NCBI GenBank assembly: GCA_030650095.1
Contig: JAUSEE010000007.1
Coordinates: forward strand, 16,812-80,811
Direction of reading: 5' to 3'
Source: Candidatus Buchananbacteria bacterium
GTDB lineage: Bacteria; Patescibacteriota; Patescibacteriia; 2-01-FULL-39-33
Length of the DNA: 64,000 bases
In this document: positions 1 to 64,000 of the stretch, one piece after another
How positions within the stretch are numbered: the stretch's first letter is position 1
How the letters are laid out: each line of letters opens with the position of its first letter
The notes under the pieces: generated by a model
Told to the model about the DNA's origin: nothing
Seen by the model: only the letters and a program-made list of their open reading frames with translations
Databases searched by the model: none
Program-made: the position numbers and the translations under genes

Positions 1-917
1 ACTCTTTGTAGGTTTCCGTTTGAGGTAGGCCGCCGATGATTATTCTTTCATTGGCTAAAGTGGACGGGCAATATAAGTCAAAAGTTAAATTGGTAAAAGG
101 AGTTTGAAAGCCGACCCTGGTGGGCACATTAACATTGAAAATAAATTCCTGAACGGATTGCTTGACTGATTTATAATCCAGATTGTCGCGCCTGATAAAG
201 GGAGCGAGTAAAGTGTCAAAATTAGCAAAGGCCTGGGCGCCGGCCGCCTCGCCTTGGAGGGTATAGAAAAAATTAACTATTTGTCCCAAGATTACCCTCA
301 AATGCTTGGCTGGCTTGCTGTTGACCTTTCCAGGCACGCCGCCGAAGCCTAAGCGCAGTAATTGTTGCAGATCCCAACCGCAGCAATAAACGGCCAAAAG
401 CTGCAAATCATGAAGATGCAAAGTGCCATCAACATGAGCATCCCTTATTTCCGGCGGATAAATCTTATTAAGCCAGTAATGCGAGCTGATGGCTGAAGCC
501 ACGTGATTATTCAAGCCTTGGAGAGAATAGCTCATGTTGGCGTTTTCCTTCACCCGCCAATCCAATTGCTTCAAATAGCCGTCGATAATATCATTGGAAT
601 TGATCATTTTCTTCAAATCTCTTAAACGGGCATGCTGTTCGCGATAAATTATATAAGCCTTGGCGGCCTTAACCAAATCTTCTTTGATTAAAATCTCTTC
701 CACGATATCCTGAATCTCTTCAATGGCCGGCACAGAACGCTGATGGAATTTATTATTTAAAGCGTTGATTACTTTTTCGGATAATTCAAGAGATAATTCC
801 TGGTCATCCCTATTGACCGCCTTTAAAGACTTATAAATAGCTTGAGTTATCTTGGCTTGATCAAAATCAACTATGCTGCCGTCTCTTTTTTTAACTTGTC
901 TGATTTGGCTGTCCATA
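1..917 (-). CDS. nrdD: Anaerobic (class III) ribonucleoside-triphosphate reductase NrdD, N-terminal ~305 aa; the gene continues beyond the window start
   Basis: Absent from the ORF track because the frame runs off the window edge. A minus-strand ATG at 917..915 opens MDSQIRQVKKRDGSIVDFDQAKI (an ATP-cone), followed by AKAYIIYREQHARLRD and LHLHDL..YCCGWDL..FGGVPGK..FANFD. These align with the E. coli NrdD LHIHDL / NCC / FNTQHG..PK region. Confidence 0.75.
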
Positions 918-1116
918 CCGGCTTTTTATTGGCTTAATTGCAAATTAAAAAAGAAAAAATAGATCATAAATGTTTTGCGAAAAGAAGCAATCTGCAAACT
1001 CTAGATCTATTTCAAACTATTTTTTCCTTCCACCACTTATTATACCCTGGCTCAAAAGCAGTGTCAAAAAATGATTTTTACAGTCATTTTTACAAAATCC
1101 CGACTAGCTTTGTGGA

Positions 1117-1147
1117 TAAAAAACCGCCCCCGTTTTAAGGAGGCGGA
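1117..1147 (-). terminator. Rho-independent terminator downstream of ftsZ
   Basis: On the minus strand the sequence reads CCGCCTCC ttaaaac GGGGGCGG followed by TTTTTTATCC. A perfect DnaA-box-like nonamer TGTGGATAA (1111..1119) overlaps its T-run. Confidence 0.6.
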
Positions 1148-1267
1148 ATTATGATATGTCAATTTAAGAAACAATCATATTGGGCGCTAAATCCCTCGAC
1201 TTATTTTGCCTGCGGCAAAAATCGCTCGGGATGACATCTTTATGGATGCGCCTAGAAAGGCGCTTTA

Positions 1268-2452
1268 TTATTTCATTTTACGGCGGATAAAAGCTGGAAT
1301 TTCCAAATCATCTTCTTCGGCCACAACCCTTTTGGTAGGTTTCGGCTCTGGCATCATGGTCCTAGGAGTTTCTTCTCTGGGTTGTTCAACTGCTTTTTTA
1401 GCTTCCTCAATCTTATCATCAATATTTTTCTTAGAAAAAAGACGGTTGACGTGGTATTTGGGCTCTTCCAGTGACATAGAACGAACCTGGACCGGCCGGT
1501 TGTCATCAAAACCGGTAGCCACAACGGTAACCCGAACCTTATCTTTCATATTTTCATCAATCACTGTGCCAAAAATTATCTTAGCATTGGCGTCAACGCT
1601 TTCAGCTATGATATTGCCGACATCATTGACTTCATTCATGGTTAAATTGGAGCCGCCGGTTAAAATAAACATCACCCCTCGGGCGCCATCAATGGAAATA
1701 TCCAACAGCGGAGAAGAAATGGCTTTTTTGGCAGCGCTCACAGCTCGATTTTCACCGGTAGCTTCGCCTATACCCATCAAAGCTGAACCGGCATTATTCA
1801 TGATGGCCTTCACATCAGCAAAATCAACATTGATAATGCCAGGAATAGTAATGGCTTCGGAAATTCCTTGTATGCCTTGGCGCAAGACATCATCAACTGT
1901 TTTGAAAGCATCTAAAAGCGAGGTTTTTTTGTCGATGATTTGTAAGATTTTATCATTAGGAATAGTAATAATGGTATCAACCCTGGATTCCAACTCTTTA
2001 TAGCCTCTCTCGGCTATTTCTCGCCTCTGGGCGCCTTCAAAAGCAAAGGGCTTGGTAACAACCGCTACCACTAAAGCTCCAATCTCTTTGGCTATTTGAG
2101 CCACAACCGGCGAAGCGCCAGTGCCAGTGCCTCCGCCTAAGCCGCAAGTAATAAAAACCATATCAGCTCCCTTAAGGATATCTCTTAGTTCATTAATGCT
2201 TTCCTGGGCAGCCTGAAAACCAACATTGGGATCCATACCGGCTCCCAAACCTTTAGTGGTGGCTTCACCAATATGAAGTTTGAACTTGGCATCATTATGA
2301 TGCAAAGCCTGAACATCGGTATTGATGGCTATAAATTCAACTCCTTTTATTTTGGAAGCAATCATCCGATTGACAGCCGAGCCGCCCGATCCTCCAACTC
2401 CAACAACTTTGATTTTAGCAAATGGTTCTACTTCCAGTCTTACTTCTGGCAT
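1268..2452 (-). CDS. ftsZ: Cell division GTPase FtsZ
   Basis: Tubulin signature GGGTGTG, the N-terminal motif VVGVGGSGGSAVNRM and typical overall length. Confidence 0.95.
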   Translation of the reverse strand: MPEVRLEVEPFAKIKVVGVGGSGGSAVNRMIASKIKGVEFIAINTDVQALHHNDAKFKLHIGEATTKGLGAGMDPNVGFQAAQESINELRDILKGADMVFITCGLGGGTGTGASPVVAQIAKEIGALVVAVVTKPFAFEGAQRREIAERGYKELESRVDTIITIPNDKILQIIDKKTSLLDAFKTVDDVLRQGIQGISEAITIPGIINVDFADVKAIMNNAGSALMGIGEATGENRAVSAAKKAISSPLLDISIDGARGVMFILTGGSNLTMNEVNDVGNIIAESVDANAKIIFGTVIDENMKDKVRVTVVATGFDDNRPVQVRSMSLEEPKYHVNRLFSKKNIDDKIEEAKKAVEQPREETPRTMMPEPKPTKRVVAEEDDLEIPAFIRRKMK

Positions 2453-2670
2453 ATTATTTTAACTTATTATTTATAACTTATAGCTTATATCTCTCATACT
2501 ATGACTTCGCTATTAGCTATTTATTTATAAAAATTTTAAATTCAAAATTTCAAGTTCCAAATAAATTCCAAATATTAAATTTAAAATCCAAAAAATAATT
2601 ATTTTAATTTGATGTTTTGTAATTTATGATTTATTTGACATTTGTGATTTTGAATTTGTTATTTCTTGAT

Positions 2671-3921
2671 CTACGGCAGTATATTCTTAAACCACTTTTT
2701 CACACGGTTAGTAGCCTCTTCGATGCTGCCGCCGATTTGCGATGGTATTTTACCTCCTCGCCTGCCTCTGCCTTGAAGCTGGCTGCCCCACAAGACTAAA
2801 CCGATGGCTGTAGTAAATGACAAATCGCTAACTTTGCCAAGATTAGAAACTAATTCCTGGGGCTGTCCCAAAGAAGCCGGCAAACGCAAAATATTCTTAG
2901 CTACTTCTATAATGCCTTCCAACTTAGCGCCGCCGCCGGTTAAGACAACCCCGGCCGGCAACATGCCGGACTTGCCGATTTTTTTTAATTCCTTGTCCAC
3001 GCTTTCCATTATTTCTTCTATTCTGGCTTCCACTATTTCGGCCACTTCTTTTTGGCTGAATTCTCCATCTTCAATGGCGCCTAATTCCGAATATTTGATA
3101 AAATTATTCTTCTTAAACTTATCGGGAGCGCAACTGCCTTCCCTGATTTTAATTTTTTCGGCGCTGTCAATAGAAATTTTTAATCCCAGGGCTATATCGT
3201 TGGTGACATAATCGGAACCGATGGGCAAAACCGCCGTATGCAAAACATCGTTCTCTTCAAAAACAGCCATGCTGGAAGTAGCTCCGCCCAAATTAACCAC
3301 TACTACACCCAATTCTTTTTGGCGGTTGGTTAAAACGCTTTCAGAAGTGGCTAAGATGGAAAGAACCAGATCATCAATATCAAGGCCAGTCCGATAGATG
3401 CATTTGGTTAGATTTTTAATTTGTGAAATAAGCCCTTGGATAATCTGAGTTTCAACTTCCAGCCTGATGCCGTTCATGCCGATAGGATCTTTAATGCCGG
3501 TTTGAGAATCAACAGTAAAGCTTTTTGGTATGACATGAAGTATTTCATAGTTGGGCGGAGTGGCAATGGCCTTGGCCGCTTCAATGACTCTTTCTACATC
3601 TTCTTCTCTTATTTCACCGTCGGCTTTAGACACGGCCACCACACCTTTGCTTTCCTGATCAATTATGTGACTGCCGGATATCCCCACCCAAGCATGTTCT
3701 ATGGGCTGGCCGATCATTCTTTCAACTTTTTCTAAAGCTGAAGAAATAGAAGAAACAGCATCTTCAACACTGGTTACAACGCCTTTACTGATGCCTTGCG
3801 CCGGAACTTCCACTGCGCCGATTATTTTCAATTTTTCTTCACCTTTGGATTTCTGTCCCACCACCAAGCGAATGGCGGTAGAACCGATATCCAAACCGGT
3901 TATTAGATTGTCTCTAAGCAT
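2671..3921 (-). CDS. ftsA: Cell division protein FtsA (actin-like ATPase)
   Basis: Start MLRDNLITGLDIGSTAIRLVVG and an actin fold, in the conserved position upstream of ftsZ. Confidence 0.9.
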   Translation of the reverse strand: MLRDNLITGLDIGSTAIRLVVGQKSKGEEKLKIIGAVEVPAQGISKGVVTSVEDAVSSISSALEKVERMIGQPIEHAWVGISGSHIIDQESKGVVAVSKADGEIREEDVERVIEAAKAIATPPNYEILHVIPKSFTVDSQTGIKDPIGMNGIRLEVETQIIQGLISQIKNLTKCIYRTGLDIDDLVLSILATSESVLTNRQKELGVVVVNLGGATSSMAVFEENDVLHTAVLPIGSDYVTNDIALGLKISIDSAEKIKIREGSCAPDKFKKNNFIKYSELGAIEDGEFSQKEVAEIVEARIEEIMESVDKELKKIGKSGMLPAGVVLTGGGAKLEGIIEVAKNILRLPASLGQPQELVSNLGKVSDLSFTTAIGLVLWGSQLQGRGRRGGKIPSQIGGSIEEATNRVKKWFKNILP

Positions 3922-4087
3922 GGTTTTGCATTAAACTAGAAATTACTTTAGCCCTATTTTAATTTGGTCTATACCAGACTGATTTAAGGGGGTAAATTTC
4001 AAGCTATCTTTATTATAGTAAAAAAAACTGTTCACCTCAAATGTTAATAAGTGAACAATTGAATAAAAAATGTGTTCAGCCTTAATT

Positions 4088-4576
4088 TTAACAATTTATT
4101 TGATCTTCTTCGAACTTGAATACATCCCAAATTTTTAATCGCTCCAATATTTTTTTTTCAAATTTTAACATCTTGGCCGCTTCCCCTTGACCAACTTTTT
4201 CATGATCATAACCGGATAAATGAGCCAGGCCATGGATTAAGAGTCGGGCTATCTCATTTTTAAAACTGCATTTAATATCCTTGGCTTGTTTTTTGGCTTG
4301 GGGCACACAAATAACAATTTCTCCCAAATACTTTCTGTCTATGGGCACATTAACGAAATTTTTAAAATCCTCTTCAAAACTCAAAACATCAGTAACTTTA
4401 TCTTGGCCTCGATATTTTTTATTAAGGCGCTTAATGGTTTTACTGTCCACAAAAGCCAAAGAAAAATACCACCCGCCTTTTAGTTTATTTTCTTGGCCGA
4501 AAATATCCGCTACTTGCTTCAGCCATTTTAAAGAGAGGGTGGTTTCCGTTTGTTTGTTAATTTCAAATGATAACAT
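4088..4576 (-). CDS. ybeY: rRNA maturation endoribonuclease YbeY
   Basis: Motif HGLAHLSGYDHE (H-x3-H-x5-H zinc site) in a 162-aa protein. Confidence 0.85.
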   Translation of the reverse strand: MLSFEINKQTETTLSLKWLKQVADIFGQENKLKGGWYFSLAFVDSKTIKRLNKKYRGQDKVTDVLSFEEDFKNFVNVPIDRKYLGEIVICVPQAKKQAKDIKCSFKNEIARLLIHGLAHLSGYDHEKVGQGEAAKMLKFEKKILERLKIWDVFKFEEDQINC

Positions 4577-4579
4577 AAT

Positions 4580-5611
4580 TTAAGGTACGTCAGTATTGGT
4601 GTTAGTATCAATTGGTTCGGTTATCAACTTAAAATTCCTAATAATCATTTCAAAGACCGAGGGATAGCGGAATTCAGACATATTATCCAAATCATATTCA
4701 AAAGCATAAATCTTATCTCTTTTTTGATCGGTAATATAAATGCCCAGATTATTAGGCGAACGCACACCCTTGAAATTGCCGAATTCTATGTTGCCCAATT
4801 GGCCTAAGGTGATTTGGGGATGATTTAACAAATACCAATTAGCGGCTGAAATCTGATCATCATTGCTTATGACAGAAATTTTTATCATCTCCCCTGTGCC
4901 CGTAATTATCCTGGCCTCATGCAAAGCTTCAATCAAACTGACAGACCAACCCTTGATATAAAGCGTTTGAAAATTATTAGTTGGAAAATTAGTGCTTAAC
5001 TTACTGATGAAAGCCGCCTCCGCTAAAAGAAAGGGATTGCCGCTGCTGGGACTGACAATTGGATTATAACCTCCAATAAACTCATCGCTGTCCAAATAAC
5101 CGTCTAAATCGGAATCAGGCGAACTGGGCGAAGAACCGATTAAGGCTTCTTCTAAATCGGTTAGCTTGTCCTTATCGGCATCACCGCTCAACGCGGGCGG
5201 CACCAAATCATTAATGTTGCTATTAGTGTTTCCATTGGTATTAGTATTGGCATTAGTATTTATATTTTCATTCGTATTAAGATTGCCATTTTCATTGGTG
5301 TTGCTGTTTTCATTAACATTAATATTTCTATTTTCATTCTCATTGGTATTAATGTTTTGATTGGTAAAAGTTATATTTTGATTAGCCAATTGATTGGTTG
5401 AGTCCTGATTATTTTGCAGCGTATTGTACATAAAATAAGACACCGAAGAAACCACTATCAGTAGCAGAATAATCACCACTATGGCCAAGGCCTTATTGGA
5501 AGAACGCTGGGCTTTCTGGGGATGAAATTTTTCCGGCATAACATAAACATCCTCTTGGGAAGGGGCGGGTAAATTAGCAGGCATGATATTATCTTTTTTA
5601 GAGCCAAACAT
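4580..5611 (-). CDS. Membrane-anchored protein with an Asn/Thr-rich low-complexity tract, an Asp-rich (DSDLDGYLDSDE) segment and a C-terminal globular domain; function unknown
   Basis: One N-terminal TM helix (AIVVIILLLIVVSSVSYFMY) followed by NTNENxN repeats. The gene lies 3 nt downstream of the next gene in the cluster. Confidence 0.5.
   Translation of the reverse strand: MFGSKKDNIMPANLPAPSQEDVYVMPEKFHPQKAQRSSNKALAIVVIILLLIVVSSVSYFMYNTLQNNQDSTNQLANQNITFTNQNINTNENENRNINVNENSNTNENGNLNTNENINTNANTNTNGNTNSNINDLVPPALSGDADKDKLTDLEEALIGSSPSSPDSDLDGYLDSDEFIGGYNPIVSPSSGNPFLLAEAAFISKLSTNFPTNNFQTLYIKGWSVSLIEALHEARIITGTGEMIKISVISNDDQISAANWYLLNHPQITLGQLGNIEFGNFKGVRSPNNLGIYITDQKRDKIYAFEYDLDNMSEFRYPSVFEMIIRNFKLITEPIDTNTNTDVP
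5200..5400. repeat. Imperfect codon-level AAT/ACx microsatellite-like tract encoding Asn/Thr repeats
   Basis: Reiterated aat/aac/act/gaa triplets on the coding strand within the 343-aa protein gene. Confidence 0.6.
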
Positions 5612-5646
5612 AATACTTAATCTATTTATAAATATAAAATTTTAAA

Positions 5647-6396
5647 TTAGGGCACATTAAACAGCCTGGCGCCGCCGCCTTTAGCCGGATCAAAGCCGTT
5701 TACAACTTCGTCGCCATCATTATAACCATCGCCATCGGTATCTTTTTTAAGCGGATCAGTATTGTAAATCCTAACCTCTACCCGATCAATCAAGCCATCG
5801 CCATCGGTATCAAAATTATTAGGATTGGTGCCTAATTGTTTTTCTTCTTCATCACTTAGACCGTCATTATCACTGTCTGGGCCAAGAGAAACATTGGCAT
5901 TGGCATTGGCATTTGTTTCGGCGTTAATATTAGCATTTTCATTGGCATTGGCATTGCCATTTGTTTCGGTATTGGTATTAGCGTTAGCTTCGGTATTGGT
6001 ATTGACATTAGTATTTATATTGGCGTTTAAATTGGCATCGGGGCCTGATGTTTTGGAAGTAAAGAAACTGACAGCGGCGAAGACTACTCCGCCGATTATA
6101 GCTAGGCCGATTAAAGATAGAAGCACTACCAGAGCTTTATTTTGAAACATAGAACGGCCGCCAAAAACATCGGGACTAACTGCCATCTGAGAAGCTTGGC
6201 CTGGTTGCATTGGACGAGAAATCCGAGGCGATGAGGGCGTTTCGGTTTCAGAAAAAATATCCTCCACCTGGGGCGGTCTGGGAACTGCCGGAGCAGGTTT
6301 AATCCTGTCATCTGGCAAGTTCAGAGGCGGCGGTGATTGCTTTCTGGGTTCACTGGGCATGGGGCCTGATGGCGCCATAGGGTTTTGATCAAACAT
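5647..6396 (-). CDS. Single-pass membrane protein with a Pro-rich cytoplasmic N-terminus, an N/T/A-rich extracellular tract and C-terminal TSP3-like Asp-rich Ca-binding repeats; function unknown
   Basis: Pro-rich stretch PPPLNLPDDRIKPAPAVPRPP, TM helix LVVLLSLIGLAIIGGVVFAAV, NANANTNT repeats and the motif DTDGDGLID..DTDGDGYNDGDE. Confidence 0.5.
   Translation of the reverse strand: MFDQNPMAPSGPMPSEPRKQSPPPLNLPDDRIKPAPAVPRPPQVEDIFSETETPSSPRISRPMQPGQASQMAVSPDVFGGRSMFQNKALVVLLSLIGLAIIGGVVFAAVSFFTSKTSGPDANLNANINTNVNTNTEANANTNTETNGNANANENANINAETNANANANVSLGPDSDNDGLSDEEEKQLGTNPNNFDTDGDGLIDRVEVRIYNTDPLKKDTDGDGYNDGDEVVNGFDPAKGGGARLFNVP
5880..6060. repeat. Codon-level tandem repeat tract (GCN-AAT / ACN-AAT) encoding Ala/Asn/Thr repeats
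   Basis: Reiterated ggcattggcattggcatt-type units within the 249-aa protein gene. Confidence 0.6.
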
Positions 6397-6447
6397 AATT
6401 TTAAGATAAATATAAATTAATTACATTATACAATAATTTTGTTCAAT

Positions 6448-9400
6448 TTACATTCTAAATATCCTACCTAAAAAATTGAATAACAAATTACCAATAACAT
6501 TTATTAAATTGAATAACTTATTGGGGCCCGACGCTTCTTCTGCTATTCCAGCTACATTACCGCCGACTGCCTCTGTTTCCAAAGCTACATAACCAGGATA
6601 ATAGGGGCAATAGCCCAAATTAAGATTGGACATGGAGAAATCAAAACCGGCTCCAGAAACACTGACTCTTCTGTTGTTGCCATTATCTGTGCAAAAACCG
6701 GCTGGCAAATTAATCTCTTGGCCCGTTAAAGAGGCTGAACCGGAAACTGGAATATTAACAGAAAAATGAGTTGTGGCCGTATCTATAGCGACATCAAAAT
6801 TAACCTTTAAATTATCCATTATATTAGAAATAATGCTGTTATAAAGAGCTGTTAAATTGCCGGTATCACCAAAATAACAGAAGCCACTACCGCAACTGCC
6901 ATCACCATCATTGGATGATATTTTATTTAATTCTACCGGATCAGCATCGGCCCCATAAGATACTGAATATATAAGGGTCTTGGGAATACTCGGATCTAAC
7001 GGATAATTTTTGATATTAGATGCGAAATTTATACCATCTGGGCGACCATAAACATTACAATTATATCTATATCTTCCTCCACGAATAAGACATCCGCCAC
7101 CTCCATCACTAACATATGTCTTACGACAATTGGGATAATTATTTTCGTCGTCCCCACAATCAAGCATATTAGTAGCTTGACCATCACTCATTAGTACTAC
7201 ATATTTATTAAGAGCTAAATTATTAGGAGTGGTGGCTGAACTGATGATTTCTTGGGCCTTCACTAAAGCATCAGATGGATTGGTTCCGCTCCAACTATTA
7301 TAGCCACTATCAGCTTCATAAGCATTAACAATGCCTCTTAAGACATCAATTTGATCAACGCCACATAAAGTATCAGAACATTGTGAACTTGATACATCAT
7401 TTTGAGCTCTTAAAACAAAACTTACCAAGCCTATTTCTGCATCAGGAATTGCCTCAAAAATATCCTCTATAGTTGTAACCAAGCTCGATTTTAAAGGAGT
7501 AAGCTTATCTTCGCCTATAACCATACTAGCTGATAAATCATTAACAAAAACTATAATCGCTTTGGGAATAGTAGCATTGATAGTAAAATTGGCTTTAAGC
7601 TTATTAAATTCATTGCAGGCCGGCACGCCGCTAATTGTAGCCAAACTAGGCGAACCGGAAAAGGCGCTTAAAGTGAGAACGGAATTATCATAAGGCGGGC
7701 AAGCTTGCCAATTGCAACTGCTCTGGCACAGATGGCCATAAGTGCCAACACCGGGTTCACATTGCTCTTGAGCTGCCTGCACTGTTCCATCTCCACACCA
7801 GCCGCCCGAATCTTGACAGACATTATTGCAAGCCCACTGGTTGGTGGAGCTCTCACCTTCTCCCCAGCCGAATGATCCGTCACTAAGAGTAGGAGATCCA
7901 TCGGGTTTTGTACCTTCACATTGTTCATTGATTGCATTCCATTCGCCGTCATGGCAATAGGGGAAAATCACGGTTTGATCAACGCAGGCGCTGGTGCAAT
8001 AATGGCGGGTGACAGATGTTAGATTCCAAAAAGGCATGAAATAATTATTCAAATTAGCTCCGGGAGGGATGTTGTGGGTGGTATAAGTTAAACCGGTATT
8101 GCCACAATCAGATGGGCCCGACAAGGGGCCAACGGCATCACCGCAATCACAAGTTTCGGTGGCTTGTTTTAAACCATCACCGCAAAGTGGCACGATACAA
8201 GTGCTGGGAAGGCCGGAACAAGTCCAATTTGGCTCTATAGCGCAAACATTGGAACAGCCATCACCGGAAAAGCCATTGCCATCATCGCAAGTTTCAGATT
8301 GGCCACGGCCGTTCAAGCCTTGGATAACACTATCGCCGCAGAAAGTGGCGGCGCTACACTGCGCGTTGCAAGTTCCGGCATTGGTGTTATTACCATCATC
8401 ACAAGCCTCGCCGGCCTGCACTACACTATCACCGCAATCCGGCAAAACACAGGCATCGGGAGCCTGATCAGGGTTATAATCATTAGGACAATTATCGCAG
8501 GCGTTGCCTACGGTATCGCCATCATTATCAGCTTGGTTGCAAGCCGACTTTTCTAGCGGTCCCAAATTGCCATCGCCGTTTCTATCAAAACAAGTAGCTA
8601 GCGAAGCGCTGGAGCCATTTTTAATACTAGCGCAATTATCACAGGCGTTGCCAATATTATCGCTGTCCGTATCAGGCTGGGTAGGTGGAGTTCCTACTTT
8701 GGGGTTATAATCATTAGGACAATTGTCACTGGCATTTAAAATGCTATCGCCGTCGGAATCAATATCAACAGAATCCGGGGTGCAAGACCAAGTAGCGCCT
8801 GTTTGGCGGCAAGAATTACCGGAAGAACAAACGACATCAAACGGACAAGTGCTGCAATCCTCATTATCTTCTAGTGTACTAGGATTGTTATCTGGACCAT
8901 CTAGATCTTCTATTCCATCACCGCAAGTGCCGGAAAATGCTCGGCAAATACTGCTAACAGCTAAAGTAAAGGGATCACCGTCCATAAATCTAACTTGTGA
9001 CCAATCAGCCGGGCGCCAAGAACCACTAATAAATTCTTTGAAAGCGTAAACATTTTTAATGACACCGTTATTATTGGCAAAATAAGCATAAACTCTGGCG
9101 GCTGTCGGACATTGCATTGATTTGGCCACATCGTTCCAACAAGTTATGGAATCATAAGGAGACTCACAGCCATCAAAACCGGAACTGGTGTTTAAAGGAT
9201 CGACAGGCAAGGCTGAACCCAAAACATTGCCAAGCGTAGCCTGCCAAGACGGCCAGACACTAAAGCTGCGTCCGGAGATATAAGTGCCGGAGGGCAAGTC
9301 GGGATAAAAATTACCGCAAGTGCCGCCGCCATAACACTCCGCGCTGTTAACGCAAGTAATAAATTTGTCATTACTGCAACGCTTTTGATTATGATAATCA

Positions 9401-12400
9401 TCTAAGAGCCAATTTATATCTTGAATATCGCCCAAACGCTTGGTATCACGGGCTAATTTGGTTTTATTGGAAGTGCAAGCTCCGGCCTCTACCGCGTCAC
9501 AATCGCTGCTGTCCCAACACTTATAAGAGTCATCGCCTTCGCAAGTGCCAATATTAGGTATGCCTCCGGCAAAAACCGAACCGACATTGAATTTCATAAA
9601 TTGAGCCATCTGAGCATAGATATTTTGCGTATCACTGTCCGCTCCCTCGCTGTAGGAAATTAAATAAATATTAGGATACAGGGCTCGAGCGTTGGTCGGT
9701 CGACCGTCTGGGCCGGCTGTGTCCGGCTCAACATTTATAGCATTAGCATAAATGGTTCGTCCTTCTTTAATAGCTTCATAACCGTTAACGGTTAAGCTTT
9801 GCGGATTGCCTTGGCGCGTAGGATCAAAATTCTCTCGATACCAAACCAGGGGTGAATAATGGTTGTCATTGGCTACCACCCTTATGCCCACGGCATCGCT
9901 TTTGTCGGTTCTTTGCAATAAAAATTCTTTTTTAAACGGATTACCGCCATAAACTATGGTGCTGGTATCCAAGTCCGGCAAATCGTCGGCCTCGCCCTCT
10001 TCGCCGTTATCACGACAATAATAAACTTCAAAATTGGTATTAGGACAAGGCGTGCCGCCGCAATTATCGGCTGCGTCACGATAAGGGAATGATCTGGGAG
10101 CTGGCCAAGGATTGGAACATAAAAATATTTTAATATTAACCTCTTTTTCTTTGGTAGAAGATGCGCCTTCGCCAGAGGGAGGATTTTGAGTGGCTCCAAC
10201 TGTTAGGACATCTTGGCCGTCTATAGCCCCAGTTACTCGGGCGCTTCTTAAATTAAGCCACTGATCACCGGAATAATCCGTTAGATCAAAATCAGATACG
10301 GCTAAATCAAACTTTGGCAAACCAGCTACATCCCAATTAAATCCGCCTTCGGCTTTGATTAAAAAGCCAGCGTCATTAACTGCCCAAGCCATATAAAGAT
10401 GCTGATTCTTGGCCAAATTAGGATCAATGGTGTTAGCGCCATCAACCCTTAAATAAGGAAAGTCGTAATCTTCGGTCGGTGCATCAACATTGGAACCGGA
10501 AGAAATATCGTTGTCGTAGCCATCGGCTGTATGAAGGCCGCAATCATCGCCCACGCAGAAAAAATTATCATCGTATTTTTCTTCGCCTCTGGGCCAGATT
10601 TCCACTTTAACATCACTGAGCTGGCAATATCTTTGAATTGTCACTTCTTTGGAAATTTTAGGCACATTATTTACAATCGGATCAAAATCTCCTTCGTAAA
10701 CACTTATTTTATATCTTTTATTCTTTTCCCAATAGCCGTTTTTAATGAAGCTGTAAATATGGCTATCCTGATTCATATATTCCAATCTTTCTTCAAAATT
10801 AGTGGCGTTTTGACTAACCACCGAATAACCGGCGCCGCAGCCATCACTTGAACCGGCTGAAGCGCTACTAGTAAAAAATTGGGAGATAGCTAATTTTATT
10901 TTGGAAATAATCTTGCCCCAGATAGTATCATCCGACATGGCTAAAGCGTCTCTTTTGCAAATAAAAATACTATTGGCGCTAATATCGCCTCGTTTGGCTA
11001 AAACCTGCCAAATGCCATTGGAACAATTATTCATATTAATGATTACTGCCGGATCATTAACCGCCGAGAAGGTCCAGGAGAAACTGTCGGCTTGACCGGC
11101 TTCCACTAAATCATTGCCGCAAACGGAATTATAAGCGACATTTGAGCCTTCTAAAAGACAAGTGCTGCCACAGCCGTCGTTAGTATTTTTATTGCTGTCA
11201 TCGCAATCTTCGCCTTGTTCTTTGATGCCATTGCCACACACTGGAACATTGGCAGAGGAACCACTGGGACGACCGGATTCTTTTAGACAAATACTGGAAC
11301 AGCCATCGCTGGAAGTGGTATTGCCATCATCGCAATTCTCGCCATATTCAATACTGGCGTTGCCGCAAAGTGATCCCCACCTATCGCTAGAGCCCTCCCA
11401 CAAACAATTCGATCCACAGCCATCATCACCATTGGCATTTCTATCGTCGCATTCTTCTTTGGCTGTTTCTACCACGCCATTGCCGCAAGAGGCTGTATTA
11501 TTATTGCCTTCATTATGGCAGGTGCCGCTGCAATAAGCAGATCCTGCCGGACACTCGGCAAACCGTCCGCCACATAGGTTAAGCAAGGGATTTAAAAGAC
11601 AACTGGCACCACAAACACCAGCTTGTTCTGTCCAAGGATAAATACCCGGTTCGCATTCCTCGCCTCCGCCTTCACCGGTGCTATTAAAATTCAATCTACT
11701 TAATTGGTTATTATTCCAAGCTATCAATCCATCTTCCCCGCCTTTTACAACTACCCTGTACTTTGATCCAATTTCATAATCAGTTGCTGATTTAACAGTG
11801 GTTTTTCTGGATAATTCCAAACCGCCGGAAGTTGGGGGCAAAACCGCCTCCAGTGTCTTAGGAGATAAATCAAACACCGGACAATCATTATTGCTGGTGT
11901 ATAAATATCCAACCTCGTTAGAAGTTAGAGCTCTGTCGTAAAATCTGACATCATCAATTAAGCCATTCCACATGCCGTGAATATTGTTATCAGCCCGATG
12001 GCCGATTCTACTTGGAACACCGGGGCTATAAGCTACAGATGCTGGTACATTAGTTATATCTTGAGCAACCAGTGCTCCATTTATATATAGTCTAACAGAC
12101 TGGCCCGGCTGATAAACACCCACGACATGCGTCCATTTATTTAAATTATCACTAAAGAAATTATTTTTATTGGCAATAGCAAAATTACCACTGCTATCAT
12201 AAACAATAAACTGAAAATGATCGGGTGGCGGACAAGGGCTTTCCTCATTTCCGGTACAACCCCAGAGATCACCCAATAAAAATCCTCGCTTCTTAGCGTC
12301 ATCTTCGTCATAATCATAATTAGAAAATACTACCCGGCCTAAGGGACTTTCCGGAGCCATCGGTTTCACCCAAGCCGAAACAGTTAGAGCGCCGGTGACT

Positions 12401-15400
12401 TTCAAATTATTATTTGTTATCTCAACATATTGTCCGGCATTACCTCGAAAGTTAAGCGCTTGGCCAAAATAGCCGGCAACATAAGAGAGACCTTTCACCA
12501 CCGCCTCATTGGAATTGCCAGAATTATCACTGGCGCTATTATCAAATTGATAATAAGCTTCGGCGTTAGTGCATTGATAAAGTTTAACATTATCGTTAAT
12601 CCTAAATGAGCTCATTTTAGCATCAATGTTAAAATCAATATTGATCAGCCTGTCTTCAAAATGAGTCAAATCCCTAGGACTGTATTTTATGACTGCCAGT
12701 TCGCCATAGCCAACCTGCAAATGGCCATAACCCCAGCTGTTTCCAACGTCAGCTCTGATATTGGTTTCGCCGTCTAAGCCGGCGGTGGCAGTTTGGACCG
12801 GATCAATTAAGCTATCGCTAAAGCCGCCGCAAATGCCAGTTTGAACATTTAATTTGGTAATGGAAGCTATGAGATCGCCGGTTTCACTGCTGTCGCCTAA
12901 TTCTATAAGCGATCGCCAAGTCCAATTAAGGAGACAGCGAGCTAGAATATTACAATTGCTGGCCTGAGGAAAAGCGTCATACTGACTGGTTTGATTGACA
13001 AATTCCAAGAAATTTTCGGCCGGGGTAACTTGAACCTCGCTAACCTCGCAAGTCTGAGTGCTGGTTTTAAAAACCCAATAATAATCATCAAAGTTATCGC
13101 CGTTATAATCCCAGCCGTCGCTTACCATAGGAATAATACTGTTTTCGGTTAACAAGACGCCATCAGGAATACCATCGCCGGAGCTATCGGCTCCGCCTAC
13201 CCCATCGGGACCGCCTAGAATAATCACCCGATACCACATATTAGAATCCAAATACTCATCAGCGGTTGCCTCTCCTTCCAAATCTTGGCTATTTATATCA
13301 ATAACAAAACCTTCGGCTGTGCCTTGGCCAAATTGATTGCTGCCGGCCAATAAATCTTCAACATTAACACTATGGCTATAGGTAAATATCCTTAAGCTGG
13401 AAGCTTCGGCTATTTTGATGCTTTTACAAGCCGGGAAAGCATCTTCAAAATCATCGCTGCCGTCGCATCTTTCCACAATAATATTGCCGTTGGCCGTGTC
13501 ATAGCCTTCGGTAATATTAGTGACTGTGTTTAGGGTTAAGCTGGGATTATCCATATCACGGCTGAACCTAGCAGCAATAAGAGCATTGCGGCAAGCATCT
13601 TTGGAATTAATCCAAGGAGTAGGGCTTTGGATAGATCCTCTGGAACAGAAAGCGCTTTCCATAACCACTGGATTGGTAAAATCAGTAATCACCCGGCAAT
13701 AATCATTTTGGCCGGTTTGCGTTAATTCGGCCAACACTTTGGTGAAACCAGGAATAAGATTATAATTTTCGCCGTAAGCCGTGCCTATTTGCTCCGGCTC
13801 TCCGCCAGTATTGGTTATTTGAACCTTAGATTCGTCTTCCGAAGACCAATCCCAATTATAAGCCCAGGGATCGATCATCAAGCAGACATTATCCTTACTG
13901 ATAAGATCAGTGCTGAATTGCTGTGTTTGGAAATAATAATTTAAAGTTTTAGGATCGGGATTGCATTCCGGACAGCCCGGATCACAATAAGCATTGGTTG
14001 TCCTGGTTTGAAAATTCCAGCAATAAACCGCATCAGTTATGCCGGAGACATTGCAAAATCTGTCGGCTACGACTTGATTATTAACAGCCATATCCACATT
14101 AAACAAACTCTTGATGCCACTGGTTAAAACAATTTTATACCAAGAACCAGCTTCAAAAGTAGCCGGACTGCTTATAGTGGGACTGCCGAATTTAAAATAA
14201 TCCCTTACGCCGTTGTCGGCCGGATAAACTGCAACCTCCCCTGTCACCAGAGTACAACTGGTGCCTTCTTTAGTGGTGCATTTATAAACTCTAACATGAT
14301 CTTCAACTGATTGGGCATTCATTTTTTGAGTGAACCGCGCCGAGATAGTGGCATTAATGCAAGCCTTAGGATCCTGGATTGATAATTCCGGATGAATAAT
14401 TGGATCCCAACCTTCGGTGGCTCCGACACCTTCATACCACGGAGCAGGACTGGGCAGTTTCTGATTGGGATAACAAGAAGCGACACGGCTGCAATCTTCT
14501 ATGACTTGCGGCGGTGTAAAACCATAGCCGTTGCCGTAGATAAAGGCCCAAGCAAAAATAGATTGGACAGCCGGATCAACTGTTACTCCCGGTGAACAAG
14601 TCGGATCAGTTTTTGTGCAAACAGCATCATCCCAACTACCGCTAACCGGGCAAACTTCGGTAGCTGTACAAGGAGAGAAATCGTCGCAACTTCTGGAGAA
14701 CCCAGGTTCGCAAGCATTGACTACCACTTGGCAGGTACAACTTTGGTTGGGATCGCAAAATAATCCGGTGTTACAAACATTGGCCGCCGAACAAACACTG
14801 GCTCCAGGTTCACCGCAAGGATCGCCTATTTCGCCACGGCTGATTATAAAATTATAATAATTGCTATATTCTGTACCATTATAAATCCTAATACTGGTGG
14901 TGCCTACGCCGCTTTCCGGCACTATGTCGCTAGCTAAAATGGAGCTAAGCCAGTCTACTTCCGGACTGGAAAAAATATCCGGTTGGAAATTCCACTGGAC
15001 TTGGCCGTCGGGAGAAGTGGGAAAATTATTACCGGCAATTTCTATCGGATTAGGATTAACCCCATAAACAGGGTCAATGGAACAAATACCCGGACGTTCT
15101 ATAGTGTTAACTGTAAATTCCTTAGAGTTGCTGGTTAAGCCGATATCATTTTCCACCACAACTTGATAATTATCCAAATCCACAGTGGGAACTTTGAAAA
15201 CAATTTGAGTATCGGTCCAGCCATTGATACAATCAGTGGCCGCATTGATTTCGCCATAAGCCACTATAACATCATCTTTTATCAGCATAACCGATCCAGG
15301 ACCAGCGCCAAAATGTCGTCCCCAAATAGTAATATAATTATCAACAGCTCCGTTATTCGGCTCCAGACTGTAAATAACCGGAGCAAAAGCACAAGTGCCA

Positions 15401-16380
15401 TCGTGCAGACAAACACCGGAAGCACAATCACTATCCTCGGTACAGCTGCCACCATCGCAAGCGCCGCAATAATCATCACCTAAAACAGCCGGATCGCCGC
15501 CGCAATCAACGCCGGTTTCGCCTTGGTCTTGAACATTATTAAAACAATGCAAGGGTTTGATAATAGTTTTGACTTCGCGAGATTCAATTGTCTTATCACC
15601 AGATAATAAGGCTGATATTTTAGCTTTATACTGATCATTAATAGCATAAGAGAGTGAATTCCAAGAAGCAAAAACATTATTAACAATTTCCTGATCTGTC
15701 GGCACATCAGAAAACGGGCTCTGAGCGGTAAAAGAACCGGCCAAAGGCGCCGTAAATAATTCCATGCTGACAACAGTGCCATCGCGATTTTTGGCATAGC
15801 CTCCCACCTTTAAATTTTCGCTATTGGGTATTCTAGCCACGCCGCTAAAAGCGGAGCCGATAATCCTCGACCAAGGAATGGAATCATCCTTGAATTTATT
15901 TATATAAGTGTATTGATTAGAAGTGCTGGGCGTACAAGGCGGATTATCGCAAGTGGGCGTACAAGGCGGCGTGGGGCAAGAATCAGTGGGACAATCCGCG
16001 CCCTGGCAGGTTGGTATGATACTGATGACAAAAGTAGCGATAAGAAAAGCCGACAAAATAATTATCAGTCCGATAACAGCCGAAATTAGTGTTCTTTTGG
16101 CTTTAGCTATTTTGTTAGCATCACCACCAGCCGTCATCCAAAGATAACCGCCCCACATAATTATAATTACTGCCACCAAGCCTAAAAATCCTAAGATAAA
16201 CCTGATGATATTAATTATAGTAATTCGTAGATCACCTTGAGCTAAGCCAACGCCGGCGGCGTTTTCCAAGCCAAACCGATCTTGAGCTAAAGCTAAATTA
16301 AAAATGCCAAAAACGCCAATAACCACAAAAGCTATAAGCGTTGATAAAATAATTTTTTTAATTGTCTTATTTAATCTCAT
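6448..16380 (-). CDS. Giant (3310 aa) secreted, membrane-anchored multidomain surface protein. It has a VirB2/TrbC-pilin-like N-terminal 2-TM module, a Cys/Pro linker, Cys-rich (Myxococcus-type) repeats, a LamG/concanavalin-like domain, TSP3 repeats and a vWA domain.
   Basis: Single 9.9-kb ORF. N-terminus: ...NLALAQ DRFGL..AAGVGLAQGDLR..FILGFLGLVAVIIIMWGGYLWMTAGGD..KAK..VIGLIIILSAF. LamG end motif LIDDVRFYDRALTSNEV at about nt 11.9-12.6 kb. CGNG..E.CDDGN..DGC repeats at about 11.1-11.5 kb and 8.1-8.4 kb. TSP3 repeats DSDGD..DNCPNDYNP at about 8.45-8.8 kb. vWA MIDAS motif DLSASM ... VVLMSDGQATN at about 7.17-7.56 kb. Confidence 0.8.
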   Translation of the reverse strand: MRLNKTIKKIILSTLIAFVVIGVFGIFNLALAQDRFGLENAAGVGLAQGDLRITIINIIRFILGFLGLVAVIIIMWGGYLWMTAGGDANKIAKAKRTLISAVIGLIIILSAFLIATFVISIIPTCQGADCPTDSCPTPPCTPTCDNPPCTPSTSNQYTYINKFKDDSIPWSRIIGSAFSGVARIPNSENLKVGGYAKNRDGTVVSMELFTAPLAGSFTAQSPFSDVPTDQEIVNNVFASWNSLSYAINDQYKAKISALLSGDKTIESREVKTIIKPLHCFNNVQDQGETGVDCGGDPAVLGDDYCGACDGGSCTEDSDCASGVCLHDGTCAFAPVIYSLEPNNGAVDNYITIWGRHFGAGPGSVMLIKDDVIVAYGEINAATDCINGWTDTQIVFKVPTVDLDNYQVVVENDIGLTSNSKEFTVNTIERPGICSIDPVYGVNPNPIEIAGNNFPTSPDGQVQWNFQPDIFSSPEVDWLSSILASDIVPESGVGTTSIRIYNGTEYSNYYNFIISRGEIGDPCGEPGASVCSAANVCNTGLFCDPNQSCTCQVVVNACEPGFSRSCDDFSPCTATEVCPVSGSWDDAVCTKTDPTCSPGVTVDPAVQSIFAWAFIYGNGYGFTPPQVIEDCSRVASCYPNQKLPSPAPWYEGVGATEGWDPIIHPELSIQDPKACINATISARFTQKMNAQSVEDHVRVYKCTTKEGTSCTLVTGEVAVYPADNGVRDYFKFGSPTISSPATFEAGSWYKIVLTSGIKSLFNVDMAVNNQVVADRFCNVSGITDAVYCWNFQTRTTNAYCDPGCPECNPDPKTLNYYFQTQQFSTDLISKDNVCLMIDPWAYNWDWSSEDESKVQITNTGGEPEQIGTAYGENYNLIPGFTKVLAELTQTGQNDYCRVITDFTNPVVMESAFCSRGSIQSPTPWINSKDACRNALIAARFSRDMDNPSLTLNTVTNITEGYDTANGNIIVERCDGSDDFEDAFPACKSIKIAEASSLRIFTYSHSVNVEDLLAGSNQFGQGTAEGFVIDINSQDLEGEATADEYLDSNMWYRVIILGGPDGVGGADSSGDGIPDGVLLTENSIIPMVSDGWDYNGDNFDDYYWVFKTSTQTCEVSEVQVTPAENFLEFVNQTSQYDAFPQASNCNILARCLLNWTWRSLIELGDSSETGDLIASITKLNVQTGICGGFSDSLIDPVQTATAGLDGETNIRADVGNSWGYGHLQVGYGELAVIKYSPRDLTHFEDRLINIDFNIDAKMSSFRINDNVKLYQCTNAEAYYQFDNSASDNSGNSNEAVVKGLSYVAGYFGQALNFRGNAGQYVEITNNNLKVTGALTVSAWVKPMAPESPLGRVVFSNYDYDEDDAKKRGFLLGDLWGCTGNEESPCPPPDHFQFIVYDSSGNFAIANKNNFFSDNLNKWTHVVGVYQPGQSVRLYINGALVAQDITNVPASVAYSPGVPSRIGHRADNNIHGMWNGLIDDVRFYDRALTSNEVGYLYTSNNDCPVFDLSPKTLEAVLPPTSGGLELSRKTTVKSATDYEIGSKYRVVVKGGEDGLIAWNNNQLSRLNFNSTGEGGGEECEPGIYPWTEQAGVCGASCLLNPLLNLCGGRFAECPAGSAYCSGTCHNEGNNNTASCGNGVVETAKEECDDRNANGDDGCGSNCLWEGSSDRWGSLCGNASIEYGENCDDGNTTSSDGCSSICLKESGRPSGSSANVPVCGNGIKEQGEDCDDSNKNTNDGCGSTCLLEGSNVAYNSVCGNDLVEAGQADSFSWTFSAVNDPAVIINMNNCSNGIWQVLAKRGDISANSIFICKRDALAMSDDTIWGKIISKIKLAISQFFTSSASAGSSDGCGAGYSVVSQNATNFEERLEYMNQDSHIYSFIKNGYWEKNKRYKISVYEGDFDPIVNNVPKISKEVTIQRYCQLSDVKVEIWPRGEEKYDDNFFCVGDDCGLHTADGYDNDISSGSNVDAPTEDYDFPYLRVDGANTIDPNLAKNQHLYMAWAVNDAGFLIKAEGGFNWDVAGLPKFDLAVSDFDLTDYSGDQWLNLRSARVTGAIDGQDVLTVGATQNPPSGEGASSTKEKEVNIKIFLCSNPWPAPRSFPYRDAADNCGGTPCPNTNFEVYYCRDNGEEGEADDLPDLDTSTIVYGGNPFKKEFLLQRTDKSDAVGIRVVANDNHYSPLVWYRENFDPTRQGNPQSLTVNGYEAIKEGRTIYANAINVEPDTAGPDGRPTNARALYPNIYLISYSEGADSDTQNIYAQMAQFMKFNVGSVFAGGIPNIGTCEGDDSYKCWDSSDCDAVEAGACTSNKTKLARDTKRLGDIQDINWLLDDYHNQKRCSNDKFITCVNSAECYGGGTCGNFYPDLPSGTYISGRSFSVWPSWQATLGNVLGSALPVDPLNTSSGFDGCESPYDSITCWNDVAKSMQCPTAARVYAYFANNNGVIKNVYAFKEFISGSWRPADWSQVRFMDGDPFTLAVSSICRAFSGTCGDGIEDLDGPDNNPSTLEDNEDCSTCPFDVVCSSGNSCRQTGATWSCTPDSVDIDSDGDSILNASDNCPNDYNPKVGTPPTQPDTDSDNIGNACDNCASIKNGSSASLATCFDRNGDGNLGPLEKSACNQADNDGDTVGNACDNCPNDYNPDQAPDACVLPDCGDSVVQAGEACDDGNNTNAGTCNAQCSAATFCGDSVIQGLNGRGQSETCDDGNGFSGDGCSNVCAIEPNWTCSGLPSTCIVPLCGDGLKQATETCDCGDAVGPLSGPSDCGNTGLTYTTHNIPPGANLNNYFMPFWNLTSVTRHYCTSACVDQTVIFPYCHDGEWNAINEQCEGTKPDGSPTLSDGSFGWGEGESSTNQWACNNVCQDSGGWCGDGTVQAAQEQCEPGVGTYGHLCQSSCNWQACPPYDNSVLTLSAFSGSPSLATISGVPACNEFNKLKANFTINATIPKAIIVFVNDLSASMVIGEDKLTPLKSSLVTTIEDIFEAIPDAEIGLVSFVLRAQNDVSSSQCSDTLCGVDQIDVLRGIVNAYEADSGYNSWSGTNPSDALVKAQEIISSATTPNNLALNKYVVLMSDGQATNMLDCGDDENNYPNCRKTYVSDGGGGCLIRGGRYRYNCNVYGRPDGINFASNIKNYPLDPSIPKTLIYSVSYGADADPVELNKISSNDGDGSCGSGFCYFGDTGNLTALYNSIISNIMDNLKVNFDVAIDTATTHFSVNIPVSGSASLTGQEINLPAGFCTDNGNNRRVSVSGAGFDFSMSNLNLGYCPYYPGYVALETEAVGGNVAGIAEEASGPNKLFNLINVIGNLLFNFLGRIFRM

Positions 16381-16389
16381 AAATGAAAA

Positions 16390-19302
16390 CTATGGTTTGG
16401 GCACGCAAGTTCCAAAACAACAACCCGTACTGCCATCGCCTAAAACAGTTGAATGATCTTTGGTAATAATCCAACTACCGCCTAAATCTGTCGTGGTGGC
16501 ACTCTCATCATAATATAAAACCTTGCAAAAATTATCTGTCGAATCGCATTCATTGGCGTTTTCTATTTCCGGACAATTTAAATAACCATAAGAAGCCGGA
16601 TTAGTGGGCAAAACCGGAGCGCAACCAGCCGATAAGGCGTACCCGTTATAACTGCAGATCTGTCCTGATTTAGCAGCTTCTTTGGGGCCAGCGCTAGGCA
16701 GAAAACAATTCTGGCTGATTGATTGGAGGCCAGAACCGGCCAGCGGGCCATATTTGGTGGCTAAATCAAAATCATTATGGTTTAAGCTAGCCTTGGTAAA
16801 ATCAGCCCAGCCGTCGAAATTTTGATCCAAATCATTTTTTAAAGACCAATAGCCGACCGGCACAGCTGATTCGCTGATGGTTTGTAAAACCAAATATCTG
16901 ACTGATTTTTCCTTTGGAGTAGAACCGTAATTCCAACCTGGTTTTAGGGTAGAACTGCGCATCAATCTATCAAAGCTAAAATCAACTTTAGTTTTCGGGC
17001 TGTTAATTTGATCATCACCTACCGGTTCATCGGTTTTAAGCAGCGGAGCCTTTTTGTCTATCTCGCTGGAAATATTAAATGACCAGGAAAAATTATCACC
17101 GAAACCACTAAGGCCAAAAGCCGGAGTTGATGAACCGTAGCTTACCACTCTTGACCCAGGAGCAGAACAATCGCCTGGCTGGCAGATTATGCCTAAATTC
17201 AAATCATACTTACTGCGTCCGGATTTGCCTTCGCCACTGCCTGATTGACCTTGGGCAATGCCTATGGTTTTATTATTGTATTGATAAGTGTCAAAACTGC
17301 CGTTGAAAGCATTAAAACTCATATCCACCAGGCCGTTCATTTGCGGAGATAAAGGATAAAATACTTGCTTGCCATCAACAGTCTTAAGACAGCGGCCATG
17401 GCCATCACTTATTCCGCCCCAAGCCGAACATTTGGCGTCACTGGCGTTCATCAGGGTAGCCGAAGAAATCTCTACCTCATAAGGCTGGGCATTGCCAGAA
17501 ACCGGCCAACAGAACATAGTATCGCCGCAGCTATTTGTGCCACATTCATCGGGAGCCACCAGTTCTATCGTTTTATATTGATTGGATATTTCCACTGTAT
17601 AGCCGGTAATTGCAACACCAGCTCTTTTGACAATGATGCTATCTTCTATAACCGACGGATTAACCGCTTCATTGAAATTAATTTGAATGATTGTATTCCT
17701 ATAAGCGTCAGGCAGACCATTGGGCTCGCGATTCGGCTGCTGATCTTGGCCATTAGTTTTAGTAATAACGAAGTTGCTACTGGTGCCGATGAAATTTAGA
17801 TTATATTTAGCGGTAGCGGCGCCAGTCTGCTTGGTTTGAACGCAGTTAGCCCCGCAAGTTTCAAATAGATTGGTATCACTTATTAATTTATCATCAAAAC
17901 CGGCTGGATTAGGAATATCGGTGCCAAAAGTGTAGGTTTTAATAGTAGTGCTATTATCTTTAAGTTCCAATTTATCTCCATCTTGGTGAGCCACGACATT
18001 AAAAGTCCAAGAATTGCCACGGGCCACGACACCATCAGCATTAAAGACCAAGCCGTACGGACCTATATTCAAAATGGCTCCAGGCGGATCAAATTGGCCG
18101 CTGTTAAATGTGCCCATAGTTCCTGGCCAAGTGGTTTTTATTTCTCCAGTGCCGGAATCAACCCTAACTGTAACCAAGCCGGTAGCTGTACCGCCATAGT
18201 TGCCAGTAATGATTCCGGAAATAGTAGTGCCGCCCCCCTTAACAGCAGTACTATCGAAGGACGACAATGTTTCTAATCTAATATTAGCCAGAGTTAGAGC
18301 CACGGAAAATTGAGTGGCTGTCGGGCCGGAGGCCACGCCATAATCATCCAGCAAATCATCTGGGTAAGGATAAACACCAGCTAGATTAATAATTTCGGGC
18401 GGATCCAAATCTAATTCTCCATTAGTGGTAAATTGCCAAGCGTACTCTTCATTAAATAAGTTATCAAAGACTGATTTACCAGGCTCAGCCACGGTTTCTA
18501 TGCCTGACTTTAGATTGACCTTAAACCTCCGGTTGGCAAAATCTTCTAAGCCCAGATATTTATTTGGTATGATAGTAAATGTTCTGTCGTCATTACTGTC
18601 CACTATGCTGCCGGAAAAGGCGCCAACAGAAAATTCTTCGCCTTCTTCCTGACAGATGCCGTTATTATCAACTTGGCAGATTTCTATATTGGTCATGGCC
18701 GTATCAGTGCCGTTACAAACAGCCGCTCCACAGATAGTCTGGGGATTAATTTTTTCCTTGAAAGTCACAGCAATAGCGGTATTAATCGGCACATCAACTT
18801 GCCCCGGAGACGGATAAACGCTTTCAATCGGTCCTACGCCAATGCCCCAACGGCCCAAATCGCCAGGACCGCCGCCACCATGGCCATAGTCGCCACCGCC
18901 ACCAAAACCAGCCAAGATACCAATAATAAAAGCGGTTATAATATAGGATGATAAAATAATAATTATGCCGATAACCGTGTTAATCAGTATTTTTTTGGCT
19001 TTCTCAATTTTAGCCGGGTCACCGCCGGAAGTCATCCAAACAAATCCGCCATAAAGCACCATAATAACCGCAAAGATGCCTAAAAATCCCAAGATAAGTT
19101 GGATAATCCGAACAATAGCTACTCTTAAATCATTTTGAGGCAAGCCGATAGCCGCCGCATCAGCCAAGCCAAAACGGTTTGGAGCTTGAGCCAAGCCTAC
19201 ACTGGGCAAAATTAAGAGTAAAAAAAACGCCAAGAAAGATACCAAGAGTACTCTTTTGGCGATTTTCGACTTCTGCATGGATGAAAGCCGTGGACTAAAC
19301 AT
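16390..19302 (-). CDS. Large (970 aa) secreted, membrane-anchored surface protein with the same VirB2/TrbC-pilin-like N-terminal module, a Gly-rich linker, multiple beta-rich extracellular domains and a Cys-rich C-terminus
   Basis: N-terminus: ...SVGLAQ APNRFGL..AAAIGLPQNDLR..LILGFLGIFAVIMVLYGGFVWMTSGGDPAKIEKAKK..VIGIIIILSSY. Gly-rich linker GGGGDYGHGGGGPGD. The gene ends 9 nt upstream of the 3310-aa gene. Confidence 0.75.
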   Translation of the reverse strand: MFSPRLSSMQKSKIAKRVLLVSFLAFFLLLILPSVGLAQAPNRFGLADAAAIGLPQNDLRVAIVRIIQLILGFLGIFAVIMVLYGGFVWMTSGGDPAKIEKAKKILINTVIGIIIILSSYIITAFIIGILAGFGGGGDYGHGGGGPGDLGRWGIGVGPIESVYPSPGQVDVPINTAIAVTFKEKINPQTICGAAVCNGTDTAMTNIEICQVDNNGICQEEGEEFSVGAFSGSIVDSNDDRTFTIIPNKYLGLEDFANRRFKVNLKSGIETVAEPGKSVFDNLFNEEYAWQFTTNGELDLDPPEIINLAGVYPYPDDLLDDYGVASGPTATQFSVALTLANIRLETLSSFDSTAVKGGGTTISGIITGNYGGTATGLVTVRVDSGTGEIKTTWPGTMGTFNSGQFDPPGAILNIGPYGLVFNADGVVARGNSWTFNVVAHQDGDKLELKDNSTTIKTYTFGTDIPNPAGFDDKLISDTNLFETCGANCVQTKQTGAATAKYNLNFIGTSSNFVITKTNGQDQQPNREPNGLPDAYRNTIIQINFNEAVNPSVIEDSIIVKRAGVAITGYTVEISNQYKTIELVAPDECGTNSCGDTMFCWPVSGNAQPYEVEISSATLMNASDAKCSAWGGISDGHGRCLKTVDGKQVFYPLSPQMNGLVDMSFNAFNGSFDTYQYNNKTIGIAQGQSGSGEGKSGRSKYDLNLGIICQPGDCSAPGSRVVSYGSSTPAFGLSGFGDNFSWSFNISSEIDKKAPLLKTDEPVGDDQINSPKTKVDFSFDRLMRSSTLKPGWNYGSTPKEKSVRYLVLQTISESAVPVGYWSLKNDLDQNFDGWADFTKASLNHNDFDLATKYGPLAGSGLQSISQNCFLPSAGPKEAAKSGQICSYNGYALSAGCAPVLPTNPASYGYLNCPEIENANECDSTDNFCKVLYYDESATTTDLGGSWIITKDHSTVLGDGSTGCCFGTCVPKP

Positions 19303-19340
19303 AAAGCATGTGATTTATTTAGTTTGTCTTAATTTTATTT

Positions 19341-19799
19341 TTATCTTTTCAATTCTTCTTTGACAATTTTAGAAACCATTTGGCCGTCAGCTTGATTTTT
19401 CGTTTGAGCCATGACCGCTCCCATTACCTTCCCGAAAGCAGACGGGCCAGCAGTTCCAATATCTTTGATAACTTGCAAAACAACAGCCCTCACTTGATCA
19501 TCAGGCATTTGCTCGGGCAAATATTTTTCCAAAATAACTATTTCCTTCTCTTCTTTATCAGCTAGATCCAAGCGTTTAGCTTGGCTGTACGACAGATATG
19601 AATCCTTTCTTTTCTTGATTTCTGATTTTATGACCGCTGTAATATCAGCATCAGGCAAACGTTCCCCTTTGGGCAACTTTTTTTCGATCTCTTTATTGGT
19701 TAAGGCCGCCTTTAGCATCCTTAAAACCGACACGGTCGTGTCTTGCTTATTTTTAAAAGCGGTTAAAAAATCTTGATTTATCTTTTCAGCTAAAGACAT
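19341..19799 (-). CDS. yqeY: GatB/YqeY domain protein
   Basis: 152-aa protein beginning MSLAEKINQDFLTAFKNKQ with KLPKGE and a VVLQVIKD tail, typical of the YqeY family. Confidence 0.75.
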   Translation of the reverse strand: MSLAEKINQDFLTAFKNKQDTTVSVLRMLKAALTNKEIEKKLPKGERLPDADITAVIKSEIKKRKDSYLSYSQAKRLDLADKEEKEIVILEKYLPEQMPDDQVRAVVLQVIKDIGTAGPSAFGKVMGAVMAQTKNQADGQMVSKIVKEELKR

Positions 19800-19899
19800 A
19801 TTAATTAACTAAATTAAACTTTAGAAAGTTATAAAGTCAAAAAATAATCTTTAACTTTATAAACTTTATAAATTTTACCAACTTCCCTAGGCAGACTTT

Positions 19900-20142
19900 T
19901 TATCTTCTATTGTCTCTCTCTTTTTCATCAACTAATTTGCCTATTTTCTTTAAATATTCTCTTTTATCAGATATTTCCTTTCTTCTGGCTGCAGCCGATC
20001 GAACGGCTGTTTTGCTTTTCTTAGGCTCATAATATCTAATTTTACGGGATTGAATCAATCTTCCGCTTTGTTGTATTTTCTTGCTGAATCTTCTAACTAA
20101 AGCTTCAAATGTTTCTCCTTTTTTTCTTTTAACTTCCGCCAC
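19900..20142 (-). CDS. rpsU: 30S ribosomal protein S21
   Basis: 80-aa basic protein, MAEVKRKKGETFEALVRRFSKK..GRL..RKIRYYEPKKSK, matching the bS21 pattern. Confidence 0.8.
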   Translation of the reverse strand: MAEVKRKKGETFEALVRRFSKKIQQSGRLIQSRKIRYYEPKKSKTAVRSAAARRKEISDKREYLKKIGKLVDEKERDNRR

Positions 20143-20199
20143 TGTGATTTCACCTCGCTTTCTATGGGTTATATATTAAAACTATAACTTTATTATTTA

Positions 20200-21699
20200 T
20201 TATTTTTCTAAATCTAACTTTTCAATTTCCTCAATATCCTCCTTCTGATCTTCTAAACTTTCAATTTCACTGGAAATATTGCCGGACATTTCAATTTTAT
20301 TTTCACTTTCTTCATTTTGAGTCAGATCAATGACAGCGCCTTCATTATACTTTTCCAATCTCTTTTTCAACTCACGCTCAATTTTATTGAAATCAATGAC
20401 TTCCTGAACGCCGCCCTGCATATCCCTTAACATGATAGTGCCGTCACCGACTTCCTTTTGGCCGATAATCAAAGTGAATTTGACTCTCATTTTATTGGCT
20501 ATTTCCAATTGTTTTTTCAAACTATCCTTATGAAAGGCTTGGGAAACGGTAAAGCTGCCGTTTTTCCTAAGATTTTCATACATCACCATGGCTTTCTTCT
20601 TGGCCGCATCACCCAATTGAGCCACAAACACATCAATTCTTTCTTCTGGAACTTCAATATTTTTTTCTCTCATTTTTGCCACAATCCTATCCATACCCAT
20701 AGCTAAACCACAAGCGGGAGTTTCTTCACGGCCACCCAGAATTTTTATCAAACCGTCGTACCTGCCGCCTCCGCCTAAGGCATTTTTTCCTTCCACATCA
20801 TCGATAGCCCAATATTCAAAAATTGTTCTGGTGTAATAATCAAGGCCCCTGACAATATAAGGATTTAAAACATAGGGTAAATCCAATTCATCCAAATAAC
20901 CGATTACCTTCATAAAATGATTTTTGCAAGCATCATCCAAGTAATCCAATATTTGCGGGGAATCTTCCCGAAGACTGCGGCAACCTTCTTCCTTGCAATC
21001 CAAAAGGCGCAAAGGATTCCTGCCCATCTTGTTTTTACAATTTTCACATAAAAGCTTGGATTTTGTCTTATAATATTTAACTAGGGCTTTCTTGTATTCT
21101 TCGCGGCATTCCTTGCAACCGATACTATTAACCTGGATAACCGATTCAATGCCTAAATCGTTTAAAGAATTCCAACCCATTAATATAAGCTGGGCATCCA
21201 AGGCCGGATTATCTTCGCCGATAGCTTCAAAACCAAATTGAAAGAATTGCCTATACCGGCCGGATTGGGGCTTTTCATGCCTAAAAAGCGGACCTTCATA
21301 AAAAAATTTAACCGGCTGGGTATGGTTGAGCAAGCCGTGTTGGATATAAGCCCTGACAACCGAGGCAGTGCCTTCCGGCCTCAAAACTAAACTATCACCG
21401 CCTTGATCCACAAAAGAAAACATTTCTTTCTCGACAATATCCGTTTGCGAACCGACTCCTCTGACAAATAATTCCGAATATTCCAAAATAGGCGTATCGA
21501 TTCTTTCATAGTCATAATCTTTGGAAATCTGTTTGGCCACTTCCCTTACTCTTTCCCAATATTTTTGATCTTGAGGGAGTATATCGCGCATACCGGTAAC
21601 GGTGGATAAATCCCTTTTGGTTTTTTTTGGTTTTTTGATTTCTTTAACAACTTTTTTCTCCATAGGCTTTCTTATTCCAGCTATTTTTTTTCTGGTCAT
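20200..21699 (-). CDS. hisS: Histidyl-tRNA synthetase, with an acidic C-terminal extension
   Basis: Class II HisRS motifs LRPEGTASVVRAY and GGGRYDGL, plus an anticodon-binding domain. Confidence 0.9.
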   Translation of the reverse strand: MTRKKIAGIRKPMEKKVVKEIKKPKKTKRDLSTVTGMRDILPQDQKYWERVREVAKQISKDYDYERIDTPILEYSELFVRGVGSQTDIVEKEMFSFVDQGGDSLVLRPEGTASVVRAYIQHGLLNHTQPVKFFYEGPLFRHEKPQSGRYRQFFQFGFEAIGEDNPALDAQLILMGWNSLNDLGIESVIQVNSIGCKECREEYKKALVKYYKTKSKLLCENCKNKMGRNPLRLLDCKEEGCRSLREDSPQILDYLDDACKNHFMKVIGYLDELDLPYVLNPYIVRGLDYYTRTIFEYWAIDDVEGKNALGGGGRYDGLIKILGGREETPACGLAMGMDRIVAKMREKNIEVPEERIDVFVAQLGDAAKKKAMVMYENLRKNGSFTVSQAFHKDSLKKQLEIANKMRVKFTLIIGQKEVGDGTIMLRDMQGGVQEVIDFNKIERELKKRLEKYNEGAVIDLTQNEESENKIEMSGNISSEIESLEDQKEDIEEIEKLDLEK

Positions 21700-21721
21700 A
21701 GTATATTTTGGTGTTTTAAGT

Positions 21722-22354
21722 TTAAAATCCGTATTGGGGAGTGGTAAATAGTGTTAACTTATTAAAAGGCCAGCCCCTAAGCCAAGTTCGACCAATTATA
21801 AAATCAGATCTCACCGGACCAAAAGTTCTAGAATCCTGGCTTTGATCACGATTATCACCCATTAAATAATATTCGTTATCCTTCAATTTTAGTTCCCCGT
21901 AACCGCTGACCGGCAACCTAGTTTCCACGCCGCTGGCCAAATAGTCCTCTTTTAAAACATTGGACTGACCGCCGACCGGGGTTATAAAAATTGAGCCATT
22001 ATCAATCTTGACTGTTTCGCCTGGCAAACCGATAACCCTTTTGATAAAAAACTGCCTCGGATCTTTGGGATATTTAAAAACTATTATATCCCCTCTTTTA
22101 GGCTCATTGAAACGGTAGCTTATTTCATCAATAATCAAATATTCATGATCGTGGAAATTAGGCTCCATGGAAGCGCCCTTAACATAGAAAGGCTGAATTA
22201 AAAAATATCTAATCGGCAACACGATAACCAGGGAAATTAAAGTTATTTTGGCCATTTCCCAAATAAAATCCAATAACCTCTTGAATTTGCCGGGACTGGG
22301 CGCATTAAATGAGTATTGGCCATCACCAGAATTGTAATCAGAAGAATTATCCAC
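21722..22354 (-). CDS. lepB: Signal peptidase I
   Basis: Motifs GASMEPNF (catalytic Ser), FIKRVIGLPGE and YLMGDNRDQSQDSR. Confidence 0.85.
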   Translation of the reverse strand: MDNSSDYNSGDGQYSFNAPSPGKFKRLLDFIWEMAKITLISLVIVLPIRYFLIQPFYVKGASMEPNFHDHEYLIIDEISYRFNEPKRGDIIVFKYPKDPRQFFIKRVIGLPGETVKIDNGSIFITPVGGQSNVLKEDYLASGVETRLPVSGYGELKLKDNEYYLMGDNRDQSQDSRTFGPVRSDFIIGRTWLRGWPFNKLTLFTTPQYGF

Positions 22355-22434
22355 TTATTTTATAATTTATTATATCTACTCATGATTATAACACTTAAAA
22401 TGATATTTTACAAGCTTTGTTATAACATAAAACC

Positions 22435-22463
22435 TTGTCAAATATCAACTAATAAGCTACAAT
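22435..22463 (+). promoter_or_regulatory. Sigma70-like promoter for the LCP-family gene
   Basis: TTGTCA, a 17-nt spacer and TACAAT, about 50 nt upstream of the start codon. Confidence 0.5.
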
Positions 22464-22515
22464 GTAAAATGTGTTTATCATCTTATCAACAAGAGCATTA
22501 AATTTATAAAAAATA

Positions 22516-24075
22516 ATGAGAAAAGTCAAGGTCAACCTATTATCAGACGATAATGAAGAAAACATAAAAACAGCTGAAACGGAAAAAATTGCGCTAGCAA
22601 ACAACCGCTACCGACCCAAAAGAAAATATAACCTCAAAAAAATAATTGCCAGTGTTATTATAGTAATAGTAATATGCTTGGCAGTTTTTTCGTCTTCCAT
22701 AGTTTTTTCTGATGAAAATCTAATTAAAAATCTGGCTAAGCTTAATTTGTTGCAGCAAATGGGAAGATTAATAGGAGCTGGCAGTAAGGATTTGATAGGC
22801 GAAGATGAAGACCGAATAAGTGTCCTCTTAATTGGCATGGGCGGAAGCGGCCATGAAGGCGGCACGCTGGCTGACACTATAATCCTGGGATCATTCAAAC
22901 CCAGCACCAATCAAGTGGCTATGCTATCGATCCCCCGTGATTTAAGCGTCAAAACAGCCAACTATGATTGGACTAAAATAAACGCCATCAACGCTTACGC
23001 GGAAAAAAAAGAAGAGGGCAGCGGCGGACGTGAAATGGCTAGTGTTTTAAACGATCTGGTTGATACTAATATAAAATATTATGTCACTGTTGATTTTTCC
23101 GGTTTTGAAAGATTAATTGACGAGTTCGGCGGAGTTGATGTTTATGTGGAAAGAGATTTAATTGATATGGAATATCCTATCAGAGGCAAGGAAGATATCT
23201 TCCCTATAGAAAACCGTTATGAAACTCTTAATATAAAGAAAGGCCAACAACATATGGATGGGGCCACGGCTTTAAAATACGCCAGATCAAGGCATGCTTT
23301 GGGTATTGAAGGATCTGATTTTGCCAGATCAAAAAGGCAACAAAACATTTTATCAGCTCTAAAAGACAAAGTCTTCCATTTTGATACGATTTTAAATCCT
23401 AAAAAATTAAACAGCCTTTTAACCGCTTACAACGAACATATCTCCACTAATTTAGAAATATGGCAACTGCTTAAGCTGGCTCAAATGGCCAAAGATATTG
23501 ATACCAGTAAAATAATAAACCACACCCTATCAGATGCCAGTGGCGGCTTGGTCCATTCGCAAATCATAAACGGAGCCTATGTCCTTATACCCAATGACGG
23601 CAATTTTGAAGCTATAAAAAAATTATGGCAGAATATTTTCTATACAACCGGAACAGAAATAAAAACCGTCGGTAGTACAACTGTTTATCAATCTACTAAT
23701 CAATTGGCTAGCACTAGCGCCACCACTACTGATAATCAAGTGGAAACTAAAAAGACCGATAACACCTTGCCCAAAACACTAACAGCTGATTATAAAACAG
23801 AAGGAGCCACAATTGAAATTAGAAATGGCACTTGGATAACAGGCTATGCCAGCAAACAACAATCCGAATTAGAAACCAAGGGCTTTGATGTCACTAGTGC
23901 CGGCAATGCTGATAATCATGATTATGCCAAAACTTTAATTTATGATTTTTCCAAGGGCAAAAACCCGGGCACAACCTTGGAATTGGCGAAAATCTACGGA
24001 ACAAGCGTAATTACCAGTATTCCTGTTTCTTTAAGTTCCAGCGCCAACTTCCTGATAATTTTAGGGCAAGATTAA
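22516..24075 (+). CDS. LytR-CpsA-Psr (LCP) family cell-envelope polymer transferase with a C-terminal LytR_C-like domain
   Basis: N-terminal TM helix. LCP core RISVLLIGMGGSGHEGGTLADTIILGSF...MLSIPRDL. Confidence 0.85.
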   Translation: MRKVKVNLLSDDNEENIKTAETEKIALANNRYRPKRKYNLKKIIASVIIVIVICLAVFSSSIVFSDENLIKNLAKLNLLQQMGRLIGAGSKDLIGEDEDRISVLLIGMGGSGHEGGTLADTIILGSFKPSTNQVAMLSIPRDLSVKTANYDWTKINAINAYAEKKEEGSGGREMASVLNDLVDTNIKYYVTVDFSGFERLIDEFGGVDVYVERDLIDMEYPIRGKEDIFPIENRYETLNIKKGQQHMDGATALKYARSRHALGIEGSDFARSKRQQNILSALKDKVFHFDTILNPKKLNSLLTAYNEHISTNLEIWQLLKLAQMAKDIDTSKIINHTLSDASGGLVHSQIINGAYVLIPNDGNFEAIKKLWQNIFYTTGTEIKTVGSTTVYQSTNQLASTSATTTDNQVETKKTDNTLPKTLTADYKTEGATIEIRNGTWITGYASKQQSELETKGFDVTSAGNADNHDYAKTLIYDFSKGKNPGTTLELAKIYGTSVITSIPVSLSSSANFLIILGQD

Positions 24076-24095
24076 AAAATTAAGAGCCAAAAAAA

Positions 24096-24119
24096 CCGCT
24101 GACAGACAGCGGTTTTTTG
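24096..24119 (+). terminator. Rho-independent terminator after the LCP gene
   Basis: CCGCTG acaga CAGCGG followed by TTTTTT. Confidence 0.8.
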
Positions 24120-24141
24120 ATATTTACAATGAAGTGACACC

Positions 24142-24169
24142 TTGACAAAACAGCCATAAAAAGTATACT
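24142..24169 (+). promoter_or_regulatory. Sigma70-like promoter of the DUF1559 gene
   Basis: TTGACA, a 16-nt spacer and TATACT. An AAGGA ribosome-binding site lies 9 nt before the ATG at 24343. Confidence 0.5.
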
Positions 24170-24342
24170 TATGTCAGCTGTAAAGCTAACGCACATTGAT
24201 AGTCTAAAGATAGCTAAAAAAACAAAGGAGTTTTTACCTATGTATAAGCAAACATAAATAGCGGCATTTAACAAGACAGTACTAAGTTTTTTTATTTCAG
24301 AAGAACAACGATCAGAAAAACGACAAAAGGAAACATAAGAAA

Positions 24343-25326
24343 ATGAAAAAGAGAAACGGTTTTACATTGATAGAACTTTTAGTAGTTATAGCCATTATCG
24401 GCATTTTGGCAGCCATACTTTTGCCAGCGCTGGCGCGAGCCAGAGAGGCGGCACGTCGATCCAGTTGCGCCAACAATCTGAAACAGTTCGGGCTTATTTT
24501 CAAAATGTATGCCAATGAATCTGGTGGTAAGTATCCACCGATGATGGGGTACACATCAAGTGACAGGCAGAAACCGGATCGAGTAGTCGGCTACAGTTCG
24601 ACACCCTGCGGTTTCGTCAACCCGCGATTGGCTCCACCCGCGCCTCCAGCCACAGCCGGCGGAGATGCGGAATTCATCTTCGACGGTAAAGCCGTTTATC
24701 CAGAATACATGACAGATCCAGCTATTTTGGTTTGCCCGTCCGATTCCGACGGTTCTGAGCGGAAAACTGCGGGAGAATTTAATCTGAACGGTGATACGAA
24801 TCTGTCGATTGACCCGTGCAATTTCAGCGCGGTGTCATATATGTATCTCGGCTGGGTGTTGTCCGGCAAGGCGGGCGATGATTATTTAATGAAAGGCGCG
24901 GATGCCAACAATCCAGCCATAGCCAATCTCGTAAGTCCACTTCAGGCCGTCGGCACGTATTTGGATCCCGGCTTTATCGTGAGAATTTTGACCCTGCTAA
25001 CGACAGCGTCTATGACGAATAATCCAGCGGAGTATGATCAGGATCTTAAGTTCGCCAATGCCTTTGCCGAGCAAAAGACGCTCTATCGAGTCCGAGAAGG
25101 CATCGAGCGGTTCTTCATCACTGACATCAATAATCCCGCTGGCAGCGCGCAAGCGCAATCAGTCATACCGTATATGTTTGATTTGTCGAGTTCTCTCGGC
25201 AGCGAATTCAACCATATTCCTGGTGGCGGCAACATATTGTACATGGACGGGCATGTAAGCTTTAATAGGTTCCCGGGAGAATTTCCGGTCACTCGAGCCT
25301 TCGCTCTGATGACATCCATGTTTTAA
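24343..25326 (+). CDS. DUF1559 / H-X9-DG family protein with a prepilin-type N-terminal cleavage/methylation domain (type IV pilin-like)
   Basis: [58 protein letters not shown] is the canonical DUF1559 N-terminus. C-terminal [17 protein letters not shown] is the H-X9-DG motif. The gene is markedly GC- and GC-codon-richer than its neighbours. Confidence 0.8.
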
Positions 25327-25340
25327 TCTAGAAAATAACC

Positions 25341-25375
25341 AGCCATTGACCTAATAAGTCAATGGCTATTTTATT
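25341..25375 (+). terminator. Rho-independent terminator (bidirectional position between the DUF1559 gene and tspO)
   Basis: AGCCATTGAC ctaataa GTCAATGGCT followed by ATTTTATTT. Confidence 0.7.
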
Positions 25376-25401
25376 TGGTAAAAAATCTAAAAAATAAATA
25401 A

Positions 25402-25872
25402 CTAGTTCAATATCAAAATATAAAAATTCAATAGGCTGGCGAAACTCACCCAAAGGATATAGGGCAATAAAAGCAGGCTGGATAATTTACTGATTCTCCA
25501 AAAATAAATCATTAAAAAAATAATCGCCAGCCATAACAATATAATAGTACAAAAAGCTAACAAAGGATTATGCCAGCCAAAAAAAGCCAGCGACCAAAAG
25601 GAATTGATAAATAAATGTATAACAAAAACTACAACAGCCATTTTAGATTTTTTATTATTCGCCGACCAAACCAGATACAAAGAAATCGCCATTAAAATAA
25701 AGAGGGTTGTCCAAACCGGGGCAAAAAGCCAAGCTGGCGGGTTGAAACTAGGCTTATTAAGAGTGCTGTACCAAGTTGGAACTTCGGAGGCGGTAAAAAT
25801 TGAGCCGGCCAAACCGGCCAAGAAAGTAAAGGCCAGCGACAGAATGAGTTTGGAATATTTTTTTAACAACAT
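25402..25872 (-). CDS. tspO: TspO/MBR family tryptophan-rich sensory protein
   Basis: Motif WYSTLNKPSFNPPAWLFAPVWTTLFILMAISLYLVW in a 5-TM, 156-aa protein. Confidence 0.75.
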   Translation of the reverse strand: MLLKKYSKLILSLAFTFLAGLAGSIFTASEVPTWYSTLNKPSFNPPAWLFAPVWTTLFILMAISLYLVWSANNKKSKMAVVVFVIHLFINSFWSLAFFGWHNPLLAFCTIILLWLAIIFLMIYFWRISKLSSLLLLPYILWVSFASLLNFYILILN

Positions 25873-25878
25873 AAATAT

Positions 25879-26676
25879 TTATTTTTTCCAAAATTTAAAT
25901 CTGGAAAAAAATCTCTTCACTGGATTCAAAGCTGGTTTAACTGGCTCTGACTCTGGTTTTTTAGAAACCCTAGCCAAATGCTCTTCGCTTTCACGCTTAT
26001 TTATTTCTATGATTTTAAAACGAATCAGCTCGGGCAACAGATGCAAATGGCCTTCCTGGATATGGCCGGCTATAACGTCAGGACCAACATAGTTTCCTTG
26101 AGCGTCAATTAGTTTTTCTTTCTGATAAACTAACTTGATAATTTCATAAATAGTTTGAGCTCCGCTTAAATCCAATCCGGCTAGAGCTCTGAATTCATCG
26201 GTTTTTTTGTAATCATAAATCAGTTTAGCCACTGTTTCCCTTAACTTGTGACGCAAAGTAATATTGGTCCAGTCTTCTTTTTGATAATTTTTCAAATCCT
26301 GATAAGTCAATTTATAAATCAAATTAATGACTGTTTCGGCTGGCAGTTCTTGGCCTAATTGATTTTTAATCGTCCCCTCTCTGGTAATCATTTCAATAAG
26401 TTCATGATAGCTCCTGGCTTGGCTGAAATCAATAATCTCTCCTTCTTGATTTAACATATCAGACAGCTCTAATTTTGGCGGTTTGGAATAATCGGGCTTG
26501 GCCGGCTCCTTATTTAAGGCTGGCTCGCTTAAATCTTCCTGTTCTTCTTCGTCATATTTATCAAATTCATCATCTACGCTGTCAGCTTCCTGGTCTTCTA
26601 AAATTTCTTCAACTATCTCTGGCTCCCTCTCGACAAATCGATCTCCATTCTGATGGTTTAAAAATCTCTCATTCAT
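25879..26676 (-). CDS. Hypothetical protein with an acidic N-terminus
   Basis: ORF only; no motif recognised. Confidence 0.4.
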   Translation of the reverse strand: MNERFLNHQNGDRFVEREPEIVEEILEDQEADSVDDEFDKYDEEEQEDLSEPALNKEPAKPDYSKPPKLELSDMLNQEGEIIDFSQARSYHELIEMITREGTIKNQLGQELPAETVINLIYKLTYQDLKNYQKEDWTNITLRHKLRETVAKLIYDYKKTDEFRALAGLDLSGAQTIYEIIKLVYQKEKLIDAQGNYVGPDVIAGHIQEGHLHLLPELIRFKIIEINKRESEEHLARVSKKPESEPVKPALNPVKRFFSRFKFWKK

Positions 26677-26706
26677 AAGACATTACAGATAATTATTACT
26701 TATATT

Positions 26707-27324
26707 TTATTGGAAAAAAATTGGTATCTCCAATTGATCCTCATTTTCCGGCAAGCCGGAAGGATTGTCTTTTCTTAAAATTAATACACCTTTGGCAGTT
26801 TGAGGCTGAGAAAACTGCAAAGTTAAAGAAAAAGGCACAAAATCAGTAGTCATCCAATCGCTTTGAGCTTGGGCAATGCCCGTGCCTAGTAAATTACTGT
26901 TATCATCATAGACATTAACCGGAAAACTGGCCTCAAAAAACCAATAACCCCTGGCGACACCAGAAATAATTACTGGATTGTTTATTTTTTGATTGGGTAG
27001 TGGATTATCAACCCTGATTAAATCAGCCTTAGCCAGCCCATTGCCGATATCTTCTACAAAATTTTGGCCGTTAAACTGACACTGCCTGGGATAACTTTCA
27101 ACAATGGGCTGGCCCAGGGCAGCGCATTCTTCAAAATTAGTAACTGTTTTTTCTACACCGCAACCGCTAATAGGAGCCGGATTTTTAGGATTGCCATGCT
27201 TAACCCAAGTGCCATCTTGGCAAAGCCAATTGTCCTCTTGACCGCTAAGACCAAAACGCGTCACTACAATAACGGCCACCAGAACTAAAATAATAAAAGA
27301 TAAGATTAAGATGTTTTGTTTCAT
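26707..27324 (-). CDS. Secreted/anchored hypothetical protein, possibly with a Gmad2-type Ig-like C-terminal domain
   Basis: N-terminal TM/signal sequence. The C-terminal beta-rich segment GYWFFEASFPVNVYDDNSNLLG...VLILRKDNPSGLP resembles the Gmad2 immunoglobulin-like domain; this is a weak call. Confidence 0.4.
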   Translation of the reverse strand: MKQNILILSFIILVLVAVIVVTRFGLSGQEDNWLCQDGTWVKHGNPKNPAPISGCGVEKTVTNFEECAALGQPIVESYPRQCQFNGQNFVEDIGNGLAKADLIRVDNPLPNQKINNPVIISGVARGYWFFEASFPVNVYDDNSNLLGTGIAQAQSDWMTTDFVPFSLTLQFSQPQTAKGVLILRKDNPSGLPENEDQLEIPIFFQ

Positions 27325-27329
27325 ATATA

Positions 27330-27851
27330 TTAAGTAAATTTTTCTTTAATTTTTTTGATTTTGGGAGCAATCACGAAAGAGCAATAAGCTTGATCGGGAT
27401 TCTTCTTAAAATAAAAATGGTGGTATTCTTCGGCCGAAAAAAATTTATCCAGCTTTTTTACTTCGGTGACAATCGGCTTGGAATACTCCGATTGGGCTTG
27501 TGAAATAAAATCATCAATTATCTTTTTCTGTTCATCTGTTTCATAAAAAATAACCGAGCGATACTGAGTGCCAACATCCTGGCCTTGTTTATTCAAAGAG
27601 GTGGGATCGTGCATGGTAAAGAATATTTTTAATATCTTTTCCAGAGGCAGAATCTGGCTGTCATAAACCAGCTTCAAAACCTCGGCCTGGCCGGTTTCTC
27701 CGCTGCAAACTTCTTCATAAGTCGGATTTTCCTTCTGGCCGCCGCTATAGCCGGGCAGAGTTTCAAGCACTCCTTTTATTTCTATAAAAACCGCTTCGGT
27801 GCACCAAAAACAGCCTCCGCCCAAAATAATTTCTTGCTTATTTTTTTCCAT
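27330..27851 (-). CDS. msrA: Peptide methionine-S-sulfoxide reductase MsrA
   Basis: Active-site motif [12 protein letters not shown]. Confidence 0.9.
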
Positions 27852-28206
27852 CTTTGTTGAATTTCAAAGAAATTGAGTTAACACAGTAACGCTTGTTTTT
27901 ATCGGTAAAACCTTCGCCTAAGAAAACATGGCCTAAATGAGCTCCGCAATTAACACATTGTATTTCGGTGCGCAGGCCGTCGGCATCCGGTATCTTTTTT
28001 ATAGCCCCCGAAATAGCATCATCAAAACTCGGCCAGCCGCATTTGGCATCAAATTTATCATCGGATTTAAAAAGTTCAGCGCCGCAACGCTTGCAAATGT
28101 AAACACCCTTGTCAAAGTTACGTTCATATTCTCCGCTAAAAGGCGTTTCAGTGCCCTTGTCTAATATAACAGCTTCTTCCTCTGGGGTAAGTTTATTATA
28201 TTCCAT
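27838..28206 (-). CDS. msrB: Peptide methionine-R-sulfoxide reductase MsrB
   Basis: Motifs CGWPSF and [17 protein letters not shown], with Zn CxxC pairs. The gene overlaps the msrA start by 14 nt. Confidence 0.9.
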
Positions 28207-28235
28207 ATGTTAAAACTTATACAAACATTTTAAAA

Positions 28236-28898
28236 TTAGATTATATTCAAGCCTAATTTCCGATGCTGGCGCAGATGAAGTTTATAATCAAAATAGGTCT
28301 TTATTAAAATTATAATTACGCGCGATAAACTATTTAATCCCAAAAAACTAAAGGCGAAAGCGCCTCCCATAACTGTCAGATGCATGACAATAATCCGGCT
28401 ATAAGGCGCATGCATCATTTCCAGAGGCGATACCTGGCGGAATTCTTCATTCTTGATGTAATTTTGCCAAAAAGAAACGCCATGACTGACCATAAAAAGA
28501 CCAAAGATAATCAGAAGAGGCGCAATGGTAATCGCAGTACTGGGGAAAAAACCATTTGGTCCGAATAAAGCATAAATAAACAAGCCGTGGCCTAAAGTGA
28601 AACCGCCAAAATGAACAATAAAAAATGGAATTATAAACAATTTAAACAAATTTCCACTTTGGCCAGACCCAGGACTAAACATAAAGCCGCCGCTGGCTTT
28701 AGCAATTTTTAATATTGCATAAAAGCCAATAACAATATTTTCTAACCAATACGCCAACAAGATCTGATAAAGGCTCCAATCAAAGAAAGCCACGCCAAAA
28801 ATTGGAACAAGGTTTACAATAAGCAGATAAGCAGCCGGCCAGGAAATAGTACTTAATTGATTGTATGTATTTTTAAAAAAAGTCATGAACTGAAGCAT
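28236..28898 (-). CDS. Polytopic membrane protein of unknown function
   Basis: About 6 predicted TM helices; no motif recognised. Confidence 0.45.
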   Translation of the reverse strand: MLQFMTFFKNTYNQLSTISWPAAYLLIVNLVPIFGVAFFDWSLYQILLAYWLENIVIGFYAILKIAKASGGFMFSPGSGQSGNLFKLFIIPFFIVHFGGFTLGHGLFIYALFGPNGFFPSTAITIAPLLIIFGLFMVSHGVSFWQNYIKNEEFRQVSPLEMMHAPYSRIIVMHLTVMGGAFAFSFLGLNSLSRVIIILIKTYFDYKLHLRQHRKLGLNII

Positions 28899-28910
28899 CT
28901 AGATTTTAAT

Positions 28911-29372
28911 TTATTTTGATTGATTTTTCTGGACCGGTTTATAAGTATACCTAAACTTATGAAATTCATCTTCATATTGCCGACTGCTAGTTTTTATTGC
29001 ACCTAAATTTTCTGCTGCTCGAATAGATTTTTTATTATCAATATCAATCGTCAAGGTAATAAACGGCAAACTAAGCTTGTCCATTAGCAGTTGCTTGAAT
29101 TTAGCCGCTAGCCCCTGGCCTCTGTATTTGGGATCTACCACAGTGTGAGTGATGTTCTTTTCATCTTCCGTATCATAAACTCCGACTATGCCTAACTTTT
29201 CGCCCTTGGTACCAATGACAGTAAAATATTGCGGATTTAGGCAATTATCCTGTCCTAAAGCAATCCAGCCATTTTCTCCTTCCATTTCTTGAAAAAATTC
29301 CATGTCAAATTCTTCAAGACTTTTTATTTCGGCCGGTTCTTGTTCATGATTTAATGATTCTGGTGATTTCAT
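28911..29372 (-). CDS. GNAT family N-acetyltransferase
   Basis: Motif A-like YRGQGLAAKF within VVDPKYRGQGLA. Confidence 0.65.
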   Translation of the reverse strand: MKSPESLNHEQEPAEIKSLEEFDMEFFQEMEGENGWIALGQDNCLNPQYFTVIGTKGEKLGIVGVYDTEDEKNITHTVVDPKYRGQGLAAKFKQLLMDKLSLPFITLTIDIDNKKSIRAAENLGAIKTSSRQYEDEFHKFRYTYKPVQKNQSK

Positions 29373-30289
29373 AATTTTTCTATTTCTTGCAAAACCTCAG
29401 CCGGACTGCCTAAGAAATAACGCTTGCCATCTTTGGGATTGATATACCAAGCCGCCTTGTTTTGTTCTACCTGTATTAAAATCAGACCCTTGTTCAAATC
29501 AGAAAAAACAGGGTTAATCGGCAACTTGCCAGTTCCCAGGGGATTATAACGGCTAAGTATTTCCGCTTTGTCAGAGAAAGTGTCACCATCAGTGTCTTTT
29601 TTATTTATATCCGTACCTAAAGCCGTTTCAATAGCATTGGACAAGCCGTCTTCATCCGTATCTTCTCCTCCAAAATTATACTCGGCTAAAGGAACCTTGG
29701 AGATATCGGCCGCTGAAACTCCCGTGCTGAAATTGATTAAAAAAGAATAAATATTGGCGTCAGCCGAACCTAACTTAACTTTAAAATTTTGGTATTTATT
29801 AATCAGCTGGGTTTGCTCTGCGGTAGCTTTCTGCAAATCAGCCGTTTTTTGATCCAACACAACCTGATTGTCGGCCAAGGATTTTTCCAGCTCGGAAATC
29901 TGCCTTTGCCTTTCAATAGATTGCTTTTCGGAATCGCTTAAACTTTGAGTGGTTATTTTAAGGCTTTGATTGGCCGCCGTAATATTGTTAACTAGTTTTA
30001 CATTTTCATTGTAAACAAACACCACATAAGCCGTCATGCTCAAAAAAACAACTGATAAAATTATATAAAAAACCCACCTCTGCCAATGCCTTTTTTTGAT
30101 TTCATAGTGAATTTGCCTGTCTTTATAATCCATCGAGCTTAACTCGGTGGAATTGAAATCAGGCTGAGGCGGTGAGGTGAAAGGAGACGGGTTTGAGGGA
30201 TCCATAAGATTATGATTATTTTTATAGTCTGTTTTAATTATACCAAAATAGTTAATCCATTGTAAGATGGCAAAGCCTAATCGGCCCAA
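29369..30289 (-). CDS. Membrane-anchored coiled-coil protein with a C-terminal TSP3-like Asp-rich repeat (DTDEDGLSN..DTDGDTFSD)
   Basis: TM helix WVFYIILSVVFLSMTAYVVFVY, heptad-rich middle region and C-terminal Asp motifs like those of the 5647..6396 protein. Confidence 0.5.
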   Translation of the reverse strand: MGRLGFAILQWINYFGIIKTDYKNNHNLMDPSNPSPFTSPPQPDFNSTELSSMDYKDRQIHYEIKKRHWQRWVFYIILSVVFLSMTAYVVFVYNENVKLVNNITAANQSLKITTQSLSDSEKQSIERQRQISELEKSLADNQVVLDQKTADLQKATAEQTQLINKYQNFKVKLGSADANIYSFLINFSTGVSAADISKVPLAEYNFGGEDTDEDGLSNAIETALGTDINKKDTDGDTFSDKAEILSRYNPLGTGKLPINPVFSDLNKGLILIQVEQNKAAWYINPKDGKRYFLGSPAEVLQEIEKL

Positions 30290-30290
30290 A

Positions 30291-30322
30291 CAAAAAAACC
30301 TGACAACATAAACATTATCAGG
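30291..30322 (-). terminator. Rho-independent terminator after the kinase-like gene
   Basis: On the minus strand: CCTGATAATGTTTATGTTGTCAGG followed by TTTTTTT. Confidence 0.7.
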
Positions 30323-30436
30323 ATTAAAAATTAGAATAAATTTTTAGCCACGGTTTGCTAGTTTTAAGATAGGCATTGCCTCCTGGCAAATTTGATTTAT
30401 TTAATTATACCACTATTTGAAATAAAAAAATAATCT

Positions 30437-31816
30437 TTAGGACAAAAAATCAAGGAGTGATTGGTATTGATTGATTAGAAAATCAGAGCGATACTGCTTA
30501 TTCCGGCTGTTTTCAGTTTCAATTTTAGCCTTAAGATAATTTATAACCTCTTCTTTTCTGCCCAGCTTCGACATCTCCAAAAGCAAAGCTATGCGTATTT
30601 TATGATCAGAGCCACGGCCAAATAAATTTTCATACAAACTTATGATTTTATCAACATCCTCTGAAGTAAAATCTTCCGTCTCCTGTTTTTGTTTAACTTC
30701 GGCTATAAAATCAGTCCAAATTTTTGGTTTCTTGGCTGATAATTTAGCCAGGAGTGTTTCCGGATCGCCCAAGCGGCTAATTCTGGTCTCCTGTTCGCGA
30801 TCAGCCTCTGTTTTAGACAATTGTTTGACAATGCTAATGATGCCCCGATCAGAAGGACGGGTATGTTCGGGCCCGGATTGATAGACGCTTTTTACGTCTG
30901 AATCTTTTTCTGGATTTATTTCTTTAGCCGAACCAAAATCAATTATTTCCAAATTGCCGTCTTCATCAATCATAATATTTCTCGGATGAAGATCACGATG
31001 ATAAATGCCATGCTTATGCAAAGCACTAATGGCTTTAGATAAATTGTCGGCGTGCTTTCTGTCCAATATTCCTTTGTAAGCGATATCTTGATTTATAGTC
31101 CTGGCAATTTGCGCCCTCTCTTGGGAAGCTTGGGGCGAATCGTCAAAATTGCTATATTTGTTTTTAATGCCAGCCAAATGGTGCACTAAATTAATCAAAG
31201 AATTAACATCTATCCGCTGCAGATGGCTTTCCAAATCCAGATCCGGATAAGCCTCATTAAACTCCGATTCATGCTCTCTAACATAAGCTTGATACATCAG
31301 CCTGGCCAAATCTTGGCCCGGAACCAAATCCATAGAAATTATTTCCACTATTCTTTCCGGACCGATTTTAATGCCCAGTGATTTTAAATGTTTGGCAATG
31401 TCGTCGCTGGTAATCACCAGTTCGCGAAAATTCCTAGGTTTAGGCACTTTAACTCCTTCTATTTTTTCTTCTTTGAGAACCCGCCTGGCCTTTTTTTGTA
31501 AATCATATTCATGGCGCCCCTCGGTGCCGGTGTATATCTTAAGAAGCTTAAGAGCCACCTTTTCATCTTCTTCGCTATCATCTTCCGAATTTTCAGAAAA
31601 ATAATCTCTCACTTCTTCTGGCAGATTGGTGGTGTCTAATTCTAAAATTATGCCATTATTGCCTTCGTTGATTTTAACAGCCGCTTCGCTGGTTAAAACC
31701 CTCTCTAACATTTGATCCAATTCCCTTTCTTTTTCTTCCGCCGTAGCCTGTTCTGGAGTTATATTGTAATAACCCATGGATTCAATCGGCCTTTTTGGTT
31801 GTTTTTCTGGATTCAT
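30437..31816 (-). CDS. Atypical protein-kinase-like (PKL) protein
   Basis: Catalytic-loop motif HRDLHPRNIMI and IIDFGSA (DFG). Gly-rich-loop-like GNNGIILEL and Lys-motif-like VALKLLK. Flanked by long acidic regions. Confidence 0.6.
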   Translation of the reverse strand: MNPEKQPKRPIESMGYYNITPEQATAEEKERELDQMLERVLTSEAAVKINEGNNGIILELDTTNLPEEVRDYFSENSEDDSEEDEKVALKLLKIYTGTEGRHEYDLQKKARRVLKEEKIEGVKVPKPRNFRELVITSDDIAKHLKSLGIKIGPERIVEIISMDLVPGQDLARLMYQAYVREHESEFNEAYPDLDLESHLQRIDVNSLINLVHHLAGIKNKYSNFDDSPQASQERAQIARTINQDIAYKGILDRKHADNLSKAISALHKHGIYHRDLHPRNIMIDEDGNLEIIDFGSAKEINPEKDSDVKSVYQSGPEHTRPSDRGIISIVKQLSKTEADREQETRISRLGDPETLLAKLSAKKPKIWTDFIAEVKQKQETEDFTSEDVDKIISLYENLFGRGSDHKIRIALLLEMSKLGRKEEVINYLKAKIETENSRNKQYRSDFLINQYQSLLDFLS

Positions 31817-31951
31817 AAATGATTATTTATGATTATTATTTTTCACTTTACCACCTTATTTGAAAGATAGCAATAATTTATTGATTAAATAAAATGTCAT
31901 AATAATACCTTTTTATTGCCAAGAAGGCTTATTTACGATACTATAATTATT

Positions 31952-33421
31952 ATGAAAACAACTTTACCGCAAATCGCCATAGTCGGCAGGGCCAATGTCG
32001 GCAAATCAACTCTTTTCAACCGCTTAGTAGAAAAAAACAAAGCGCTTGTTTCGGCTATTTCCGGCACCACTCGAGACCGCAACATTGATAAGGTATCTTG
32101 GCAAGGCAAAGAATTTATTGTCATTGATACCGGGGGACTAGATATAGAAAGAAAACAAACGGGTAAAATCGAAATAAATATTGTCAAACAAGCTCACAAA
32201 GCCATCGATGATGCCGATTTGATCTTGTTTTTAATCGACATAAAAGCCGGCGTTCTCTCCACAGATAAAGAACTGGCCAGGGAAATAATAAAAAGCGGCA
32301 AAAAAAACAAAACCATTCTAGTCGGCAATAAAGCCGATTCCATAAAATACCACCAAATGGCCGGTGATTTGTACGCCCTTAACCTAGGTGAACCGCATAT
32401 GATTTCGGCTGCCAACGGATCCGGTTGCGGCGATTTGCTGGATATGTTAACCGGCATTCTGCCTAAGCGAAAAGCAAAAATAAGGCCGGACAGAAAGAAG
32501 GCGGAAATAAAGGTAGCCATTGTGGGCAAGCCCAATGTCGGAAAATCATCAATTTTAAATTCTATTTTAGGCGAAGAAAGAGTGATTGTCACCGATATCG
32601 CCCACACCACCCGCGAATCGCAGGACATCGGCTTTTCTTATAAAGAAAATGATTTTATTTTAATTGATACGGCCGGCATAGTCAGAAAAAGCAAAATCGG
32701 CCATAAAACATTGGAAAGGAAATCAATCGACAAATCGCTTCATACTATAGACCAGGCTGATGTGGTGGTTTTTGTGACTGAAGCCCAGAAGAAAATAGAT
32801 TCTTTGGATAAAAAAGTCACCCAAGAAATATTAGACAGCGGCAAGTCGCTTATTATTGTTGCCAACAAGTGGGATCTGATACCCGAAAAAGACACCAACA
32901 CTATAAATCAATACGTTGATTATTATTATAATCAATTCCCCTACCTGTGGTGGGCTCCCATTATTTTTGTCTCGGCCAAAGACGAAGTTCGAACCAGAAA
33001 AATATTGGATATGATACTTGATATCCAAAAATCAAAACAAATACAAATTTCCAACAGCCAATTGGATAAGTTTTTAAAATACCAAGTCAGCCGTCATCGC
33101 CCGTCACGAGGCCGGGGCTTAAAGAATCCTTATATCTATAAAATAGAGCAGGTTAGCACCAATCCTCCCCGCTTCATGGTTTATGTTAATGATCCGAAAA
33201 TATTACATTTTTCCTATTTAAGATTCTTACAAAACAATATCAGGCAAAAATTCAATATCTTGGGCACGCCCATTCAAATCGAAACAAAGAAATGGAATGT
33301 CTTAATTGAAGCCAAAGAAAACAAAAAATACGGCAACGAAGAAGGCATTGCCAAACAAAGATCAAGGGAATTAGCCCAAAGAAAAAACAAAAAGCATGAA
33401 AGTCATAGTCGGCCTAGGTAA
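31952..33421 (+). CDS. der: Ribosome-associated GTPase Der/EngA (double GTPase plus KH domain)
   Basis: Two P-loops, GRANVGKST and GKPNVGKSS, with DTGG/DTAG motifs. The track ORF starts at a TTG at 31916; the ATG at 31952 (MKTTLPQIAIVG) fits Der N-termini better. Confidence 0.85.
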   Translation: MKTTLPQIAIVGRANVGKSTLFNRLVEKNKALVSAISGTTRDRNIDKVSWQGKEFIVIDTGGLDIERKQTGKIEINIVKQAHKAIDDADLILFLIDIKAGVLSTDKELAREIIKSGKKNKTILVGNKADSIKYHQMAGDLYALNLGEPHMISAANGSGCGDLLDMLTGILPKRKAKIRPDRKKAEIKVAIVGKPNVGKSSILNSILGEERVIVTDIAHTTRESQDIGFSYKENDFILIDTAGIVRKSKIGHKTLERKSIDKSLHTIDQADVVVFVTEAQKKIDSLDKKVTQEILDSGKSLIIVANKWDLIPEKDTNTINQYVDYYYNQFPYLWWAPIIFVSAKDEVRTRKILDMILDIQKSKQIQISNSQLDKFLKYQVSRHRPSRGRGLKNPYIYKIEQVSTNPPRFMVYVNDPKILHFSYLRFLQNNIRQKFNILGTPIQIETKKWNVLIEAKENKKYGNEEGIAKQRSRELAQRKNKKHESHSRPR

Positions 33422-33962
33422 CCCAGGCAAAGAATACGCCAAAACTTGGCACAACATCGGATTTTTAGCCATAGATAATATAGCTGATGTTTTTAATTTT
33501 AAAAATTTTCAAGAAGAAAAAAAATTTCAAGCGGAAATATCCACCGGCAGCCTAGCGGATCAAAAAATCATCCTGGTAAAACCGCAAACCTATATGAATA
33601 ATTCTGGCGCCGCCGTTGGAGCCATAATCAAATATTATAAAATAGAGCCGGCAGATATTATTGTTATCCATGATGACATTGATTTGCCCCTGGGCCGAAT
33701 AAAGATTATTAAAGATTCTTCAGCCGGCGGACACAACGGGGTGAAATCAATCATCCAACATATTAAAACTCAAGATTTTGCCAGAGTAAGAATAGGCGTG
33801 GCTACACCCAAAAAAGAAAAGATTGGCAGCGCTGATTATGTCCTGACTAAAATAGGCTTTTTGCAATCAAGTAAAGCCAAAGAGACCATAAAAAAAACCG
33901 CTTCAGCAGTTGAAGAAGCGGTTAATATTTCGCTTAAAAGCGCAATGAACAAATTTAATTAA
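33396..33962 (+). CDS. pth: Peptidyl-tRNA hydrolase
   Basis: MKVIVGLGNPGKEYAKTWHNIGF... with HNG in GGHNGVKS. The gene overlaps the der 3' end by 26 nt. Confidence 0.9.
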   Translation: MKVIVGLGNPGKEYAKTWHNIGFLAIDNIADVFNFKNFQEEKKFQAEISTGSLADQKIILVKPQTYMNNSGAAVGAIIKYYKIEPADIIVIHDDIDLPLGRIKIIKDSSAGGHNGVKSIIQHIKTQDFARVRIGVATPKKEKIGSADYVLTKIGFLQSSKAKETIKKTASAVEEAVNISLKSAMNKFN

Positions 33963-33977
33963 TAAAAGTGAGAAAAG

Positions 33978-34064
33978 TGGTGCCCGAAAAGGGATTTGAA
34001 CCCTTATGACTCTAAAGTCAACGGATTTTAAGTCCGTCGTGTCTGCCAATTCCACCATTGGGGC
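33978..34064 (-). tRNA. tRNA-Leu (anticodon UAA), CCA encoded
   Basis: The reverse complement folds as GCCCCAA/TGGTGGAATTGG...GGACT-TAAAA-TCC with a long variable arm, the T-arm GGGTTCAAATCCC and a CCA end. It is similar to E. coli tRNA-Leu(UAA). There is one acceptor mismatch, C5/C68. Confidence 0.75.
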
Positions 34065-34078
34065 ACTGGTTAGCGATT

Positions 34079-34154
34079 TGGTCGGAATAGATGGATTTGG
34101 ACCACCGTCCTCTCTGCACCGGGCAGAGCGCTCTACGAGCTGAGCTATATCCAG
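34079..34154 (-). tRNA. tRNA-like gene with anticodon CGG (Pro-like) and a non-canonical anticodon loop (C33, U37); CCA encoded
   Basis: Reverse complement: CTGGATA TA GCTC AGCTCGTA GAGC G CTCTG CCCGGTG CAGAG AGGAC GGTGG TCCAAAT CCATC TATTCCG A CCA. The anticodon stem is perfect but the loop is CCCGGTG, and there is one acceptor mismatch at 2:71. Confidence 0.5.
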
Positions 34155-34190
34155 TTAAACTAAAGACGCATCTAAGTGCGAAAGTGGCTT

Positions 34191-34267
34191 TGGAGCGAGG
34201 GGCCGGAGTTGAACCGACACATTAAGGCTTTGCAGGCCTCCGCCTTACCTGATTTGGCTACCCCCGC
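34191..34267 (-). tRNA. tRNA-Cys (anticodon GCA), discriminator U73, CCA encoded
   Basis: Reverse complement: GCGGGGG TA GCC..GGC G GAGGC CTGCAAA GCCTT ... GTCGG TTCAACT CCGGC CCCTCGC T CCA. Confidence 0.8.
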
Positions 34268-34493
34268 TCGGATTGGAATGTTCAAAAGATAATAGATACT
34301 ATCCTGCCTACTAGTATATGATAATACTCATAAAGAGTAAAATCATAATTAGCGATAAATCAAGCCACCAGGAGGGGGATAACCAGACCTATCAACTAGC
34401 AGACAGAATAATACCTGTTATCTGCTTACAACATCAGACATTATCAGATAGCTATTCATTTGTCAATATTAATTAGACTAATAACTTTAGCCA

Positions 34494-35612
34494 GTGGAGG
34501 GATTAATAATTGAAAACAATAAGCCTGATAACCACTTAAAATATTGGGTGGCTTATTCTAGAATTCAAAAAATCGGTCCGGTAAATTTTAAAAAACTGAT
34601 CGATTTTTTTAGTGATCTTAAAATGGCTTGGCAAGCCAGCCAAAAGCAATTAATCTCCGCCGGTTTAGATGAAAACCTAGCCAGTGAAATAATAATACAG
34701 AGGCAGGAAATAAATCCGGAAGAGGAAATGGCATTAATGGCCAGAGAAAATGTCCAAGCTGTTATCTTAACCGATGACAATTACCCTAGTAATTTAAAAG
34801 AAATATTTAACCCGCCTCCTGTCTTATATTATCGCGGATCAATTGATTTTTTAAAAAACACTTGTTTGGCTGTCGTCGGCACAAGAAAATTTTCCAGTTA
34901 CGGCCAGCAAGCCACCGCAGAAATTGTCAGCCAGTTGGCTAAAAGCGGCCTTACTATCATATCCGGTTTAGCTTTTGGCATTGATGCCATGGCGCATAAA
35001 GCCTGTTTGGAGGCCGGCGGAAAAACCATAGCGATTTTAGGATCGGGCCCGGACAAGCAATGCGTTTTTCCCTCCAGCAACAGATATATTGCCGACAAGA
35101 TAATCAATGCCGGCGGTGGCCTTATAGCCGAATATCCTATCGGCACCTACCCGACCAAATACACCTTTCCCATGAGAAACCGCATCATTTCCGGATTATC
35201 CAAGGCTGTCTTAATAATAGAGGCGCCCAAGAGTTCCGGCTCGCTTATCACTGCGCGCTACGGCCTGGACCAAAACAGGGACATATTCGCCCTCCCGGGA
35301 AGCATTTACAGCGCTAACAGCCAAGGCACCAATAACTTGATAAAAGAGGGCGCAAAATTAATCACCAGCGCCGATGATATCCTGCAAGAATTAAACATCC
35401 AAACCGTCTTTGAAAAATTAAAAAGCCAACCACAAATTGACAACAACGAAGAAAAAATAGTCTTAGATTTATTATCTAAAGAACCCATGCACATTGACAA
35501 AATAAAAAAAATGAGTAAACTTAATATTAATGTCCTCTTGAGCACTTTAACGATCATGGAAATAAAAAGCCTGATAAAAGACCTGGGAGGAAAAAATTAC
35601 ATCAGAAATTAA
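34494..35612 (+). CDS. dprA: DNA processing protein DprA/Smf
   Basis: Rossmann-like core VVGTRKFSSYGQQATAEIVSQLAKSGLTIISGLAFGIDAMAHKACLEAGGKTIAILGSGPD. The start codon is uncertain: GTG at 34494 follows the track. Confidence 0.8.
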   Translation: MEGLIIENNKPDNHLKYWVAYSRIQKIGPVNFKKLIDFFSDLKMAWQASQKQLISAGLDENLASEIIIQRQEINPEEEMALMARENVQAVILTDDNYPSNLKEIFNPPPVLYYRGSIDFLKNTCLAVVGTRKFSSYGQQATAEIVSQLAKSGLTIISGLAFGIDAMAHKACLEAGGKTIAILGSGPDKQCVFPSSNRYIADKIINAGGGLIAEYPIGTYPTKYTFPMRNRIISGLSKAVLIIEAPKSSGSLITARYGLDQNRDIFALPGSIYSANSQGTNNLIKEGAKLITSADDILQELNIQTVFEKLKSQPQIDNNEEKIVLDLLSKEPMHIDKIKKMSKLNINVLLSTLTIMEIKSLIKDLGGKNYIRN

Positions 35613-35622
35613 CAATACCAAA

Positions 35623-37821
35623 ATGAAAAATCTGGTCATAGTGGAATCACCAACTAAAGCCAAAACAATATCAAAATTTTTATCTAAGGATTTTAAAATA
35701 GAATCCTCTTTTGGCCATGTTCGCGATTTGCCGGCCAGCAAATTGGGAGTTGATGTTGATCATGATTTTGAGCCTACCTATACCATCCCAGCTAAAGCTA
35801 AAAAAAGAGTCAAGGAATTAAGCGCTTTGGCTAAAAAAGCCGATCTGATCTATTTCGCCACTGACGAAGACCGCGAAGGCGAGGCTATTTCTTGGCACTT
35901 GGCCCAGATATTTAAAACTCCAATAGCTAAAACCAAAAGAATAACTTTCCATGAGATAACCGAGGAGGCCATTAAAGAAGCGCTAAAAAATCCTCGAGCG
36001 ATTGATATTGACATGGTTGATTCCCAGCAGGCCCGCCGAATTTTAGATCGCCTGGTGGGTTATAAGCTCTCCCCTTTCTTATGGAAAAAAGTAGCTCGCG
36101 GACTTTCAGCCGGCCGGGTTCAATCCGTGGTTGTCAGGCTACTGGTGGAAAAAGAAAGGGAAATACAAGATTTTAAAATCGAAGAATATTGGGAAATAAC
36201 CGGTGATTTTAAAACAGAAAAAAATGAAGACTTTACAGCTAAGCTGCAAAAAGTAAATGGCAAGACTTTAGATAAAATGGCCATAACATCAGATCAGGAA
36301 GCCAACAAGCTAACCCAGGAACTGGAAACACAAAAATATTACATCTCTGATATCTCTAAAAAAGAAGTCAAAAGAAATCCTAATGCTCCTTTTACCACTT
36401 CCACCCTGCAACAAGAAGCGAATCATCGGTTGAATTTTTCGGCCAAACAGACCATGATGATAGCGCAAAAACTTTATGAAGGCATTGACATAAACGGCGA
36501 GTCAATAGGTTTGATAACTTATATGAGAACTGATTCCACTAATTTATCCACAAAATTCACCAGCGAAGCCGCCGACTATATAAATGATGAATTAGGCCGA
36601 GAGTATTTGAACACCAAGAAGTTTAAAACTAAAAGCAAAGGCGCTCAAGAAGCTCATGAAGCCATTCGTCCGACTTCGGCGGCCATGTATCCGGAATCGA
36701 TTAAGAAATCATTGAACGACCAGCAGTTCAAGCTTTATCAATTAATTTGGCAAAGAGCTGTTGCCAGCCAGATGGCTAGCGCCAAACTGGAAGCTACCTC
36801 GGTTGATATAAACACCCAAGACGATAAATATACTTTTAGAGTCAGCGGACAAGTGATTAAATTCGACGGCTTTTTAAAAATTTATCCCACTGCCACCAAA
36901 GACGAGATATTGCCGGAAATGGCAAAAGATGAAAAAGCCGAATTAATCGCCATTAAGCCCGCTCAAAAATTTACCCAACCGCCAGCCAGATATTCTGATG
37001 CCAGCTTGGTAAAAATACTGGAAGAAAAAGGCATCGGCCGGCCTTCCACTTACGCTCCGACTATTGCCACCGTCATTGAAAGGGGCTATGCTGAAAGAAT
37101 AGACAACAGGCGCCTTAAGCCGACAGAAATGGCTTTTGTAGTCAATGATCTTCTGGTCAAGCATTTTTCCGAGATAGTTGATTATGATTTTACCGCCAAA
37201 ATGGAAAATGATTTTGATGATATTTCCGAAGGCAAGAGGAAATGGCAGCCTGTCATTAAAGAATTTTATGAACCCTTCAATAAAAATCTTATGCAAAAAG
37301 AAAAAGAGTTGACCAAAAAAGAGATTACCGAAGAAAAAACTGACGAGAAATGCGAAAAATGCGGATCTCCGATGGTAATCAAAGTCGGACGCTTCGGCAA
37401 GTTCCTGGCTTGTTCCAATTACCCCACCTGCAAGAACACTAAAAAAATCTTAAGCAATGGCCAATTGGAAGAAAGGCCAGAGCCGAAAAAGCTAGACGAA
37501 AAATGTCCGGAATGCGGATCAAACCTGGTTCTTAGAACCGGCCGTTACGGCGAGTTCAAGGGCTGTTCCAATTATCCCAAATGCAAATACATTAAAAACG
37601 AAGCTGCTCAAGACTTAAATATGAAATGCCCCAAATGCCATGACGGCGATATTGTCACCAAAAGAAGCAAGAAGGGTTTATTTTACGGCTGTTCCAATTA
37701 TCCCAAATGCGATTTCGCCAGCTGGAATAAACCTCTGGATAAGAAATGCGAAAAATGCGGTTACCCCATGAGTGAAGACAAAAACGGCAATAGCAAATGC
37801 ACCAACAGGGATTGCAAATAA
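35623..37821 (+). CDS. topA: DNA topoisomerase I with four C-terminal CxxC zinc ribbons
   Basis: TOPRIM N-terminus MKNLVIVESPTKAKTISKFL and a catalytic Tyr region. The C-terminus has four C-x2-C...C-x2-C ribbons. Confidence 0.9.
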   Translation: MKNLVIVESPTKAKTISKFLSKDFKIESSFGHVRDLPASKLGVDVDHDFEPTYTIPAKAKKRVKELSALAKKADLIYFATDEDREGEAISWHLAQIFKTPIAKTKRITFHEITEEAIKEALKNPRAIDIDMVDSQQARRILDRLVGYKLSPFLWKKVARGLSAGRVQSVVVRLLVEKEREIQDFKIEEYWEITGDFKTEKNEDFTAKLQKVNGKTLDKMAITSDQEANKLTQELETQKYYISDISKKEVKRNPNAPFTTSTLQQEANHRLNFSAKQTMMIAQKLYEGIDINGESIGLITYMRTDSTNLSTKFTSEAADYINDELGREYLNTKKFKTKSKGAQEAHEAIRPTSAAMYPESIKKSLNDQQFKLYQLIWQRAVASQMASAKLEATSVDINTQDDKYTFRVSGQVIKFDGFLKIYPTATKDEILPEMAKDEKAELIAIKPAQKFTQPPARYSDASLVKILEEKGIGRPSTYAPTIATVIERGYAERIDNRRLKPTEMAFVVNDLLVKHFSEIVDYDFTAKMENDFDDISEGKRKWQPVIKEFYEPFNKNLMQKEKELTKKEITEEKTDEKCEKCGSPMVIKVGRFGKFLACSNYPTCKNTKKILSNGQLEERPEPKKLDEKCPECGSNLVLRTGRYGEFKGCSNYPKCKYIKNEAAQDLNMKCPKCHDGDIVTKRSKKGLFYGCSNYPKCDFASWNKPLDKKCEKCGYPMSEDKNGNSKCTNRDCK

Positions 37822-37835
37822 ATCACTTTATAATA

Positions 37836-37865
37836 AAACCTCGCCTATAGGCGAGGTTTTTTTGG
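37836..37865 (+). terminator. Rho-independent terminator after topA
   Basis: AAACCTCGCC tata GGCGAGGTTT followed by TTTTTT. Confidence 0.85.
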
Positions 37866-37907
37866 AATAAAAAAACTGTCCGGAGTTGGGCAGTTATTAT
37901 TTTTATA

Positions 37908-38249
37908 TCAAATACAATTGAAGAATAATAATTGAACAGCTTTATTTCCAAAAAAACTGATTATCGCCGTGGCTTCTTCTTCGGTTAAGGGATGATCTAA
38001 TCCGGGTATGCTTTTGCCGATTTTTTTCTGGATACGATATCGAATAACGTTAGAGAGATCGGGAATGGTTGGTTGCAAGCCATCAGCTACAACAGACTGG
38101 AGAGCCAATGTGGAAATTGATAGGGCGGAGCCAAAAATCATGCCAATAGACATAGCTCTTAAAAGATCCTGTTCATGGCTTTTGTGAAATGAAAAAACAT
38201 CCCTAAAATCTCGGCCTCTATCAGTATCTTCGGCATTTTCCAAATTCAT
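37908..38249 (-). CDS. Hypothetical small protein
   Basis: ORF only. Confidence 0.3.
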   Translation of the reverse strand: MNLENAEDTDRGRDFRDVFSFHKSHEQDLLRAMSIGMIFGSALSISTLALQSVVADGLQPTIPDLSNVIRYRIQKKIGKSIPGLDHPLTEEEATAIISFFGNKAVQLLFFNCI

Positions 38250-38386
38250 GGTTTTCTCCTTGTTGGTATTTTGCTCGTTTAAAATAAAGAACTGTTCTTG
38301 TTATAAAATAGACTACTTAGCTTAAATTGTCAAGATTATTATTAAATAAAAAAGAGCAGTTGATAACTGCTCCGGCAACTTTAAAA

Positions 38387-39181
38387 TCATTTCTTTAATA
38401 AAGCGATGATTTCTTGGTCTTTATTTTTAAGAGCCTCAGCGTCAATTTTAGACAGCAGTTCGCGCGCCAGACTGCTTACATTATAATCGCCGGCATGAGT
38501 GCAACTGATAAGATACCTGAAATTCCTGGTTAAATCTTCAACAGACCAACTGGACATGACTTTTAAGGCCAATTTGCAAGTTAGATAGCGGACATCATGG
38601 TTACTTGAATAGCGGAAACTCATAAGATAATGTATTTTTTCACTTAAACAATCATCGCTTATTTTAGAAGCCAATTCCACCGCCAAATCACGAACCTTAA
38701 AATTATATGATTTCTGGCATTTGATAAAATACTCCAAGTGCTTGGCTAAATGATCAGCGCTTATTTTAGCAGCCAACTTCCGAGCCTGGCCGCAGACATA
38801 AGGCGAAGTGCATTCCTGGGCGTTAACCAGGTATTTAACCATTTGAGCTAACTTATCTCTATCCCACTCAACTATCACTTTAATTGCCAAGGTGTAAAGA
38901 TTATTGCGAACGCCAAAATCATCTGATCGATCACAACTTATAATATAATCAATTCTTTCGGCCAATTTATCTTTATCCCAATTACTCATGGCTTGAGACA
39001 TGATCCTAAAAGCATAATAGCGAATTTCGGGATCATCCGACTGAGAACAATCTGCGATGTAATCAAACATCCCATTTAAGTCAAAGCCATCACTGCTGGT
39101 AGTCATTAAAATAACTTCCAAGGCCTCGGCGGTTGAATACGTTTGTGCCTCAACTGCCTTAAGCAAATCTCTTAATGACAT
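38387..39181 (-). CDS. HEAT-like (PBS-lyase type) repeat protein
   Basis: Five repeats of about 38 aa of the form (I/F)xY(L/F)(I/M)(S/K)C...(D/N)..VR..(L/A)..LA.K(I/V). Confidence 0.5.
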   Translation of the reverse strand: MSLRDLLKAVEAQTYSTAEALEVILMTTSSDGFDLNGMFDYIADCSQSDDPEIRYYAFRIMSQAMSNWDKDKLAERIDYIISCDRSDDFGVRNNLYTLAIKVIVEWDRDKLAQMVKYLVNAQECTSPYVCGQARKLAAKISADHLAKHLEYFIKCQKSYNFKVRDLAVELASKISDDCLSEKIHYLMSFRYSSNHDVRYLTCKLALKVMSSWSVEDLTRNFRYLISCTHAGDYNVSSLARELLSKIDAEALKNKDQEIIALLKK

Positions 39182-39313
39182 TATTTATCTCCTGGTTGTT
39201 GAAAGTGCCTATTTATTGATCTGATTCTTCAGATTTATTATTCTAACATATCTTTTATTATTGTCAATCATCCGGTTTTGCCTAAATCAAAAAAATACAA
39301 TATACTTCAAAAT

Positions 39314-40780
39314 ATGATAAATCAAGATCCGCAACAAGAATTCGAAAAACTTTTAAAAACCCTGGGCGAAAAATACCCAGACGGTGATTTAGACATGGTT
39401 AAATTAGCCTATGAATTCGCTTATAACGCCCACTTGGGCCAAAAGCGCCGCTCTGGTAGCGATTATATCATCCATCCCTTGGCCACCGCGCAATTCCTAG
39501 CCGAATTAAAAATGGACATACCAACTATTATAGCCGGACTGCTTCATGATGTGCCCGAAGACACAGCTGTAACCATTGAAGATATCAAGAAGAATTTCGG
39601 CAAAGAAGTGGCTATCTTGGTAGCCGGCATCACTAAATTAGGCGCCCTAAAATACCGCGGCATCGAAAGATACGCCGAGAACCTAAGAAGGATGTTTGTG
39701 GCTATGAGCAATGACATCAGGGTTATTTTGATTAAATTTGCCGACCGTATTAATAACTTAAAGACTCTGGAATTTTTGCCGCCGGAAAAGCAAATCAGAA
39801 TTGCCACTGAATCACTGGAAATTTACGCGCCTATCGCCGATAGGCTGGGCATTGGAAAAATAAAAGGCGAATTGGAAGATTTATCTTTCAAATATGTTTA
39901 TCCGGAAGATTATAAATGGATTATGGAGATACTGCCCAAGAAATATAAAGAAAAAGAAAGATATTTGGAAAAAGTCAAAAAAAGAGTGGCTAGGAAATTA
40001 TTAGATAGTGGCATTACTTTAAGCCATATTTCTATTCACGGCCGAACTAAACATTTATACAGTTTGTATAAAAAACTGCTCAAGCCTCAAGTTGACCGTG
40101 ATTTATCCAAGATTTATGATCTAATAGCTTTAAGAATAATTGTTCCGACAGTAGCTGATTGTTATTCCACTTTAGGAATTTTACATAATCTTTATCGGCC
40201 GATGCCCGGCAGAGTCAAGGATTATATCGCCCAGCCCAAGCCCAATGGCTATCAATCTCTTCACACCACTGTTTTTACAGAAAACGGGGAAATTGTTGAA
40301 TTTCAAATCAGAACCAATGAAATGCATGAGGAAGCGGAATTCGGCATTGCCGCCCACTGGAACTATAAAGAAAATAAAGGCGGCATCAATAAAAGGAGTC
40401 TTAAATGGATAGAGGAATTAGTAAAATGGCAGAAGCAAACCCAAGACAATGAACAATTTTTAAACGATATCAAATTGGATATCTTCCAAAACAGGATTTT
40501 TGTTTTTACCCCAACCGGTGATGTCATTGATTTGCCGGAAGAATCCACTCCCATTGATTTCGCTTATCATGTCCACTCTTCCATTGGCAACCAATGCGTC
40601 GGCGCCAGAGTTAACGACAATTTAGTGAGTTTGAATTCCAAATTAAAAAGCGGCGACATTGTGGAAATAATAACCGACAAGAATAGGAAAATGCCCGGCA
40701 TGGATTGGCTGGAGAATGTTAAAACTTCCATGGCCAAAGGCAAAATCAGATCGGCTTTAAACAAATCAAAAAAACTATAG
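39314..40780 (+). CDS. rel: Bifunctional (p)ppGpp synthetase/hydrolase RelA/SpoT homologue (HD + synthetase + TGS; no ACT domain)
   Basis: HD motif HPLATAQFL..LLHDVPEDT, a synthetase region with YQSLHTTV, and a TGS-like C-terminus. The track ORF starts at a TTG at 39278; the ATG at 39314 is preferred. Confidence 0.85.
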   Translation: MINQDPQQEFEKLLKTLGEKYPDGDLDMVKLAYEFAYNAHLGQKRRSGSDYIIHPLATAQFLAELKMDIPTIIAGLLHDVPEDTAVTIEDIKKNFGKEVAILVAGITKLGALKYRGIERYAENLRRMFVAMSNDIRVILIKFADRINNLKTLEFLPPEKQIRIATESLEIYAPIADRLGIGKIKGELEDLSFKYVYPEDYKWIMEILPKKYKEKERYLEKVKKRVARKLLDSGITLSHISIHGRTKHLYSLYKKLLKPQVDRDLSKIYDLIALRIIVPTVADCYSTLGILHNLYRPMPGRVKDYIAQPKPNGYQSLHTTVFTENGEIVEFQIRTNEMHEEAEFGIAAHWNYKENKGGINKRSLKWIEELVKWQKQTQDNEQFLNDIKLDIFQNRIFVFTPTGDVIDLPEESTPIDFAYHVHSSIGNQCVGARVNDNLVSLNSKLKSGDIVEIITDKNRKMPGMDWLENVKTSMAKGKIRSALNKSKKL

Positions 40781-40818
40781 GCTGAAACCTATAGTTTTTT
40801 AAAATTAATTTTTACCAG

Positions 40819-41694
40819 TTATTTTAATTTATCAACCAAGCTGTTTAATTCCTCTTCGGAGAAAAACTTGATTATTATCTGTCCGCTGGGCCCGAATTTT
40901 TTTATTTCCACTTTCGTGCCCAAAGCCGATTGCAATAATTCTTCCTTGGCCCTAAGCTCGGGATTAAACGCCACTTTCCTGATGTGCTTTTTAACCACAA
41001 TTTGCTTGCCGGCTTTTTCTGTTTCTCGCACATTTAAGCTTTCCGAGATGATTATCTTAAGCGTCAGCGCTTGATCTGATTGCGGCAAGCCGGCCAAGAC
41101 CCGAGCATGGCCTTCGGAAATCTGGCCATCTCTGATCGCTTCTTTGACCTCGTCTATAACCGTCAGTATCCTTAGAGTATTAGCTACGGCACTGCGGCTT
41201 TTGCCAACGCGCTTGGCCAGTTGCTCTTGGGTAAGATTGAATTCATCTACTAGTTTTTGATAGGCAGAGGCAGTTTCCAAAGAATTAAGATTTTTGCGTT
41301 GCAAATTTTCAATCAAAGCAATCTCCATTTTTTTCTGCTCGCTCATTTCACGGACAATAGCCGGCACAGTTTTTAGTCCTGCCAATTTAGCCGAACGCAG
41401 TCTTCTTTCACCGGCAATCAGTTGCCAACCGGAAGAAACCTTACTAACAATAAGGGGCTGGATTATGCCATGCTCTTTTATGGATTCAACCAGTTCTTGC
41501 AAATCGGCCTCATCAAAATTGGTTCTAGGCTGATGGGGGTTGGGAGTTATCTGATCAACCGGCAACTCTACAATTTTTTCTTGCTGTTCTAAAATCGCAG
41601 CAATTTCACTGCCGTTGCCCAGTATTTCTTTGGCTGGTTTTTTACTAGGAATTAAAGATCCTAATCCTCGGCCGAGGCCGGATGTTTTTTGCAT
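40819..41694 (-). CDS. parB: Chromosome partitioning protein ParB/Spo0J
   Basis: Motif LIAGERRLRSAKLAGLKTVPAIVRE and an HTH region. Confidence 0.85.
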   Translation of the reverse strand: MQKTSGLGRGLGSLIPSKKPAKEILGNGSEIAAILEQQEKIVELPVDQITPNPHQPRTNFDEADLQELVESIKEHGIIQPLIVSKVSSGWQLIAGERRLRSAKLAGLKTVPAIVREMSEQKKMEIALIENLQRKNLNSLETASAYQKLVDEFNLTQEQLAKRVGKSRSAVANTLRILTVIDEVKEAIRDGQISEGHARVLAGLPQSDQALTLKIIISESLNVRETEKAGKQIVVKKHIRKVAFNPELRAKEELLQSALGTKVEIKKFGPSGQIIIKFFSEEELNSLVDKLK

Positions 41695-41719
41695 GGTAAT
41701 TTTGTATTTTTAAATAGAT

Positions 41720-42487
41720 CTAATACGGACTGGTATGATAAACGAATTCCTTGGCCAATCTTTCATAGGCTTTAGCTCCTTTTGATTTGGGATCATAAGC
41801 TAAAATTGTTTGGCCGTGGCTGGGAGCTTCCGATAAGCGCACGCTCCGCGGAATAACCGATCTGAATATTTTATTGGGAAAATATTTATAAAGCTCCATC
41901 AAGACATCATTGGCTAATTTAAACCTTTTATCATACATAGTTAAGACTGCACCTAAAATATCCAGTTCCGGCTTGATGTTTTCTTGTATCAGACTAATGG
42001 TAGAAACTAATTGACCCAAGCCCTCAAGAGCAAAATATTCGGCTTGAACCGGTATTAGAACCTGATCGGAAGCCACCAAGCCATTTATAGTTAAAAGACC
42101 AAGAGATGGCGGACAATCAATTATAATATAATCAAAATCATTTCTGATTTCCAGTAAATTATCATAGAGCCTAAACTCGCGCCTATCTAGATTAACAAAT
42201 TCCACCCCAGCTCCAGCTAGTGAAACAGTGGCTGGAATAAGTTTATAGAATTCATGAGCCGTATCAACCATCACTTCCTTAAACGAATAAGGACCGGTTA
42301 GAACTTCGTAAACTCCCCTTTCCAGTTCCTTGGAAACTCCCAAATTGGAGGTGGCATTGCTTTGGGGGTCTAAATCAATCAATAAAACAAACTTACCTAA
42401 TTGGCTTAGGTAAGCAGCAAGATTAACAGCAGTAGTGGTTTTGCCAACCCCGCCTTTTTGATTAACAACAGAAATTATTTGTCCCAT
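41720..42487 (-). CDS. parA: Chromosome partitioning ATPase ParA/Soj
   Basis: Deviant Walker A motif VVNQKGGVGKTTTAVNLAAYL. A start at MGQIISV (42487) is preferred over the track's upstream Met at 42511. Confidence 0.85.
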   Translation of the reverse strand: MGQIISVVNQKGGVGKTTTAVNLAAYLSQLGKFVLLIDLDPQSNATSNLGVSKELERGVYEVLTGPYSFKEVMVDTAHEFYKLIPATVSLAGAGVEFVNLDRREFRLYDNLLEIRNDFDYIIIDCPPSLGLLTINGLVASDQVLIPVQAEYFALEGLGQLVSTISLIQENIKPELDILGAVLTMYDKRFKLANDVLMELYKYFPNKIFRSVIPRSVRLSEAPSHGQTILAYDPKSKGAKAYERLAKEFVYHTSPY

Positions 42488-42678
42488 ATAGATACTATTA
42501 TACCATAACAATAATTAAAAATACAAAATAATAAATTATAAATATAAAATTACAAAAAACAAAAAATCATAATAATTAAAAAACAAAAAAATTAATATTT
42601 TAATTTATAATGTGCCATTTATCTGCCTGAAAGCTAGCAAATTTGGGGCTTGGAATTTTGTGTTTTAATTTTAAAATG

Positions 42679-42699
42679 TTGTGATAATACATATCACAA
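42679..42699. promoter_or_regulatory. Perfect inverted repeat TTGTGATA-atac-aTATCACAA (candidate operator) 15 nt upstream of the tRNA-operon -35 box
   Basis: 8-bp arms with a 5-bp spacer inside an AT-rich region with no ORF, between parA and tRNA-fMet. Confidence 0.4.
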
Positions 42700-42714
42700 T
42701 CTTACCATCAACCC

Positions 42715-42742
42715 TTGCCAAAAATACAAATATCTGTTACAA
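42715..42742 (+). promoter_or_regulatory. Sigma70-like promoter of the tRNA-fMet/Ile2/Leu cluster
   Basis: TTGCCA, a 16-nt spacer and TACAAT. The predicted +1 falls at or near the mature tRNA 5' end (42748). Confidence 0.55.
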
Positions 42743-42747
42743 TTACT

Positions 42748-42819
42748 CCGCGGGGTAGAGCAGTAGCAGCTCGCCAGGCCCATAACCTGGAGGTCGTGGG
42801 TGCGAATCCCACCTCCGCA
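42748..42819 (+). tRNA. Initiator tRNA-fMet (anticodon CAU); the 3' CCA is not encoded (ACAA)
   Basis: CGCGGGG TA GAGC AGTAGCA GCTC G CCAGG CCCATAA CCTGG AGGTC GTGGG TGCGAAT CCCAC CTCCGCA A. It has the C1/A72 mismatch and is closely similar to E. coli tRNA-fMet. Unusual features are C33 and G55. Confidence 0.75.
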
Positions 42820-42924
42820 ACAAGTGGCTCTTGAATTAATCAAGACATGGCAAAAAAACAGAGATAATTATTTGTACGCGGTAATTCGCACGGGCAGAAG
42901 CAAGATGAGCCTATGGGCGAAATC

Positions 42925-42971
42925 GAGCGTCGATAAATACGAGCAAGCGCGAGTATTTAGCGCTGCCCAGG
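42925..42971 (+). repeat. tRNA-associated hairpin repeat, copy 1
   Basis: GAGCGTCGA-TAAATAC-gagcaagcgcga-GTATTTA-GCGCTGCCCAGG. It lies within the 150-nt spacer between tRNA-fMet and the duplicated fMet 3' end. Confidence 0.8.
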
Positions 42972-42975
42972 ACAA

Positions 42976-42995
42976 GAATCCCACCTCCGCAACAA
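42976..42995 (+). repeat. Direct duplication (20 nt) of the tRNA-fMet 3' end (GAATCCCACCTCCGCAACAA)
   Basis: Identical to 42803..42822. It is followed at 42999..43027 by a perfect 12-bp-stem hairpin, AATCGCTCGCTC ttat GAGCGAGCGATT. Confidence 0.85.
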
Positions 42996-43029
42996 ATACC
43001 AATCGCTCGCTCTTATGAGCGAGCGATTT

Positions 43030-43101
43030 GGCAGGGTAGCTCAGTGGTAGAGCAGCGGACTCATAAGCCGTTGGTCGCGGGTTCAACTCCCGCCCCTGCT
43101 A
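43030..43101 (+). tRNA. tRNA with anticodon CAU, most similar to tRNA-Ile2 (lysidine) but possibly elongator Met; CCA not encoded (ACAA)
   Basis: GGCAGGG TA GCTC AGTGGTA GAGC A GCGGA CTCATAA GCCGT TGGTC GCGGG TTCAACT CCCGC CCCTGCT A. The variable loop TGGTC and the T-arm match E. coli ileX. Confidence 0.7.
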
Positions 43102-43213
43102 CAAGGAAAGTATTTTAAAACACATTACTGAAGTATTAATATTAAAAACAAATAATACTGGCGGGAGTTGAACGGGCAGAAACGAATCAAGCCGAACTTA
43201 GTGAGGCGAAGAT

Positions 43214-43260
43214 GAGTGTCGATAAATGCGAGCAAGTGCGAGTATTTAGCGCTGCCCAGG
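43214..43260 (+). repeat. tRNA-associated hairpin repeat, copy 2
   Basis: GAGTGTCGA-TAAATGC-gagcaagtgcga-GTATTTA-GCGCTGCCCAGG. The G/U wobble is tolerated only in a plus-strand RNA fold. Confidence 0.8.
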
Positions 43261-43292
43261 GCGAGGAAATCAGGCGAAGCCTGATGACGAGA

Positions 43293-43325
43293 TCCCGCCC
43301 CTGCTACAAGGAAAGTATTTTAAAA
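43293..43325 (+). repeat. Direct duplication (33 nt) of the tRNA-CAU 3' end plus 19 nt of downstream flank
   Basis: TCCCGCCCCTGCTACAAGGAAAGTATTTTAAAA, identical to 43088..43120. Confidence 0.85.
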
Positions 43326-43354
43326 GAATTATTAAGTTATTAATATTACTTTAA

Positions 43355-43436
43355 GCCGAAGTGGCGGAATTGGTAGACGCGCACGACTCAAAATCGTGTA
43401 TCGCAAGATGTGAGAGTTCGATTCTCTCCTTCGGCA
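43355..43436 (+). tRNA. tRNA-Leu (anticodon CAA); CCA not encoded
   Basis: GCCGAAG TG GCGGAATTGGTAGACGC ... CACGA CTCAAAA TCGTG, with a long variable arm, GAGAGTTCGATTCTCTC and CTTCGGC A. Confidence 0.85.
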
Positions 43437-43511
43437 TAATAACAGACTAATCTTTTTTTTATTATTTTAAATCTGCTATAATAATCTTATTATACTTTTA
43501 ACCTTAAATAT

Positions 43512-44012
43512 ATGTTCATAACTGTCCACGCGGCAGCTGCCACTATCCTTACAAAAAGCATACCTAATCCGTTTTTAGCTTTTTTAATTGGAGTATTGTC
43601 TCACTTTGTTTTGGACGTAATCCCTCATGGCGATTCACGAATGGGCCAAAGATTTTGGGGACACAAATTAAAATTCCTGCAAGAAAAAGGCGAACTTAAA
43701 CTCATGGCTTTATACGGCAGTTTGGATGGGGTAGTTTTAGCTTTCCTTTTGATGTTTTTATTTAGAAACTTTGAATTCACACGAGCCGATAACGTTATTT
43801 GGGGCATAGTCGGCAGTATCCTCCCTGATATTACTGTGGCTATTTATAAACTCAAAAATTTTAAAGTCATTAAATGGTTTTTCAACTTTCACAACAAAAA
43901 CCATAATCTTCTAGTCAACAAAATAAATTTTGATTTTCCTTTGCAATATGGCGTCTTGATGCAAGCGATAGTTTTGGCAGCCTTAACCTGGACAATATAT
44001 TTAATTGCTTAA
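43512..44012 (+). CDS. Membrane protein, possibly a DUF457/YdjM-like metal-dependent hydrolase
   Basis: Four TM helices with an HFVLDVIPHGD motif (H-x3-D-x3-H). Confidence 0.4.
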   Translation: MFITVHAAAATILTKSIPNPFLAFLIGVLSHFVLDVIPHGDSRMGQRFWGHKLKFLQEKGELKLMALYGSLDGVVLAFLLMFLFRNFEFTRADNVIWGIVGSILPDITVAIYKLKNFKVIKWFFNFHNKNHNLLVNKINFDFPLQYGVLMQAIVLAALTWTIYLIA

Positions 44013-44046
44013 TCGATCAATAAAAAAATCTCCCCACTAGGGAGAT
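44012..44046. terminator. Bidirectional rho-independent terminator
   Basis: AAAAAAA ATCTCCCC acta GGGAGAT TTTTTATTT, between convergent genes. Confidence 0.8.
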
Positions 44047-44049
44047 TTT

Positions 44050-45327
44050 TTATTTGAGAGAATTATAGACAGCCAACGTTTCCCGGGCGCACTTGAACCA
44101 GCTAAAGGATTTGGATTTTTCCCGGCCGGCAATTATTAATGATTCTCTGAGAGATTTGTCAGTGATTAAACGCTGCAGGGCTTCGGTAATTTCCGATTCC
44201 TTATGCGGATCAACTAAAAGAGCGCCATCACTGCCGGTGATTTCCGGCAAAGAACTTATATTGGAAGTAATCACCGGCACGCCCAAATTCATGGCTTCCA
44301 AAACCGGCAGGCCGAAGCCTTCATAAAAACTAGGAAAGACAAAACATTTAGCCTGGCACAACAAAGCCATTTTTTCATCATGGGAAACATAACCTATATA
44401 TTTCACCGGCTGATTCTGTCTTCTTTCCAATCCGCTTCTTCTTTCGGCCGATAATTTTTTTTTGGCCATAGAAGAAATATGCTGACGCCTTTCTGTGCCA
44501 TTTCTTTTTTCTTTAATGCCCAAGATGCTGGCATTAGCATCAGCAATAGCCTTATAAACAGGCTGGTCGCTCCAGCCTTGGCTCCCTGCAATCACCAGTT
44601 GGTATTCTCTTAACGGAGAGCCATAAGCCAGGCACAAATTTCGAAAAGCTTTAATAATATTTACTATATTTTTACGCGGTTCAATAGTACCGATAAATAA
44701 AATAAAATTATCCTGCAAGCCGTATTTTTTAGCTAGATCAGAAAAATTACTTATTCTGGAACAGGTTTCACCGTTATCTAAGACGCCCTCTGGCACTATT
44801 TCTATTTTTTCCTCGGGAATTTTAAATTCCTCAATTATATCTTTTTTAGTATTTTTAGAAACAGCGATTATCTTAGACGCCTTTTTCATGGAATTAGGCA
44901 CCAGTACTTTGGTGGAAAATGGTTGGCGGTTAAAAGCTTTCTTGGGAAAAAATTCCGGGTATTTATAAATGCCCAAATCATGGACAGTAATAATTGATTT
45001 TTTGTGGTAATAAAGAGGAATAATATTGGCTGGGGAATGGAAAATATCCAAATCTGCCTTGTTTAAAACGGCACTGACGATTATTTGCGAATAAATTATA
45101 GGCAAAAATTTCTTATACTGATAAAGAGGAAAAAAATTAATGGTGGCATTGTGATATTTTTTAAACTCTTCAAACCCTTTAAAACGGCTGTCAAAAAATA
45201 AGATGTATTCATTTTTTTTATCAACAGCCAAAAGATTTTTGACTAAATAATAAGTATAATGGCCGATGCCGGCTCTCTCTCCGCCTGAAACATTTAAAAT
45301 TGTTCGGCAATCAATGCCTATTCTCAT
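44050..45327 (-). CDS. Family GT4 (GT1-fold) glycosyltransferase
   Basis: C-terminal motif EGFGLPVLEAMNLGVPVITSNISSLPEI, preceded by an Arg-rich insert. Confidence 0.8.
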   Translation of the reverse strand: MRIGIDCRTILNVSGGERAGIGHYTYYLVKNLLAVDKKNEYILFFDSRFKGFEEFKKYHNATINFFPLYQYKKFLPIIYSQIIVSAVLNKADLDIFHSPANIIPLYYHKKSIITVHDLGIYKYPEFFPKKAFNRQPFSTKVLVPNSMKKASKIIAVSKNTKKDIIEEFKIPEEKIEIVPEGVLDNGETCSRISNFSDLAKKYGLQDNFILFIGTIEPRKNIVNIIKAFRNLCLAYGSPLREYQLVIAGSQGWSDQPVYKAIADANASILGIKEKRNGTERRQHISSMAKKKLSAERRSGLERRQNQPVKYIGYVSHDEKMALLCQAKCFVFPSFYEGFGLPVLEAMNLGVPVITSNISSLPEITGSDGALLVDPHKESEITEALQRLITDKSLRESLIIAGREKSKSFSWFKCARETLAVYNSLK

Positions 45328-45330
45328 ATG

Positions 45331-46587
45331 TTATTTTAAGAGATTTTTAAATTTTTTCTCATCTTTAAATGGTCCGATAATCGCCAAGCTGGCTTTATTT
45401 ATATTGATGATATCTTTGGCCACGGCTATAATATCGCTATTTTTCACAGCCGCTATTTTTTTATTTTTCTCCTCCGGGGTCAGGATTTTTCCAATCATCA
45501 GTTCCTGCTGCCCGTACCACTGGGAGATATGGGATGTATCTTCCAAATCCAAAGCCGTCCGACCAAACAAATATTCTTTGGCTCGTTTTAGTTCTTCGGC
45601 TGTAACTCCTTTTTTCATTTTTTTAAGCTCTGCAATAATCATAGCAATAGCGCTTTCCACTCTGGATTTATCCAGGCCGGATTGGATGATTAAAGCGCCG
45701 GTATCTTCGTAGACGCTTAAAAATGATCGGACAAAATAAGCCAGGCCGTTTCTTTCCCTGATTTGTAAAAATAACCTGGAACTCATATTACCGCCCAAGA
45801 CCACAGAAAGCAGCTGCAAGGCATAGAGTCTTTTATCAGCATAAGGATAAGCCGGAAAACCTAAGGCTATTTGGGTCTGTTCTGTTTCTTTGAACTTTAT
45901 AGCCACTTGCGGCTGGCTGGCTTTTATTTTTATTTTATTGAAGGGATTTTTTGTAGCCGTCTTTTTGAATTTGAACTTGTCTTTTAACTCTTTTAAATGA
46001 GAGTCATTAAAATTACCCGAAAGGCAGATAACAACATTGCTGCCGTTATAGAATTTATTTCTATAACTTATCAAATCGCTTCTGGACATCTTCTTAACTG
46101 TCTCCCTGGTGCCGGCGATTGATTTGCCCAGTTGATGACCAGCGTACATAATCTGTTCGAGTAAATCATTAATATACATCATGGGATTATCCTCATACAT
46201 ATTTATCTCTTCAATGATAACTCCCCTTTCCCGTTTGATTTCCTTATCATCAAACTTGGCATTAAGAAGCATGTCAGATAAAACATCAATAGCCAGTGAT
46301 AAATGTTTGGCATCTGATTTAATATAATAACCGGTATAATCTTTGCCGGTAAAAGCATTGAATTCAGCTCCTATGCCATCCAATTCTTTAGACAAATCCA
46401 AGGCGGTTGGCCTTTTTTTGGTGCCCTTAAACATCAGATGTTCGATAAAATGAGAACCGCCGTTAACCTTGTTGTTTTCATCTCGACTGCCAACTTTGAA
46501 CAAAACCAATAAATTGGCGGTTTGCGTTTCTTTTAACGGCGCAGTGATCAGCCTAACTTTATTAGGCCATATTGTTTTTTGATACAT
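45331..46587 (-). CDS. M16 family (insulinase-like) zinc peptidase
   Basis: Inverted zinc motif HFIEHLMFKGT (HxxEH). Confidence 0.8.
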   Translation of the reverse strand: MYQKTIWPNKVRLITAPLKETQTANLLVLFKVGSRDENNKVNGGSHFIEHLMFKGTKKRPTALDLSKELDGIGAEFNAFTGKDYTGYYIKSDAKHLSLAIDVLSDMLLNAKFDDKEIKRERGVIIEEINMYEDNPMMYINDLLEQIMYAGHQLGKSIAGTRETVKKMSRSDLISYRNKFYNGSNVVICLSGNFNDSHLKELKDKFKFKKTATKNPFNKIKIKASQPQVAIKFKETEQTQIALGFPAYPYADKRLYALQLLSVVLGGNMSSRLFLQIRERNGLAYFVRSFLSVYEDTGALIIQSGLDKSRVESAIAMIIAELKKMKKGVTAEELKRAKEYLFGRTALDLEDTSHISQWYGQQELMIGKILTPEEKNKKIAAVKNSDIIAVAKDIININKASLAIIGPFKDEKKFKNLLK

Positions 46588-46670
46588 TATATTTAAATGA
46601 TATTTTTTAGACGCTTAAATAATTCCTCTTTTACTTCAGTGGGAGGAATCGTTTTTTTATCAGGGTATTG

Positions 46671-48044
46671 TTATTTAAGATTTTTGATTAAATAATCTTT
46701 AAGATTATCCAAAGAAACCCTTTCTTGCTCCATAGTGTCGCGATCGCGGACAGTAACAGTGCCATCAGCCAAAGTGTCAAAATCAATTGTCACGCAATAA
46801 GGCGTACCGATTTCATCTTGGCGCCTGTACCTTTTGCCGATATTGCCATTATCATCGAATTCACACATGAATTCTCCTTTTAACAAATCAAAAACTTCTT
46901 TGGCCTTAGAAACCAGATTTTCCTTATTTTTTAACAAAGGGAAAATAGCCGCTTTAATCGGAGCCAGATTTTTGGGAAATTTTAAAACAATCCTGGTTTC
47001 ATCTCCCACTGCTTCTTCAGTATAAGCCGAAGACAGCGCCACTAAAACGCTTCTATCCACGCCAAAAGTCGGTTCTAGGACATGGGGGATGTATTTGCGA
47101 TTGCTGGCTTGATCCAAATAAGTAAGATCTTCCCCGGAAAATTTAGAATGCTGGGTCAAATCAAAATCACCCCGATGCGCCAAACCGTACAATTCGCTGA
47201 AACCAAAGGGGAAATTATACTCTATATCAACTGTTTTTTTGGAATAATGCGACAATTTTTCCTTAGGGTGTTCATATTTTTTCAAATCTTTTTTATGGGC
47301 GCCCAAAGCCAGAGCGAATTTTTCCTGGGCTACAAGCCACTCTTCAAATAAAGGCTCCCATTTGGTTTTTGGGTCAATAAAATATTCAATTTCCATTTGT
47401 TCAAATTCACGCAAGCGGAATATAAAATTGCCAGCGATGATTTCGTTTCTGAAGGCTTTGCCGATTTGAGCGATACCGAAAGGAATCTTAACTCTCATGG
47501 AATCAATGACATTTTTAAAATCAACAAAAATAGCCCCAGCAGTTTCCGGCCTTAGATAAACCGGCTCATCAATGCCGTTCATTTCGGTTTTAAACATCAT
47601 GTTAAAATTTCTAACTTCGGTCCAATTTGATTTGCCGCAATTGGGACATTTTACTTTTTCATCTTTCAAAATATCCGACATGGCTTTTAAATCACCCTCC
47701 AAGTCACGACCGGTTGACTGTTCTACTAGATGATCGGCCCGAAATCTCTTTTTGCATTCTTTGCAATCAACCATAGCATCATTGAAACCGCTGGTATGGC
47801 CGGAGGCCTCCCAGACTTTTGGATTAAGCATAATAGGGCCGTCCAAACCAACAATATCCTGCCTGTCAGAAACAAATGTCTTCCACCATAAATTTTTTAT
47901 ATTGTTCTTCAATTCTGTGCCATACGGGCCATAGCTGTAAGAATTGGCAAAGCCGCCGTAGATTTCTGATCCAGGGAAAACAAAGCCTCTCCTTTTGGCT
48001 AAAGAAACTATTTTTTGCATTAAATCGTCGTTGTTTTTGGGCAT
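46671..48044 (-). CDS. glyQS: Glycyl-tRNA synthetase (dimeric alpha2 type)
   Basis: N-terminus IVSLAKRRGFVFPGSEIYGGFANSYSYGPYG, class II motifs and a C-terminal anticodon-binding domain. Confidence 0.9.
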   Translation of the reverse strand: MPKNNDDLMQKIVSLAKRRGFVFPGSEIYGGFANSYSYGPYGTELKNNIKNLWWKTFVSDRQDIVGLDGPIMLNPKVWEASGHTSGFNDAMVDCKECKKRFRADHLVEQSTGRDLEGDLKAMSDILKDEKVKCPNCGKSNWTEVRNFNMMFKTEMNGIDEPVYLRPETAGAIFVDFKNVIDSMRVKIPFGIAQIGKAFRNEIIAGNFIFRLREFEQMEIEYFIDPKTKWEPLFEEWLVAQEKFALALGAHKKDLKKYEHPKEKLSHYSKKTVDIEYNFPFGFSELYGLAHRGDFDLTQHSKFSGEDLTYLDQASNRKYIPHVLEPTFGVDRSVLVALSSAYTEEAVGDETRIVLKFPKNLAPIKAAIFPLLKNKENLVSKAKEVFDLLKGEFMCEFDDNGNIGKRYRRQDEIGTPYCVTIDFDTLADGTVTVRDRDTMEQERVSLDNLKDYLIKNLK

Positions 48045-48135
48045 AAATATTGAGAAATAATTTATTTTTAGCAGGTTGCAGTAATAATCTAATTAAGCCA
48101 TCTTAACTAAAAAAATGGGTTTTGACAAATGAAAG

Positions 48136-48876
48136 TTAACGGCCCGATGAAGATGATTTTTTCCAATCATCAAAGTATATTTGAGTCCTGATAGACTCCG
48201 CTCCGGCCACCGCCTGGTATTTATCTTTAAGAGTGCCGGCTAATTTGTTTATTTTTTCGGTAATAATCTCATCCGATATCTTGTACCTGAGGGTGCGGCT
48301 GTCTAAAGCCAAAGCCACATTAGCCGTATTCCGGCCCAACGCTTTAAAAGAATCAGCTAAAATAAGCGTAGAGTTCCAAGAGCTGCCAACTGCATAAGAA
48401 AAATACTGGTGGCTGTAACTGTAAACTTTACCAGTATAATTCAAAAAATATTCTCCAGCTACATATTCCTTGGCCGTTAGGCCTTTGGCTGATAAAGCTG
48501 CCTCATGTCCGTTAGGAGAAAATGCCAGCCAATTTAAAGAAAAAGAAAATAAAGAAAAAATAAATAAGATTAAAAACATCTGAGGCAGGAGCTTTAAATG
48601 CCAGCGGCTTTCCGGCAGAAAGCCAACCCAGCCGTTTTTACCATGCATTTCCTTATCGGCTATGGCCAGTTGTATAGCCGACTTAACTGATTTTTGGTAA
48701 TCCTTAAACCAATCGTTAGTCGTCAGCCAATCATCGCCCACCTTAAAAGATTTTAATTTGCCGCGGCTGGCTTCATTGAGCAGGAATTCCAAACTATATC
48801 TTTGTGATTTTGACAATTCAAAAAGAGTGATGTATTCGGCTTCGTCATTAAAAATTTTAGCGGTATCCATAGGCAT
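48136..48876 (-). CDS. Hypothetical membrane-associated protein
   Basis: ORF with one TM segment; no motif recognised. Confidence 0.4.
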   Translation of the reverse strand: MPMDTAKIFNDEAEYITLFELSKSQRYSLEFLLNEASRGKLKSFKVGDDWLTTNDWFKDYQKSVKSAIQLAIADKEMHGKNGWVGFLPESRWHLKLLPQMFLILFIFSLFSFSLNWLAFSPNGHEAALSAKGLTAKEYVAGEYFLNYTGKVYSYSHQYFSYAVGSSWNSTLILADSFKALGRNTANVALALDSRTLRYKISDEIITEKINKLAGTLKDKYQAVAGAESIRTQIYFDDWKKSSSSGR

Positions 48877-48966
48877 GTATAAATAAACAAATATGAATTT
48901 ATAACATTTCCATTATAACATAAAAGGACGTGGTTTTCCACGCCCTTTTTTATCAGAAAATATCTT

Positions 48967-49521
48967 CTATTTTTTCTTGTTTTGTTCGTCGATATAAGCT
49001 GTTATGGCAGTAACTACCTTGGAATCATCCTTTAATTTTTCGGTTAGCATTATTTGATCCCTATTTATAACCATGCGATCAGCCGGACCATGCAATTCAT
49101 TACCCAATTTAGCCAAGGTTAGTTCTTGCTGGCTCTTGCTTTGATCGGTTGTAGGCGTTTCCTGGCTCTGCTGCAAAGGTTTGGTAACAACTTGCAAGTA
49201 ATAAATGTCGGTTAAGATCAAATCCCGACTGGTTATGTTTTCAACTTTGCCAAAATAAACCTGCCCGTTGGCCAAAAATATTGCTTGCCAATCATCACTG
49301 CTGGAACTCATGCCCGGCAAATTGACGCCGGTGTATTTGTCCACTAAATACCAACCGCCCACCACTACGATAATAATTACCACGGCAATAATGATGAATT
49401 TACCTATACCACCCCCGCTTTGGCGCGGATAAGCAAAATCTTGCACGCCCTGACCCATTGTATCTTGCTCATCAGGAATTATTTCCGAGACCTGATGACC
49501 GCCTCTTTTCTTGTAAGCCAT
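48967..49521 (-). CDS. Hypothetical single-pass membrane protein
   Basis: ORF with TM helix FIIIAVVIIIVVVGGWYLV. Confidence 0.4.
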   Translation of the reverse strand: MAYKKRGGHQVSEIIPDEQDTMGQGVQDFAYPRQSGGGIGKFIIIAVVIIIVVVGGWYLVDKYTGVNLPGMSSSSDDWQAIFLANGQVYFGKVENITSRDLILTDIYYLQVVTKPLQQSQETPTTDQSKSQQELTLAKLGNELHGPADRMVINRDQIMLTEKLKDDSKVVTAITAYIDEQNKKK

Positions 49522-49615
49522 TATTTTTCCCTTTGGTTTTTTGTAAATGGCAGAATAATATTAATCAATAAATTCTACTCCGCGTTCACAAAAAACTTAT
49601 TAGTTAATAAATTTT

Positions 49616-50665
49616 TTATTCTTCTTTTATTTCCAAGACATCATTTAAAGCAATACTCATAGCCGTAGCTACCGGAACAGCTATGACAATTCCTAAAACA
49701 CCGGCTAGCTTAAAGCCAATCATCATGGCAATAATAGTGATGATGGGATTCAAACCGACAGCTTTCTGCATCACTTTTGGAACTATGATATTATTTTCTA
49801 ACTGTTGGATTATAACATAAATAATCAGTACTCCCACCACCAACGCCGGTGATTGCGTCAGAGCGATAAAAATAGCCGGAATAGCTCCGATAAAAGGACC
49901 GATATAAGGAATGAGCTCGGTAACGCCGGCAAATAAAGCCAGGACCAGAGCGTATTTTATGCCTAAAATCGTCAGACCGAACCAGCAAAGCACGAATATT
50001 ATCAAAGACAAAACCAATTGCCCTCTAAACCACATGCCTATCTTTTCTTGTATCCTGTTAACCAAATGCGTAACATAGGGCTGATATTTTACCGGTACGA
50101 GTGATCTTAAAACCCTTTTCATGCCATGCTCTTCAATAGTCAAATAGAAGGTTAAGACGGCCACTATTAAAATAGATATTATGCCGCCCAAGAAAGCAAA
50201 GAAAGTGCTGAATATGCCGCCGGCCGCCGCCTGGATGGCATTAACATTGGATTGCAAATCATTTAAAGATTTCTGGATATTGTCGGTCCAGCCATGGCTA
50301 TCGGAATAGGTGCGCAAGCTTTCTATATTGCCGGAAAGCTTTTCCCAGTAAGCTGGAAAATCATCGGTCAAACCCTTAACCTCGGTAGATATAGGTGGTA
50401 TAATCAAATAAACAGCTCCAACTAAAACCAAGATTATAAACAGATATATTATAAGTATGCCGAAGCCTCGCGGAATCTTATGCTTCTGCATAAAATCAAC
50501 GAAGGGGTCCAGAGCGGAAGCTAGGATTAAAGCCACAAAAATAATCAGGATGACATCTCGAATAAAAAATATGAAAAAAATTATCAAAAACAAAACCGAT
50601 AATTTGAACAATGACAAAATGGAAATATCAAAAGTTATTTTTTTGGGTAATTCGGGATTTGCCAT
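49616..50665 (-). CDS. AI-2E family transporter (PerM/YhhT-like)
   Basis: 8-TM topology with TELIPYIGPFIGAIPAIFIAL characteristic of the family. Confidence 0.7.
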   Translation of the reverse strand: MANPELPKKITFDISILSLFKLSVLFLIIFFIFFIRDVILIIFVALILASALDPFVDFMQKHKIPRGFGILIIYLFIILVLVGAVYLIIPPISTEVKGLTDDFPAYWEKLSGNIESLRTYSDSHGWTDNIQKSLNDLQSNVNAIQAAAGGIFSTFFAFLGGIISILIVAVLTFYLTIEEHGMKRVLRSLVPVKYQPYVTHLVNRIQEKIGMWFRGQLVLSLIIFVLCWFGLTILGIKYALVLALFAGVTELIPYIGPFIGAIPAIFIALTQSPALVVGVLIIYVIIQQLENNIIVPKVMQKAVGLNPIITIIAMMIGFKLAGVLGIVIAVPVATAMSIALNDVLEIKEE

Positions 50666-50870
50666 TTTTCTATAAATGAGTTAATTTTGTTAATTAAGCA
50701 AGTGTCCACTTGCACCATTAAAAATGTCATTCCGAGCGAAAGCGAAGCTGTAGTCGAGGAATCTTATACATAAATTATACTTTAATATAAAATACAAAGT
50801 CAATAAGATGATAAAAGACACAGTCAGGCCCAGTTAAATAACCCGTATAATCAAGGCATTAGCAAAATCT

Positions 50871-51374
50871 ATGAAACAGAAACCAACTGATATTACCAAA
50901 AAGAAAATTAACCGGCCAAGCAAGACTATCGCTACTAATAAAGAAGGTTTGTTCAATTATGAAATAATCGAAAAATATCAAGCCGGATTGGTCCTAAGCG
51001 GACCAGAAGTAAAAGCAGCCAAGCTGGGACAAATGAGCTTAAAAGGCTCTTATGTGACCATAGACAATAACAGCGAAGTTTGGCTGATAAAATCCTACAT
51101 CACGCCGTACAAGCCGGCCAAAAGCGCCCAGGCCAAATATGATCCGGGCCAGAAAAGAAAGCTGCTTTTGCACAAAGAAGAAATAAGCTCGCTCCTAGGC
51201 AAAAGCAAACAAAAAGGCTTGACAATTATACCAATAAATGTATATACTAAGAGAGGATTAATAAAAGCTGATATTGCCCTGGCCCGAGGTAAGACCAAGA
51301 TTGATAAAAGGGAAACCATCAAGAAACGGGAGGCCAGCCGGGAAATAGCCAGAACATTAAAACAAAGGGTTTAA
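50871..51374 (+). CDS. smpB: SsrA-binding protein SmpB
   Basis: Motif TIATNKEGLFNYEIIEKYQAGLVLSGPEVKAAKLGQMSLKGSYV and a basic C-terminal tail. Confidence 0.9.
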   Translation: MKQKPTDITKKKINRPSKTIATNKEGLFNYEIIEKYQAGLVLSGPEVKAAKLGQMSLKGSYVTIDNNSEVWLIKSYITPYKPAKSAQAKYDPGQKRKLLLHKEEISSLLGKSKQKGLTIIPINVYTKRGLIKADIALARGKTKIDKRETIKKREASREIARTLKQRV

Positions 51375-51763
51375 GGGGATGTATTGTTTCGATGGGAGGC
51401 CTTAAATTTGAAGTTAGCAGGACGAGATTGGCACTTGCTCGCAAACTAAATGCCAAAGCACATAAGTGCAAACAACTTTTTAAGCAAAGTAAAATCTGCC
51501 TTTGGTGGATTTGCTTTCGCTCCTGCTGTTGCTTAATTGCTTAACAGCCATCGCCCTGCCCACGCCTAGGTAGGCAAGAAGCGGTGTTATAACTCTAGGA
51601 CAGATAGGCCAGTCTATTCGAACAGGCCTATTTAAATTATTTCGAATAAAGCCGAATCTGTTTTGTTCTTTTAATAGGATCCGGCTAAAAAAATAAAAGA
51701 AATAATCTTGTACACTGACTTTTGATTTACTTCCAGACAGGAGCTCATTACTCCTCATCTCCA
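51375..51763 (+). ncRNA. ssrA: tmRNA (ssrA), starting on the nucleotide after the smpB stop codon. The predicted tag reading frame ends ...FGGFAFAPAVA-TAA. The 3' end lacks an encoded CCA.
   Basis: 5' end GGGGATGTATTGTTTCGATGGGAGG (compare E. coli GGGGCTGATTCTGGATTCGACGGGA). Internal ORF gca aac aac ttt tta agc ... gct gtt gct taa. The 3' T-arm-like AGGAG-ctcatta-CTCCT precedes CATCTCC, which pairs with the 5' GGGGATG. Confidence 0.7.
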
Positions 51764-51809
51764 CTAAGTAATTAGCAGGCATTAATAAATAATTTTTATA
51801 ACACAGCCG

Positions 51810-52370
51810 ATGAGAAGATCATTTAGGGGTGGCAAACAGCAAATTCAGACCGCAATCAAAGAACTCAAAATCAATGAGAGAATTTTAGCGCCTGAAGTAA
51901 TGGTTATAGACGAAAACGGACAAAATATAGGTGTCATCTCCAAATTCGAAGCGGTGGAAATAGCCAAGTCAAAAGATTTGGATCTGGTGGAAGTATCGCC
52001 CTTGGTAGACCCGCCTATTTGCAAAATCATGAACTACGGCAGTTATAAGTACCAGAAAGAAAAACAGGAAAGAAAGCACAAGGCCAAACAGAAAGTGTCT
52101 GAACTTAAAACCATAAAAGTATCCAGCCGGATAAGCAATCATGATTTGGATTTGCGAGTAGACCAATCGGTGAAATTTTTAACCGATGGCAACAAAGTTC
52201 GCATAGAACTTCAGCTCAAAGGCAGAGAACACCAGCATGTCGATTTGGCCAAAGAGATAATCAATAAGATAATCACCCGAGTGAAAGAAAAGCTGGCCGG
52301 CAAAGAAATGAAAGTAGAACAGGATATCAAGAAACTGGGCAGCAAATTATCTGCCATCATCACCCTATAA
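51810..52370 (+). CDS. infC: Translation initiation factor IF-3
   Basis: INERILAPEVMVIDENGQNIGVIS...DLDLVEVSP..PPICKIMNYGSYKYQ; first gene of the infC-rpmI-rplT operon. Confidence 0.9.
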   Translation: MRRSFRGGKQQIQTAIKELKINERILAPEVMVIDENGQNIGVISKFEAVEIAKSKDLDLVEVSPLVDPPICKIMNYGSYKYQKEKQERKHKAKQKVSELKTIKVSSRISNHDLDLRVDQSVKFLTDGNKVRIELQLKGREHQHVDLAKEIINKIITRVKEKLAGKEMKVEQDIKKLGSKLSAIITL

Positions 52371-52419
52371 AAATAATATTAAATAATAAACAAGCTGTTG
52401 AAGCGATATAAGAAAAATT

Positions 52420-52617
52420 ATGCCAAAAATGAAAACCAGACAAGCTGTCGCCAAAAGGTTTAAAATAACCAAGAATGGAAAGGTTATCAAAAGAACCGGC
52501 GGACAAGACCATTTCAATGCCAGAGAAACTGGAAGAGTGAAGCGAAACAAAAGAAGAGATACGCAAATCGCTAAAGCCGACCAGAAGAACATCAAAAAAA
52601 TGATGCCTTATAACTAA
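52420..52617 (+). CDS. rpmI: 50S ribosomal protein L35
   Basis: Start MPKMKTRQAVAKRFKITKNGKV, 65 aa. Confidence 0.9.
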   Translation: MPKMKTRQAVAKRFKITKNGKVIKRTGGQDHFNARETGRVKRNKRRDTQIAKADQKNIKKMMPYN

Positions 52618-52639
52618 TAATAGTGACTAAACTAAAGAT

Positions 52640-52984
52640 ATGCCAAGAGTAAAAAGAGGTGTAATACATACCAAAAACAGAAGAGGTATTTTAAAAAGAG
52701 CCAAAGGCTTTAAATGGGGACGAAAAAAATTAATCAAAGTTGCCAAAACCGCTATCACTAAAGCCGATGCTTACGCTTTTAGAGACAGGAGAGCCAAGAA
52801 AAGAACCATGAGAGCTTTGTGGCAGATTCAGCTTAATGCCGCTGTTAGGGAACATGGACTTTCTTATAGCAAATTTATTGCCGGTTTGAAAAAAGCCAAA
52901 ATTGATTTGGACAGAAAAGTCTTATCAGAGCTAGCCAGAAAAGAACCAAGTATATTTGCCAAAATTGTTGAAAAAGTAAAATAA
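52640..52984 (+). CDS. rplT: 50S ribosomal protein L20
   Basis: Start MPRVKRGVIHTKNRRGILKRAKGF. Confidence 0.9.
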   Translation: MPRVKRGVIHTKNRRGILKRAKGFKWGRKKLIKVAKTAITKADAYAFRDRRAKKRTMRALWQIQLNAAVREHGLSYSKFIAGLKKAKIDLDRKVLSELARKEPSIFAKIVEKVK

Positions 52985-52996
52985 TCAGATACAAAT

Positions 52997-53021
52997 AAAA
53001 CCGCCCGGGAGGCGGTTTTTG
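52997..53021 (+). terminator. Rho-independent terminator after rplT
   Basis: AAAACCGCC cggga GGCGGTTTTT. Confidence 0.85.
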
Positions 53022-53031
53022 CGTCTATCTA

Positions 53032-53060
53032 TTGACTTTTGCGCCGTTTAATGATAAAAT
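53032..53060 (+). promoter_or_regulatory. Sigma70-like promoter (extended -10) upstream of the tRNA-Asp locus
   Basis: TTGACT, a 17-nt spacer and tgaTAAAAT. The transcript would include the two tRNA-Asp 5' fragments and the intact gene. Confidence 0.5.
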
Positions 53061-53114
53061 CATATTTGATACTTAGATTAAGTATTTTTTATTTAAAATA
53101 TTTAAAAACACTTT

Positions 53115-53169
53115 GGAGACGTAGCTTCCGCCTCGGCTTCGCCTTAGGCGAGACGGGCAGCTGGTTAGA
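53115..53169 (+). pseudogene. tRNA-Asp 5' fragment A, carrying a 31-nt insertion in the D-loop
   Basis: GGAGACGTAGCT-[tccgcctcggcttcgccttaggcgagacggg]-CAGCTGGTTAGA, then sequence unrelated to the tRNA. Confidence 0.6.
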
Positions 53170-53213
53170 ATACATTGGCGGAATCAAATAAAGTCACTTA
53201 ATTTCATACATTT

Positions 53214-53288
53214 GGAGACATAGCTTCCGCCTCGGCTTCGCCTTAGGCGAGACGGGCAGCTGGTTAGAGCGCTTCCCTGTCACGGAAG
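53214..53288 (+). pseudogene. tRNA-Asp 5' fragment B (through the anticodon arm) with the same 31-nt D-loop insertion and the same 14-nt upstream flank as the intact gene
   Basis: aatttcatacattt GGAGACATAGCT-[31 nt]-CAGCTGGTTAGAGCGCTTCCCTGTCACGGAAG, then it diverges into the insert carrying hairpin-repeat copy 3. Confidence 0.6.
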
Positions 53289-53339
53289 AGGGTTGCGTAG
53301 CAACGGGTAGAAGCGAGCTAGGAGCTATGCGACTACAGC

Positions 53340-53385
53340 GAGCGTCGATGAATGCGAAAAAAATGAGCATTCAGCGCTACCCCGG
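53340..53385 (+). repeat. tRNA-associated hairpin repeat, copy 3
   Basis: GAGCGTCGA-TGAATGC-gaaaaaaatga-GCATTCA-GCGCTACCCCGG. Both stem positions that differ from copy 1 changed in a compensatory way. Confidence 0.75.
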
Positions 53386-53429
53386 AACGAGGGTTTCCCT
53401 CGACTGGACAATTTAATTTTCATACATTT

Positions 53430-53503
53430 GGAGACGTAGCTCAGCTGGTTAGAGCGCTTCCCTGTCACGGAAGTGGTCGAGGGTTCAAGTCCCTTCGTCT
53501 CCG
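53430..53503 (+). tRNA. tRNA-Asp (anticodon GUC); CCA not encoded
   Basis: GGAGACG TA GCTC AGCTGGTTA GAGC G CTTCC CTGTCAC GGAAG TGGTC GAGGG TTCAAGT CCCTT CGTCTCC G. Confidence 0.85.
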
Positions 53504-53513
53504 CGAATAATTA

Positions 53514-53541
53514 TAAAAACCACCCTTGCGGTGGTTTTTAT
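53514..53541. terminator. Bidirectional rho-independent terminator after tRNA-Asp
   Basis: AAAAA CCACC cttgc GGTGG TTTTTAT. Confidence 0.8.
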
Positions 53542-53545
53542 AATT

Positions 53546-54010
53546 TTATTCAGACTTTATATCGACGGCGTTTTGTAAAGTTTTTTCAAACACGGCCGCC
53601 GCAGTAGCGATGACGACGGAAATAAAAGTAGCCAAAATACCTATGGTGATAAAGCCCGCCGGATCGTCATCTTTATTATGAAATATCCTGATGTATAGTG
53701 CTGCCATTACAATTGAGATACTCAGTATGATTGCGCAATATTTTATAATCCTTAAAGCTTTCACCGAGCTTAGTGAGAATACTTTGTTTTGCCCGATGTA
53801 TCTGAGTAATTTAAACGCTTGATACAGCGCAACAAAAAATGGGATAGACGCTATGTACATATACATTATGAACGGATCAGAGTAAATGCTAAACAGGTCT
53901 AAGTTTACGGCTCTCCCCTCAGTCAGAGGAAATTGAATCATGACAAAGAGCACCAAGATGCCGATGAGTACAATGACTGCCTGAAGAAATATTATTGAGC
54001 CTCGTTTCAT
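53546..54010 (-). CDS. Hypothetical 4-TM membrane protein
   Basis: ORF with hydrophobic helices. Confidence 0.4.
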   Translation of the reverse strand: MKRGSIIFLQAVIVLIGILVLFVMIQFPLTEGRAVNLDLFSIYSDPFIMYMYIASIPFFVALYQAFKLLRYIGQNKVFSLSSVKALRIIKYCAIILSISIVMAALYIRIFHNKDDDPAGFITIGILATFISVVIATAAAVFEKTLQNAVDIKSE

Positions 54011-54243
54011 AAATTGTGTTTATAAATCGTATTTGAAGTAATCACTAACGTTTTTTTATATTAGTTTTAGTAAACTAATATATATTGTTGGCAATTTATA
54101 TACACTTTACTATTTTTGATTATTTTTGTCCATTCCAGATGTCTTGCCCTTTTTTTAATCGTCCGTAAGTTCTGTATTTTACAAAAATCGCCCAAACAGC
54201 AATTTTTTGATACACTAACAATACCAAATAATCTATTAAACAG

Positions 54244-54789
54244 ATGAAAAAAATTACAAAAAGATCAATCTTGTGGGTTGTCATCGCAGCCTTTATATTC
54301 ATAGTATTTTTGTCGATGCTGTTCACTGATGAAGTGAGCTTAGGTGAGGCGGTTGCTTATGGTATCATACTTTTAGCCGCTGGCGGCTTCTGTGAATTGT
54401 GGCAATGGCTGAAAACGCGCACCAAGGTATACCGCATCGCTTTTGTCGTCGGGCTTGCAGGCGCACTCCTTCTCGGTTGGGCCAATGGCGCTGTCGGCAT
54501 TATTGGCAGCGAAAATAATCCTGCTAACTTGATGTACGGAGCGGTATTTGCTGTCGGACTCATCGGCTCTACTATGGCACGCTTCAAGCCGCGCGGAATG
54601 GCACACACATTGTATGCAGCAGCACTTGTTCAGATATTGATTCCAGCAGTCGCGCTCTTTATCTGGCCAGCCAAGGCCTCTTGGGGCGAGGCGGGAGTAA
54701 TTGGCGTGTTTATAGTAAATTCATTTTTCGCCCTACTGTTTGTCGTATCGGCTTTGCTGTTTAGACACGCGACGCACGAGCGCAACTGA
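54244..54789 (+). CDS. Hypothetical polytopic membrane protein (GC-richer than the core genes)
   Basis: ORF with about 6 TM helices. Confidence 0.4.
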   Translation: MKKITKRSILWVVIAAFIFIVFLSMLFTDEVSLGEAVAYGIILLAAGGFCELWQWLKTRTKVYRIAFVVGLAGALLLGWANGAVGIIGSENNPANLMYGAVFAVGLIGSTMARFKPRGMAHTLYAAALVQILIPAVALFIWPAKASWGEAGVIGVFIVNSFFALLFVVSALLFRHATHERN

Positions 54790-54828
54790 CTTAGAAGTAA
54801 AACAGAGATAGTTTAAAATTACTAGTAA

Positions 54829-54862
54829 GATCGCCTAAATGGCGATTTTTTTGTTATAATAA
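54829..54862 (+). promoter_or_regulatory. Hairpin terminator fused to an extended -10 promoter (TGtTATAAT), module copy A, upstream of purD
   Basis: GATCGCC taaat GGCGATT TTTTT-TGT-TATAAT. About 85 % identical over roughly 40 nt to copy B at 58669..58700. Confidence 0.55.
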
Positions 54863-54891
54863 AAAATATCAGTTTGATAAAATTTATTATA

Positions 54892-56148
54892 ATGAATATT
54901 TTAATAATCGGTTCAGGCGGGCGTGAGCATGCTCTCGCTTGGAAGCTGAAGCAATCTCCAAAAGTAAAAAAGATATTTATCGCTCCCGGCAACGCAGGCA
55001 CTTCTGCTTGCGGAGAAAATGTTTCTTTAGATACTCTTAATCATCAGACTGTCATTGATTTTTCAAAACAACATGAGATCGGTTTAATTGTCATCGGCCC
55101 TGATGATGTTTTGGCTTCGGGCCTGGTTAATGCTCTTCAAAATTCTGGTATAAAAGTTTTTGGCCCAACTAAAGAGGCGGCAGAAATTGAGTGGTCTAAA
55201 TCTTTTGCTAAAAATTTGATGAAACACCTGAACATTCCGACCGCAGATTCAGTCGAATTTACTGAAATAGAAATTGCCAAAAAGTATGCGAGAGAACATA
55301 TTTATCCCTTAGTGATTAAAGCGGGCGGGCTTGCTTTAGGCAAGGGTGTGATTATAGCGGACTTTTACGATCAAGCAGTTACCGCATTAGAGAATATAAT
55401 GACTAAAAAAGTTTTTGGCGCTGCCGGGGATACAGTTATAATCGAAGAATTTCTGCAGGGTGAGGAAATATCTGTGCACGCTTTTTGTGATGGAAATACT
55501 GCAGTGATGTTTCCGTCCGCCCAAGACCATAAAAGTATTTTTGATGGCGACAAGGGACCGAATACGGGCGGTATGGGCACGGTCGCTCCCGTTCCGACTG
55601 TTTCAGAAAGTATTTTACTTCGGATTGAATGTGAAGTGGTACTGCCTATTCTTCGGGAATTAAAAGACATGGGCCGGCCGTTTAAAGGTATTTTATTTCC
55701 TGGAATCATGCTGACTAAAGATGGACCGAAAGTGCTGGAATTCAATGCCCGTTTCGGTGATCCAGAAACACAATCTTATGTGAGAATTCTAAAAACTGAT
55801 CTTTTGGAAATCTTGTTAGCTTGCGTGGACGGAAAATTGGATGAATTGCAAATTGAATGGGAGAAGAACATGTCGTCTTGCTGCGTGGTTCTGGCATCAA
55901 AAGGATACCCCGGAGATTATCAAAAGGGACTGCCGATAACAGGTATTACAGAGGCAGAAAAAATGGAAGATATTGTTGTTTTTCACGCCGGAACAAAACT
56001 TTCAGACAATAGATTGATCACTAATGGCGGTAGAGTATTGGGCATCAGCGCTACTGGCAATATTCTATCAGAGGCAGTAGAAAAAACTTATAGAGCTGTT
56101 GAAATAGTCGATTTCGCTGGCAAGCAATATCGAAAAGATATCGCCTGA
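54892..56148 (+). CDS. purD: Phosphoribosylamine--glycine ligase PurD
   Basis: MNILIIGSGGREHALAWKL plus an ATP-grasp domain. The track ORF starts 18 nt upstream; the start at 54892 fits PurD N-termini. Confidence 0.85.
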   Translation: MNILIIGSGGREHALAWKLKQSPKVKKIFIAPGNAGTSACGENVSLDTLNHQTVIDFSKQHEIGLIVIGPDDVLASGLVNALQNSGIKVFGPTKEAAEIEWSKSFAKNLMKHLNIPTADSVEFTEIEIAKKYAREHIYPLVIKAGGLALGKGVIIADFYDQAVTALENIMTKKVFGAAGDTVIIEEFLQGEEISVHAFCDGNTAVMFPSAQDHKSIFDGDKGPNTGGMGTVAPVPTVSESILLRIECEVVLPILRELKDMGRPFKGILFPGIMLTKDGPKVLEFNARFGDPETQSYVRILKTDLLEILLACVDGKLDELQIEWEKNMSSCCVVLASKGYPGDYQKGLPITGITEAEKMEDIVVFHAGTKLSDNRLITNGGRVLGISATGNILSEAVEKTYRAVEIVDFAGKQYRKDIA

Positions 56149-56192
56149 CTAGAGAAACGAGAGGAAAATCTCGTCCACTTTCTCTCGCATTA

Positions 56193-56229
56193 AAGAACGA
56201 GCAGTTGCTTTTGCAACTGCTCGTTCTTT
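56193..56229. terminator. Bidirectional terminator: perfect 15-bp-stem hairpin between convergent purD and the metalloprotease gene
   Basis: AAAGAACGAGCAGTTGC ttt TGCAACTGCTCGTTCTTT. Confidence 0.85.
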
Positions 56230-56260
56230 GTTTACAAAGATTTGAACTAGTTCCAACCGG

Positions 56261-58516
56261 TTACTTGGTTACAGTAATCGTCTTAGTAGAGATATTGTTT
56301 GAAGCACTGCTATCTGTCGCCGTTACGGTTATGGCATGGGAGCCTGAAGAAATCTGGCTTACAGCAACTTTATCGGAGCAGGATGCAGTTATACAAGTTT
56401 TCAAGATTTTTTCATCTAACTTTATAATCATTGAAGCCACACCGCTACTATCAGTCGCTGAAGCGGAAACAGTCAAAGTGCCTTTTGTGGGAATATTAGA
56501 TCCGTCGGCTGGATCAGAAATAGTGATAGCTGGGCCTGTGGCATCCGGTGCTATTAAATTGATTTGGGCTGAAGCACTGCCGAAATAGACACTAGAGGAA
56601 TTGTCAACGACTTGTTCAGTGATCGTATATGTACCGGCTTCATTTGAAGCGGTAACAGTGAAAGCTTTGGTCACGCTGGAACCGGGAACCATAAAAGAAA
56701 AATCAAAAGCCCCGATTTGTGTGAAGCCACTGGGCAGAAGAGGTGTAACCGTATAATCAACAGGTGGGCAGGTATTACTATCGTTATTTTTAACCGTCAG
56801 ATTGAAAGATTGGGTTTTGTTTGTTTCAATAGTCGCAGAAGTCGGACTCAATGTGACTGTCGGATTAGCTTTGATGCAGGCAACTTGCGCCATATTGGCA
56901 GTAAATTCAACATAAGGATTAATGGGATCGGTGCTGGTAGCTGTTTGAGTAATTTGCAAGGGCATAGCCGGATCATCGAAAGACGTGCCATTGCTTAATG
57001 TTTTAATATAGCGGGTTACAACACTACCACCAGTGTAACGATGTATATTGACACCAGTTAAATTACTGGGGGCTTTGGTGGTCAATAGAGAATCATAACC
57101 AACGGCGGTGCGGTAAGACAAATAATAATATTCTGAAGTACCAGGTATAGCGATTTTTATAACTTGCGGGTATATGGCAACACCAGGATCCTGTTCGGTG
57201 GGTGAGAGCCGAAATGTGCCGCTGGCAGTTATGGTTTGGACTTTTCCTGGAAAAAGATTAAACCAAGTCATTTGATTCTTGTGTGCTCCGTTATATTGCC
57301 TTAATCCTACAGAGCCATTCCCCATTAGGTCAGAGCTGTCCCCATACTCTTTATCCACCACTCCGTCATTGTTTGTATCAGTGCCGGCATGGCGCATCCC
57401 CAGATTGTGGCCTAATTCGTGACCGATAATGCCTGCGGAAGCCGACGCGATCCACGCCTTACAGGTTGTAGCGCAGCCAACATTGGCGATTCCGCCCCAA
57501 CCGCAGGAATTGCCAGGCAGGATAAAGACCAGATGCTGGTACAGGCCAGTATTGACGCCGGAGGCGACTGCCAGATTGATGGCTTGATCGCCCCAGGTGT
57601 TATAGGCGCAAGAGTCGGTTGAAGAAGCGGCGATTTTAAACGGCCCGACAACATCCACTGAGCCATTGCCATCAGTATCGCGTTTGAAACCGAGTTGACC
57701 GAAAGACATTTCCCGATACAGGCCATCGACTGAATTAGTAGAGCCGTAAACAGCGGTATCAATCTTGTCGGCTGTCATTGATGTGTTCTTGTCTTGGAAA
57801 TTAACTAAAATAAATAAGGCTTTGCGTTCAATTGCGGTTATGGCGTTGGTCGTAACTGCTGAGCTGGCAATATTTTCCACCAGCAATTCTTCCGGCCCCA
57901 AAACATAACCGTCCAAAGAAGCGCTATCTGCGGATGACAGCCTCTCTGCTTGCTTCTTGGGAACATGCAACTCAAATCTTTTGCCGCTGATTTTATCCTT
58001 CAAGAAATATTTAACTTCTGATTTGTTTTTTTGGAAATCGTCTAGCTGGATGACATCCAACTGCCCGGAAATAGCAATCGGACTTTCAATCAGGCTTTGA
58101 ACATCGACTGGCAACTTTTTTTTAAGTTCAGCCGGAATAATAAATGACAGAGCAGTATCTGGGTCGGTTTGAGCGGCTTTCAACAGCTGGCTTTTGCGAA
58201 GCAAAGCTTGACTTAAGACTTTATTGAGCGATTCGGATTTGGTAGACTGGGCTCTTTGATAATCTATATTAGCATTGAGCAAGTCCGCATTGCCCTTCGC
58301 CAGAGCCATTGACAAGACTTCGCTTTCAGCCTGATTTGACGACTGCTTTCTGACAGTTAAGGCTTGGTTTAATGAAGAACTTGGCAGTGAGAATGCAGCC
58401 AAGTACATTAGGCTGGAAAAGGCCGAAGCAACTAGAATTATGACAATAAAAGCCGTGGCCGAGCTGATCTTAACTTTAGTTTTAGTCAGGATAGATCGAG
58501 TGTTTTTCTCTTTCAT
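56261..58516 (-). CDS. Membrane-anchored/secreted metzincin zinc metalloprotease (reprolysin-like HExxHxxGxxH) with C-terminal Ig-like/beta-sandwich domains
   Basis: N-terminal TM helix. Zinc motif IIGHELGHNLGMRHAG. Thr/Ser-rich repeated beta-domains at the C-terminus. GC-richer than the core genes. Confidence 0.7.
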   Translation of the reverse strand: MKEKNTRSILTKTKVKISSATAFIVIILVASAFSSLMYLAAFSLPSSSLNQALTVRKQSSNQAESEVLSMALAKGNADLLNANIDYQRAQSTKSESLNKVLSQALLRKSQLLKAAQTDPDTALSFIIPAELKKKLPVDVQSLIESPIAISGQLDVIQLDDFQKNKSEVKYFLKDKISGKRFELHVPKKQAERLSSADSASLDGYVLGPEELLVENIASSAVTTNAITAIERKALFILVNFQDKNTSMTADKIDTAVYGSTNSVDGLYREMSFGQLGFKRDTDGNGSVDVVGPFKIAASSTDSCAYNTWGDQAINLAVASGVNTGLYQHLVFILPGNSCGWGGIANVGCATTCKAWIASASAGIIGHELGHNLGMRHAGTDTNNDGVVDKEYGDSSDLMGNGSVGLRQYNGAHKNQMTWFNLFPGKVQTITASGTFRLSPTEQDPGVAIYPQVIKIAIPGTSEYYYLSYRTAVGYDSLLTTKAPSNLTGVNIHRYTGGSVVTRYIKTLSNGTSFDDPAMPLQITQTATSTDPINPYVEFTANMAQVACIKANPTVTLSPTSATIETNKTQSFNLTVKNNDSNTCPPVDYTVTPLLPSGFTQIGAFDFSFMVPGSSVTKAFTVTASNEAGTYTITEQVVDNSSSVYFGSASAQINLIAPDATGPAITISDPADGSNIPTKGTLTVSASATDSSGVASMIIKLDEKILKTCITASCSDKVAVSQISSGSHAITVTATDSSASNNISTKTITVTK

Positions 58517-58668
58517 AAATTTAAAGATAATTGTAAATGATTATGGAGATTTTTTATATAAATAAAGATATTATGATATTAATTATACCTCTGTTCAACT
58601 GAAAAGCAAAGAATCTATGGCCACCATCTAGCCGTTTCATCTTTCAATTGCCTCTAGCTAATTAAAAA

Positions 58669-58700
58669 GATCGCCTAAACGGCGATTTTTTGGTAAAATA
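58669..58700 (+). promoter_or_regulatory. Hairpin plus extended -10 (TGgTAAAAT), module copy B, upstream of the EamA gene
   Basis: GATCGCC taaac GGCGATT TTTT-TGG-TAAAAT, 25 nt upstream of the ATG at 58725. Confidence 0.55.
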
Positions 58701-58724
58701 AAAACATTAAATAATACTTACATT

Positions 58725-59633
58725 ATGTCTTGGTTTTGGCTGGCTCTAGCCGCCCCAATTTTATGGGGTGCGGTCAATCATATTGATAAATACATTATCA
58801 GTAAATATTTTACCGGCAAGGGAGTCGGTTCGTTGGTGATTTTTACCGGCTTATCCGGTTTTATTATTTCTTTCTTGATTTTAGTTTTTAATTTCTCCAG
58901 TATTTTCCTTTCTCCTGTGACAGCCTTAGTCATTGCCATAAATGGAGCGATTTTAGTAGCCGCCTTTATTCCGTATTTGTATGCGCTAGAAAAAGAAGAG
59001 GCCTCTTGGGTTAGTCCGCTTTATCAATTGATTCCTGTTTTTGGATATTTTTTAGGAATGATATTCTTGAAAGAATACCTATCACTAAACCAAATCATCG
59101 GTTCCATTCTAATCATAGTTGGCGCCTTTGCCCTATCATTAAATATAACCTCTAAATTGCAGTTTAAGATAAGGCCATTTTTACTGATGGTTTTATCATC
59201 ATTTATGATTGCGGTTAACGCTTTGATATTCAAAATAATTGCTCTGCAGGAAAATTTTTGGGGCACTGCCTTTTGGGAGTATCTGGGAGGATTTATTTTT
59301 GCGATATTTCTTTTTACTTCTGTTTCTCTTTACCACAAGCAGTTTCTGGCGACAATTGAAAAGAGTCAAGGACTGGTTTTGAGTTTGAATATTTTTTCTG
59401 AATTAATGAATATAGTTGCTAAACTATTGGCTGGTTTTGCCAGCTTGCTTGCTCCCTTGGCCTTAGTTTGGGTGGTAAACGGATTCCAGCCGGTGATCGT
59501 GCTAATTTATGGCATTATCCTGACTTTGTTTATTCCTAAGTGGGGCAAGGAAAATTTAGATAGAAAATTTCTAACACAGAAGATTGTTGCCATTTTGATC
59601 ACTTTTTTAGGCGCGTATATATTGTTTAGCTGA
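58725..59633 (+). CDS. EamA/DMT-family transporter (10 TM)
   Basis: Duplicated 5-TM EamA-like halves. Confidence 0.65.
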   Translation: MSWFWLALAAPILWGAVNHIDKYIISKYFTGKGVGSLVIFTGLSGFIISFLILVFNFSSIFLSPVTALVIAINGAILVAAFIPYLYALEKEEASWVSPLYQLIPVFGYFLGMIFLKEYLSLNQIIGSILIIVGAFALSLNITSKLQFKIRPFLLMVLSSFMIAVNALIFKIIALQENFWGTAFWEYLGGFIFAIFLFTSVSLYHKQFLATIEKSQGLVLSLNIFSELMNIVAKLLAGFASLLAPLALVWVVNGFQPVIVLIYGIILTLFIPKWGKENLDRKFLTQKIVAILITFLGAYILFS

Positions 59634-59752
59634 TAAGCTAAATATATTTATTCGTCTCTGCAAAATTAGATAAAAAAAGAAACTCCTATCAAAGGCGGAC
59701 AAGCCCTGGGCAGGAGTTTTATTGATTATTTTAATCAAGCGTTTCAGAACAA

Positions 59753-60319
59753 TTATACTTCAACCCAAGCATAAGGAGAAAGTATCCAGGCCTCTTTCAA
59801 ATCATCCGTTTTTTCCAGCTCACGTAGGCCGCCGGTGAAATACCTGGGCCGTTTGGCTGGATCATCGCCAAGCGATAATACAGCAGAGCCCACAGTAATT
59901 AACATGGTTTTTTCTTGGACATTGAATGTTTCTATTCTTTTACCTATAACCATTTCAGAAAAATGATCCCATTCTTTTTTATAATGGTTTGAATAAAGCG
60001 GGATTTGAACATTGTATTGATCGGGATTAGCCGCCAACCACATGTCATTGACCAATATCCAATTTGTCGCTCCCCAGATTCTCAAGATCAGCCATTCTTC
60101 GCGATATCTGAAGGTTTTTCTAAGCCTAAAGCCGAGAAATCCAGGCCCGCCTTGGCCGTAGGTGCCACAATAACCAGACCATTCAATTATTTCACGGCCG
60201 ATCACTCTCTTGGCCACAGCCGGGAATATGTCCTTTTTCTGCTTCTTGGTTGGCAGTATGGGAACTAATTTTGATTCAATTCTTTCTGCTTGGGGGCAGC
60301 TGATATCAAACAATGGCAT
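59753..60319 (-). CDS. Hypothetical protein
   Basis: ORF only; no motif recognised. Confidence 0.35.
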   Translation of the reverse strand: MPLFDISCPQAERIESKLVPILPTKKQKKDIFPAVAKRVIGREIIEWSGYCGTYGQGGPGFLGFRLRKTFRYREEWLILRIWGATNWILVNDMWLAANPDQYNVQIPLYSNHYKKEWDHFSEMVIGKRIETFNVQEKTMLITVGSAVLSLGDDPAKRPRYFTGGLRELEKTDDLKEAWILSPYAWVEV

Positions 60320-60538
60320 TTCTTTCTCCTTTTCTGTTCTGTTTTTACAATGAACAACACTGAAACACTACAATATATAAATAATTTTGTCAATCTTCAA
60401 TTGGCTTAAAAAATCATTACTTAAAATCATCCACTCCAAAATTGCTAATAAAATAATTTTTTTGTATTATTACAACATATGGAAAAATTCAAAAAAATTG
60501 AACAGCCGGATGCTACCAATGAGATTGATAAACTATAA

Positions 60539-60781
60539 GTGTCAGAGTCACCCCATGGCATGCCTTGCATTCAAATAGAAAACCCAAGCCAGCCTTGGCG
60601 TAGCATCATCCGTCAAGCCATAACGGTAAACGATATGAATGATCCGGCTTACGGCCTGCGCAGTGAAGCCGGGGCATTTTTACAAAGCGATAGTGATGAC
60701 TACCTCCTAGTTGAATTTTGGAAGCCAGATTACCAGCCGTTTGTTGATTATCTTAATGAACGGATTAGTTTAAAAAAATAA
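60539..60781 (+). CDS. Hypothetical small acidic protein
   Basis: ORF only. Confidence 0.3.
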   Translation: MSESPHGMPCIQIENPSQPWRSIIRQAITVNDMNDPAYGLRSEAGAFLQSDSDDYLLVEFWKPDYQPFVDYLNERISLKK

Positions 60782-60793
60782 TAGCCAAATTAA

Positions 60794-60822
60794 AAAACTC
60801 CCAAAGATAGGGAGTTTATAAT
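60794..60822. terminator. Bidirectional rho-independent terminator
   Basis: AAAAAACTCCC aaagata GGGAGTTTATAATTT. It is near-identical to the hairpin at 62236..62262. Confidence 0.75.
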
Positions 60823-60840
60823 TTACGATAAGGATCTAAT

Positions 60841-61032
60841 TTACAAAAACAAACGAACTCTTTTGCCCAGTGGTTGGCGGTCGGCCACTACCAGATTTTC
60901 CACTGTGGTTTCAAATATATCAGGCAGCGGCTCTGGGTCATCAGGCCAGGTGCTGCCGGTGCAAGTAACCTCAATGTCTCCCTCTTGCTCTTGAACTTGC
61001 AACAATTTTTCCACCAAAGCGCTGATTTTCAT
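60841..61032 (-). CDS. Hypothetical small protein
   Basis: ORF only. Confidence 0.25.
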   Translation of the reverse strand: MKISALVEKLLQVQEQEGDIEVTCTGSTWPDDPEPLPDIFETTVENLVVADRQPLGKRVRLFL

Positions 61033-61177
61033 AAATCTCTCCTTTTGTTTTCAACCATTCCCAATGTACAACTCACCATATTATTATACACTATAATATG
61101 ATTTTTGTCAAGCTATTCTAAAGCTTAAATAACTAGTGTGCTATAATACTATTACATTTAATATTTACCAAAAAAAT

Positions 61178-61933
61178 ATGATTCTAAAAAATAAAGTGGC
61201 CATAGTCACTGGCGCCAAGCAAGGCATCGGCTACGGCATTGCTTTGGCTTTGGCCAAGGAAGGCTGCCAGGTGGTTGTAAGCGATTTAAGCCAAACCGAT
61301 TGCGAAAAAGCGGCGGCTAAAATAAAGAAGGCGGGAGTAAAAACACTGGCCGTAAAATGTGATGTCTCCAAAAAGAAAGAAGTTGATAACTTGATAACCA
61401 AAACAATAAAAGAATTCAAGCGCTTGGACATTTTGGTCAACAATGCCGGCATTTTTCCTTTTGTTTCTTTTGATAAAATGACAGAAGCCGATTGGGATAA
61501 AGTGATAGATACTAATTTAAAAAGCGTGTTCTTGTGTTGCCAGTCAGCCGTAAAAGCCATGAAAGCCGGCGGTAGAATTATCAATATTTCTTCCATTGCT
61601 TCTTTTGTCGGCTTTGAAGGCTTGGTTCACTACTGCGCTTCCAAGGGAGGCATAAATGCCCTAGTGCGAGCCTTGGCCTTGGAACTGGCTTCCAGAAAAA
61701 TAAATGTCAACGCCGTAGCACCAGGGGCTATCAACACTCCCGGCGCCAAACAGCCTGATCAGCCGAAAACTAAATCCGAAGAACTGGTAAAACAAACCAT
61801 AACTATGATCCCCTTGGGCCGAATGGGCGAGCCTAAAGATATCGCCAATGCTGTTGTCTTTTTAGCTTCCAATATGGCTGATTACATCACCGGGCAAACG
61901 ATAATCGTGGACGGCGGTTGGACTCTAAGGTAA
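61178..61933 (+). CDS. SDR-family oxidoreductase (FabG-like 3-oxoacyl-ACP reductase)
   Basis: Cofactor motif VAIVTGAKQGIGYGIA, NNAG, and the catalytic YCASKGG (YxxxK). The start at MILKNKVAIVTG is preferred over the track's upstream Met. Confidence 0.85.
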   Translation: MILKNKVAIVTGAKQGIGYGIALALAKEGCQVVVSDLSQTDCEKAAAKIKKAGVKTLAVKCDVSKKKEVDNLITKTIKEFKRLDILVNNAGIFPFVSFDKMTEADWDKVIDTNLKSVFLCCQSAVKAMKAGGRIINISSIASFVGFEGLVHYCASKGGINALVRALALELASRKINVNAVAPGAINTPGAKQPDQPKTKSEELVKQTITMIPLGRMGEPKDIANAVVFLASNMADYITGQTIIVDGGWTLR

Positions 61934-62016
61934 TAAACTACTGTGCCCTTACAGACATAATATTTTATAATTCAAGCTTCGCTTGTCTATTGTCCTCTTG
62001 ATTTATATTTTGTTTC

Positions 62017-62077
62017 TGTCATCCCGACTGAAGCGAAAGCGAAATGGAGGGATCCCTCGACTGCGCTCGGGATGACA
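62017..62077. repeat. Palindromic element TGTCATCCCGA...TCGGGATGACA sharing a ~25-nt motif with 50725..50763
   Basis: 11-bp terminal inverted repeat enclosing agcgaaagcgaa and a GAGGGATCCCTC palindrome. 50725..50763 reads TGTCATTCCGAGCGAAAGCGAAG... Confidence 0.5.
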
Positions 62078-62235
62078 ATAAGAGAAATAATAATAACTTG
62101 TTTAAGAAAATATAAGATTGCTTCTCCGCCCTGGGCGGATCGCAATGACAAATAAAGGAAAATGGAATAAAAATACTTCATCTATGAGTTAATGCTTTAT
62201 AATATTTCGTGAGAGAAATAAATTTTTGTAAAAAA

Positions 62236-62262
62236 ATAAACTCCCAAGATTGGGAGTTTTTT
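62236..62262. terminator. Rho-independent terminator (for the minus-strand 76-aa ORF)
   Basis: AAATAAACTCCC aagatt GGGAGTTTTTTGA. Confidence 0.75.
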
Positions 62263-62272
62263 GATAAAAATA

Positions 62273-62503
62273 TTATTGATAGAAAATAGTAATCAAGATG
62301 TTCATCCGATTAACGCCGGATGGTGGATTTACCGTAGTCATATTAGTCTGGCAATCCATTATCACCAGTTCCGGCAGTTCTTCGATTAATCGCTTTTTTG
62401 ATTCTTCTTGCAACCAGTTATTTATTTGTTCTTCTAAATCCGCAATGGAATCATAACCTCCGACATTGATAAGCGAGAAAATTTTTACCTGCTCAATATC
62501 CAT
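62273..62503 (-). CDS. Hypothetical small protein
   Basis: ORF only. Confidence 0.3.
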   Translation of the reverse strand: MDIEQVKIFSLINVGGYDSIADLEEQINNWLQEESKKRLIEELPELVIMDCQTNMTTVNPPSGVNRMNILITIFYQ

Positions 62504-62536
62504 TGTATTTTCCTTTCCTTTTTAGCGCACTGGTGG

Positions 62537-62692
62537 CTAGTTATAAACTAGATGCATCAATGAGCGGTTGAAATGTTTAATGGAATAGCTAAAATCGTCT
62601 AACTTTCTTTCAAAATTATTGGAACCGCCAGTTGAACAGCCGGCTAAAACCAGAATTGCTAAAACGGCTGATAAACCTAAAAAGATTTTCAT
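62537..62692 (-). CDS. Small (51 aa) putative lipoprotein, absent from the ORF track (below 60 aa)
   Basis: MKIFLGLSAVLAILVLAGCSTGG...: signal peptide with a LAGC lipobox. Confidence 0.35.
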   Translation of the reverse strand: MKIFLGLSAVLAILVLAGCSTGGSNNFERKLDDFSYSIKHFNRSLMHLVYN

Positions 62693-62711
62693 TTTATTTT
62701 ACAACGGCCGT

Positions 62712-63992
62712 TTAGTAAGGCAGAAAAGTAACATTGTTATTGTTAATCAAATCATTGCCGTTGGGCGATGAATCTAGAGCATTGTTGTTGAATCTCCAAT
62801 AACCCATTAGGCCCGGCTCGGAACCGGTTAATTCTATATCTTTACTGCTCAAGATTTCATTTTGAGTTCTGGCCACATTCCAGATGCGCAATTCATCCAT
62901 TTTGCCATCGAAATTATCTCCGTAACCAGATGGCGATCCTTCCCATTGATGACCAATAGAAAATCCCGTACTACTGTTATGAATAGAATTAAAGACTCCT
63001 ATTATTTGATCTCCGTGATGCAGACCATTAACATAAAAATCTACTGTGCCTAAAGAAGCATGATAAACTACTGCCACATGATACCAACTATCTACAGATG
63101 GCATCCAATTAGATGTATTCTGCATTATATTGCTACCATTAGAGCTAATAGTAAAATCGAATTTATACACCCCACTCCAATTACTAATTACAAATAAATA
63201 TGATACATCATGACCCTGATTAGAATCATTGCCCTTACTAAAAATTGGGTAGTTTCTGCCATCTTGTGGCAGAATGGAAATATTTATCCAAGCTTCAAGT
63301 GTCATATCGCTAGTTATATCCAGTCCAACTTGATCCGCATCTGAAATAGAAAAATATTGGCTCAAACTTCTTTGAAAATTAGCATAAGCCGAAAACTCAT
63401 CAGGCGGTGGAGGCGGATCAACAATCAAGCTTTCCAAATAAACAATCCTCTCCTCCAATTCCGCTACTCGGTTTTCATCCCAACTAGGATCGCCCGGATC
63501 ACCTTTCGGCCCCGGTATGCCTTGAGGACCGGCTTCACCTGGAAGACCAGTTAACCCTGTCTCACCTGTCAATCCTGGAATACCCTGAATTCCTTGAACA
63601 CCACGGAGTCCACGAAGACCCTGTGGACCACGAAGGCCTTGCGGACCAATGTTGCCTTGAGGGCCTTGCGGACCGGCTTCACCTGGGGTACCCGATATGC
63701 CCTGTAACCCTTGTTCTCCTTGAGAGCCTGGGGGACCGGTTAACCCTGTTTCGCCTGGCAAGCCTTGCGGCCCCATTTCTCCTGGCAAACCTGGCAGGCC
63801 TTGCGGGCCTGGAGTTAATTCAATGTTTGTAACTTGATCTTCTAAATTCCCCAAGGCATCCCATAGGGCCTCAAAGGGCTGGCCACTGGGATTACTGCCG
63901 ACCATAACCATATTGTGATTGTTATTAGCCATCGCCAAATTGGTGATAAATAAAACAAAAATTACGCTCAACAAACAAGTTAACTTCTTCAT
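62712..63992 (-). CDS. Secreted collagen-like triple-helix-repeat protein with a C-terminal LamG/concanavalin-like domain
   Basis: Signal peptide. About 35 G-x-y triplets (GPQGLPG..), coiled-coil VAELEERIVYLESL and PPPP. The C-terminal LamG end motif MDELRIWNVARTQNEI parallels DDVRFYDRALTSNEV in the giant protein. Confidence 0.7.
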   Translation of the reverse strand: MKKLTCLLSVIFVLFITNLAMANNNHNMVMVGSNPSGQPFEALWDALGNLEDQVTNIELTPGPQGLPGLPGEMGPQGLPGETGLTGPPGSQGEQGLQGISGTPGEAGPQGPQGNIGPQGLRGPQGLRGLRGVQGIQGIPGLTGETGLTGLPGEAGPQGIPGPKGDPGDPSWDENRVAELEERIVYLESLIVDPPPPPDEFSAYANFQRSLSQYFSISDADQVGLDITSDMTLEAWINISILPQDGRNYPIFSKGNDSNQGHDVSYLFVISNWSGVYKFDFTISSNGSNIMQNTSNWMPSVDSWYHVAVVYHASLGTVDFYVNGLHHGDQIIGVFNSIHNSSTGFSIGHQWEGSPSGYGDNFDGKMDELRIWNVARTQNEILSSKDIELTGSEPGLMGYWRFNNNALDSSPNGNDLINNNNVTFLPY

Positions 63993-64000
63993 TTCTGCTT

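What the first reader, a model, noticed from the sequence alone, without database searches (positions are those of the whole stretch)
6448..16380. The 3310-aa protein is a mosaic of eukaryote-like adhesion modules (Cys-rich repeats, LamG, TSP3, vWA)
After the anchor and a Cys/Pro linker (CQGADCPTDSCPTPPCTPTCDNPPC), the protein shows four recognisable modules. (1) Cys-rich repeats C-G-N/D-G-x-x-E-x-G-E-x-C-D-D-G-N...D-G-C-S-x-x-C in two clusters at about nt 11.1-11.5 kb and 8.1-8.4 kb; this is the Myxococcus-type cysteine-rich repeat pattern. (2) A LamG/concanavalin-A-like domain at about 11.9-12.6 kb ending DDVRFYDRALTSNEV. (3) Thrombospondin type-3 Ca-binding repeats (DSDGD..DNCPNDYNP.., DTDSDNIGNACDNC) at about 8.45-8.8 kb. 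(4) A vWA domain with an intact MIDAS motif (DLSASM...SDG) at about 7.17-7.56 kb. This combination on one 10-kb gene suggests Ca-dependent, integrin-like ligand binding. Hundreds of cysteines imply an oxidising extracytoplasmic compartment.
Basis: partly seen in the sequence, partly recalled or inferred. Interest (0 to 1): 0.6.

Follow-up and report, generated by a model that had tools for sequence, protein, structure and literature searches.

The report
Giant pilin-anchored surface adhesin of Patescibacteria
This 10-kb gene of an ultra-small Candidatus Buchananbacteria bacterium encodes a real 3310-residue surface protein that carries lectin, calcium-binding and integrin-like binding modules on a pilin-like membrane anchor, and it belongs to a large, unstudied family that sits at the same chromosomal spot in many related species and probably mediates attachment to a host cell.

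Summary
ORF 6448..16380 (-) encodes 3310 aa with 144 Cys. All four modules are supported:
- LamG: 90.9 bits.
- Six Myxococcus-type Cys repeats: 121 bits.
- TSP type-3 repeats: 28.9 bits on the tight segment.
- vWA domain: confirmed by an orthologue profile (Mfa5, 9e-13) and an AF2 model. The MIDAS is complete (D2948, S2950, S2952, T3033, D3066).

- The "anchor" is a VirB2/TrbC-type T4SS pilin module, 40-77% identical to free ~117-aa Patescibacteria pilins.
- The best conserved part is a 390-aa core (aa 2080-2470) with no Pfam or PDB match. It defines about 1,700 clusters of mostly 3,000-4,000-aa proteins.
- The gene lies in a conserved cluster: pilin+Big_5 gene, giant, then two TSP3 membrane proteins. 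In 24 loci ybeY follows, usually with ftsA and ftsZ.

The scaffold is conserved (core ~80% identity). The C-terminal vWA region evolves fast (27-43%), and the LamG module is a cassette that some orthologues lack.

Best reading: a membrane-anchored, disulfide- and Ca-stabilised host-attachment fibril. Whether the pilin module polymerises is open.

I found no reverse transcriptase, no template repeat and no sign of mis-assembly. "Eukaryote-like" is a misnomer.

The parts
16285..16380 (-). Signal peptide, aa 1-32, with predicted cleavage after ALA before QD
   Evidence: Hydropathy peak at aa 14-25. The motif A-Q-x-x-RFGL is shared with the upstream paralogue.
16015..16284 (-). VirB2/TrbC-type T4SS pilin module: two TM helices (about aa 52-78 and 97-122) joined by the basic loop TAGGDANKIAKAKR
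   Evidence: PF18895 scores 35.8-39.9 bits (cut-off 26.6). PF04956 TrbC scores E 1.8e-4. Hydropathy supports the two helices. The module is 40-77% identical to stand-alone 83-194-aa (mostly about 117-aa) Patescibacteria pilins.
15916..16014 (-). Cys/Pro-rich linker, aa 123-155
   Evidence: Read directly from the translation.
12484..15381 (-). Ig-like stalk: TIG/IPT (aa 334-423), Cys knots, and Big_5-like domains (e.g. aa 674-760)
   Evidence: TIG scores 23.5-30.2 bits (cut-off 20.9). Big_5 scores 23.1 bits, marginal. The region aligns in about 90-119 of 119 homologues.
11818..12483 (-). LamG/concanavalin-A-like cassette, aa 1300-1521 (Pfam match aa 1315-1490)
   Evidence: PF13385 scores E 1.2e-25. 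The cassette is cleanly absent from the colinear orthologues P0004 and P0007.
11158..11487 (-). Cys-rich acidic repeats, cluster 1: three full copies at aa 1632-1741
   Evidence: TIGR02232 and DUF4215. Regex map. DNA repeat family D2.
8971..10143 (-). Family-defining conserved core, aa 2080-2470. It has no Pfam or PDB sequence match. It contains a PsbP/Mog1/LpqN-like subdomain, a long helix and disulfide knots.
8431..8793 (-). Thrombospondin type-3 Ca-binding repeats with the Cys pattern DNCPxxxNPxQ...GxxCDNC
   Evidence: PF02412 scores 28.9 bits. COMP and TSP-2 hits. DNA repeat family D3.
8101..8436 (-). Cys-rich acidic repeats, cluster 2, aa 2649-2760
   Evidence: DUF4215, 4 stretches. Regex map.
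6811..7560 (-). vWA domain with complete MIDAS (D2948, S2950, S2952, T3033, D3066) and Cys-rich inserts
6607..6807 (-). C-terminal beta-sandwich ending in the invariant Y-C-P
   Evidence: AF2 strands 268-331, pLDDT 76-92. YCP is invariant in alignment A2.
6451..6555 (-). C-terminal tail: invariant VAG (aa 3276-3278), usually followed by x-x-E, a spacer, an amphipathic Leu/Phe/Asn helix and basic end residues
   Evidence: Conserved in 9 orthologues and in further family members. The helix is predicted at low confidence.
16390..19302 (-). Upstream partner gene: 970 aa, with the same pilin module plus Big_5. It ends 9 nt before the giant gene starts.
   Evidence: PF18895 and PF13205. phmmer E 1.5e-34 to the giant's N-terminus. 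Conserved in position in 33 loci.
5647..6396 (-). Downstream partner D1: single-pass membrane protein with an Asn/Thr-rich linker and three bacterial TSP3 repeats
   Evidence: PF18884 scores E 1.4e-22. Sequence. Synteny.
4580..5611 (-). Downstream partner D2: single-pass membrane protein with an Asn-rich linker, TSP3-like acidic motifs and a C-terminal domain of unknown type
   Evidence: No Pfam hit. Sequence. Synteny.

Best explanation
The gene encodes a Sec-exported giant surface fibril of a Candidatus Buchananbacteria (Patescibacteria/CPR) cell.

Shown:
- The N-terminus has a signal peptide followed by a VirB2/TrbC-type helical hairpin. This topology puts the remaining ~3,190 residues outside the membrane.
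- The outside part consists of a conserved scaffold (Cys/Pro linker, TIG and Big_5 Ig-like domains, Cys-rich acidic repeats, and a Pfam-less core) plus exchangeable binding modules (LamG cassette, TSP3 repeats, and a C-terminal vWA domain with complete MIDAS).
- The gene is one of four co-oriented, tightly spaced genes. The others are a shorter pilin+Big_5 paralogue and two TSP3-bearing membrane proteins. This cluster is kept at one chromosomal position across many Patescibacteria.

Inferred:
- The hairpin holds the protein in the cytoplasmic membrane.
- Disulfides and Ca2+ (TSP3 repeats, acidic repeats) stiffen a long stalk.
- The fast-evolving distal vWA/MIDAS module, together with LamG, binds protein or glycan ligands on a host cell surface. 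This would give the epibiont its attachment and host specificity.
- The four products probably form one surface complex.
For: - Module identities.
- Topology: signal peptide plus two TM helices with a Lys-rich loop. PF18895 and TrbC hits.
- 144 Cys, concentrated in the ectodomain.
- Scaffold versus tip: the core is ~80% identical among five orthologues and the vWA/C-terminus 27-43%. The LamG cassette is present or absent among colinear orthologues. LamG aligns in roughly 10 of 119 homologues and the vWA region in roughly 10-20, whereas the pilin, TIG, Big_5, Cys-repeat and core regions align in about 90-119.
- Family size and range: 262 hits, mostly 3,000-4,700 aa, all named hits from Patescibacteria lineages. 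1,710 cluster representatives match the core.
- Cluster conservation: upstream gene, giant, D1 and D2 occur together in 33 of 45 loci; the rest are cut by contig ends. ybeY follows in 24 loci, usually with ftsA and ftsZ.
- In some lineages the gene is split and the distal half has its own Met and signal peptide, so it is an exported unit.
- Precedent: giant membrane proteins of CPR bacteria have been proposed as host-attachment factors (PMC8080830). vWA and ConA-like lectin modules grafted on pilins mediate adhesion in S. sanguinis (PMC8179133).
Against: - There is no experimental or expression data. No ligand can be named.
- The protein's own vWA sequence is below the Pfam threshold, and the MIDAS is lost in two of nine orthologues. 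Metal-dependent binding is therefore not the conserved function of the family.
- The most conserved element, the core, has no known function. Its PsbP/LpqN-like subdomain is a generic binding fold.
- Strict single-locus vertical inheritance next to ybeY, usually with ftsA-ftsZ, fits a housekeeping envelope role as well as it fits host-specific adhesion.
- The pilin module is so close to free pilins that "anchor only" may understate its role.
Confidence: 0.6

Rival explanations
1. Modular VirB2-type pilin. The N-terminal module is extracted from the membrane and polymerised by the Patescibacteria type IV secretion system into a conjugative-type pilus. The giant ectodomain is displayed at the tip or sparsely along the shaft. 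It would then be the host-contact adhesin of that T4SS, functionally like VirB5 or PrgB, and analogous to the modular type IV pilins PilB and PilC.
For: - The module is 40-77% identical to genuine stand-alone pilins that occur in tandem arrays.
- VirB2-like pilins and a T4SS are near-universal in Patescibacteria and essential in S. epibionticum. No PrgB-like adhesin was found in that survey (PMC12102498; PMC10633639).
- The passenger is fused to the pilin C-terminus. From memory, this end is surface-exposed in F-type pili and tolerates fusions.
- The A2 profile hits the vWA module of pilin PilB.
Against: - No VirB4, VirB6 or other T4SS gene lies in the 64-kb window or within 10 kb of the orthologues. 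All seven ORFs of 500 aa or more are accounted for otherwise.
- A ~3,190-aa passenger on every subunit cannot pack in a helical filament, so only tip or rare incorporation is possible.
- The reported VirB2 homologues were treated as small proteins.
- Polymerisation cannot be tested here.
Confidence: 0.2
2. Structural envelope component. The four-gene cluster builds an S-layer-like or sheath-like coat, or a division-associated envelope scaffold. In this reading the adhesion-type modules serve lattice or cell-wall contacts, not host binding.
For: - One conserved chromosomal position in each of the 41 species-representative genome loci recovered, between yqeY and ybeY (usually followed by ftsA-ftsZ), in genomes of about 1 Mb.
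- The scaffold and core are far more conserved than the binding modules.
- Partner proteins have Ca-binding TSP3 repeats.
- S-layers are reported as prevalent in Patescibacteria (bioRxiv 10.1101/2024.05.28.596244).
Against: - A 3,310-aa multi-module chain with a fast-evolving distal tip and cassette gain and loss is typical of adhesins, not of lattice-forming S-layer proteins.
- There is no match to known S-layer families.
- Linkage to ftsA/ftsZ is absent in the split-gene lineages.
Confidence: 0.15
3. Target of a diversity-generating retroelement. The C-terminal ligand-binding region would be hypermutated from a template repeat by a reverse transcriptase.
For: DGRs are common in CPR bacteria (general knowledge), and the C-terminus is the most divergent part of the protein.
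Against: - There is no direct repeat linking the gene to any other place in the window. The only repeats are the intragenic module repeats.
- No credible ORF carries a YxDD reverse-transcriptase motif.
- No RT domain was found in the 40 proteins scanned: the giant plus 39 other window ORFs.
- The C-terminus is a vWA domain plus a beta-sandwich, not a C-type-lectin fold.
Confidence: 0.02
4. Assembly artefact: a chimeric ORF joined from unrelated fragments.
For: None, beyond the prior that repeat-rich giant genes are hard to assemble.
Against: - Orthologues of 3,258-3,349 aa from independent assemblies are colinear along the whole length at 52-68% identity.
- The flanking gene order is identical.
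- GC content shows no break.
Confidence: 0.01

Closest known systems
Modular type IV pilins PilB (vWA module) and PilC (ConA-like lectin module) of Streptococcus sanguinis (PMC8179133, PMC9934059)
   Same: Adhesive vWA/MIDAS and ConA/LamG-type modules are grafted C-terminally onto a small pilin module. The A2 profile hits the PilB structure 7b7p (E 2e-8).
   Different: - The pilin module here is VirB2/TrbC-type (signal peptide plus helical hairpin). It is not a class III signal-peptide type IV pilin, and the giant has no N_methyl hit.
- The passenger is about 3,190 aa with more than 10 modules, instead of one.
- Assembly into a filament is unproven.
VirB2-like pilins and pilin arrays of the Patescibacteria T4SS (PMC12102498; PMC10633639)
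   Same: Same Pfam family PF18895, same topology, and 40-77% identity over the module. The giant and its upstream paralogue form a two-gene pilin "array".
   Different: - Those pilins are about 83-194 aa with no passenger.
- The survey found 1,135 of 1,948 assemblies with a pilin gene near virB4. This locus has no T4SS gene.
Giant membrane proteins of the CPR predator Vampirococcus lugosii (PMC8080830)
   Same: Proteins of 1,392-4,163 aa from a CPR bacterium with adhesion-type domains, proposed to mediate recognition of and attachment to the host.
   Different: - Different lineage (Absconditabacteria) and different domain sets (WD40, PKD, DUF11, integrin, fibronectin).
- No pilin module or conserved cluster is reported.
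- Homology was not tested here.
vWA tip adhesins of other pili: Mfa5 (P. gingivalis type V pili), RrgA and SpaC (sortase pili)
   Same: vWA/MIDAS adhesin modules displayed on a filament or stalk. These are the best sequence and structure matches of the C-terminal module (Mfa5 9e-13; SpaC and RrgA).
   Different: They are anchored and assembled by other routes: lipoprotein/gingipain processing or LPXTG sortase. No LPXTG motif is present here; the tail carries VAG plus an amphipathic helix instead.
Giant repetitive T1SS adhesins (SiiE, LapA, MpIBP)
   Same: Very long, Ca2+-stiffened Ig-like stalks with ligand-binding modules near the distal end.
   Different: - Those are secreted C-terminus first by type I secretion through an outer membrane, carry RTX repeats, and are made of tens of near-identical Ig repeats.
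- This protein has an N-terminal Sec signal, no RTX hit, and heterogeneous modules rich in disulfides.

Membership tests
von Willebrand factor A domain (PF00092) | Sequence match to the family profile | tested here: inconclusive
   The protein's own sequence scores 17.8-18.1 bits against a cut-off of 23.8. However, 8 of 9 orthologous segments match (best 2.4e-13), and the orthologue profile hits solved vWA domains at 9e-13 to 1e-2.
von Willebrand factor A domain (PF00092) | Rossmann-like alpha/beta fold | tested here: met
   The AF2 model shows an alternating beta-alpha pattern. The 21 Foldseek PDB matches with E <= 0.001 include factor B, C2a, MIC2, TRAP, SpaC, integrins and TFIIH p44, all vWA-containing proteins.
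von Willebrand factor A domain (PF00092) | MIDAS motif DxSxS...T...D | tested here: met
   D2948, S2950, S2952, T3033 and D3066 are present. The motif is complete in 6 of 9 orthologues and degenerate in P0006 and P0009. Metal binding itself is not testable here.
Thrombospondin type 3 repeat (PF02412) | Profile score above the gathering cut-off, plus the Asp-rich Ca-binding motif with conserved Cys (DxDxDGxxDxxDNCPxxxNxxQ) | tested here: met
   28.9 bits against 25, with 3 repeats. COMP and TSP-2 alignments keep the Cys positions. Ca2+ binding is not testable.
LamG / concanavalin A-like (PF13385 Laminin_G_3) | Profile match over the whole domain | tested here: met
   E 1.2e-25, 90.9 bits, profile positions 3-150 of 151.
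Myxococcus cysteine-rich acidic repeat (TIGR02232 / DUF4215) | Repeated C-G-x-G-x-x-E-x-G-E-x-C-D-D-G-N...D-G-C-S-x-x-C units | tested here: met
   121.4 bits against 20.8, 6 copies. DUF4215 scores 57.8 bits. Repeats mapped.
VirB2/TrbC T4SS pilin (PF18895 / PF04956) | Profile match and the topology signal peptide, TM helix, basic loop, TM helix | tested here: met
   PF18895 scores 35.8-39.9 bits against 26.6. Hydropathy supports the topology. Close stand-alone pilin homologues exist.
VirB2/TrbC T4SS pilin (PF18895 / PF04956) | Small protein (about 100-150 aa) consisting of the pilin only | tested here: not met
   The protein is 3,310 aa, and the pilin module ends at about aa 122.
VirB2/TrbC T4SS pilin (PF18895 / PF04956) | Encoded with T4SS machinery (VirB4 etc.) | tested here: not met
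   None is present in the 64-kb window or within +/-10 kb of three orthologues. The rest of the genome was not available.
VirB2/TrbC T4SS pilin (PF18895 / PF04956) | Polymerises into a pilus | not testable with these tools
   This needs biochemistry, cryo-EM or multimer modelling.
Modular type IV pilin (sensu PMC8179133) | N-terminal class III signal peptide / IPR012902 N-methylation motif | tested here: not met
   The giant has no PF07963 hit. By contrast, the unrelated gene at 24343-25326 does have one. The giant resembles this family in design only.
DGR variable protein | Nearby reverse transcriptase plus a template/variable repeat pair; C-type-lectin or Ig-like variable region | tested here: not met
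   Only the 64-kb window could be searched.
Sortase-anchored (LPXTG) surface protein | C-terminal LPXTG motif, hydrophobic helix, basic tail | tested here: not met
   The tail is ...GNVAGIAEEASGPNKLFNLINVIGNLLFNFLGRIFRM. It has no LPXTG, and its maximum hydropathy of 1.36 is below that of the N-terminal TM helices.
RTX/T1SS giant adhesin | RTX nonapeptide repeats and a C-terminal T1SS signal | tested here: not met
   No RTX or HemolysinCabind family appears among the Pfam and NCBIfam hits.

The most novel reading that the evidence does not exclude
The family would be the first example of a modular VirB2-type pilin. [quoted passage not shown] The conserved four-gene cluster would then encode the missing adhesin complex that docks the epibiont and its T4SS on the host. 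The Pfam-less core would be a new domain, and the VAG-x-x-E plus amphipathic-helix tail a new C-terminal sorting or assembly signal.
Probability: 0.2. Interest if true: 0.8.

Novelty: new variant of a known kind. Interest (0 to 1): 0.55.

Why it matters
Patescibacteria make up a large share of bacterial diversity. The few cultivated members live attached to other cells. How the uncultivated majority recognises and holds a host is unknown.

This gene takes up about 1% of a ~1-Mb genome. It is kept at one chromosomal position across several candidate phyla: Buchanan-, Magasanik-, Falkow- and Uhrbacteria.

It combines a conserved scaffold with a fast-evolving, exchangeable binding end. That pattern is expected of a host-specificity determinant.

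Its N-terminus links it to the VirB2-like pilins of the T4SS that is essential in Saccharibacteria. The published survey of that T4SS found no adhesin.

The family therefore offers three concrete leads:
- A candidate for attachment and host-range studies.
- A new conserved domain to characterise.
- A marker locus for comparing host specificity between related genomes.

If the protein is only one more multi-domain adhesin, the result is still useful. It replaces generic database names with a defined family and gene cluster.

Tried and rejected
- **DGR.** A whole-window direct-repeat search found only intragenic module repeats. A six-frame YxDD scan hit only hisS and a shadow ORF. Rejected within the sequence available.
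- **T4SS neighbourhood.** Pfam scans of 39 other window ORFs found no VirB4, VirB6, VirB8 or VirD4.
- **Pilin-like core half.** I suspected the C-terminal half of the core (LPxDPLN...YxYxxxxxxYxLxAxLE) is a type IV pilin or pseudopilin-like head. No search supported this, so I dropped it.
- **AFDB search.** The library was unavailable.
- **Locus search with the 25-sequence core alignment.** It was too diverse to give patterns. I repeated it with 8 orthologues.
- **Promoter and terminator scan.** Promoter-like counts were near the shuffle expectation. Terminator-like counts were above it, but none fell in the intergenic gaps. It was not informative for operon structure.
- **Literature.** Seven searches and eleven papers read gave no description of pilin-fused giant proteins or of this cluster. 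The library covers open-access papers only, so absence is not proof.
- **Rfam and tRNA scans.** They found nothing inside the gene.
Full report
**Observation**

The minus-strand ORF 6448..16380 is uninterrupted and encodes 3310 residues. It has 144 cysteines (4.35%). They are concentrated at about aa 100-160, 300-350, 500-600, 1600-1760 and 2500-2900. The exact sequence is in NCBI as MDO8668894.1, named "LamG-like jellyroll fold domain-containing protein", from a Candidatus Buchananbacteria metagenome-assembled genome in the Patescibacteria/Parcubacteria group.

- LamG is unambiguous: PF13385, E 1.2e-25, aa 1315-1490.
- The Cys-rich repeats are the Myxococcus-type repeat: TIGR02232, 121 bits, six copies, and DUF4215. 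Three copies lie at aa 1632-1741. The rest lie at aa 2649-2760 and beyond.
- The TSP3 repeats scored below threshold on a broad segment. On aa 2530-2650 they pass the Pfam cut-off (28.9 bits against 25). The orthologous segments also pass. They align with the type-3 repeats of COMP and thrombospondin-2, including the cysteines.
- The vWA domain is weak on its own sequence (about 18 bits against 23.8). Other evidence supports it:
  - Eight of nine orthologous C-termini match PF00092.
  - Their profile finds solved vWA domains, led by the fimbrial tip protein Mfa5 (9e-13) and including the pilin PilB.
  - The AF2 model (pLDDT 67, with a confident core and disordered inserts) matches only vWA folds.
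  - All five MIDAS residues are present.

There are 144 cysteines, not hundreds.

1. The N-terminal "anchor" is a type IV secretion system pilin module.
   - It matches PF18895 at 36-40 bits, with a weaker TrbC/VirB2 hit.
   - It has the family's topology: a signal peptide, two hydrophobic helices and a Lys-rich loop.
   - A database search with aa 1-135 returned about 120 stand-alone pilins of 83-194 aa, at 35-77% identity. Some are named "pilin" or "VirB2 component".
   - Two of these were inspected. They sit in tandem arrays of 2 and 10 pilin genes.
2. The most widely conserved segment is not an adhesion module. It is aa 2080-2470, which has no Pfam hit.
   - It aligns in 110 of 119 homologues.
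   - In a search of 1.84 billion cluster representatives, 1,710 proteins matched (1,288 below 1e-30). Most of the 150 best matches listed are 3,000-4,000 aa, with the core near residue 2,000.
   - Its AF2 model is fair (pLDDT 77, pTM 0.78).
   - It has no PDB sequence relative and no Foldseek match.
3. The gene is part of a conserved cluster.
   - Directly upstream, 9 nt away, is a 970-aa paralogue with the same pilin module plus Big_5.
   - Downstream are two single-pass membrane proteins with Asn/Thr-rich linkers and bacterial TSP3 repeats.
   - The order lytR, lepB, hisS, yqeY, [pilin-Big_5], [giant], [TSP3 proteins], ybeY, ftsA, ftsZ recurs in orthologues at 68% and 51% identity. It also recurs in a distant homologue on a 1.0-Mb chromosome.
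   - In 41 further species-representative loci the four-gene core is present wherever the contig allows. Counting all 45 loci, 33 show it. ybeY follows in 24 loci, usually with ftsA and ftsZ.
   - Named taxa include Buchanan-, Magasanik-, Falkow- and Uhrbacteria.

**How the family evolves**

- Among five full-length orthologues the alignment is colinear. Identity is about 80% in the core, 53-55% in LamG and 27-43% over the vWA domain and C-terminus.
- The LamG cassette (aa 1300-1521) is cleanly missing from two otherwise colinear orthologues.
- The MIDAS is intact in six of nine, has one substitution in one, and is degenerate in two.
- In about a dozen related loci the gene is split just before the core's PsbP-like subdomain. 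The second ORF starts with its own Met and signal peptide. The distal half is therefore an independently exported unit.
- Together this describes a conserved scaffold with an exchangeable, fast-evolving distal end.

**Mechanism**

Shown:
- Export signal and membrane hairpin.
- An extracytoplasmic, Cys-rich multi-module chain.
- Ca-binding repeats, and a complete MIDAS at the far end.
- Conserved partner genes.

Inferred:
- The hairpin anchors the chain in the membrane.
- Disulfides and Ca2+ stiffen the stalk.
- The vWA/MIDAS and LamG modules bind protein or glycan ligands on a host cell.

Two published points bear on this. Giant membrane proteins of another CPR bacterium have been proposed to mediate host attachment (PMC8080830). 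In Streptococcus sanguinis, vWA and ConA-like modules grafted on pilins are adhesins, and the PilB MIDAS binds Mg2+/Mn2+ but not Ca2+ (PMC8179133). I give this reading 0.6.

**Rivals**

- T4SS-assembled pilus (0.2). The pilin module may be polymerised by the Patescibacteria T4SS, which would make this a modular VirB2-type pilin and the T4SS adhesin.
  - In favour: the close similarity to free pilins, and the report that no adhesin was found in the T4SS survey (PMC12102498).
  - Against: no T4SS gene lies nearby, and the passenger is very bulky.
- Structural envelope or S-layer-like role (0.15). This fits the fixed locus and the conserved scaffold. It fits the variable tip poorly.
- DGR targeting (0.02). 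No evidence was found.
- Mis-assembly (0.01). The colinear orthologues exclude it.

**Comparison with known systems**

- In design, the protein works like a modular pilin or pilus-tip adhesin (PilB/PilC, Mfa5, RrgA, SpaC) and like Ca-stiffened giant adhesins (SiiE, LapA).
- It fails the defining features of those families. It has no class III signal peptide, no LPXTG and no RTX repeats.
- It meets the sequence and topology criteria of the VirB2/TrbC pilins. It does not meet their size or gene-context criteria.
- Searches of the open-access literature found no description of pilin-fused giant proteins or of this cluster. NCBI names for family members are generic domain names, and no NCBIfam equivalog matches.

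**Verdict**

The framing as "eukaryote-like" and "integrin-like, Ca-dependent" is only partly right.

What makes the locus worth attention is its context:
- A large, uncharacterised, vertically inherited family of giant proteins in Patescibacteria.
- A T4SS-pilin N-terminus.
- An unknown conserved core.
- Conserved partner genes.

I rate it a new variant of a known kind, with interest 0.55.

Noticed in passing
window 6451-6555 (aa 3276-3310); also P0002-P0007, P0009, P0012, P0015, P0314, P0318, P0322, P0336, P0363: The C-terminal tail has an invariant VAG, usually as VAG-x-x-E. It is followed by a 10-17 residue spacer, an amphipathic Leu/Phe/Ile/Asn-rich helix and basic end residues. This three-part layout recalls sorting signals such as LPXTG or PEP-CTERM but matches none of them. 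Most other family members end directly at the ...YCP motif.
   Followed up: partly
loci L015, L016, L019-L022, L024, L026, L039, L040, L042, L044 (junction near locus position 9840-11010): In these related species the giant gene is split in two. One ORF is a pilin-bearing protein of about 1,700-2,300 aa. The other is a core-bearing protein of about 1,000-1,500 aa that starts with its own Met and a typical signal peptide, just before the DAIGVRV...NxxHYS motif. This looks like a true gene fission at a domain boundary. In these loci ybeY-ftsA-ftsZ do not follow the cluster.
   Followed up: partly
loci L030, L032, L033, L036-L038, L043: Here there is a short form of the giant gene (about 1,750-2,060 aa). 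It ends soon after the FLCxNPWP motif and lacks most of the core and everything distal. It is still flanked by the same partner genes.
   Followed up: no
window 16390-19302 (-): This is a 970-aa paralogue with the same signal peptide and pilin module (E 1.5e-34 to the giant's N-terminus), a Gly-rich linker, Big_5, and a Cys-rich C-terminus. It is always found directly upstream of the giant gene.
   Followed up: partly
window 4580-5611 and 5647-6396 (-); DNA repeat family D1 at 5205-5364 and 5888-6053: Two single-pass membrane proteins have long Asn/Thr-rich low-complexity linkers (NANTNTE...-type, visible as 6-24-nt periodic DNA repeats) and bacterial TSP3 repeats. They are conserved partners of the giant gene. 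The C-terminal domain of the 343-aa protein has no Pfam match.
   Followed up: partly
window 62712-63992 (-): A 426-aa protein combines collagen triple-helix repeats (E 1.7e-19) with a LamG domain (E 1.7e-23). It is a second LamG-bearing surface-type protein in the window.
   Followed up: no
window 56261-58516 (-): A 751-aa protein combines a gametolysin-type peptidase M11 domain (E 3e-15) with a Big_7 Ig domain. This family is best known from Chlamydomonas cell-wall lysis.
   Followed up: no
window 53112-53169 and 53211-53268 (+): Two 58-nt direct repeats, 98% identical and 99 nt apart, lie upstream of tRNA-Asp (53430-53504). Rfam and ARAGORN recognise neither.
   Followed up: no
window 42749-43436 (+): There are two tRNA-Met (CAT) genes, at 42749-42821 and 43030-43102. 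Each is followed about 100 nt downstream by one copy of an 87%-identical 61-nt repeat (42916-42976 and 43205-43265). This points to a local tandem duplication. tRNA-Leu follows.
   Followed up: no
loci L005, L008-L012, L015, L016, L023, L027-L029, L032, L033, L035, L037-L039, L044 (record titles): Many third-party-assembly records that carry this Patescibacteria-specific cluster are titled "uncultured Gammaproteobacteria bacterium". Their gene content and synteny match Patescibacteria, so the titles look wrong.
   Followed up: no
window 24343-25326 (+): A type IV pilin-like protein has an N-terminal methylation motif and a DUF1559 domain. The genome therefore also has type IV pilin-class proteins, which are distinct from the VirB2-type module of the giant.
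   Followed up: no
locus L047, 8318-13296: This is an array of ten tandem PF18895 pilin genes (119-231 aa) in a Patescibacteria contig of 526 kb. No VirB4 lies within 10 kb. One member is 54% identical to the giant's pilin module.
   Followed up: no

What the first reader, a model, noticed from the sequence alone, without database searches (positions are those of the whole stretch)
24120..25380. GC-rich single-gene insertion encoding a DUF1559 / H-X9-DG prepilin-like protein typical of Planctomycetes and Verrucomicrobia
The 327-aa protein starts with a textbook prepilin N-terminal cleavage/methylation motif followed by the DUF1559 signature: [51 protein letters not shown]...Y..GGKYPP. It ends with the H-X9-DG motif ([17 protein letters not shown]). 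This family is expanded to hundreds of copies per genome in Planctomycetota, Verrucomicrobiota and Lentisphaerota and is rare elsewhere. The gene is conspicuously GC-richer than its surroundings and uses GC-rich codons (CTG, GCG, CGG). Stretches such as ccgcgattggctccacccgcgcctccagccacagccggcggagatgcgg are well above 55 % GC, while the flanks look like about 38 %. The gene has its own promoter (24142..24169) and a long 5' UTR, and is bracketed by terminators at 24096..24119 and 25341..25375. This is a strong candidate for recent horizontal acquisition by a low-GC host that may process it with its own type IV pilus machinery.
Basis: partly seen in the sequence, partly recalled or inferred. Interest (0 to 1): 0.7.

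Follow-up and report, generated by a model that had tools for sequence, protein, structure and literature searches.

The report
Foreign pilin-like gene in a CPR bacterium
A tiny-genome Candidatus Buchananbacteria bacterium carries one intact, GC-rich gene for a pilin-like surface protein (DUF1559 family) whose closest relatives are all in the unrelated phylum Hydrogenedentota; it is a clean case of single-gene horizontal transfer, and of modest novelty.

Summary
ORF 24343..25326 (+) encodes a 327-aa protein with a prepilin cleavage/methylation N-terminus, the DUF1559 start and a C-terminal H-x-DG motif. The spacing is H-X10-DG, not X9, in the whole subfamily. The gene is 49.7% GC (GC3 0.53), against 40.1 ± 2.9% for 47 other window ORFs (z about 3.3). 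Its codon usage is the third most atypical of 48 ORFs.

The contig is a Candidatus Buchananbacteria (CPR/Patescibacteria) chromosome. Six syntenic relatives lack the gene. In the two closest, LytR and the next conserved gene are separated only by about 130-155 bp holding a shared terminator. An independent Logan assembly reproduces 21 kb around the gene with no mismatch, so a chimera is very unlikely.

All 120 best homologs are only 51-59% identical. Every named one is Hydrogenedentes, except one 'Nitrospiraceae' bin that is probably mislabelled. Some sit on about 52% GC Hydrogenedentota contigs whose copies match this gene's composition. The donor was therefore most likely Hydrogenedentota, not Planctomycetota or Verrucomicrobiota.

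The protein keeps all 83 family-invariant residues and has a promoter-like site, an RBS and a terminator, so it is probably functional. Processing by a host prepilin peptidase is inferred, not shown. The adjacent TspO gene is a separate accessory gene at the same variable spot.

Verdict: a real horizontal transfer and a new member of a known kind. Interest is low to moderate.

The parts
24090..24118 (.). Bidirectional intrinsic terminator after LytR (AAAAAACCGCTG / CAGCGGTTTTTT). It is the ancestral terminator and marks the left edge of the extra DNA.
   Evidence: A perfect 12-nt inverted repeat with a 5-nt loop. It folds at -16 kcal/mol with z -6.2 (+ strand) and -5.2 (- strand). L002 and L003 carry a similar A-run/hairpin/T-run directly after LytR.
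24142..24169 (+). Sigma-70-like promoter, TTGACA-16-TATACT.
   Evidence: It matches 11 of 12 positions, the best of 21 sites in 22-27 kb. This is a consensus match only; function was not shown.
24176..24342 (+). Inferred 5' UTR of about 165 nt, AT-rich (the whole 24076-24342 intergenic region is 32% GC). It contains a 5-codon mini-ORF (24241-24258, MYKQT*) behind an AAAGGAG, and the RBS-like AAAGGAAA at 24326-24333.
   Evidence: Read from the sequence. There is no Rfam family and no unusual fold (z -0.13). There is no nucleotide homology to the upstream regions of homologs.
24343..25326 (+). DUF1559 / H-x-DG prepilin-like protein gene, 327 aa. This is the horizontally acquired unit.
   Evidence: Nucleotide homology to Hydrogenedentota copies starts at the ATG and ends near 25316.
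24343..24360 (+). Class III (prepilin) leader peptide MKKRNG. Cleavage is predicted after G6, leaving F+1 and E+5.
   Evidence: N_methyl/TIGR02532 hits. G6, F7 and E11 are invariant in 61 sequences.
24367..24519 (+). Long N-terminal alpha-1 helix (residues 9-59), the pilin stalk.
   Evidence: AF2 model with pLDDT 90.6, helix H9-59. This is the only part that matches solved pilins by sequence.
25213..25251 (+). H291-X10-D302-G303 motif ([13 protein letters not shown]), followed by H304.
   Evidence: for the spacing. H291, D302, G303 and H304 are invariant. TIGR04294 scores 20.2 bits.
25341..25367 (.). Bidirectional terminator shared by the DUF1559 gene (+) and TspO (-).
   Evidence: Found on both strands. 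It folds at -16.3 kcal/mol on + and -20 kcal/mol on -, with z -4.9 and -5.3.
25402..25872 (-). TspO/MBR gene, a second accessory gene in the same variable spot. It has host-like composition and a separate origin, and is not part of the transferred unit.
   Evidence: Pfam TspO_MBR. GC is 0.367. It is absent from L002-L007. The best hits are 50-63% identical, and the named ones are Patescibacteria/Parcubacteria or archaeal (Woesearchaeota, Diapherotrites and one unclassified 'archaeon' MAG).

Best explanation
A Candidatus Buchananbacteria (CPR/Patescibacteria) chromosome acquired the coding sequence of one DUF1559/H-x-DG type-IV-pilin-like protein. The donor belonged to, or was close to, the phylum Hydrogenedentota and probably had about 50-52% GC.

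The gene landed in a variable intergenic spot between the convergent genes LytR/CpsA/Psr and a conserved 265-aa gene, just past their shared terminator. It is now expressed as a monocistronic unit from AT-rich, host-like signals: a promoter-like site, an RBS and a terminator.

The following mechanism is inferred, not shown:
- The precursor is inserted in the membrane by its class III signal peptide.
- The host prepilin peptidase (PilD) cleaves it after Gly6, and Phe+1 is N-methylated.
- The long alpha-1 helix keeps it in the membrane or lets it enter the host's type IV pilus as a minor or tip subunit.
- This displays a roughly 270-residue disulfide-containing globular domain on the cell surface. 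That domain probably binds something, but its ligand is unknown.
For: **Foreign origin (shown)**
- GC is 0.497 and GC3 0.534, against 0.401 ± 0.029 and 0.396 ± 0.045 for 47 other window ORFs (z 3.3 and 3.1).
- Codon-usage z is -3.1.

**Host identity and empty site (shown)**
- Synteny (giant protein, YqeY, S21, HisRS, signal peptidase, LytR, then hyp265, Gmad2 and onward) is shared with three Buchananbacteria-type MAGs, and the block up to LytR with three more.
- None of the six has a DUF1559 hit.
- LytR and hyp265 are about 130 bp apart in L002 and about 155 bp apart in L003. The window has 1803 bp there.

**Donor lineage (shown at the level of named hits)**
- The protein is a singleton cluster. 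The 120 best hits are 51-59% identical.
- Eleven of the 12 hits named with an organism are Hydrogenedentes/-ales.
- The contig carrying P0004 (52.5% GC) has an EF-G whose named best hits are Hydrogenedentes/-ota at 68-75% identity.
- Copies on the 52% GC contigs have GC 0.52 and GC3 0.57-0.60, close to the window gene.
- Homologs occur as tandem paralogs in those genomes.

**Only the CDS is recognisably foreign**
- Nucleotide homology runs from 24343 to about 25316.

**Not an assembly artefact**
- The Logan contig from SRR13727527 is identical over window 14343-35326.

**Probably functional**
- The ORF is intact and retains all 83 invariant columns of a 61-sequence alignment, including C42, C131, H291, D302, G303 and H304.
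- Its mean identity to the other members is 57%, against a family median of 59%.
- The AF2 model is confident: pLDDT 90.6, pTM 0.86.
- A promoter-like site and two terminators are present.

**Pilin nature**
- N_methyl and TIGR02532 hit the N-terminus.

**Host capacity (literature, not tested here)**
- Type IV pilus genes including PilD are widespread in CPR, and pilins and an MdbA-like disulfide oxidoreductase are CPR-enriched families (PMC6744442).
Against: - No close donor is sampled. The best identity is 59%, and bootstrap NJ gives no supported sister: about 49% of replicates place the protein with a clade containing Hydrogenedentes proteins.
- Donor taxonomy rests on source names and on one marker gene of one contig.
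- No type IV pilus machinery gene and no other prepilin gene lies in the 64-kb window or in the relatives' loci. Processing and assembly in this host are therefore unverified.
- DUF1559 proteins have no experimentally known function.
- The promoter is only a consensus match, and there is no expression evidence.
- No mobile-element gene, flanking direct repeat, plasmid hit or phage hit explains how the gene arrived.
Confidence: 0.85

Rival explanations
1. Assembly or binning chimera: the 1-kb GC-rich segment belongs to another organism and was spliced into the CPR contig by the assembler.
For: The composition jumps sharply at the gene borders. The protein is a singleton seen on one NCBI contig and one Logan contig.
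Against: - Both sides of the gene are syntenic with Buchananbacteria genomes on the same contig.
- The Logan assembly reproduces 20,984 bases across both junctions with 0 mismatches.
- The junctions lie in AT-rich, host-like intergenic DNA with a host-type terminator.
- The gene's GC (0.50) is below that of most sampled homologs (0.52-0.62).
- No repeat at the borders could mislead an assembler.
Confidence: 0.03
2. Ancestral gene: the DUF1559 gene was already present in the common ancestor of these Buchananbacteria and was lost repeatedly, so there was no recent gain.
For: The best hit is only 59% identical, so no recent donor is visible. CPR genomes lose genes easily.
Against: - This needs at least two or three independent precise losses (L002, L003, L006, and also L004, L005 and L007) against one gain.
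- Composition and codon usage have not equilibrated to the host.
- No CPR-named protein is among the 120 best hits.
- The family is multi-copy in the other lineage.
Confidence: 0.04
3. The donor was a PVC bacterium (Planctomycetota, Verrucomicrobiota or Lentisphaerota), and not Hydrogenedentota.
For: The literature describes DUF1559 as PVC-restricted and hugely expanded there (PMC10632474, PMC4807772).
Against: - Eleven of the 12 top hits named with an organism are Hydrogenedentes. The one 'Nitrospiraceae' bin also has a Hydrogenedentes-like EF-G, P0296.
- The contig of near neighbour P0004 is Hydrogenedentota by EF-G.
- The H-X10-DG spacing is shared by all 60 aligned subfamily members.
Confidence: 0.08
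4. Transient, non-functional passenger: the gene is really foreign but is not expressed or processed in this host, and will decay.
For: - No partner genes are nearby.
- It is a single copy, with no close CPR relatives that would show retention.
- Codon usage is poorly adapted.
- CPR cells appear to lack a Gram-negative envelope (PMC6744442), so the native context of the family may be missing.
Against: - The ORF is intact with every family-invariant residue kept and a normal branch length.
- Host-like promoter, RBS and terminator signals surround it.
- Streamlined CPR genomes seldom keep useless DNA; this last point is inference.
Confidence: 0.25

Closest known systems
DUF1559 (Pfam PF07596, 'SBP_bac_10') / H-X9-DG prepilin-type proteins (NCBIfam TIGR04294) of Planctomycetota and other PVC bacteria
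   Same: It has the same architecture: a prepilin leader with G-1/F+1/E+5, the 'LLPALxxAREAARRxxCxNNLKQ' continuation, and a C-terminal H...PGGxN...DG motif. It scores above both curated cut-offs. As with the whole family, its function is unknown.
   Different: - Only the first 47 of 268 Pfam model positions match.
- The motif spacing is X10, not X9.
- It belongs to a subfamily whose named members are Hydrogenedentota, not PVC.
- The host is a CPR bacterium with one copy, rather than tens to hundreds.
Type II secretion major pseudopilin GspG/EpsG and type IVa pilins
   Different: - It is two to three times larger, and about 200 residues have no solved counterpart.
- TIGR01710 (GspG) scores 36 bits against a cut-off of 88.85, so it is not a GspG ortholog.
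- No secretion or pilus operon is nearby.
Documented single-gene horizontal transfers into Patescibacteria (e.g. lysR from Omnitrophota; PMC12455944)
   Same: It is an individually transferred gene from another phylum, sitting in a streamlined CPR genome without mobile-element genes.
   Different: The cargo is a surface pilin-like protein, and the apparent donor phylum (Hydrogenedentota) is not in that paper's donor table. The donor here is unsampled, with at most 59% identity.

Membership tests
Type IV pilin-like proteins (prepilin N-terminal cleavage/methylation domain, PF07963 / TIGR02532) | A short basic leader ending in Gly, then F/M at +1 and Glu at +5, followed by a hydrophobic stretch of about 20 residues. 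| tested here: met
   The sequence reads MKKRNG|[23 protein letters not shown]07963 scores 39.7 bits (cut-off 21.2) and TIGR02532 35.8 bits (cut-off 16.3).
Type IV pilin-like proteins (prepilin N-terminal cleavage/methylation domain, PF07963 / TIGR02532) | Pilin fold: a long alpha-1 helix packed on a beta-sheet head. | tested here: met
Type IV pilin-like proteins (prepilin N-terminal cleavage/methylation domain, PF07963 / TIGR02532) | Cleavage and N-methylation by a prepilin peptidase, and assembly by PilB/PilC-type machinery in the same cell. | not testable with these tools
   No such genes are in the window or the related loci, and the rest of the MAG could not be read. The literature says PilD and type IV pilus genes are widespread in CPR (PMC6744442).
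DUF1559 (PF07596) | A score above the Pfam gathering threshold. | tested here: met
   It scores 37 bits against 23.3, but covers only residues 32-78, which are model positions 2-47 of 268. All 120 best homologs carry the precomputed PF07596 tag.
H-X9-DG prepilin-processing-associated proteins (TIGR04294) | A C-terminal His, nine residues, then Asp-Gly. | tested here: inconclusive
   The model scores 20.2 bits against a cut-off of 19, over residues 293-307. The literal spacing is H291-X10-D302-G303, here and in all 60 aligned homologs. This is a subfamily variant.
T2SS major pseudopilin GspG (TIGR01710) | An equivalog-level score. | tested here: not met
   It scores 36 bits against a cut-off of 88.85, matching only residues 6-65.
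Horizontally acquired gene | Composition and codon usage deviate from the resident genes. | tested here: met
   GC z is 3.3, GC3 z 3.1 and codon-usage z -3.1 among 48 ORFs.
Horizontally acquired gene | Absent from the syntenic site in related genomes. | tested here: met
   L002 and L003 have an empty site of about 130-155 bp. L006 has an unrelated ORF there. No DUF1559 hit was found in six loci.
Horizontally acquired gene | Nested phylogenetically within another lineage. | tested here: inconclusive
   All named close hits are Hydrogenedentes, and the NJ tree places the protein inside that radiation. No sister group reaches 50% bootstrap, and no outgroup or ML tree was available.
Horizontally acquired gene | Physical continuity with the host chromosome: coverage and read pairs. 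| not testable with these tools
   Reads were not available. As indirect support, a second assembly is identical over 20,984 bases.

The most novel reading that the evidence does not exclude
The gene was taken from the physical host or partner of this episymbiotic CPR bacterium, a Hydrogenedentota cell. It is displayed on the CPR's own type IV pilus as a host-type pilin-like subunit, so it mediates or mimics partner-specific surface contact. The transfer would then point to an otherwise unknown Buchananbacteria-Hydrogenedentota association, and would give the first functional handle on the DUF1559 family.
Probability: 0.1. Interest if true: 0.6.

Novelty: new member of a known kind. Interest (0 to 1): 0.3.

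Why it matters
DUF1559/H-x-DG proteins are among the largest paralog families in Planctomycetes (68 copies in P. limnophila, two of them essential) and have no known function. The papers read here (PMC10632474, PMC4807772) describe them as PVC-restricted.

This case adds two points. A large subfamily lives in Hydrogenedentota. One copy has also been captured and apparently kept intact by a genome-reduced CPR bacterium that cannot afford much ballast.

A single copy in a minimal genome is a simpler setting for asking what such a protein does, and whether a foreign pilin can be fed into a monoderm-type CPR pilus. The donor lineage may also hint at who this CPR organism lives with.

Otherwise this is an ordinary, well-delimited example of cross-phylum single-gene transfer, which is already documented for Patescibacteria.

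Tried and rejected
- **5'-end swap.** I suspected the first 81 nt (33% GC, GC3 0.37) were a native pilin 5' end recombined onto a foreign body. I rejected this. The dip is not significant (Fisher p = 0.11). Homologs show the same kind of dip from amino-acid composition, for example L023 at 0.44 against 0.58. Nucleotide homology to donor-lineage copies starts at the ATG itself.
- **Regulatory RNA in the long 5' UTR.** No Rfam family matched, and the fold is no better than shuffles, z -0.13.
- **Conserved upstream element shared with homologs.** Only chance 9-10-mers were found.
- **Mobile-element footprints.** No convincing flanking direct repeats and no transposase or integrase were found. tblastn against the plasmid and phage collections gave no match.
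- **Organism names through the listing of cluster members.** Two calls on top hits and on marker genes of their contigs returned no names.
- **Co-occurrence of the donor in the same sample.** The best Logan-only hits, P0005 and P0017, come from other runs, which is uninformative.
- **Fold searches.** Foldseek against PDB found nothing significant. The afdb50 library was unavailable.
- **Native pilin genes.** None were found in the window or in six related loci.
Full report
**1. What is in the sequence**

- Pfam finds the prokaryotic N-terminal methylation motif at residues 1-27 (3e-10). It finds DUF1559 (PF07596, 'SBP_bac_10') at residues 32-78 with 37 bits against a cut-off of 23.3. That match covers only the first 47 of the model's 268 positions.
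- NCBIfam finds the prepilin GFxxxE domain (TIGR02532, 4e-9). It finds the H-X9-DG model just above threshold (TIGR04294, 20.2 bits against 19) at residues 293-307. GspG, PilA and ComG equivalogs match only through the N-terminal helix and stay far below their cut-offs.
- Counting residues shows the motif is H291-X10-D302-G303. The same X10 spacing occurs in all 60 aligned homologs. This is a subfamily trait, not an error in this gene.

**2. Composition**

- The gene is 49.7% GC, with GC1 0.51, GC2 0.45 and GC3 0.53.
- The other 47 long ORFs of the window average 40.1% GC (sd 2.9) and GC3 0.396 (sd 0.045). This gives z = 3.3 and 3.1.
- A leave-one-out likelihood of synonymous codon choice gives z = -3.1, the third most atypical of 48 ORFs. 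Ala GCG, Arg CGA and Leu CTC/CTG are over-used. TTA, GCT, ACT/ACC and GTT are under-used.
- The rise is confined to the coding sequence. The 267-bp upstream spacer is 32% GC and the downstream spacer 24%.
The gene as a whole is about 50% GC.

**3. Signals**

- The site TTGACA-16-TATACT at 24142..24169 matches 11 of 12 positions and is the best promoter-like site in 22-27 kb. It would give a leader of about 165 nt.
- That leader matches no Rfam family and folds no better than shuffled sequence, z -0.13.
- AAAGGAAA lies 10-17 nt before the ATG.
24090..24118 is a perfect 12-nt inverted repeat at -16 kcal/mol, z -6.2. 25341..25367 folds at -16.3 kcal/mol, z -4.9. Both have A-runs and T-runs on either side, so they can terminate in both directions.

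**4. Who the host is, and the empty site**

- The exact protein is recorded once in NCBI, as a MAG protein of Candidatus Buchananbacteria on an 83-kb contig. It is recorded once more in a Logan assembly of run SRR13727527.
- The window is typical of a CPR genome. It holds FtsZ/FtsA, HisRS, signal peptidase, LytR, MsrA/B, Der, Pth, DprA, TopA, ParAB, SmpB with tmRNA, IF3, and giant surface proteins.
- A scan of species-representative genomes with the LytR neighbour returned six syntenic loci:

| Locus | LytR identity | Label or note |
|---|---|---|
| L002 | 77% | HisRS 90% identical; labelled 'Gammaproteobacteria', evidently mislabelled |
| L003 | 74% | Buchananbacteria CG10 |
| L006 | 63% | Buchananbacteria RIFCSPLOWO2 |
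| L004, L005, L007 | about 50% | more distant relatives |

- All six share the block giant protein-970-aa protein-YqeY-S21-HisRS-signal peptidase-LytR. The three closest continue with hyp265 and Gmad2.
- None has a tblastn hit to the DUF1559 protein.
- In L002 and L003 the stop codons of the convergent LytR and hyp265 genes are only about 130 and 155 bp apart. That space holds a single A-run/hairpin/T-run terminator resembling the window's 24090..24118 hairpin.
- L006 has an unrelated 235-aa membrane ORF at the spot.
- The window has 1803 bp there: the DUF1559 unit and, on the other strand, TspO (25402..25872).
- TspO has host-like composition (GC 0.367) and starts 6 nt after the stop of hyp265. 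Its best hits (50-63% identical) are named Patescibacteria/Parcubacteria or archaeal MAGs, mostly DPANN (Woesearchaeota, Diapherotrites).
- The spot is therefore a variable intergenic site that has received at least two unrelated genes. The DUF1559 gene is one single-gene event among them.

**5. Where the gene came from**

- More than 8000 database proteins match. The best 120 are full-length, 51-59% identical and all tagged N_methyl + DUF1559.
- Eleven of the twelve that carry an organism name are Candidatus Hydrogenedentes, Hydrogenedentales or Hydrogenedens. One is a 'Nitrospiraceae' MAG, and none is a CPR.
- The 'Nitrospiraceae' label is doubtful. An EF-G labelled Nitrospiraceae (P0296) sits among Hydrogenedentes EF-Gs.
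- The contexts of five homologs are large-genome, non-CPR contigs of 52-65% GC, with two or three DUF1559 paralogs side by side.
- For the 52.5% GC contig that carries P0004, one of the nearer neighbours in the tree, the EF-G's named best hits (68-75% identity) are all Hydrogenedentes/-ota apart from that same odd bin and one unclassified 'bacterium'.
- Copies on the two roughly 52% GC contigs have GC 0.52 and GC3 0.57-0.60, close to the window gene's 0.50 and 0.53. Copies on 58-65% GC contigs have GC3 0.76-0.84.
- A donor of about 50-52% GC would thus explain the composition with little amelioration. A higher-GC donor would imply substantial amelioration. The data cannot tell these apart.
- In a 61-sequence alignment the window protein retains all 83 invariant columns. 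Its mean identity to the others (57%) is close to the family median (59%). Other members are equally isolated.
- The 59% ceiling therefore reflects a sparsely sampled, star-like paralog radiation and not a long residence or decay.
- Bootstrapped NJ gives no supported sister. About half of the replicates join it to a clade containing the Hydrogenedentes proteins P0008 and P0011.
- Nucleotide similarity to the homologs begins at the ATG and ends about 10 nt before the stop. Only the coding sequence is recognisably foreign.

**6. Artefact check**

- The Logan contig, built by a different pipeline, is identical to window 14343..35326 over 20,984 bases.
- Host-syntenic genes lie on both sides of the island.
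- No repeats sit at the borders.
- A chimera would need a 1-kb foreign piece spliced precisely between a host terminator and a second terminator in two assemblies. I rate this at about 3%. Read-level coverage could not be checked.

**7. What the protein is likely to do**

Shown:
- There is a class III signal peptide (MKKRNG|F, with E at +5).
- The confident AlphaFold model (pLDDT 90.6, pTM 0.86) has a 50-residue alpha-1 helix and a mixed alpha/beta head.
- By sequence, only the helix matches solved structures. Foldseek finds nothing significant. About 200 residues of the head therefore have no solved counterpart.
- No solute-binding-protein fold was seen, despite the Pfam short name.
- Four cysteines are invariant or nearly so: C42, C89, C131 and C159. 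The H291/D302/G303/H304 cluster is invariant.

Inferred:
- In the CPR host the precursor would be cut by PilD. It would then stay membrane-anchored or enter the type IV pilus as a minor subunit, exposing the head domain.
- The literature supports that type IV pilus systems including PilD, and an MdbA-like disulfide oxidoreductase, are widespread or enriched in CPR (PMC6744442).
- No such gene lies in this window or in the related loci, and I could not read the rest of the MAG.

The DUF1559 family has no experimentally established function. It is known mainly as the largest paralog family of Planctomycetes, with 68 copies in P. limnophila, two of them essential. It is described as PVC-restricted (PMC10632474, PMC4807772).

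**8. Comparison and novelty**

- The protein is a member of the prepilin-type and DUF1559 families by their curated thresholds. It is a variant (X10) of the H-X9-DG motif family. It is not a GspG ortholog.
- As an event, it is a cross-phylum single-gene transfer into a Patescibacteria genome. This class is already documented, though reported as uncommon compared with transfers within Patescibacteria (PMC12455944).
- What is new is the cargo and the lineage pair: a Hydrogenedentota-type DUF1559 pilin-like protein in a Buchananbacterium. The evidence also shows a large DUF1559 subfamily living outside the PVC group.
- I classify it as a new member of a known kind, with interest about 0.3.
- The most novel reading not excluded is that the gene came from the organism this episymbiont lives on and now serves partner contact. 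I give that about 10%.

**9. Confidence**

| Claim | Probability |
|---|---|
| Horizontal acquisition of a real, contiguous gene | about 0.9 |
| Hydrogenedentota-like donor | about 0.8 |
| Gene currently functional | about 0.7 |
| PilD-processed surface or pilus-associated protein | about 0.5 |

Noticed in passing
window 25402-25872 (-): TspO/MBR gene immediately downstream of hyp265 (6-nt gap). It is absent from all six syntenic relatives. Its best hits are only 50-63% identical and are named Patescibacteria or archaeal MAGs, mostly DPANN. This is a second, independent accessory gene in the same intergenic spot.
   Followed up: yes
L006 11572-12279 (-): A related Buchananbacteria genome carries a different, unrelated 235-aa membrane ORF at the same LytR/hyp265 spot. 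The site therefore behaves as a small hotspot for gene gain.
   Followed up: partly
window 53430-54789: Right after tRNA-Asp (53430-53504) lie two membrane-protein ORFs: DUF2975 at 53546-54010 (-), and a 181-aa hydrophobic protein at 54244-54789 (+) with GC 0.49, GC3 0.52 and no Pfam hit. Their codon usage is as atypical as, or more atypical than, that of the DUF1559 gene. This may be a second small foreign island.
   Followed up: partly
window 6448-19302 (-): Two consecutive giant surface proteins (3310 aa and 970 aa) each start with a T4SS_pilin (PF18895, VirB2-like) domain, followed by LamG/TIG/DUF4215 or Big_5 domains. They are conserved in all six related loci.
   Followed up: no
window 24241-24258 (+): A five-codon mini-ORF (ATG TAT AAG CAA ACA TAA) sits 9 nt behind a strong AAAGGAG inside the putative 5' UTR. 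Its tail, AAGCAAACATAA, recurs as AAGGAAACATAA just before the real start codon. This could be chance or a leader peptide.
   Followed up: no
window 50871-51766 (+): A tmRNA gene (51375-51766, 113.7 bits) follows directly after smpB (50871-51374). ORF 51480..51782 (-) in the ORF list is therefore spurious.
   Followed up: partly
L002 (CAYIBK010000002.1), and the proteins P0062 and P0296: There are probable taxonomic mislabels in public records. L002 is titled 'uncultured Gammaproteobacteria' but is gene-for-gene syntenic with Buchananbacteria. MAG proteins labelled 'Nitrospiraceae bacterium' (a DUF1559 and an EF-G) both group with Hydrogenedentes sequences.
   Followed up: partly
alignment A1 (window protein residues 291-304): All 61 aligned members of this subfamily have H-X10-DG-H, not the H-X9-DG that names the family. 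They also have four cysteines that are invariant or nearly so (C42, C89, C131, C159).
   Followed up: yes
L019 10001-13981 and L020 4751-6789: In the Hydrogenedentota-type contigs the homologs occur as two or three tandem or neighbouring paralogs. Each has a long upstream spacer of 170-690 bp.
   Followed up: no

Follow-up and report, generated by a model that had tools for sequence, protein, structure and literature searches.

A structured, non-coding repeat family beside tRNA genes of Patescibacteria and its possible spread as a selfish element

Within a 64,000-nt stretch of a Candidatus Buchananbacteria contig (the window), two tRNA genes are each followed by a short insert and then by a second copy of their own 3' end, which raises the question of what these inserts are and how they came to lie there. 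The best reading of our data, to which we give a probability of about 0.5, is that they belong to a non-autonomous, non-coding, selfish repeat family of Patescibacteria whose route of spread we infer; the window holds three copies and two internally deleted remnants.

Element copies in the window and their two architectures

The duplications of the tRNA 3' ends are exact in both cases (20 nt at tRNA-fMet, 33 nt at tRNA-CAU; Table 1), as had been noticed from the sequence, and the longer one runs on into a diverged continuation with 74% identity, up to 43144/43348. An assembly artefact, which had been named as a possible cause, is unlikely because matching architecture recurs across dozens of independent assemblies. 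The conserved hairpin reported at three places was recovered by the pattern GTCGATRAATRC..GYATTYAGCGCT at 42929, 43218 and 53344, and in none of 100 shuffles; it corresponds to helix Pb of the core described below. The third copy is present at the tRNA-Asp locus as predicted, but it does not follow a duplicated tRNA 3' end; it sits upstream of the intact gene, within an incomplete second copy of tRNA-Asp that covers the 5' two-thirds.

Table 1. Features of the element-bearing regions (positions within the window)
Feature	Position	Strand	Details
Sigma-70-like promoter	42715-42743	+	TTGCCA-17-TACAAT, TG-extended; just 5' of tRNA-fMet
tRNA-fMet, intact initiator	42749-42821	+	CAU; C1-A72 mismatch; T loop TGCGAAT
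20-nt direct repeat, left copy	42804-42823	+	tRNA-fMet nt 57 to 3' end plus 2-3 nt
X'1	42877-42891	+	decayed antisense copy of tRNA-fMet 3' strand
X'1, exact part ATTCGCAC	42884-42891	+	8 nt; complements unusual T loop GTGCGAAT; shares first two bases of core copy 1
Core copy 1, three-way junction	42890-42972	+	P2 GGGCAG/CTGCCC, Pa, Pb; 82.1 bits
Z1, right copy of 20-nt direct repeat	42976-42995	+	duplicated tRNA-fMet 3' end
tRNA-CAU, intact	43030-43102	+	elongator Met or Ile2; T loop TTCAACT
33-nt direct repeat, left copy	43088-43120	+	tRNA-CAU nt 60 to end plus 18 nt trailer; diverged continuation to 43144
X'2	43160-43173	+	perfect 14-nt antisense copy of tRNA-CAU nt 53-66 (GGCGGGAGTTGAAC); abuts core copy 2
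Core copy 2	43172-43261	+	80.0 bits
Unit 2 3' domain	43262-43292	+	hairpin TCAGGCGAAGCCTGA at 43270-43284
Z2, right copy of 33-nt direct repeat	43293-43325	+	diverged continuation to 43348, just 5' of tRNA-Leu
tRNA-Leu(CAA)	43355-43436	+	
Promoter-like site	53032-53060	+	5' of pseudo-tRNA-Asp copies
Pseudo-tRNA-Asp copy A	53115-53169	+	nt 1 to about 24; 31-nt D-loop insert 53127-53157, ending ACGGG|CAG
Pseudo-tRNA-Asp copy B	53214-53294	+	leader repeat, nt 1-43, D-loop insert, AGGGTT; same 31-nt insert as copy A, 53226-53256
Mini-hairpin GCGTAGC	53295-53301	+	5' of core copy 3; GCGAAGC-type in other type 2 copies
Core copy 3 (type 2 insertion)	53303-53386	+	P2 GGGTAG/CTACCC; 86.8 bits
T-arm-like hairpin GAGGGTTTCCCTC	53389-53401	+	remnant of host pseudo-tRNA T arm
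tRNA-Asp leader TTTCATACATTT	53418-53429	+	second copy at 53202-53213
tRNA-Asp (GTC), intact	53430-53504	+	

Two architectures occur, and in both each element leaves an intact tRNA beside a partial duplicate. Type 1, to which window copies 1 and 2 belong, has the order full tRNA, trailer/terminator spacer, X', core, 3' domain and Z, where X', which adjoins the core on its 5' side, repeats tRNA nt 53 to about 72 in antisense, and Z repeats in direct orientation the stretch from tRNA nt 57/58 through the trailer end. In type 2, represented by window copy 3, a second copy of the tRNA 5' part lies upstream of the intact gene and has the core inserted into it, either at nt 48/49 or in its D loop; at type 2 loci, including tRNA-Asp, the duplicated part comprises the leader and the 5' part, and the insertion point itself bears no duplication. 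The 31-nt D-loop inserts of pseudo-tRNA-Asp copies A and B can be read as an internally deleted element of the D-loop type.

At type 1 loci X' always adjoins the core, begins opposite G53 and is 8-19 nt long, and the direct repeats, 9-79 nt in other loci, take in as much as 40-57 nt of trailer and terminator sequence particular to the locus. Duplicated pieces begin at most 12 nt 5' of the tRNA, and recent copies end at the terminator T-run. Both inverted arms, X' and Z, match the local tRNA and differ at every tRNA. An origin of X' from the tRNA's own 5' strands is ruled out in the tRNA-Lys units, where X' has A opposite T64 and the tRNA's own 5' strand has G; X' is therefore copied from the 3' strand. 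For 19 of the 24 type 1 loci, the segment that starts at G53 and includes all of X' forms a single rod, with X' as its outer arm and the tRNA terminator loop as its apical loop, at most 3 nt from the midpoint. An asymmetric bulge made by tRNA nt 73-76 recurs in this rod, at the 3' processing site. A clean terminator-centred palindrome is not seen in window copies 1 and 2. The units at locus L039 have their own, differing terminators.

Core structure, distribution and turnover of the family

The 46-nt hairpin originally described as the conserved element is real, yet it forms just one arm of a bigger structure, a three-way-junction core of 70-95 nt with three helices whose outer helix is GGGCAG/CTGCCC in copies 1 and 2 and GGGTAG/CTACCC in copy 3. 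The claim that compensatory stem changes reveal selection on the hairpin was checked by covariation analysis and holds across 62 copies, with 95.5% of predicted-pair cells being standard pairs and two-sided (compensatory) changes in 16 of 20 pairs, both figures coming from an alignment fitted to the model, a bias in its favour; RNAalifold on a MAFFT alignment, independent of model fitting, finds compensatory change in 12 of 20 pairs. None of 500 shuffles equalled the observed covariation, and slid controls pair at only 28-41%. The family thus shows what marks a conserved structured RNA, covarying secondary structure across diverged sequences. The argument that G-U pairs point to the plus strand is right in direction and modest in weight (27 G-U against 13 A-C cells). 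Rfam gave no match on the elements, either at the gathering threshold or at E <= 10 (42700-43500 and 53000-53600), nor did models of known self-cleaving ribozymes (hammerhead, hairpin, twister, pistol, hatchet, HDV-like) at E <= 10 in both window regions; the Intron_gpI model, which detected a genuine intron at locus L034, had no match on the elements at E <= 10. The element family is apparently undescribed and previously unannotated.

Our genome scan yielded 50 loci, 47 of them with real copies, most genomes being represented by 8-kb pieces; model R1 recovers 62 copies in these 47 public loci and the window, with up to three per 8-kb locus. About 46 of the loci are labelled as or resemble Patescibacteria, locus L035 placing the family in the class of the Saccharibacteria, and scan matches in Mesorhizobium, Acidobacteriota and Puniceicoccaceae were rejected as chance (<= 20 bits or no R1 match). 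A metagenome scan with the compact-variant pattern yielded four loci, three of them apparently already in the set. These copies bear out the original prediction of a family of miniature, ORF-less, tRNA-tied elements. All tRNAs within 500 nt of an element lie on the same strand as the element, at least 15 tRNA species adjoin elements, and the core usually lies 55-75 nt from the tRNA; in the window, only 3 of the 8 tRNA/tmRNA genes carry an element. Copies also occur at sites other than tRNA genes, namely between protein genes, as in the spacer of a dnaK-like gene and dnaJ, and inside an ORF. The last, a single case at locus L045, lies in frame within a 402-aa glycosyltransferase ORF whose frame stays open; several frames of the core are open, and a protein search with the peptide from this copy returned no candidates.

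Comparison of the same loci in relatives confirms that the inserts are gained and lost. For example, locus L051 has a gap of 6 nt between tRNA-CAU and tRNA-Leu and an fMet-CAU-Leu cluster without the element, together with a decayed type 1 copy (43 bits) 3' of tRNA-Asp; locus L054 has neither an element in the cluster nor one at its bare tRNA-Asp, and locus L053 carries a type 2 copy resembling that of the window. The side of tRNA-Asp that carries the element differs among close relatives, and decayed or truncated copies occur at loci L003, L033, L005 and L026 as well as in window pseudo-copies A and B. Copies come, go and decay over times comparable to the divergence of related genera. Cores at different sites can be nearly identical (Gly-CCC and Gly-UCC, 99%; Ser-like and Lys, 93%; Asn D loop and dnaK-dnaJ spacer, 94%; two sites in one genome, 96%), which could reflect gene conversion between existing copies, not new insertion. 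Orthologous copies retain 83-99% identity in the core and 72-94% in X' against 49-73% in the spacers, and X' is still complementary to tRNA-Lys at 18-19 of 19 positions even where Z has lost its T-stem part. This pattern of sequence conservation suggests selection in place, so that a host function is possible for at least some copies.

The window copies are co-oriented with the tRNAs and lie in the fMet-CAU-Leu operon or the tRNA-Asp leader, which lends some support to the proposal of an RNA derived from the tRNA precursor. The promoter 5' of tRNA-fMet is the only plus-strand consensus match placed to drive the fMet-CAU-Leu cluster, and no sigma-70-type consensus was found on the plus strand inside this cluster or between the Asp-leader promoter and tRNA-Asp. 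The region from the 53032-53060 site to tRNA-Asp would form one leader.

Possible routes of spread and competing readings

As a selfish repeat, the element would spread without an enzyme of its own. Its two inner junctions both fall in the universally conserved T loop, with the end of X' opposite G53 and the start of Z at A58, and therefore any tRNA gene could partner an existing copy by recombination or copy-choice. The tRNA-specific part of X' would arise at the locus itself, through snap-back copying at the terminator hairpin. An equivalent route would be homologous (Campbell-type) integration of a circle of about 200 nt (Z, trailer, X', core), which would yield the type 1 order; a circle of leader, tRNA nt 1-48, core and nt 49-60 would yield the type 2 order. 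Neither a circle nor an empty and a filled allele within one species was seen. The window copies would then be transcribed as tRNA-precursor spacers or leader and removed by tRNA processing, so that their sites would be safe havens.

On the other hand, the strong covariation and sequence conservation across phyla, and the persistence of orthologous units while flanking DNA is saturated, would also be expected of a host-selected family of tRNA-linked small RNA genes, a possible but rather unlikely alternative. The units might undergo RNase P/Z-type processing, the X'/Z helix mimicking the cognate acceptor/T-stem minihelix, the three-way-junction core replacing the T loop and N73(CCA) forming a single-stranded tail; or X' might pair with the upstream tRNA 3' strand in read-through transcripts, the rod controlling precursor processing or turnover. 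A role of this kind is favoured by X' remaining the complement of the tRNA where Z has decayed, by the strict co-orientation with the tRNA and its co-transcription context, by the excess of G-U over A-C on the sense strand, by the bulge of tRNA nt 73-76 in the rod at the 3' processing site and by the different terminators of the L039 units. It fits poorly, however, with presence, absence and change of side at the same tRNA in close relatives, with decayed and truncated copies, with copies within an ORF and unrelated spacers, with the lack of a consistent promoter in front of units and with the limitation to 3 of the 8 tRNA/tmRNA genes in the window.

The original prediction had seen in the repeats the attL/attR signature of tyrosine integrases, and a miniature integrative element might indeed be mobilised in trans by a site-specific recombinase, either a tRNA-targeting tyrosine integrase or an Xer/integron-type enzyme acting on folded single-stranded DNA. 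The X'/Z hairpin would then imitate the tRNA gene duplex, like CTX-phi attP or integron attC, and the repeats would be attL and attR. Both junctions lie within the T loop, reportedly a classical crossover site of integrases, and the order tRNA, spacer, X', loop, Z is what we would expect from integration at a folded-hairpin site. A tRNA 3' direct repeat stands at both ends with an intact tRNA at one of them, and a complete tRNA and a duplicated 3' end bounding an insert are a known signature of integrative elements (PMC9897764). We nevertheless consider this reading improbable. No integrase, transposase or reverse transcriptase was found by Pfam among the 30 window ORFs scanned, and the inserts carry no ORF; clustering of neighbouring ORFs revealed no protein family in more than 5 of the 50 loci and none enriched near the element. 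A pattern scan of viral contigs gave 0 matches, and BLASTN of insert 2 found nothing in plasmids and one match in phages (E 3e-3 over 34% of the query), which we read as chance. The repeats, moreover, hold up to 40-57 nt of local trailer and terminator, which a foreign element would not bring, at least 15 different tRNAs are used, and type 2 copies are 5'-part duplicates or simple insertions (nt 48/49, D loop, ORF). Decayed att scars, also proposed, are likewise unsupported, as the repeat may be a tRNA 5' part and the sites include the D loop, nt 48/49, spacers between protein genes and an ORF. The integrase model leaves the antisense tRNA segment and the terminator-centred palindrome unexplained.

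Also improbable, though a new class of bacterial RNA if true, is an agent that works at the RNA level, with X' as a target-matched guide pairing with the 3' strand (nt 53-72) of its cognate tRNA across the junction where the unit holds a spare tRNA 3' end. Such an agent could be a trans-splicing or repair ribozyme, or a processed, CCA-tailed, perhaps charged tRNA-minihelix mimic, with its flanks re-templated from every new tRNA via a dumbbell-shaped circular intermediate.

A new small intron-like or ribozyme element that acts on RNA and inserts itself into loops exposed on folded transcripts (D loop, variable/T junction, T loop, mRNA hairpins), with DNA copies arising via reverse transcription and recombination, is very improbable. 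Its most striking form would combine X' as guide, a catalytic core and Z as spare 3' exon, a trans-splicing layout that could replace the tRNA 3' end. The insertion points are indeed loops at the tRNA elbow, orientation is strictly sense, the ends of duplicated pieces resemble primary transcript ends, X' spans the junction (nt 53-57 plus 58-72) like an internal guide, and the reading frame is left open by the ORF copy, but this last is one case only and several core frames are open anyway. Against it, no intron or self-cleaving ribozyme model matches, group I and II introns are much larger than the core, and no reverse transcriptase occurs in the 30 window ORFs, nor an enriched protein family in the 50-locus clustering. 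Every interrupted tRNA copy adjoins an intact one, and splicing is therefore unneeded and probably absent. Patescibacteria are rich in introns according to PMC13011429, in which, however, group II introns are given as not detected in this phylum.

Several further identities were rejected: a group I intron (no Intron_gpI match; units outside intact tRNAs), a hammerhead (GGACGAAAC and CUGAUGA-like strings, with wrong motif order, no U4 and CGAAA being T-loop sequence), a hairpin ribozyme (AGAA/GUC motifs fall within helices), a box C/D or H/ACA guide RNA (D box absent), a retroviral-type primer binding site (CCA not covered by X'), a TnpB omega-RNA or IS110 bridge RNA (nuclease or recombinase absent nearby; mismatched guide logic), an archaeal bulge-helix-bulge intron (motif cannot form from the flanks), a restriction-like cut at palindromic TTCGAA (X' also matches non-palindromic T loops), a minus-strand gene (tRNA-like fold absent; G-U bias favours the plus strand) and a MITE (intrinsic terminal inverted repeats absent, X'/Z being local; repeats of 9-79 nt; no duplication in type 2). 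In the window and the 50 loci of 8 kb, no related autonomous IS with a transposase was seen.

A selfish, tRNA-associated repeat would add a widespread, strongly structured, unannotated RNA-like motif to Patescibacteria, whose genomes are so tiny that every conserved non-coding element is notable, and it explains many of the partial tRNA genes by which tRNA annotation is confused there. It would also provide a case of tRNA-end duplication without an integrase, in which the flanks (antisense arm and direct repeat) are copied from the target around the gene's terminator, pointing to copy-choice or small-circle spread with the universal T loop as portable homology. Should the RNA be functional, the family would consist of small RNAs matched to tRNAs, for which no counterpart is known.

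Comparison with known systems

Integrative elements reported from tRNA genes, such as phages and ICEs with their attL-attR ends, share with the present family one complete and one partial tRNA copy flanking the insert and a repeat that runs from the T loop to the 3' end. They measure 9-23 kb or more (PMC9897764), whereas the inserts here are 150-190 bp. Unlike them, the element has no integrase, its repeat includes local trailer and terminator, it carries an antisense tRNA copy, and it also occurs with 5'-part duplications and at non-tRNA sites.

The palindromic elements reportedly present in Rickettsia (RPE), like MITEs and REP/BIME repeats, are short, ORF-less, multicopy, lineage-restricted and hairpin-forming, may lie in frame in protein genes and occur in or beside stable-RNA genes. 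Multiple copies, absence of ORFs, hairpin formation and, in a single case, an in-frame position in a protein gene are all found here. Unlike those repeats, however, our element is a covarying three-way junction across several candidate phyla rather than a species-level palindrome, its X'/Z arms are copied from the target instead of being element-borne, and it has no fixed-length target duplication and no parent IS. Integron attC and CTX-phi attP resemble it in forming a long imperfect palindrome at a gene's 3' end with asymmetric bulges, and in the integrated order of inverted arm, loop and direct arm; here, in contrast, neither IntI nor another dedicated recombinase was seen, the stem consists of tRNA sequence and the loop is the structured core.

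Group I introns of Patescibacteria tRNA genes share the phylum and the kind of host gene, and locus L034 has both. As described by Nakagawa et al. 2026 (PMC13011429), they occupy the anticodon loop (e.g. 35/36), match Rfam Intron_gpI and self-splice. Unlike these introns, the element has no Intron_gpI match, is smaller by a factor of 3-4 and is located next to the gene or within duplicate copies. The Neurospora Mauriceville/Varkud retroplasmids and tRNA-derived SINEs gain tRNA sequence by template switching, homologous recombination at a tRNA gene leaves direct tRNA repeats, and they depend on a reverse transcriptase of their own kind of system, which is eukaryotic or organellar. Capture of tRNA sequence and tRNA repeats are common to them and our family, whose repeats, in contrast, carry genomic flanks and which has no linked reverse transcriptase. 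Finally, the units differ from tmRNA in being without a T arm hairpin, a tag reading frame or an Rfam tmRNA/tRNA match, and the likeness between ..GGAUUCGAAC-helix .. helix-NGGAC here and ..GGAUUCGAC-helix 2a .. GGAC-T arm in tmRNA is by eye only; as in tmRNA, t-elements and mascRNA-type mimics, an end resembling a minihelix could attract RNase P, RNase Z and the CCA-adding enzyme.

A structured core beside tRNA genes

The duplications of the 3' ends of tRNA-fMet and the second CAU tRNA are exact, the longer one extending at 74% identity to 43144/43348, and the associated hairpin pattern has three matches in the window (42929, 43218, and 53344) against none in 100 shuffles. The original prediction of mini-inserts bounded by tRNA ends is therefore genuine, and the element is more complex than described: the hairpin is conserved but constitutes one arm (Pb) of a three-way junction, which also comprises an arm Pa holding tandem G-A pairs and an outer helix, P2 (GGGCAG/CTGCCC; in copy 3, at tRNA-Asp, both strands differ, giving GGGTAG/CTACCC).

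Features of the window at and around the tRNA loci
Feature	Position	Strand	Basis or extent
Single ORF	6448-16380	-	3310 aa
tRNA-Thr(GGU)-like gene	34082-34154	-	Rfam only (37.5 bits)
tRNA-fMet	42749-42821	+	ARAGORN and Rfam
tRNA-fMet 3'-end duplication	42804-42823 = 42976-42995		20 nt
Hairpin between duplicated fMet end and tRNA-CAU	43001-43028		12 bp, 4-nt loop
Second CAU tRNA	43030-43102	+	ARAGORN and Rfam
tRNA-CAU 3'-end duplication	43088-43120 = 43293-43325		33 nt
X' of insert 2, and its tRNA match	43160-43173, 43081-43094		14 nt, perfect
tRNA-Leu(CAA)	43355-43436	+	ARAGORN and Rfam
tmRNA	51375-51766	+	ARAGORN and Rfam
First partial tRNA-Asp 5' copy; D-loop insert	53115-53169; 53127-53157		31-nt insert
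Second partial tRNA-Asp 5' copy; D-loop insert	53214-53294; 53226-53256		31-nt insert
tRNA-Asp	53430-53504	+	ARAGORN and Rfam

A three-block pattern (ACGGGNAGAA..GTCGAT..AGCGCTNCCC) retrieved 50 loci from GTDB contigs representing one genome per species and none from viral contigs. A covariance model built from 49 cores then gave 62 copies across the window and the loci together, with extra tandem copies in nine loci (at most three within 450 nt). RNAalifold on a MAFFT alignment predicted 20 pairs, 12 of them compensatory. The compensatory stem changes proposed from three copies hold in the 62-copy alignment, where 95.5% of cells are standard pairs and 16 of the 20 pairs have changed on both sides; no covariation measure is attained by any of 500 shuffles, and when partners are shifted by 1-3 columns, pairing falls to 28-41%. 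The structural evidence for the core is thus strong. The argument from G-U pairs for the sense strand (27 G-U versus 13 A-C cells) is only modest in strength. The element matched no Rfam family, even at E <= 10, and we found no description of it in the literature.

About 46 of the 50 loci carry Moranii-, Doudna-, Kerfeld-, Uhr-, Buchanan-, or Saccharibacteria, Parcubacteria, or Patescibacteria labels, or are similar sequences under doubtful labels; the Mesorhizobium, Acidobacteriota, and Puniceicoccaceae loci are chance matches (model scores of 20 bits or less). Some records are named Gammaproteobacteria (L007, L019, L023, L032, L037, L040, L044, and L045), Bdellovibrionales (L001, L008, L038, and L049), or Fimivivens (L033). 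These names look wrong: the element is present at every one of these loci, and L019 is syntenic with the Buchananbacteria window from tmRNA to tRNA-Asp. A Moraniibacteriota contig (L012) contains a LOOT RNA match (164-298, - strand, 59.1 bits) as well as three element units in tandem that lack an adjoining intact tRNA.

Flanks copied from the local tRNA

All tRNAs within 500 nt of any copy, of at least 15 species, lie on the same strand as that copy. In type 1 units, such as window copies 1 and 2, an intact tRNA is followed by a trailer, usually with an intrinsic terminator, then by X', the core, a 3' domain, and Z. X', which the original prediction missed, is antisense to the T loop of the neighboring tRNA and abuts the core in every type 1 unit; together with the invariant AC of the core it is complementary to the tRNA from G53 onward over 8-19 nt. 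The duplicated tRNA end, Z, begins at nt 57/58 and extends to the tRNA end; recent copies carry a further 40-57 nt of trailer and terminator. X' follows odd T loops (TGCGAAT, TTCAACT, TTCAAAT, and TTCGATT), that of insert 1 (ATTCGCAC) matching the unusual fMet loop TGCGAAT. Opposite T64, X' has A whereas the 5' strand of tRNA-Lys has G; This marks X' as a complement templated on the 3' strand and rules out an origin as a copy of tRNA 5' strands.

From tRNA G53 to the X' end, 19 of the 24 type 1 loci fold into one long rod. Its apical loop is the terminator loop of the tRNA itself and lies no more than 3 nt from the midpoint of that stretch; tRNA nt 73-76 usually form an asymmetric bulge of 4-5 nt. 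X' is thus the outer arm of a terminator-centered inverted repeat. Were the loop to fall at any point of a 50-nt interior, chance would yield this in ~14% of loci; the observed excess is large, although not every locus is independent. Window copies 1 and 2, in an operon without a terminator, form no clean rod.

The third copy predicted at tRNA-Asp is present but built differently from copies 1 and 2, with partial tRNA-Asp 5' duplicates upstream of the intact gene. In this type 2 architecture, the core, preceded by GGGTY and a small hairpin and followed by NGGAAC/G, is simply inserted in a partial duplicate tRNA beside an intact one. In both partial copies the D loop holds a hairpin insert whose terminal ACGGG leads into the tRNA's CAG, matching the start of the core motif, and the second copy runs on through the anticodon arm into the core; the insert looks like an internally deleted element. 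The pseudo-tRNA-Asp of L019 has a homologous insert ~100 nt upstream of a core at 11-80 (- strand). Type 2 sites are of three kinds, namely nt 48/49, the D loop (L037, L025, L030, and L027), and sites not related to tRNA. The cleanest nt 48/49 case, L043, reads leader and nt 1-48, insert, nt 49-60, then leader and full tRNA-Val. Not all copies abut tRNA genes: two lie between a dnaK-like gene and dnaJ, and one within a reading frame.

Several units and neighbors stand apart. In L024, L026, and L009 (7795-7888), type 1 units whose X' and Z resemble tRNA-Pro or tRNA-Ser lack an intact upstream tRNA, their upstream arm opening GTTC.. and then diverging; in L009 the real tRNA-Pro is found at a distance of 3 kb and has a unit of its own. 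In L003 a hairpin, CTGCCTACCG(TA)GGCAGGC, separates X' from the core that begins at 6897, and in L007 (- strand) it stands in place of the core in the second of the tandem units, after 2230-2313. It could be another small element or the product of a deletion. In the window, the perfect hairpin AATCGCTCGCTC/GAGCGAGCGATT following the duplicated fMet end has a terminator-like score on the - strand, and the tRNA-Thr(GGU)-like gene between tRNA-Cys and tRNA-Leu(UAA), missed by ARAGORN, has a single mismatch in the acceptor stem and a T loop, TCCAAAT, that is non-canonical.

Gain, loss, and genomic setting

The window lies in a Candidatus Buchananbacteria MAG, its GlyRS being 100% identical to P0001. 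Three syntenic relatives (GlyRS 82-86% identical) were compared with it. The fMet-CAU-Leu cluster has elements after fMet and CAU in the window but none in L051, where the CAU-Leu gap is 6 nt, or in L054, and is not covered in L053; tRNA-Asp has an upstream type 2 unit in the window and L053, a decayed downstream type 1 unit (43 bits) in L051, and none in L054. Decayed, truncated, or interrupted copies in L003, L033, L005, and L026, with the two D-loop remnants of the window, complete a picture of gain, loss, and decay. Core similarity is mixed: between genomes, cores beside the same tRNA often resemble one another (Glu 99%, Lys 94-100%, Pro 91%), which looks like vertical descent, but similarity also crosses sites (Gly-CCC and Gly-UCC 99%, Ser-like and Lys 93%, Asn D loop and dnaK-dnaJ spacer 94%, two sites in one genome 96%). 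Orthologous units retain 83-99% identity in the core, 72-94% in X', and 70-90% in the 3' domain, versus 49-73% in spacers and flanks, which is near saturation for AT-rich DNA.

Consensus matches, which are not proof of function, place one promoter-like site immediately before tRNA-fMet and no other on the + strand within the cluster; transcription of inserts 1 and 2 as spacers of the operon is thus expected. From a second such match upstream of the pseudo-Asp copies, these and copy 3 would form a leader of ~360 nt. The 30 window ORFs scanned are housekeeping genes, including ParA/ParB, RelA/SpoT, GlyRS, SmpB, FtsZ/FtsA, and DprA, and when all ORFs of the 50 loci were clustered no protein family recurred in more than five. 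No enzyme gene is linked to the element.

Origin and relation to known elements

Both inner junctions lie in the universally conserved T loop, so that ~8-11 nt are common to any tRNA gene and to the X' end and Z start of any copy. Copy-choice or recombination through this homology between a tRNA gene and an existing copy, joined to snap-back copying at the terminator hairpin, would generate the type 1 order, fixed junctions, locus-specific arms, and palindrome. Alternatively, homologous integration of a small circle could yield either order equally well, type 1 from Z, trailer, X', and core and type 2 from leader, nt 1-48, core, and nt 49-60, and would also account for arrays ending in a truncated unit. 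A host function, as a tRNA-minihelix mimic or a rod governing precursor processing, is kept alive by the in-place conservation of orthologous units and by perfect X' arms persisting where Z has decayed. The attL/attR-like reading, suggested by the duplicated tRNA ends, fails several defining tests of a classical integrase site, and no integrase, transposase, or reverse transcriptase is among the 30 window ORFs. An intron or ribozyme has no positive support beyond geometry.

Together, these data define a conserved, covarying, sense-oriented, tRNA-gene-linked family, which we place as a novel variant among the small non-autonomous repeat elements of bacteria, unusual in combining target-templated flanks with an RNA-like core that is conserved; less probably, it belongs to an altogether new category. 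It differs from the group I introns reported from Patescibacteria tRNA genes, which lie in the anticodon loop. Such an intron (Rfam, 69.8 bits) coexists with a type 1 element at one gene in L034 (4133-4487), a tRNA therefore missed by ARAGORN. The copy inside a 402-aa GT4 glycosyltransferase ORF (L045, 3239-4447, - strand) is read through in frame (..YEGYDRPKESPPPPCLKEGVAKQRAEASGARVDECDPGSIQRCPGTGGGLKGDYLLYVG..), as are Rickettsia palindromic elements.
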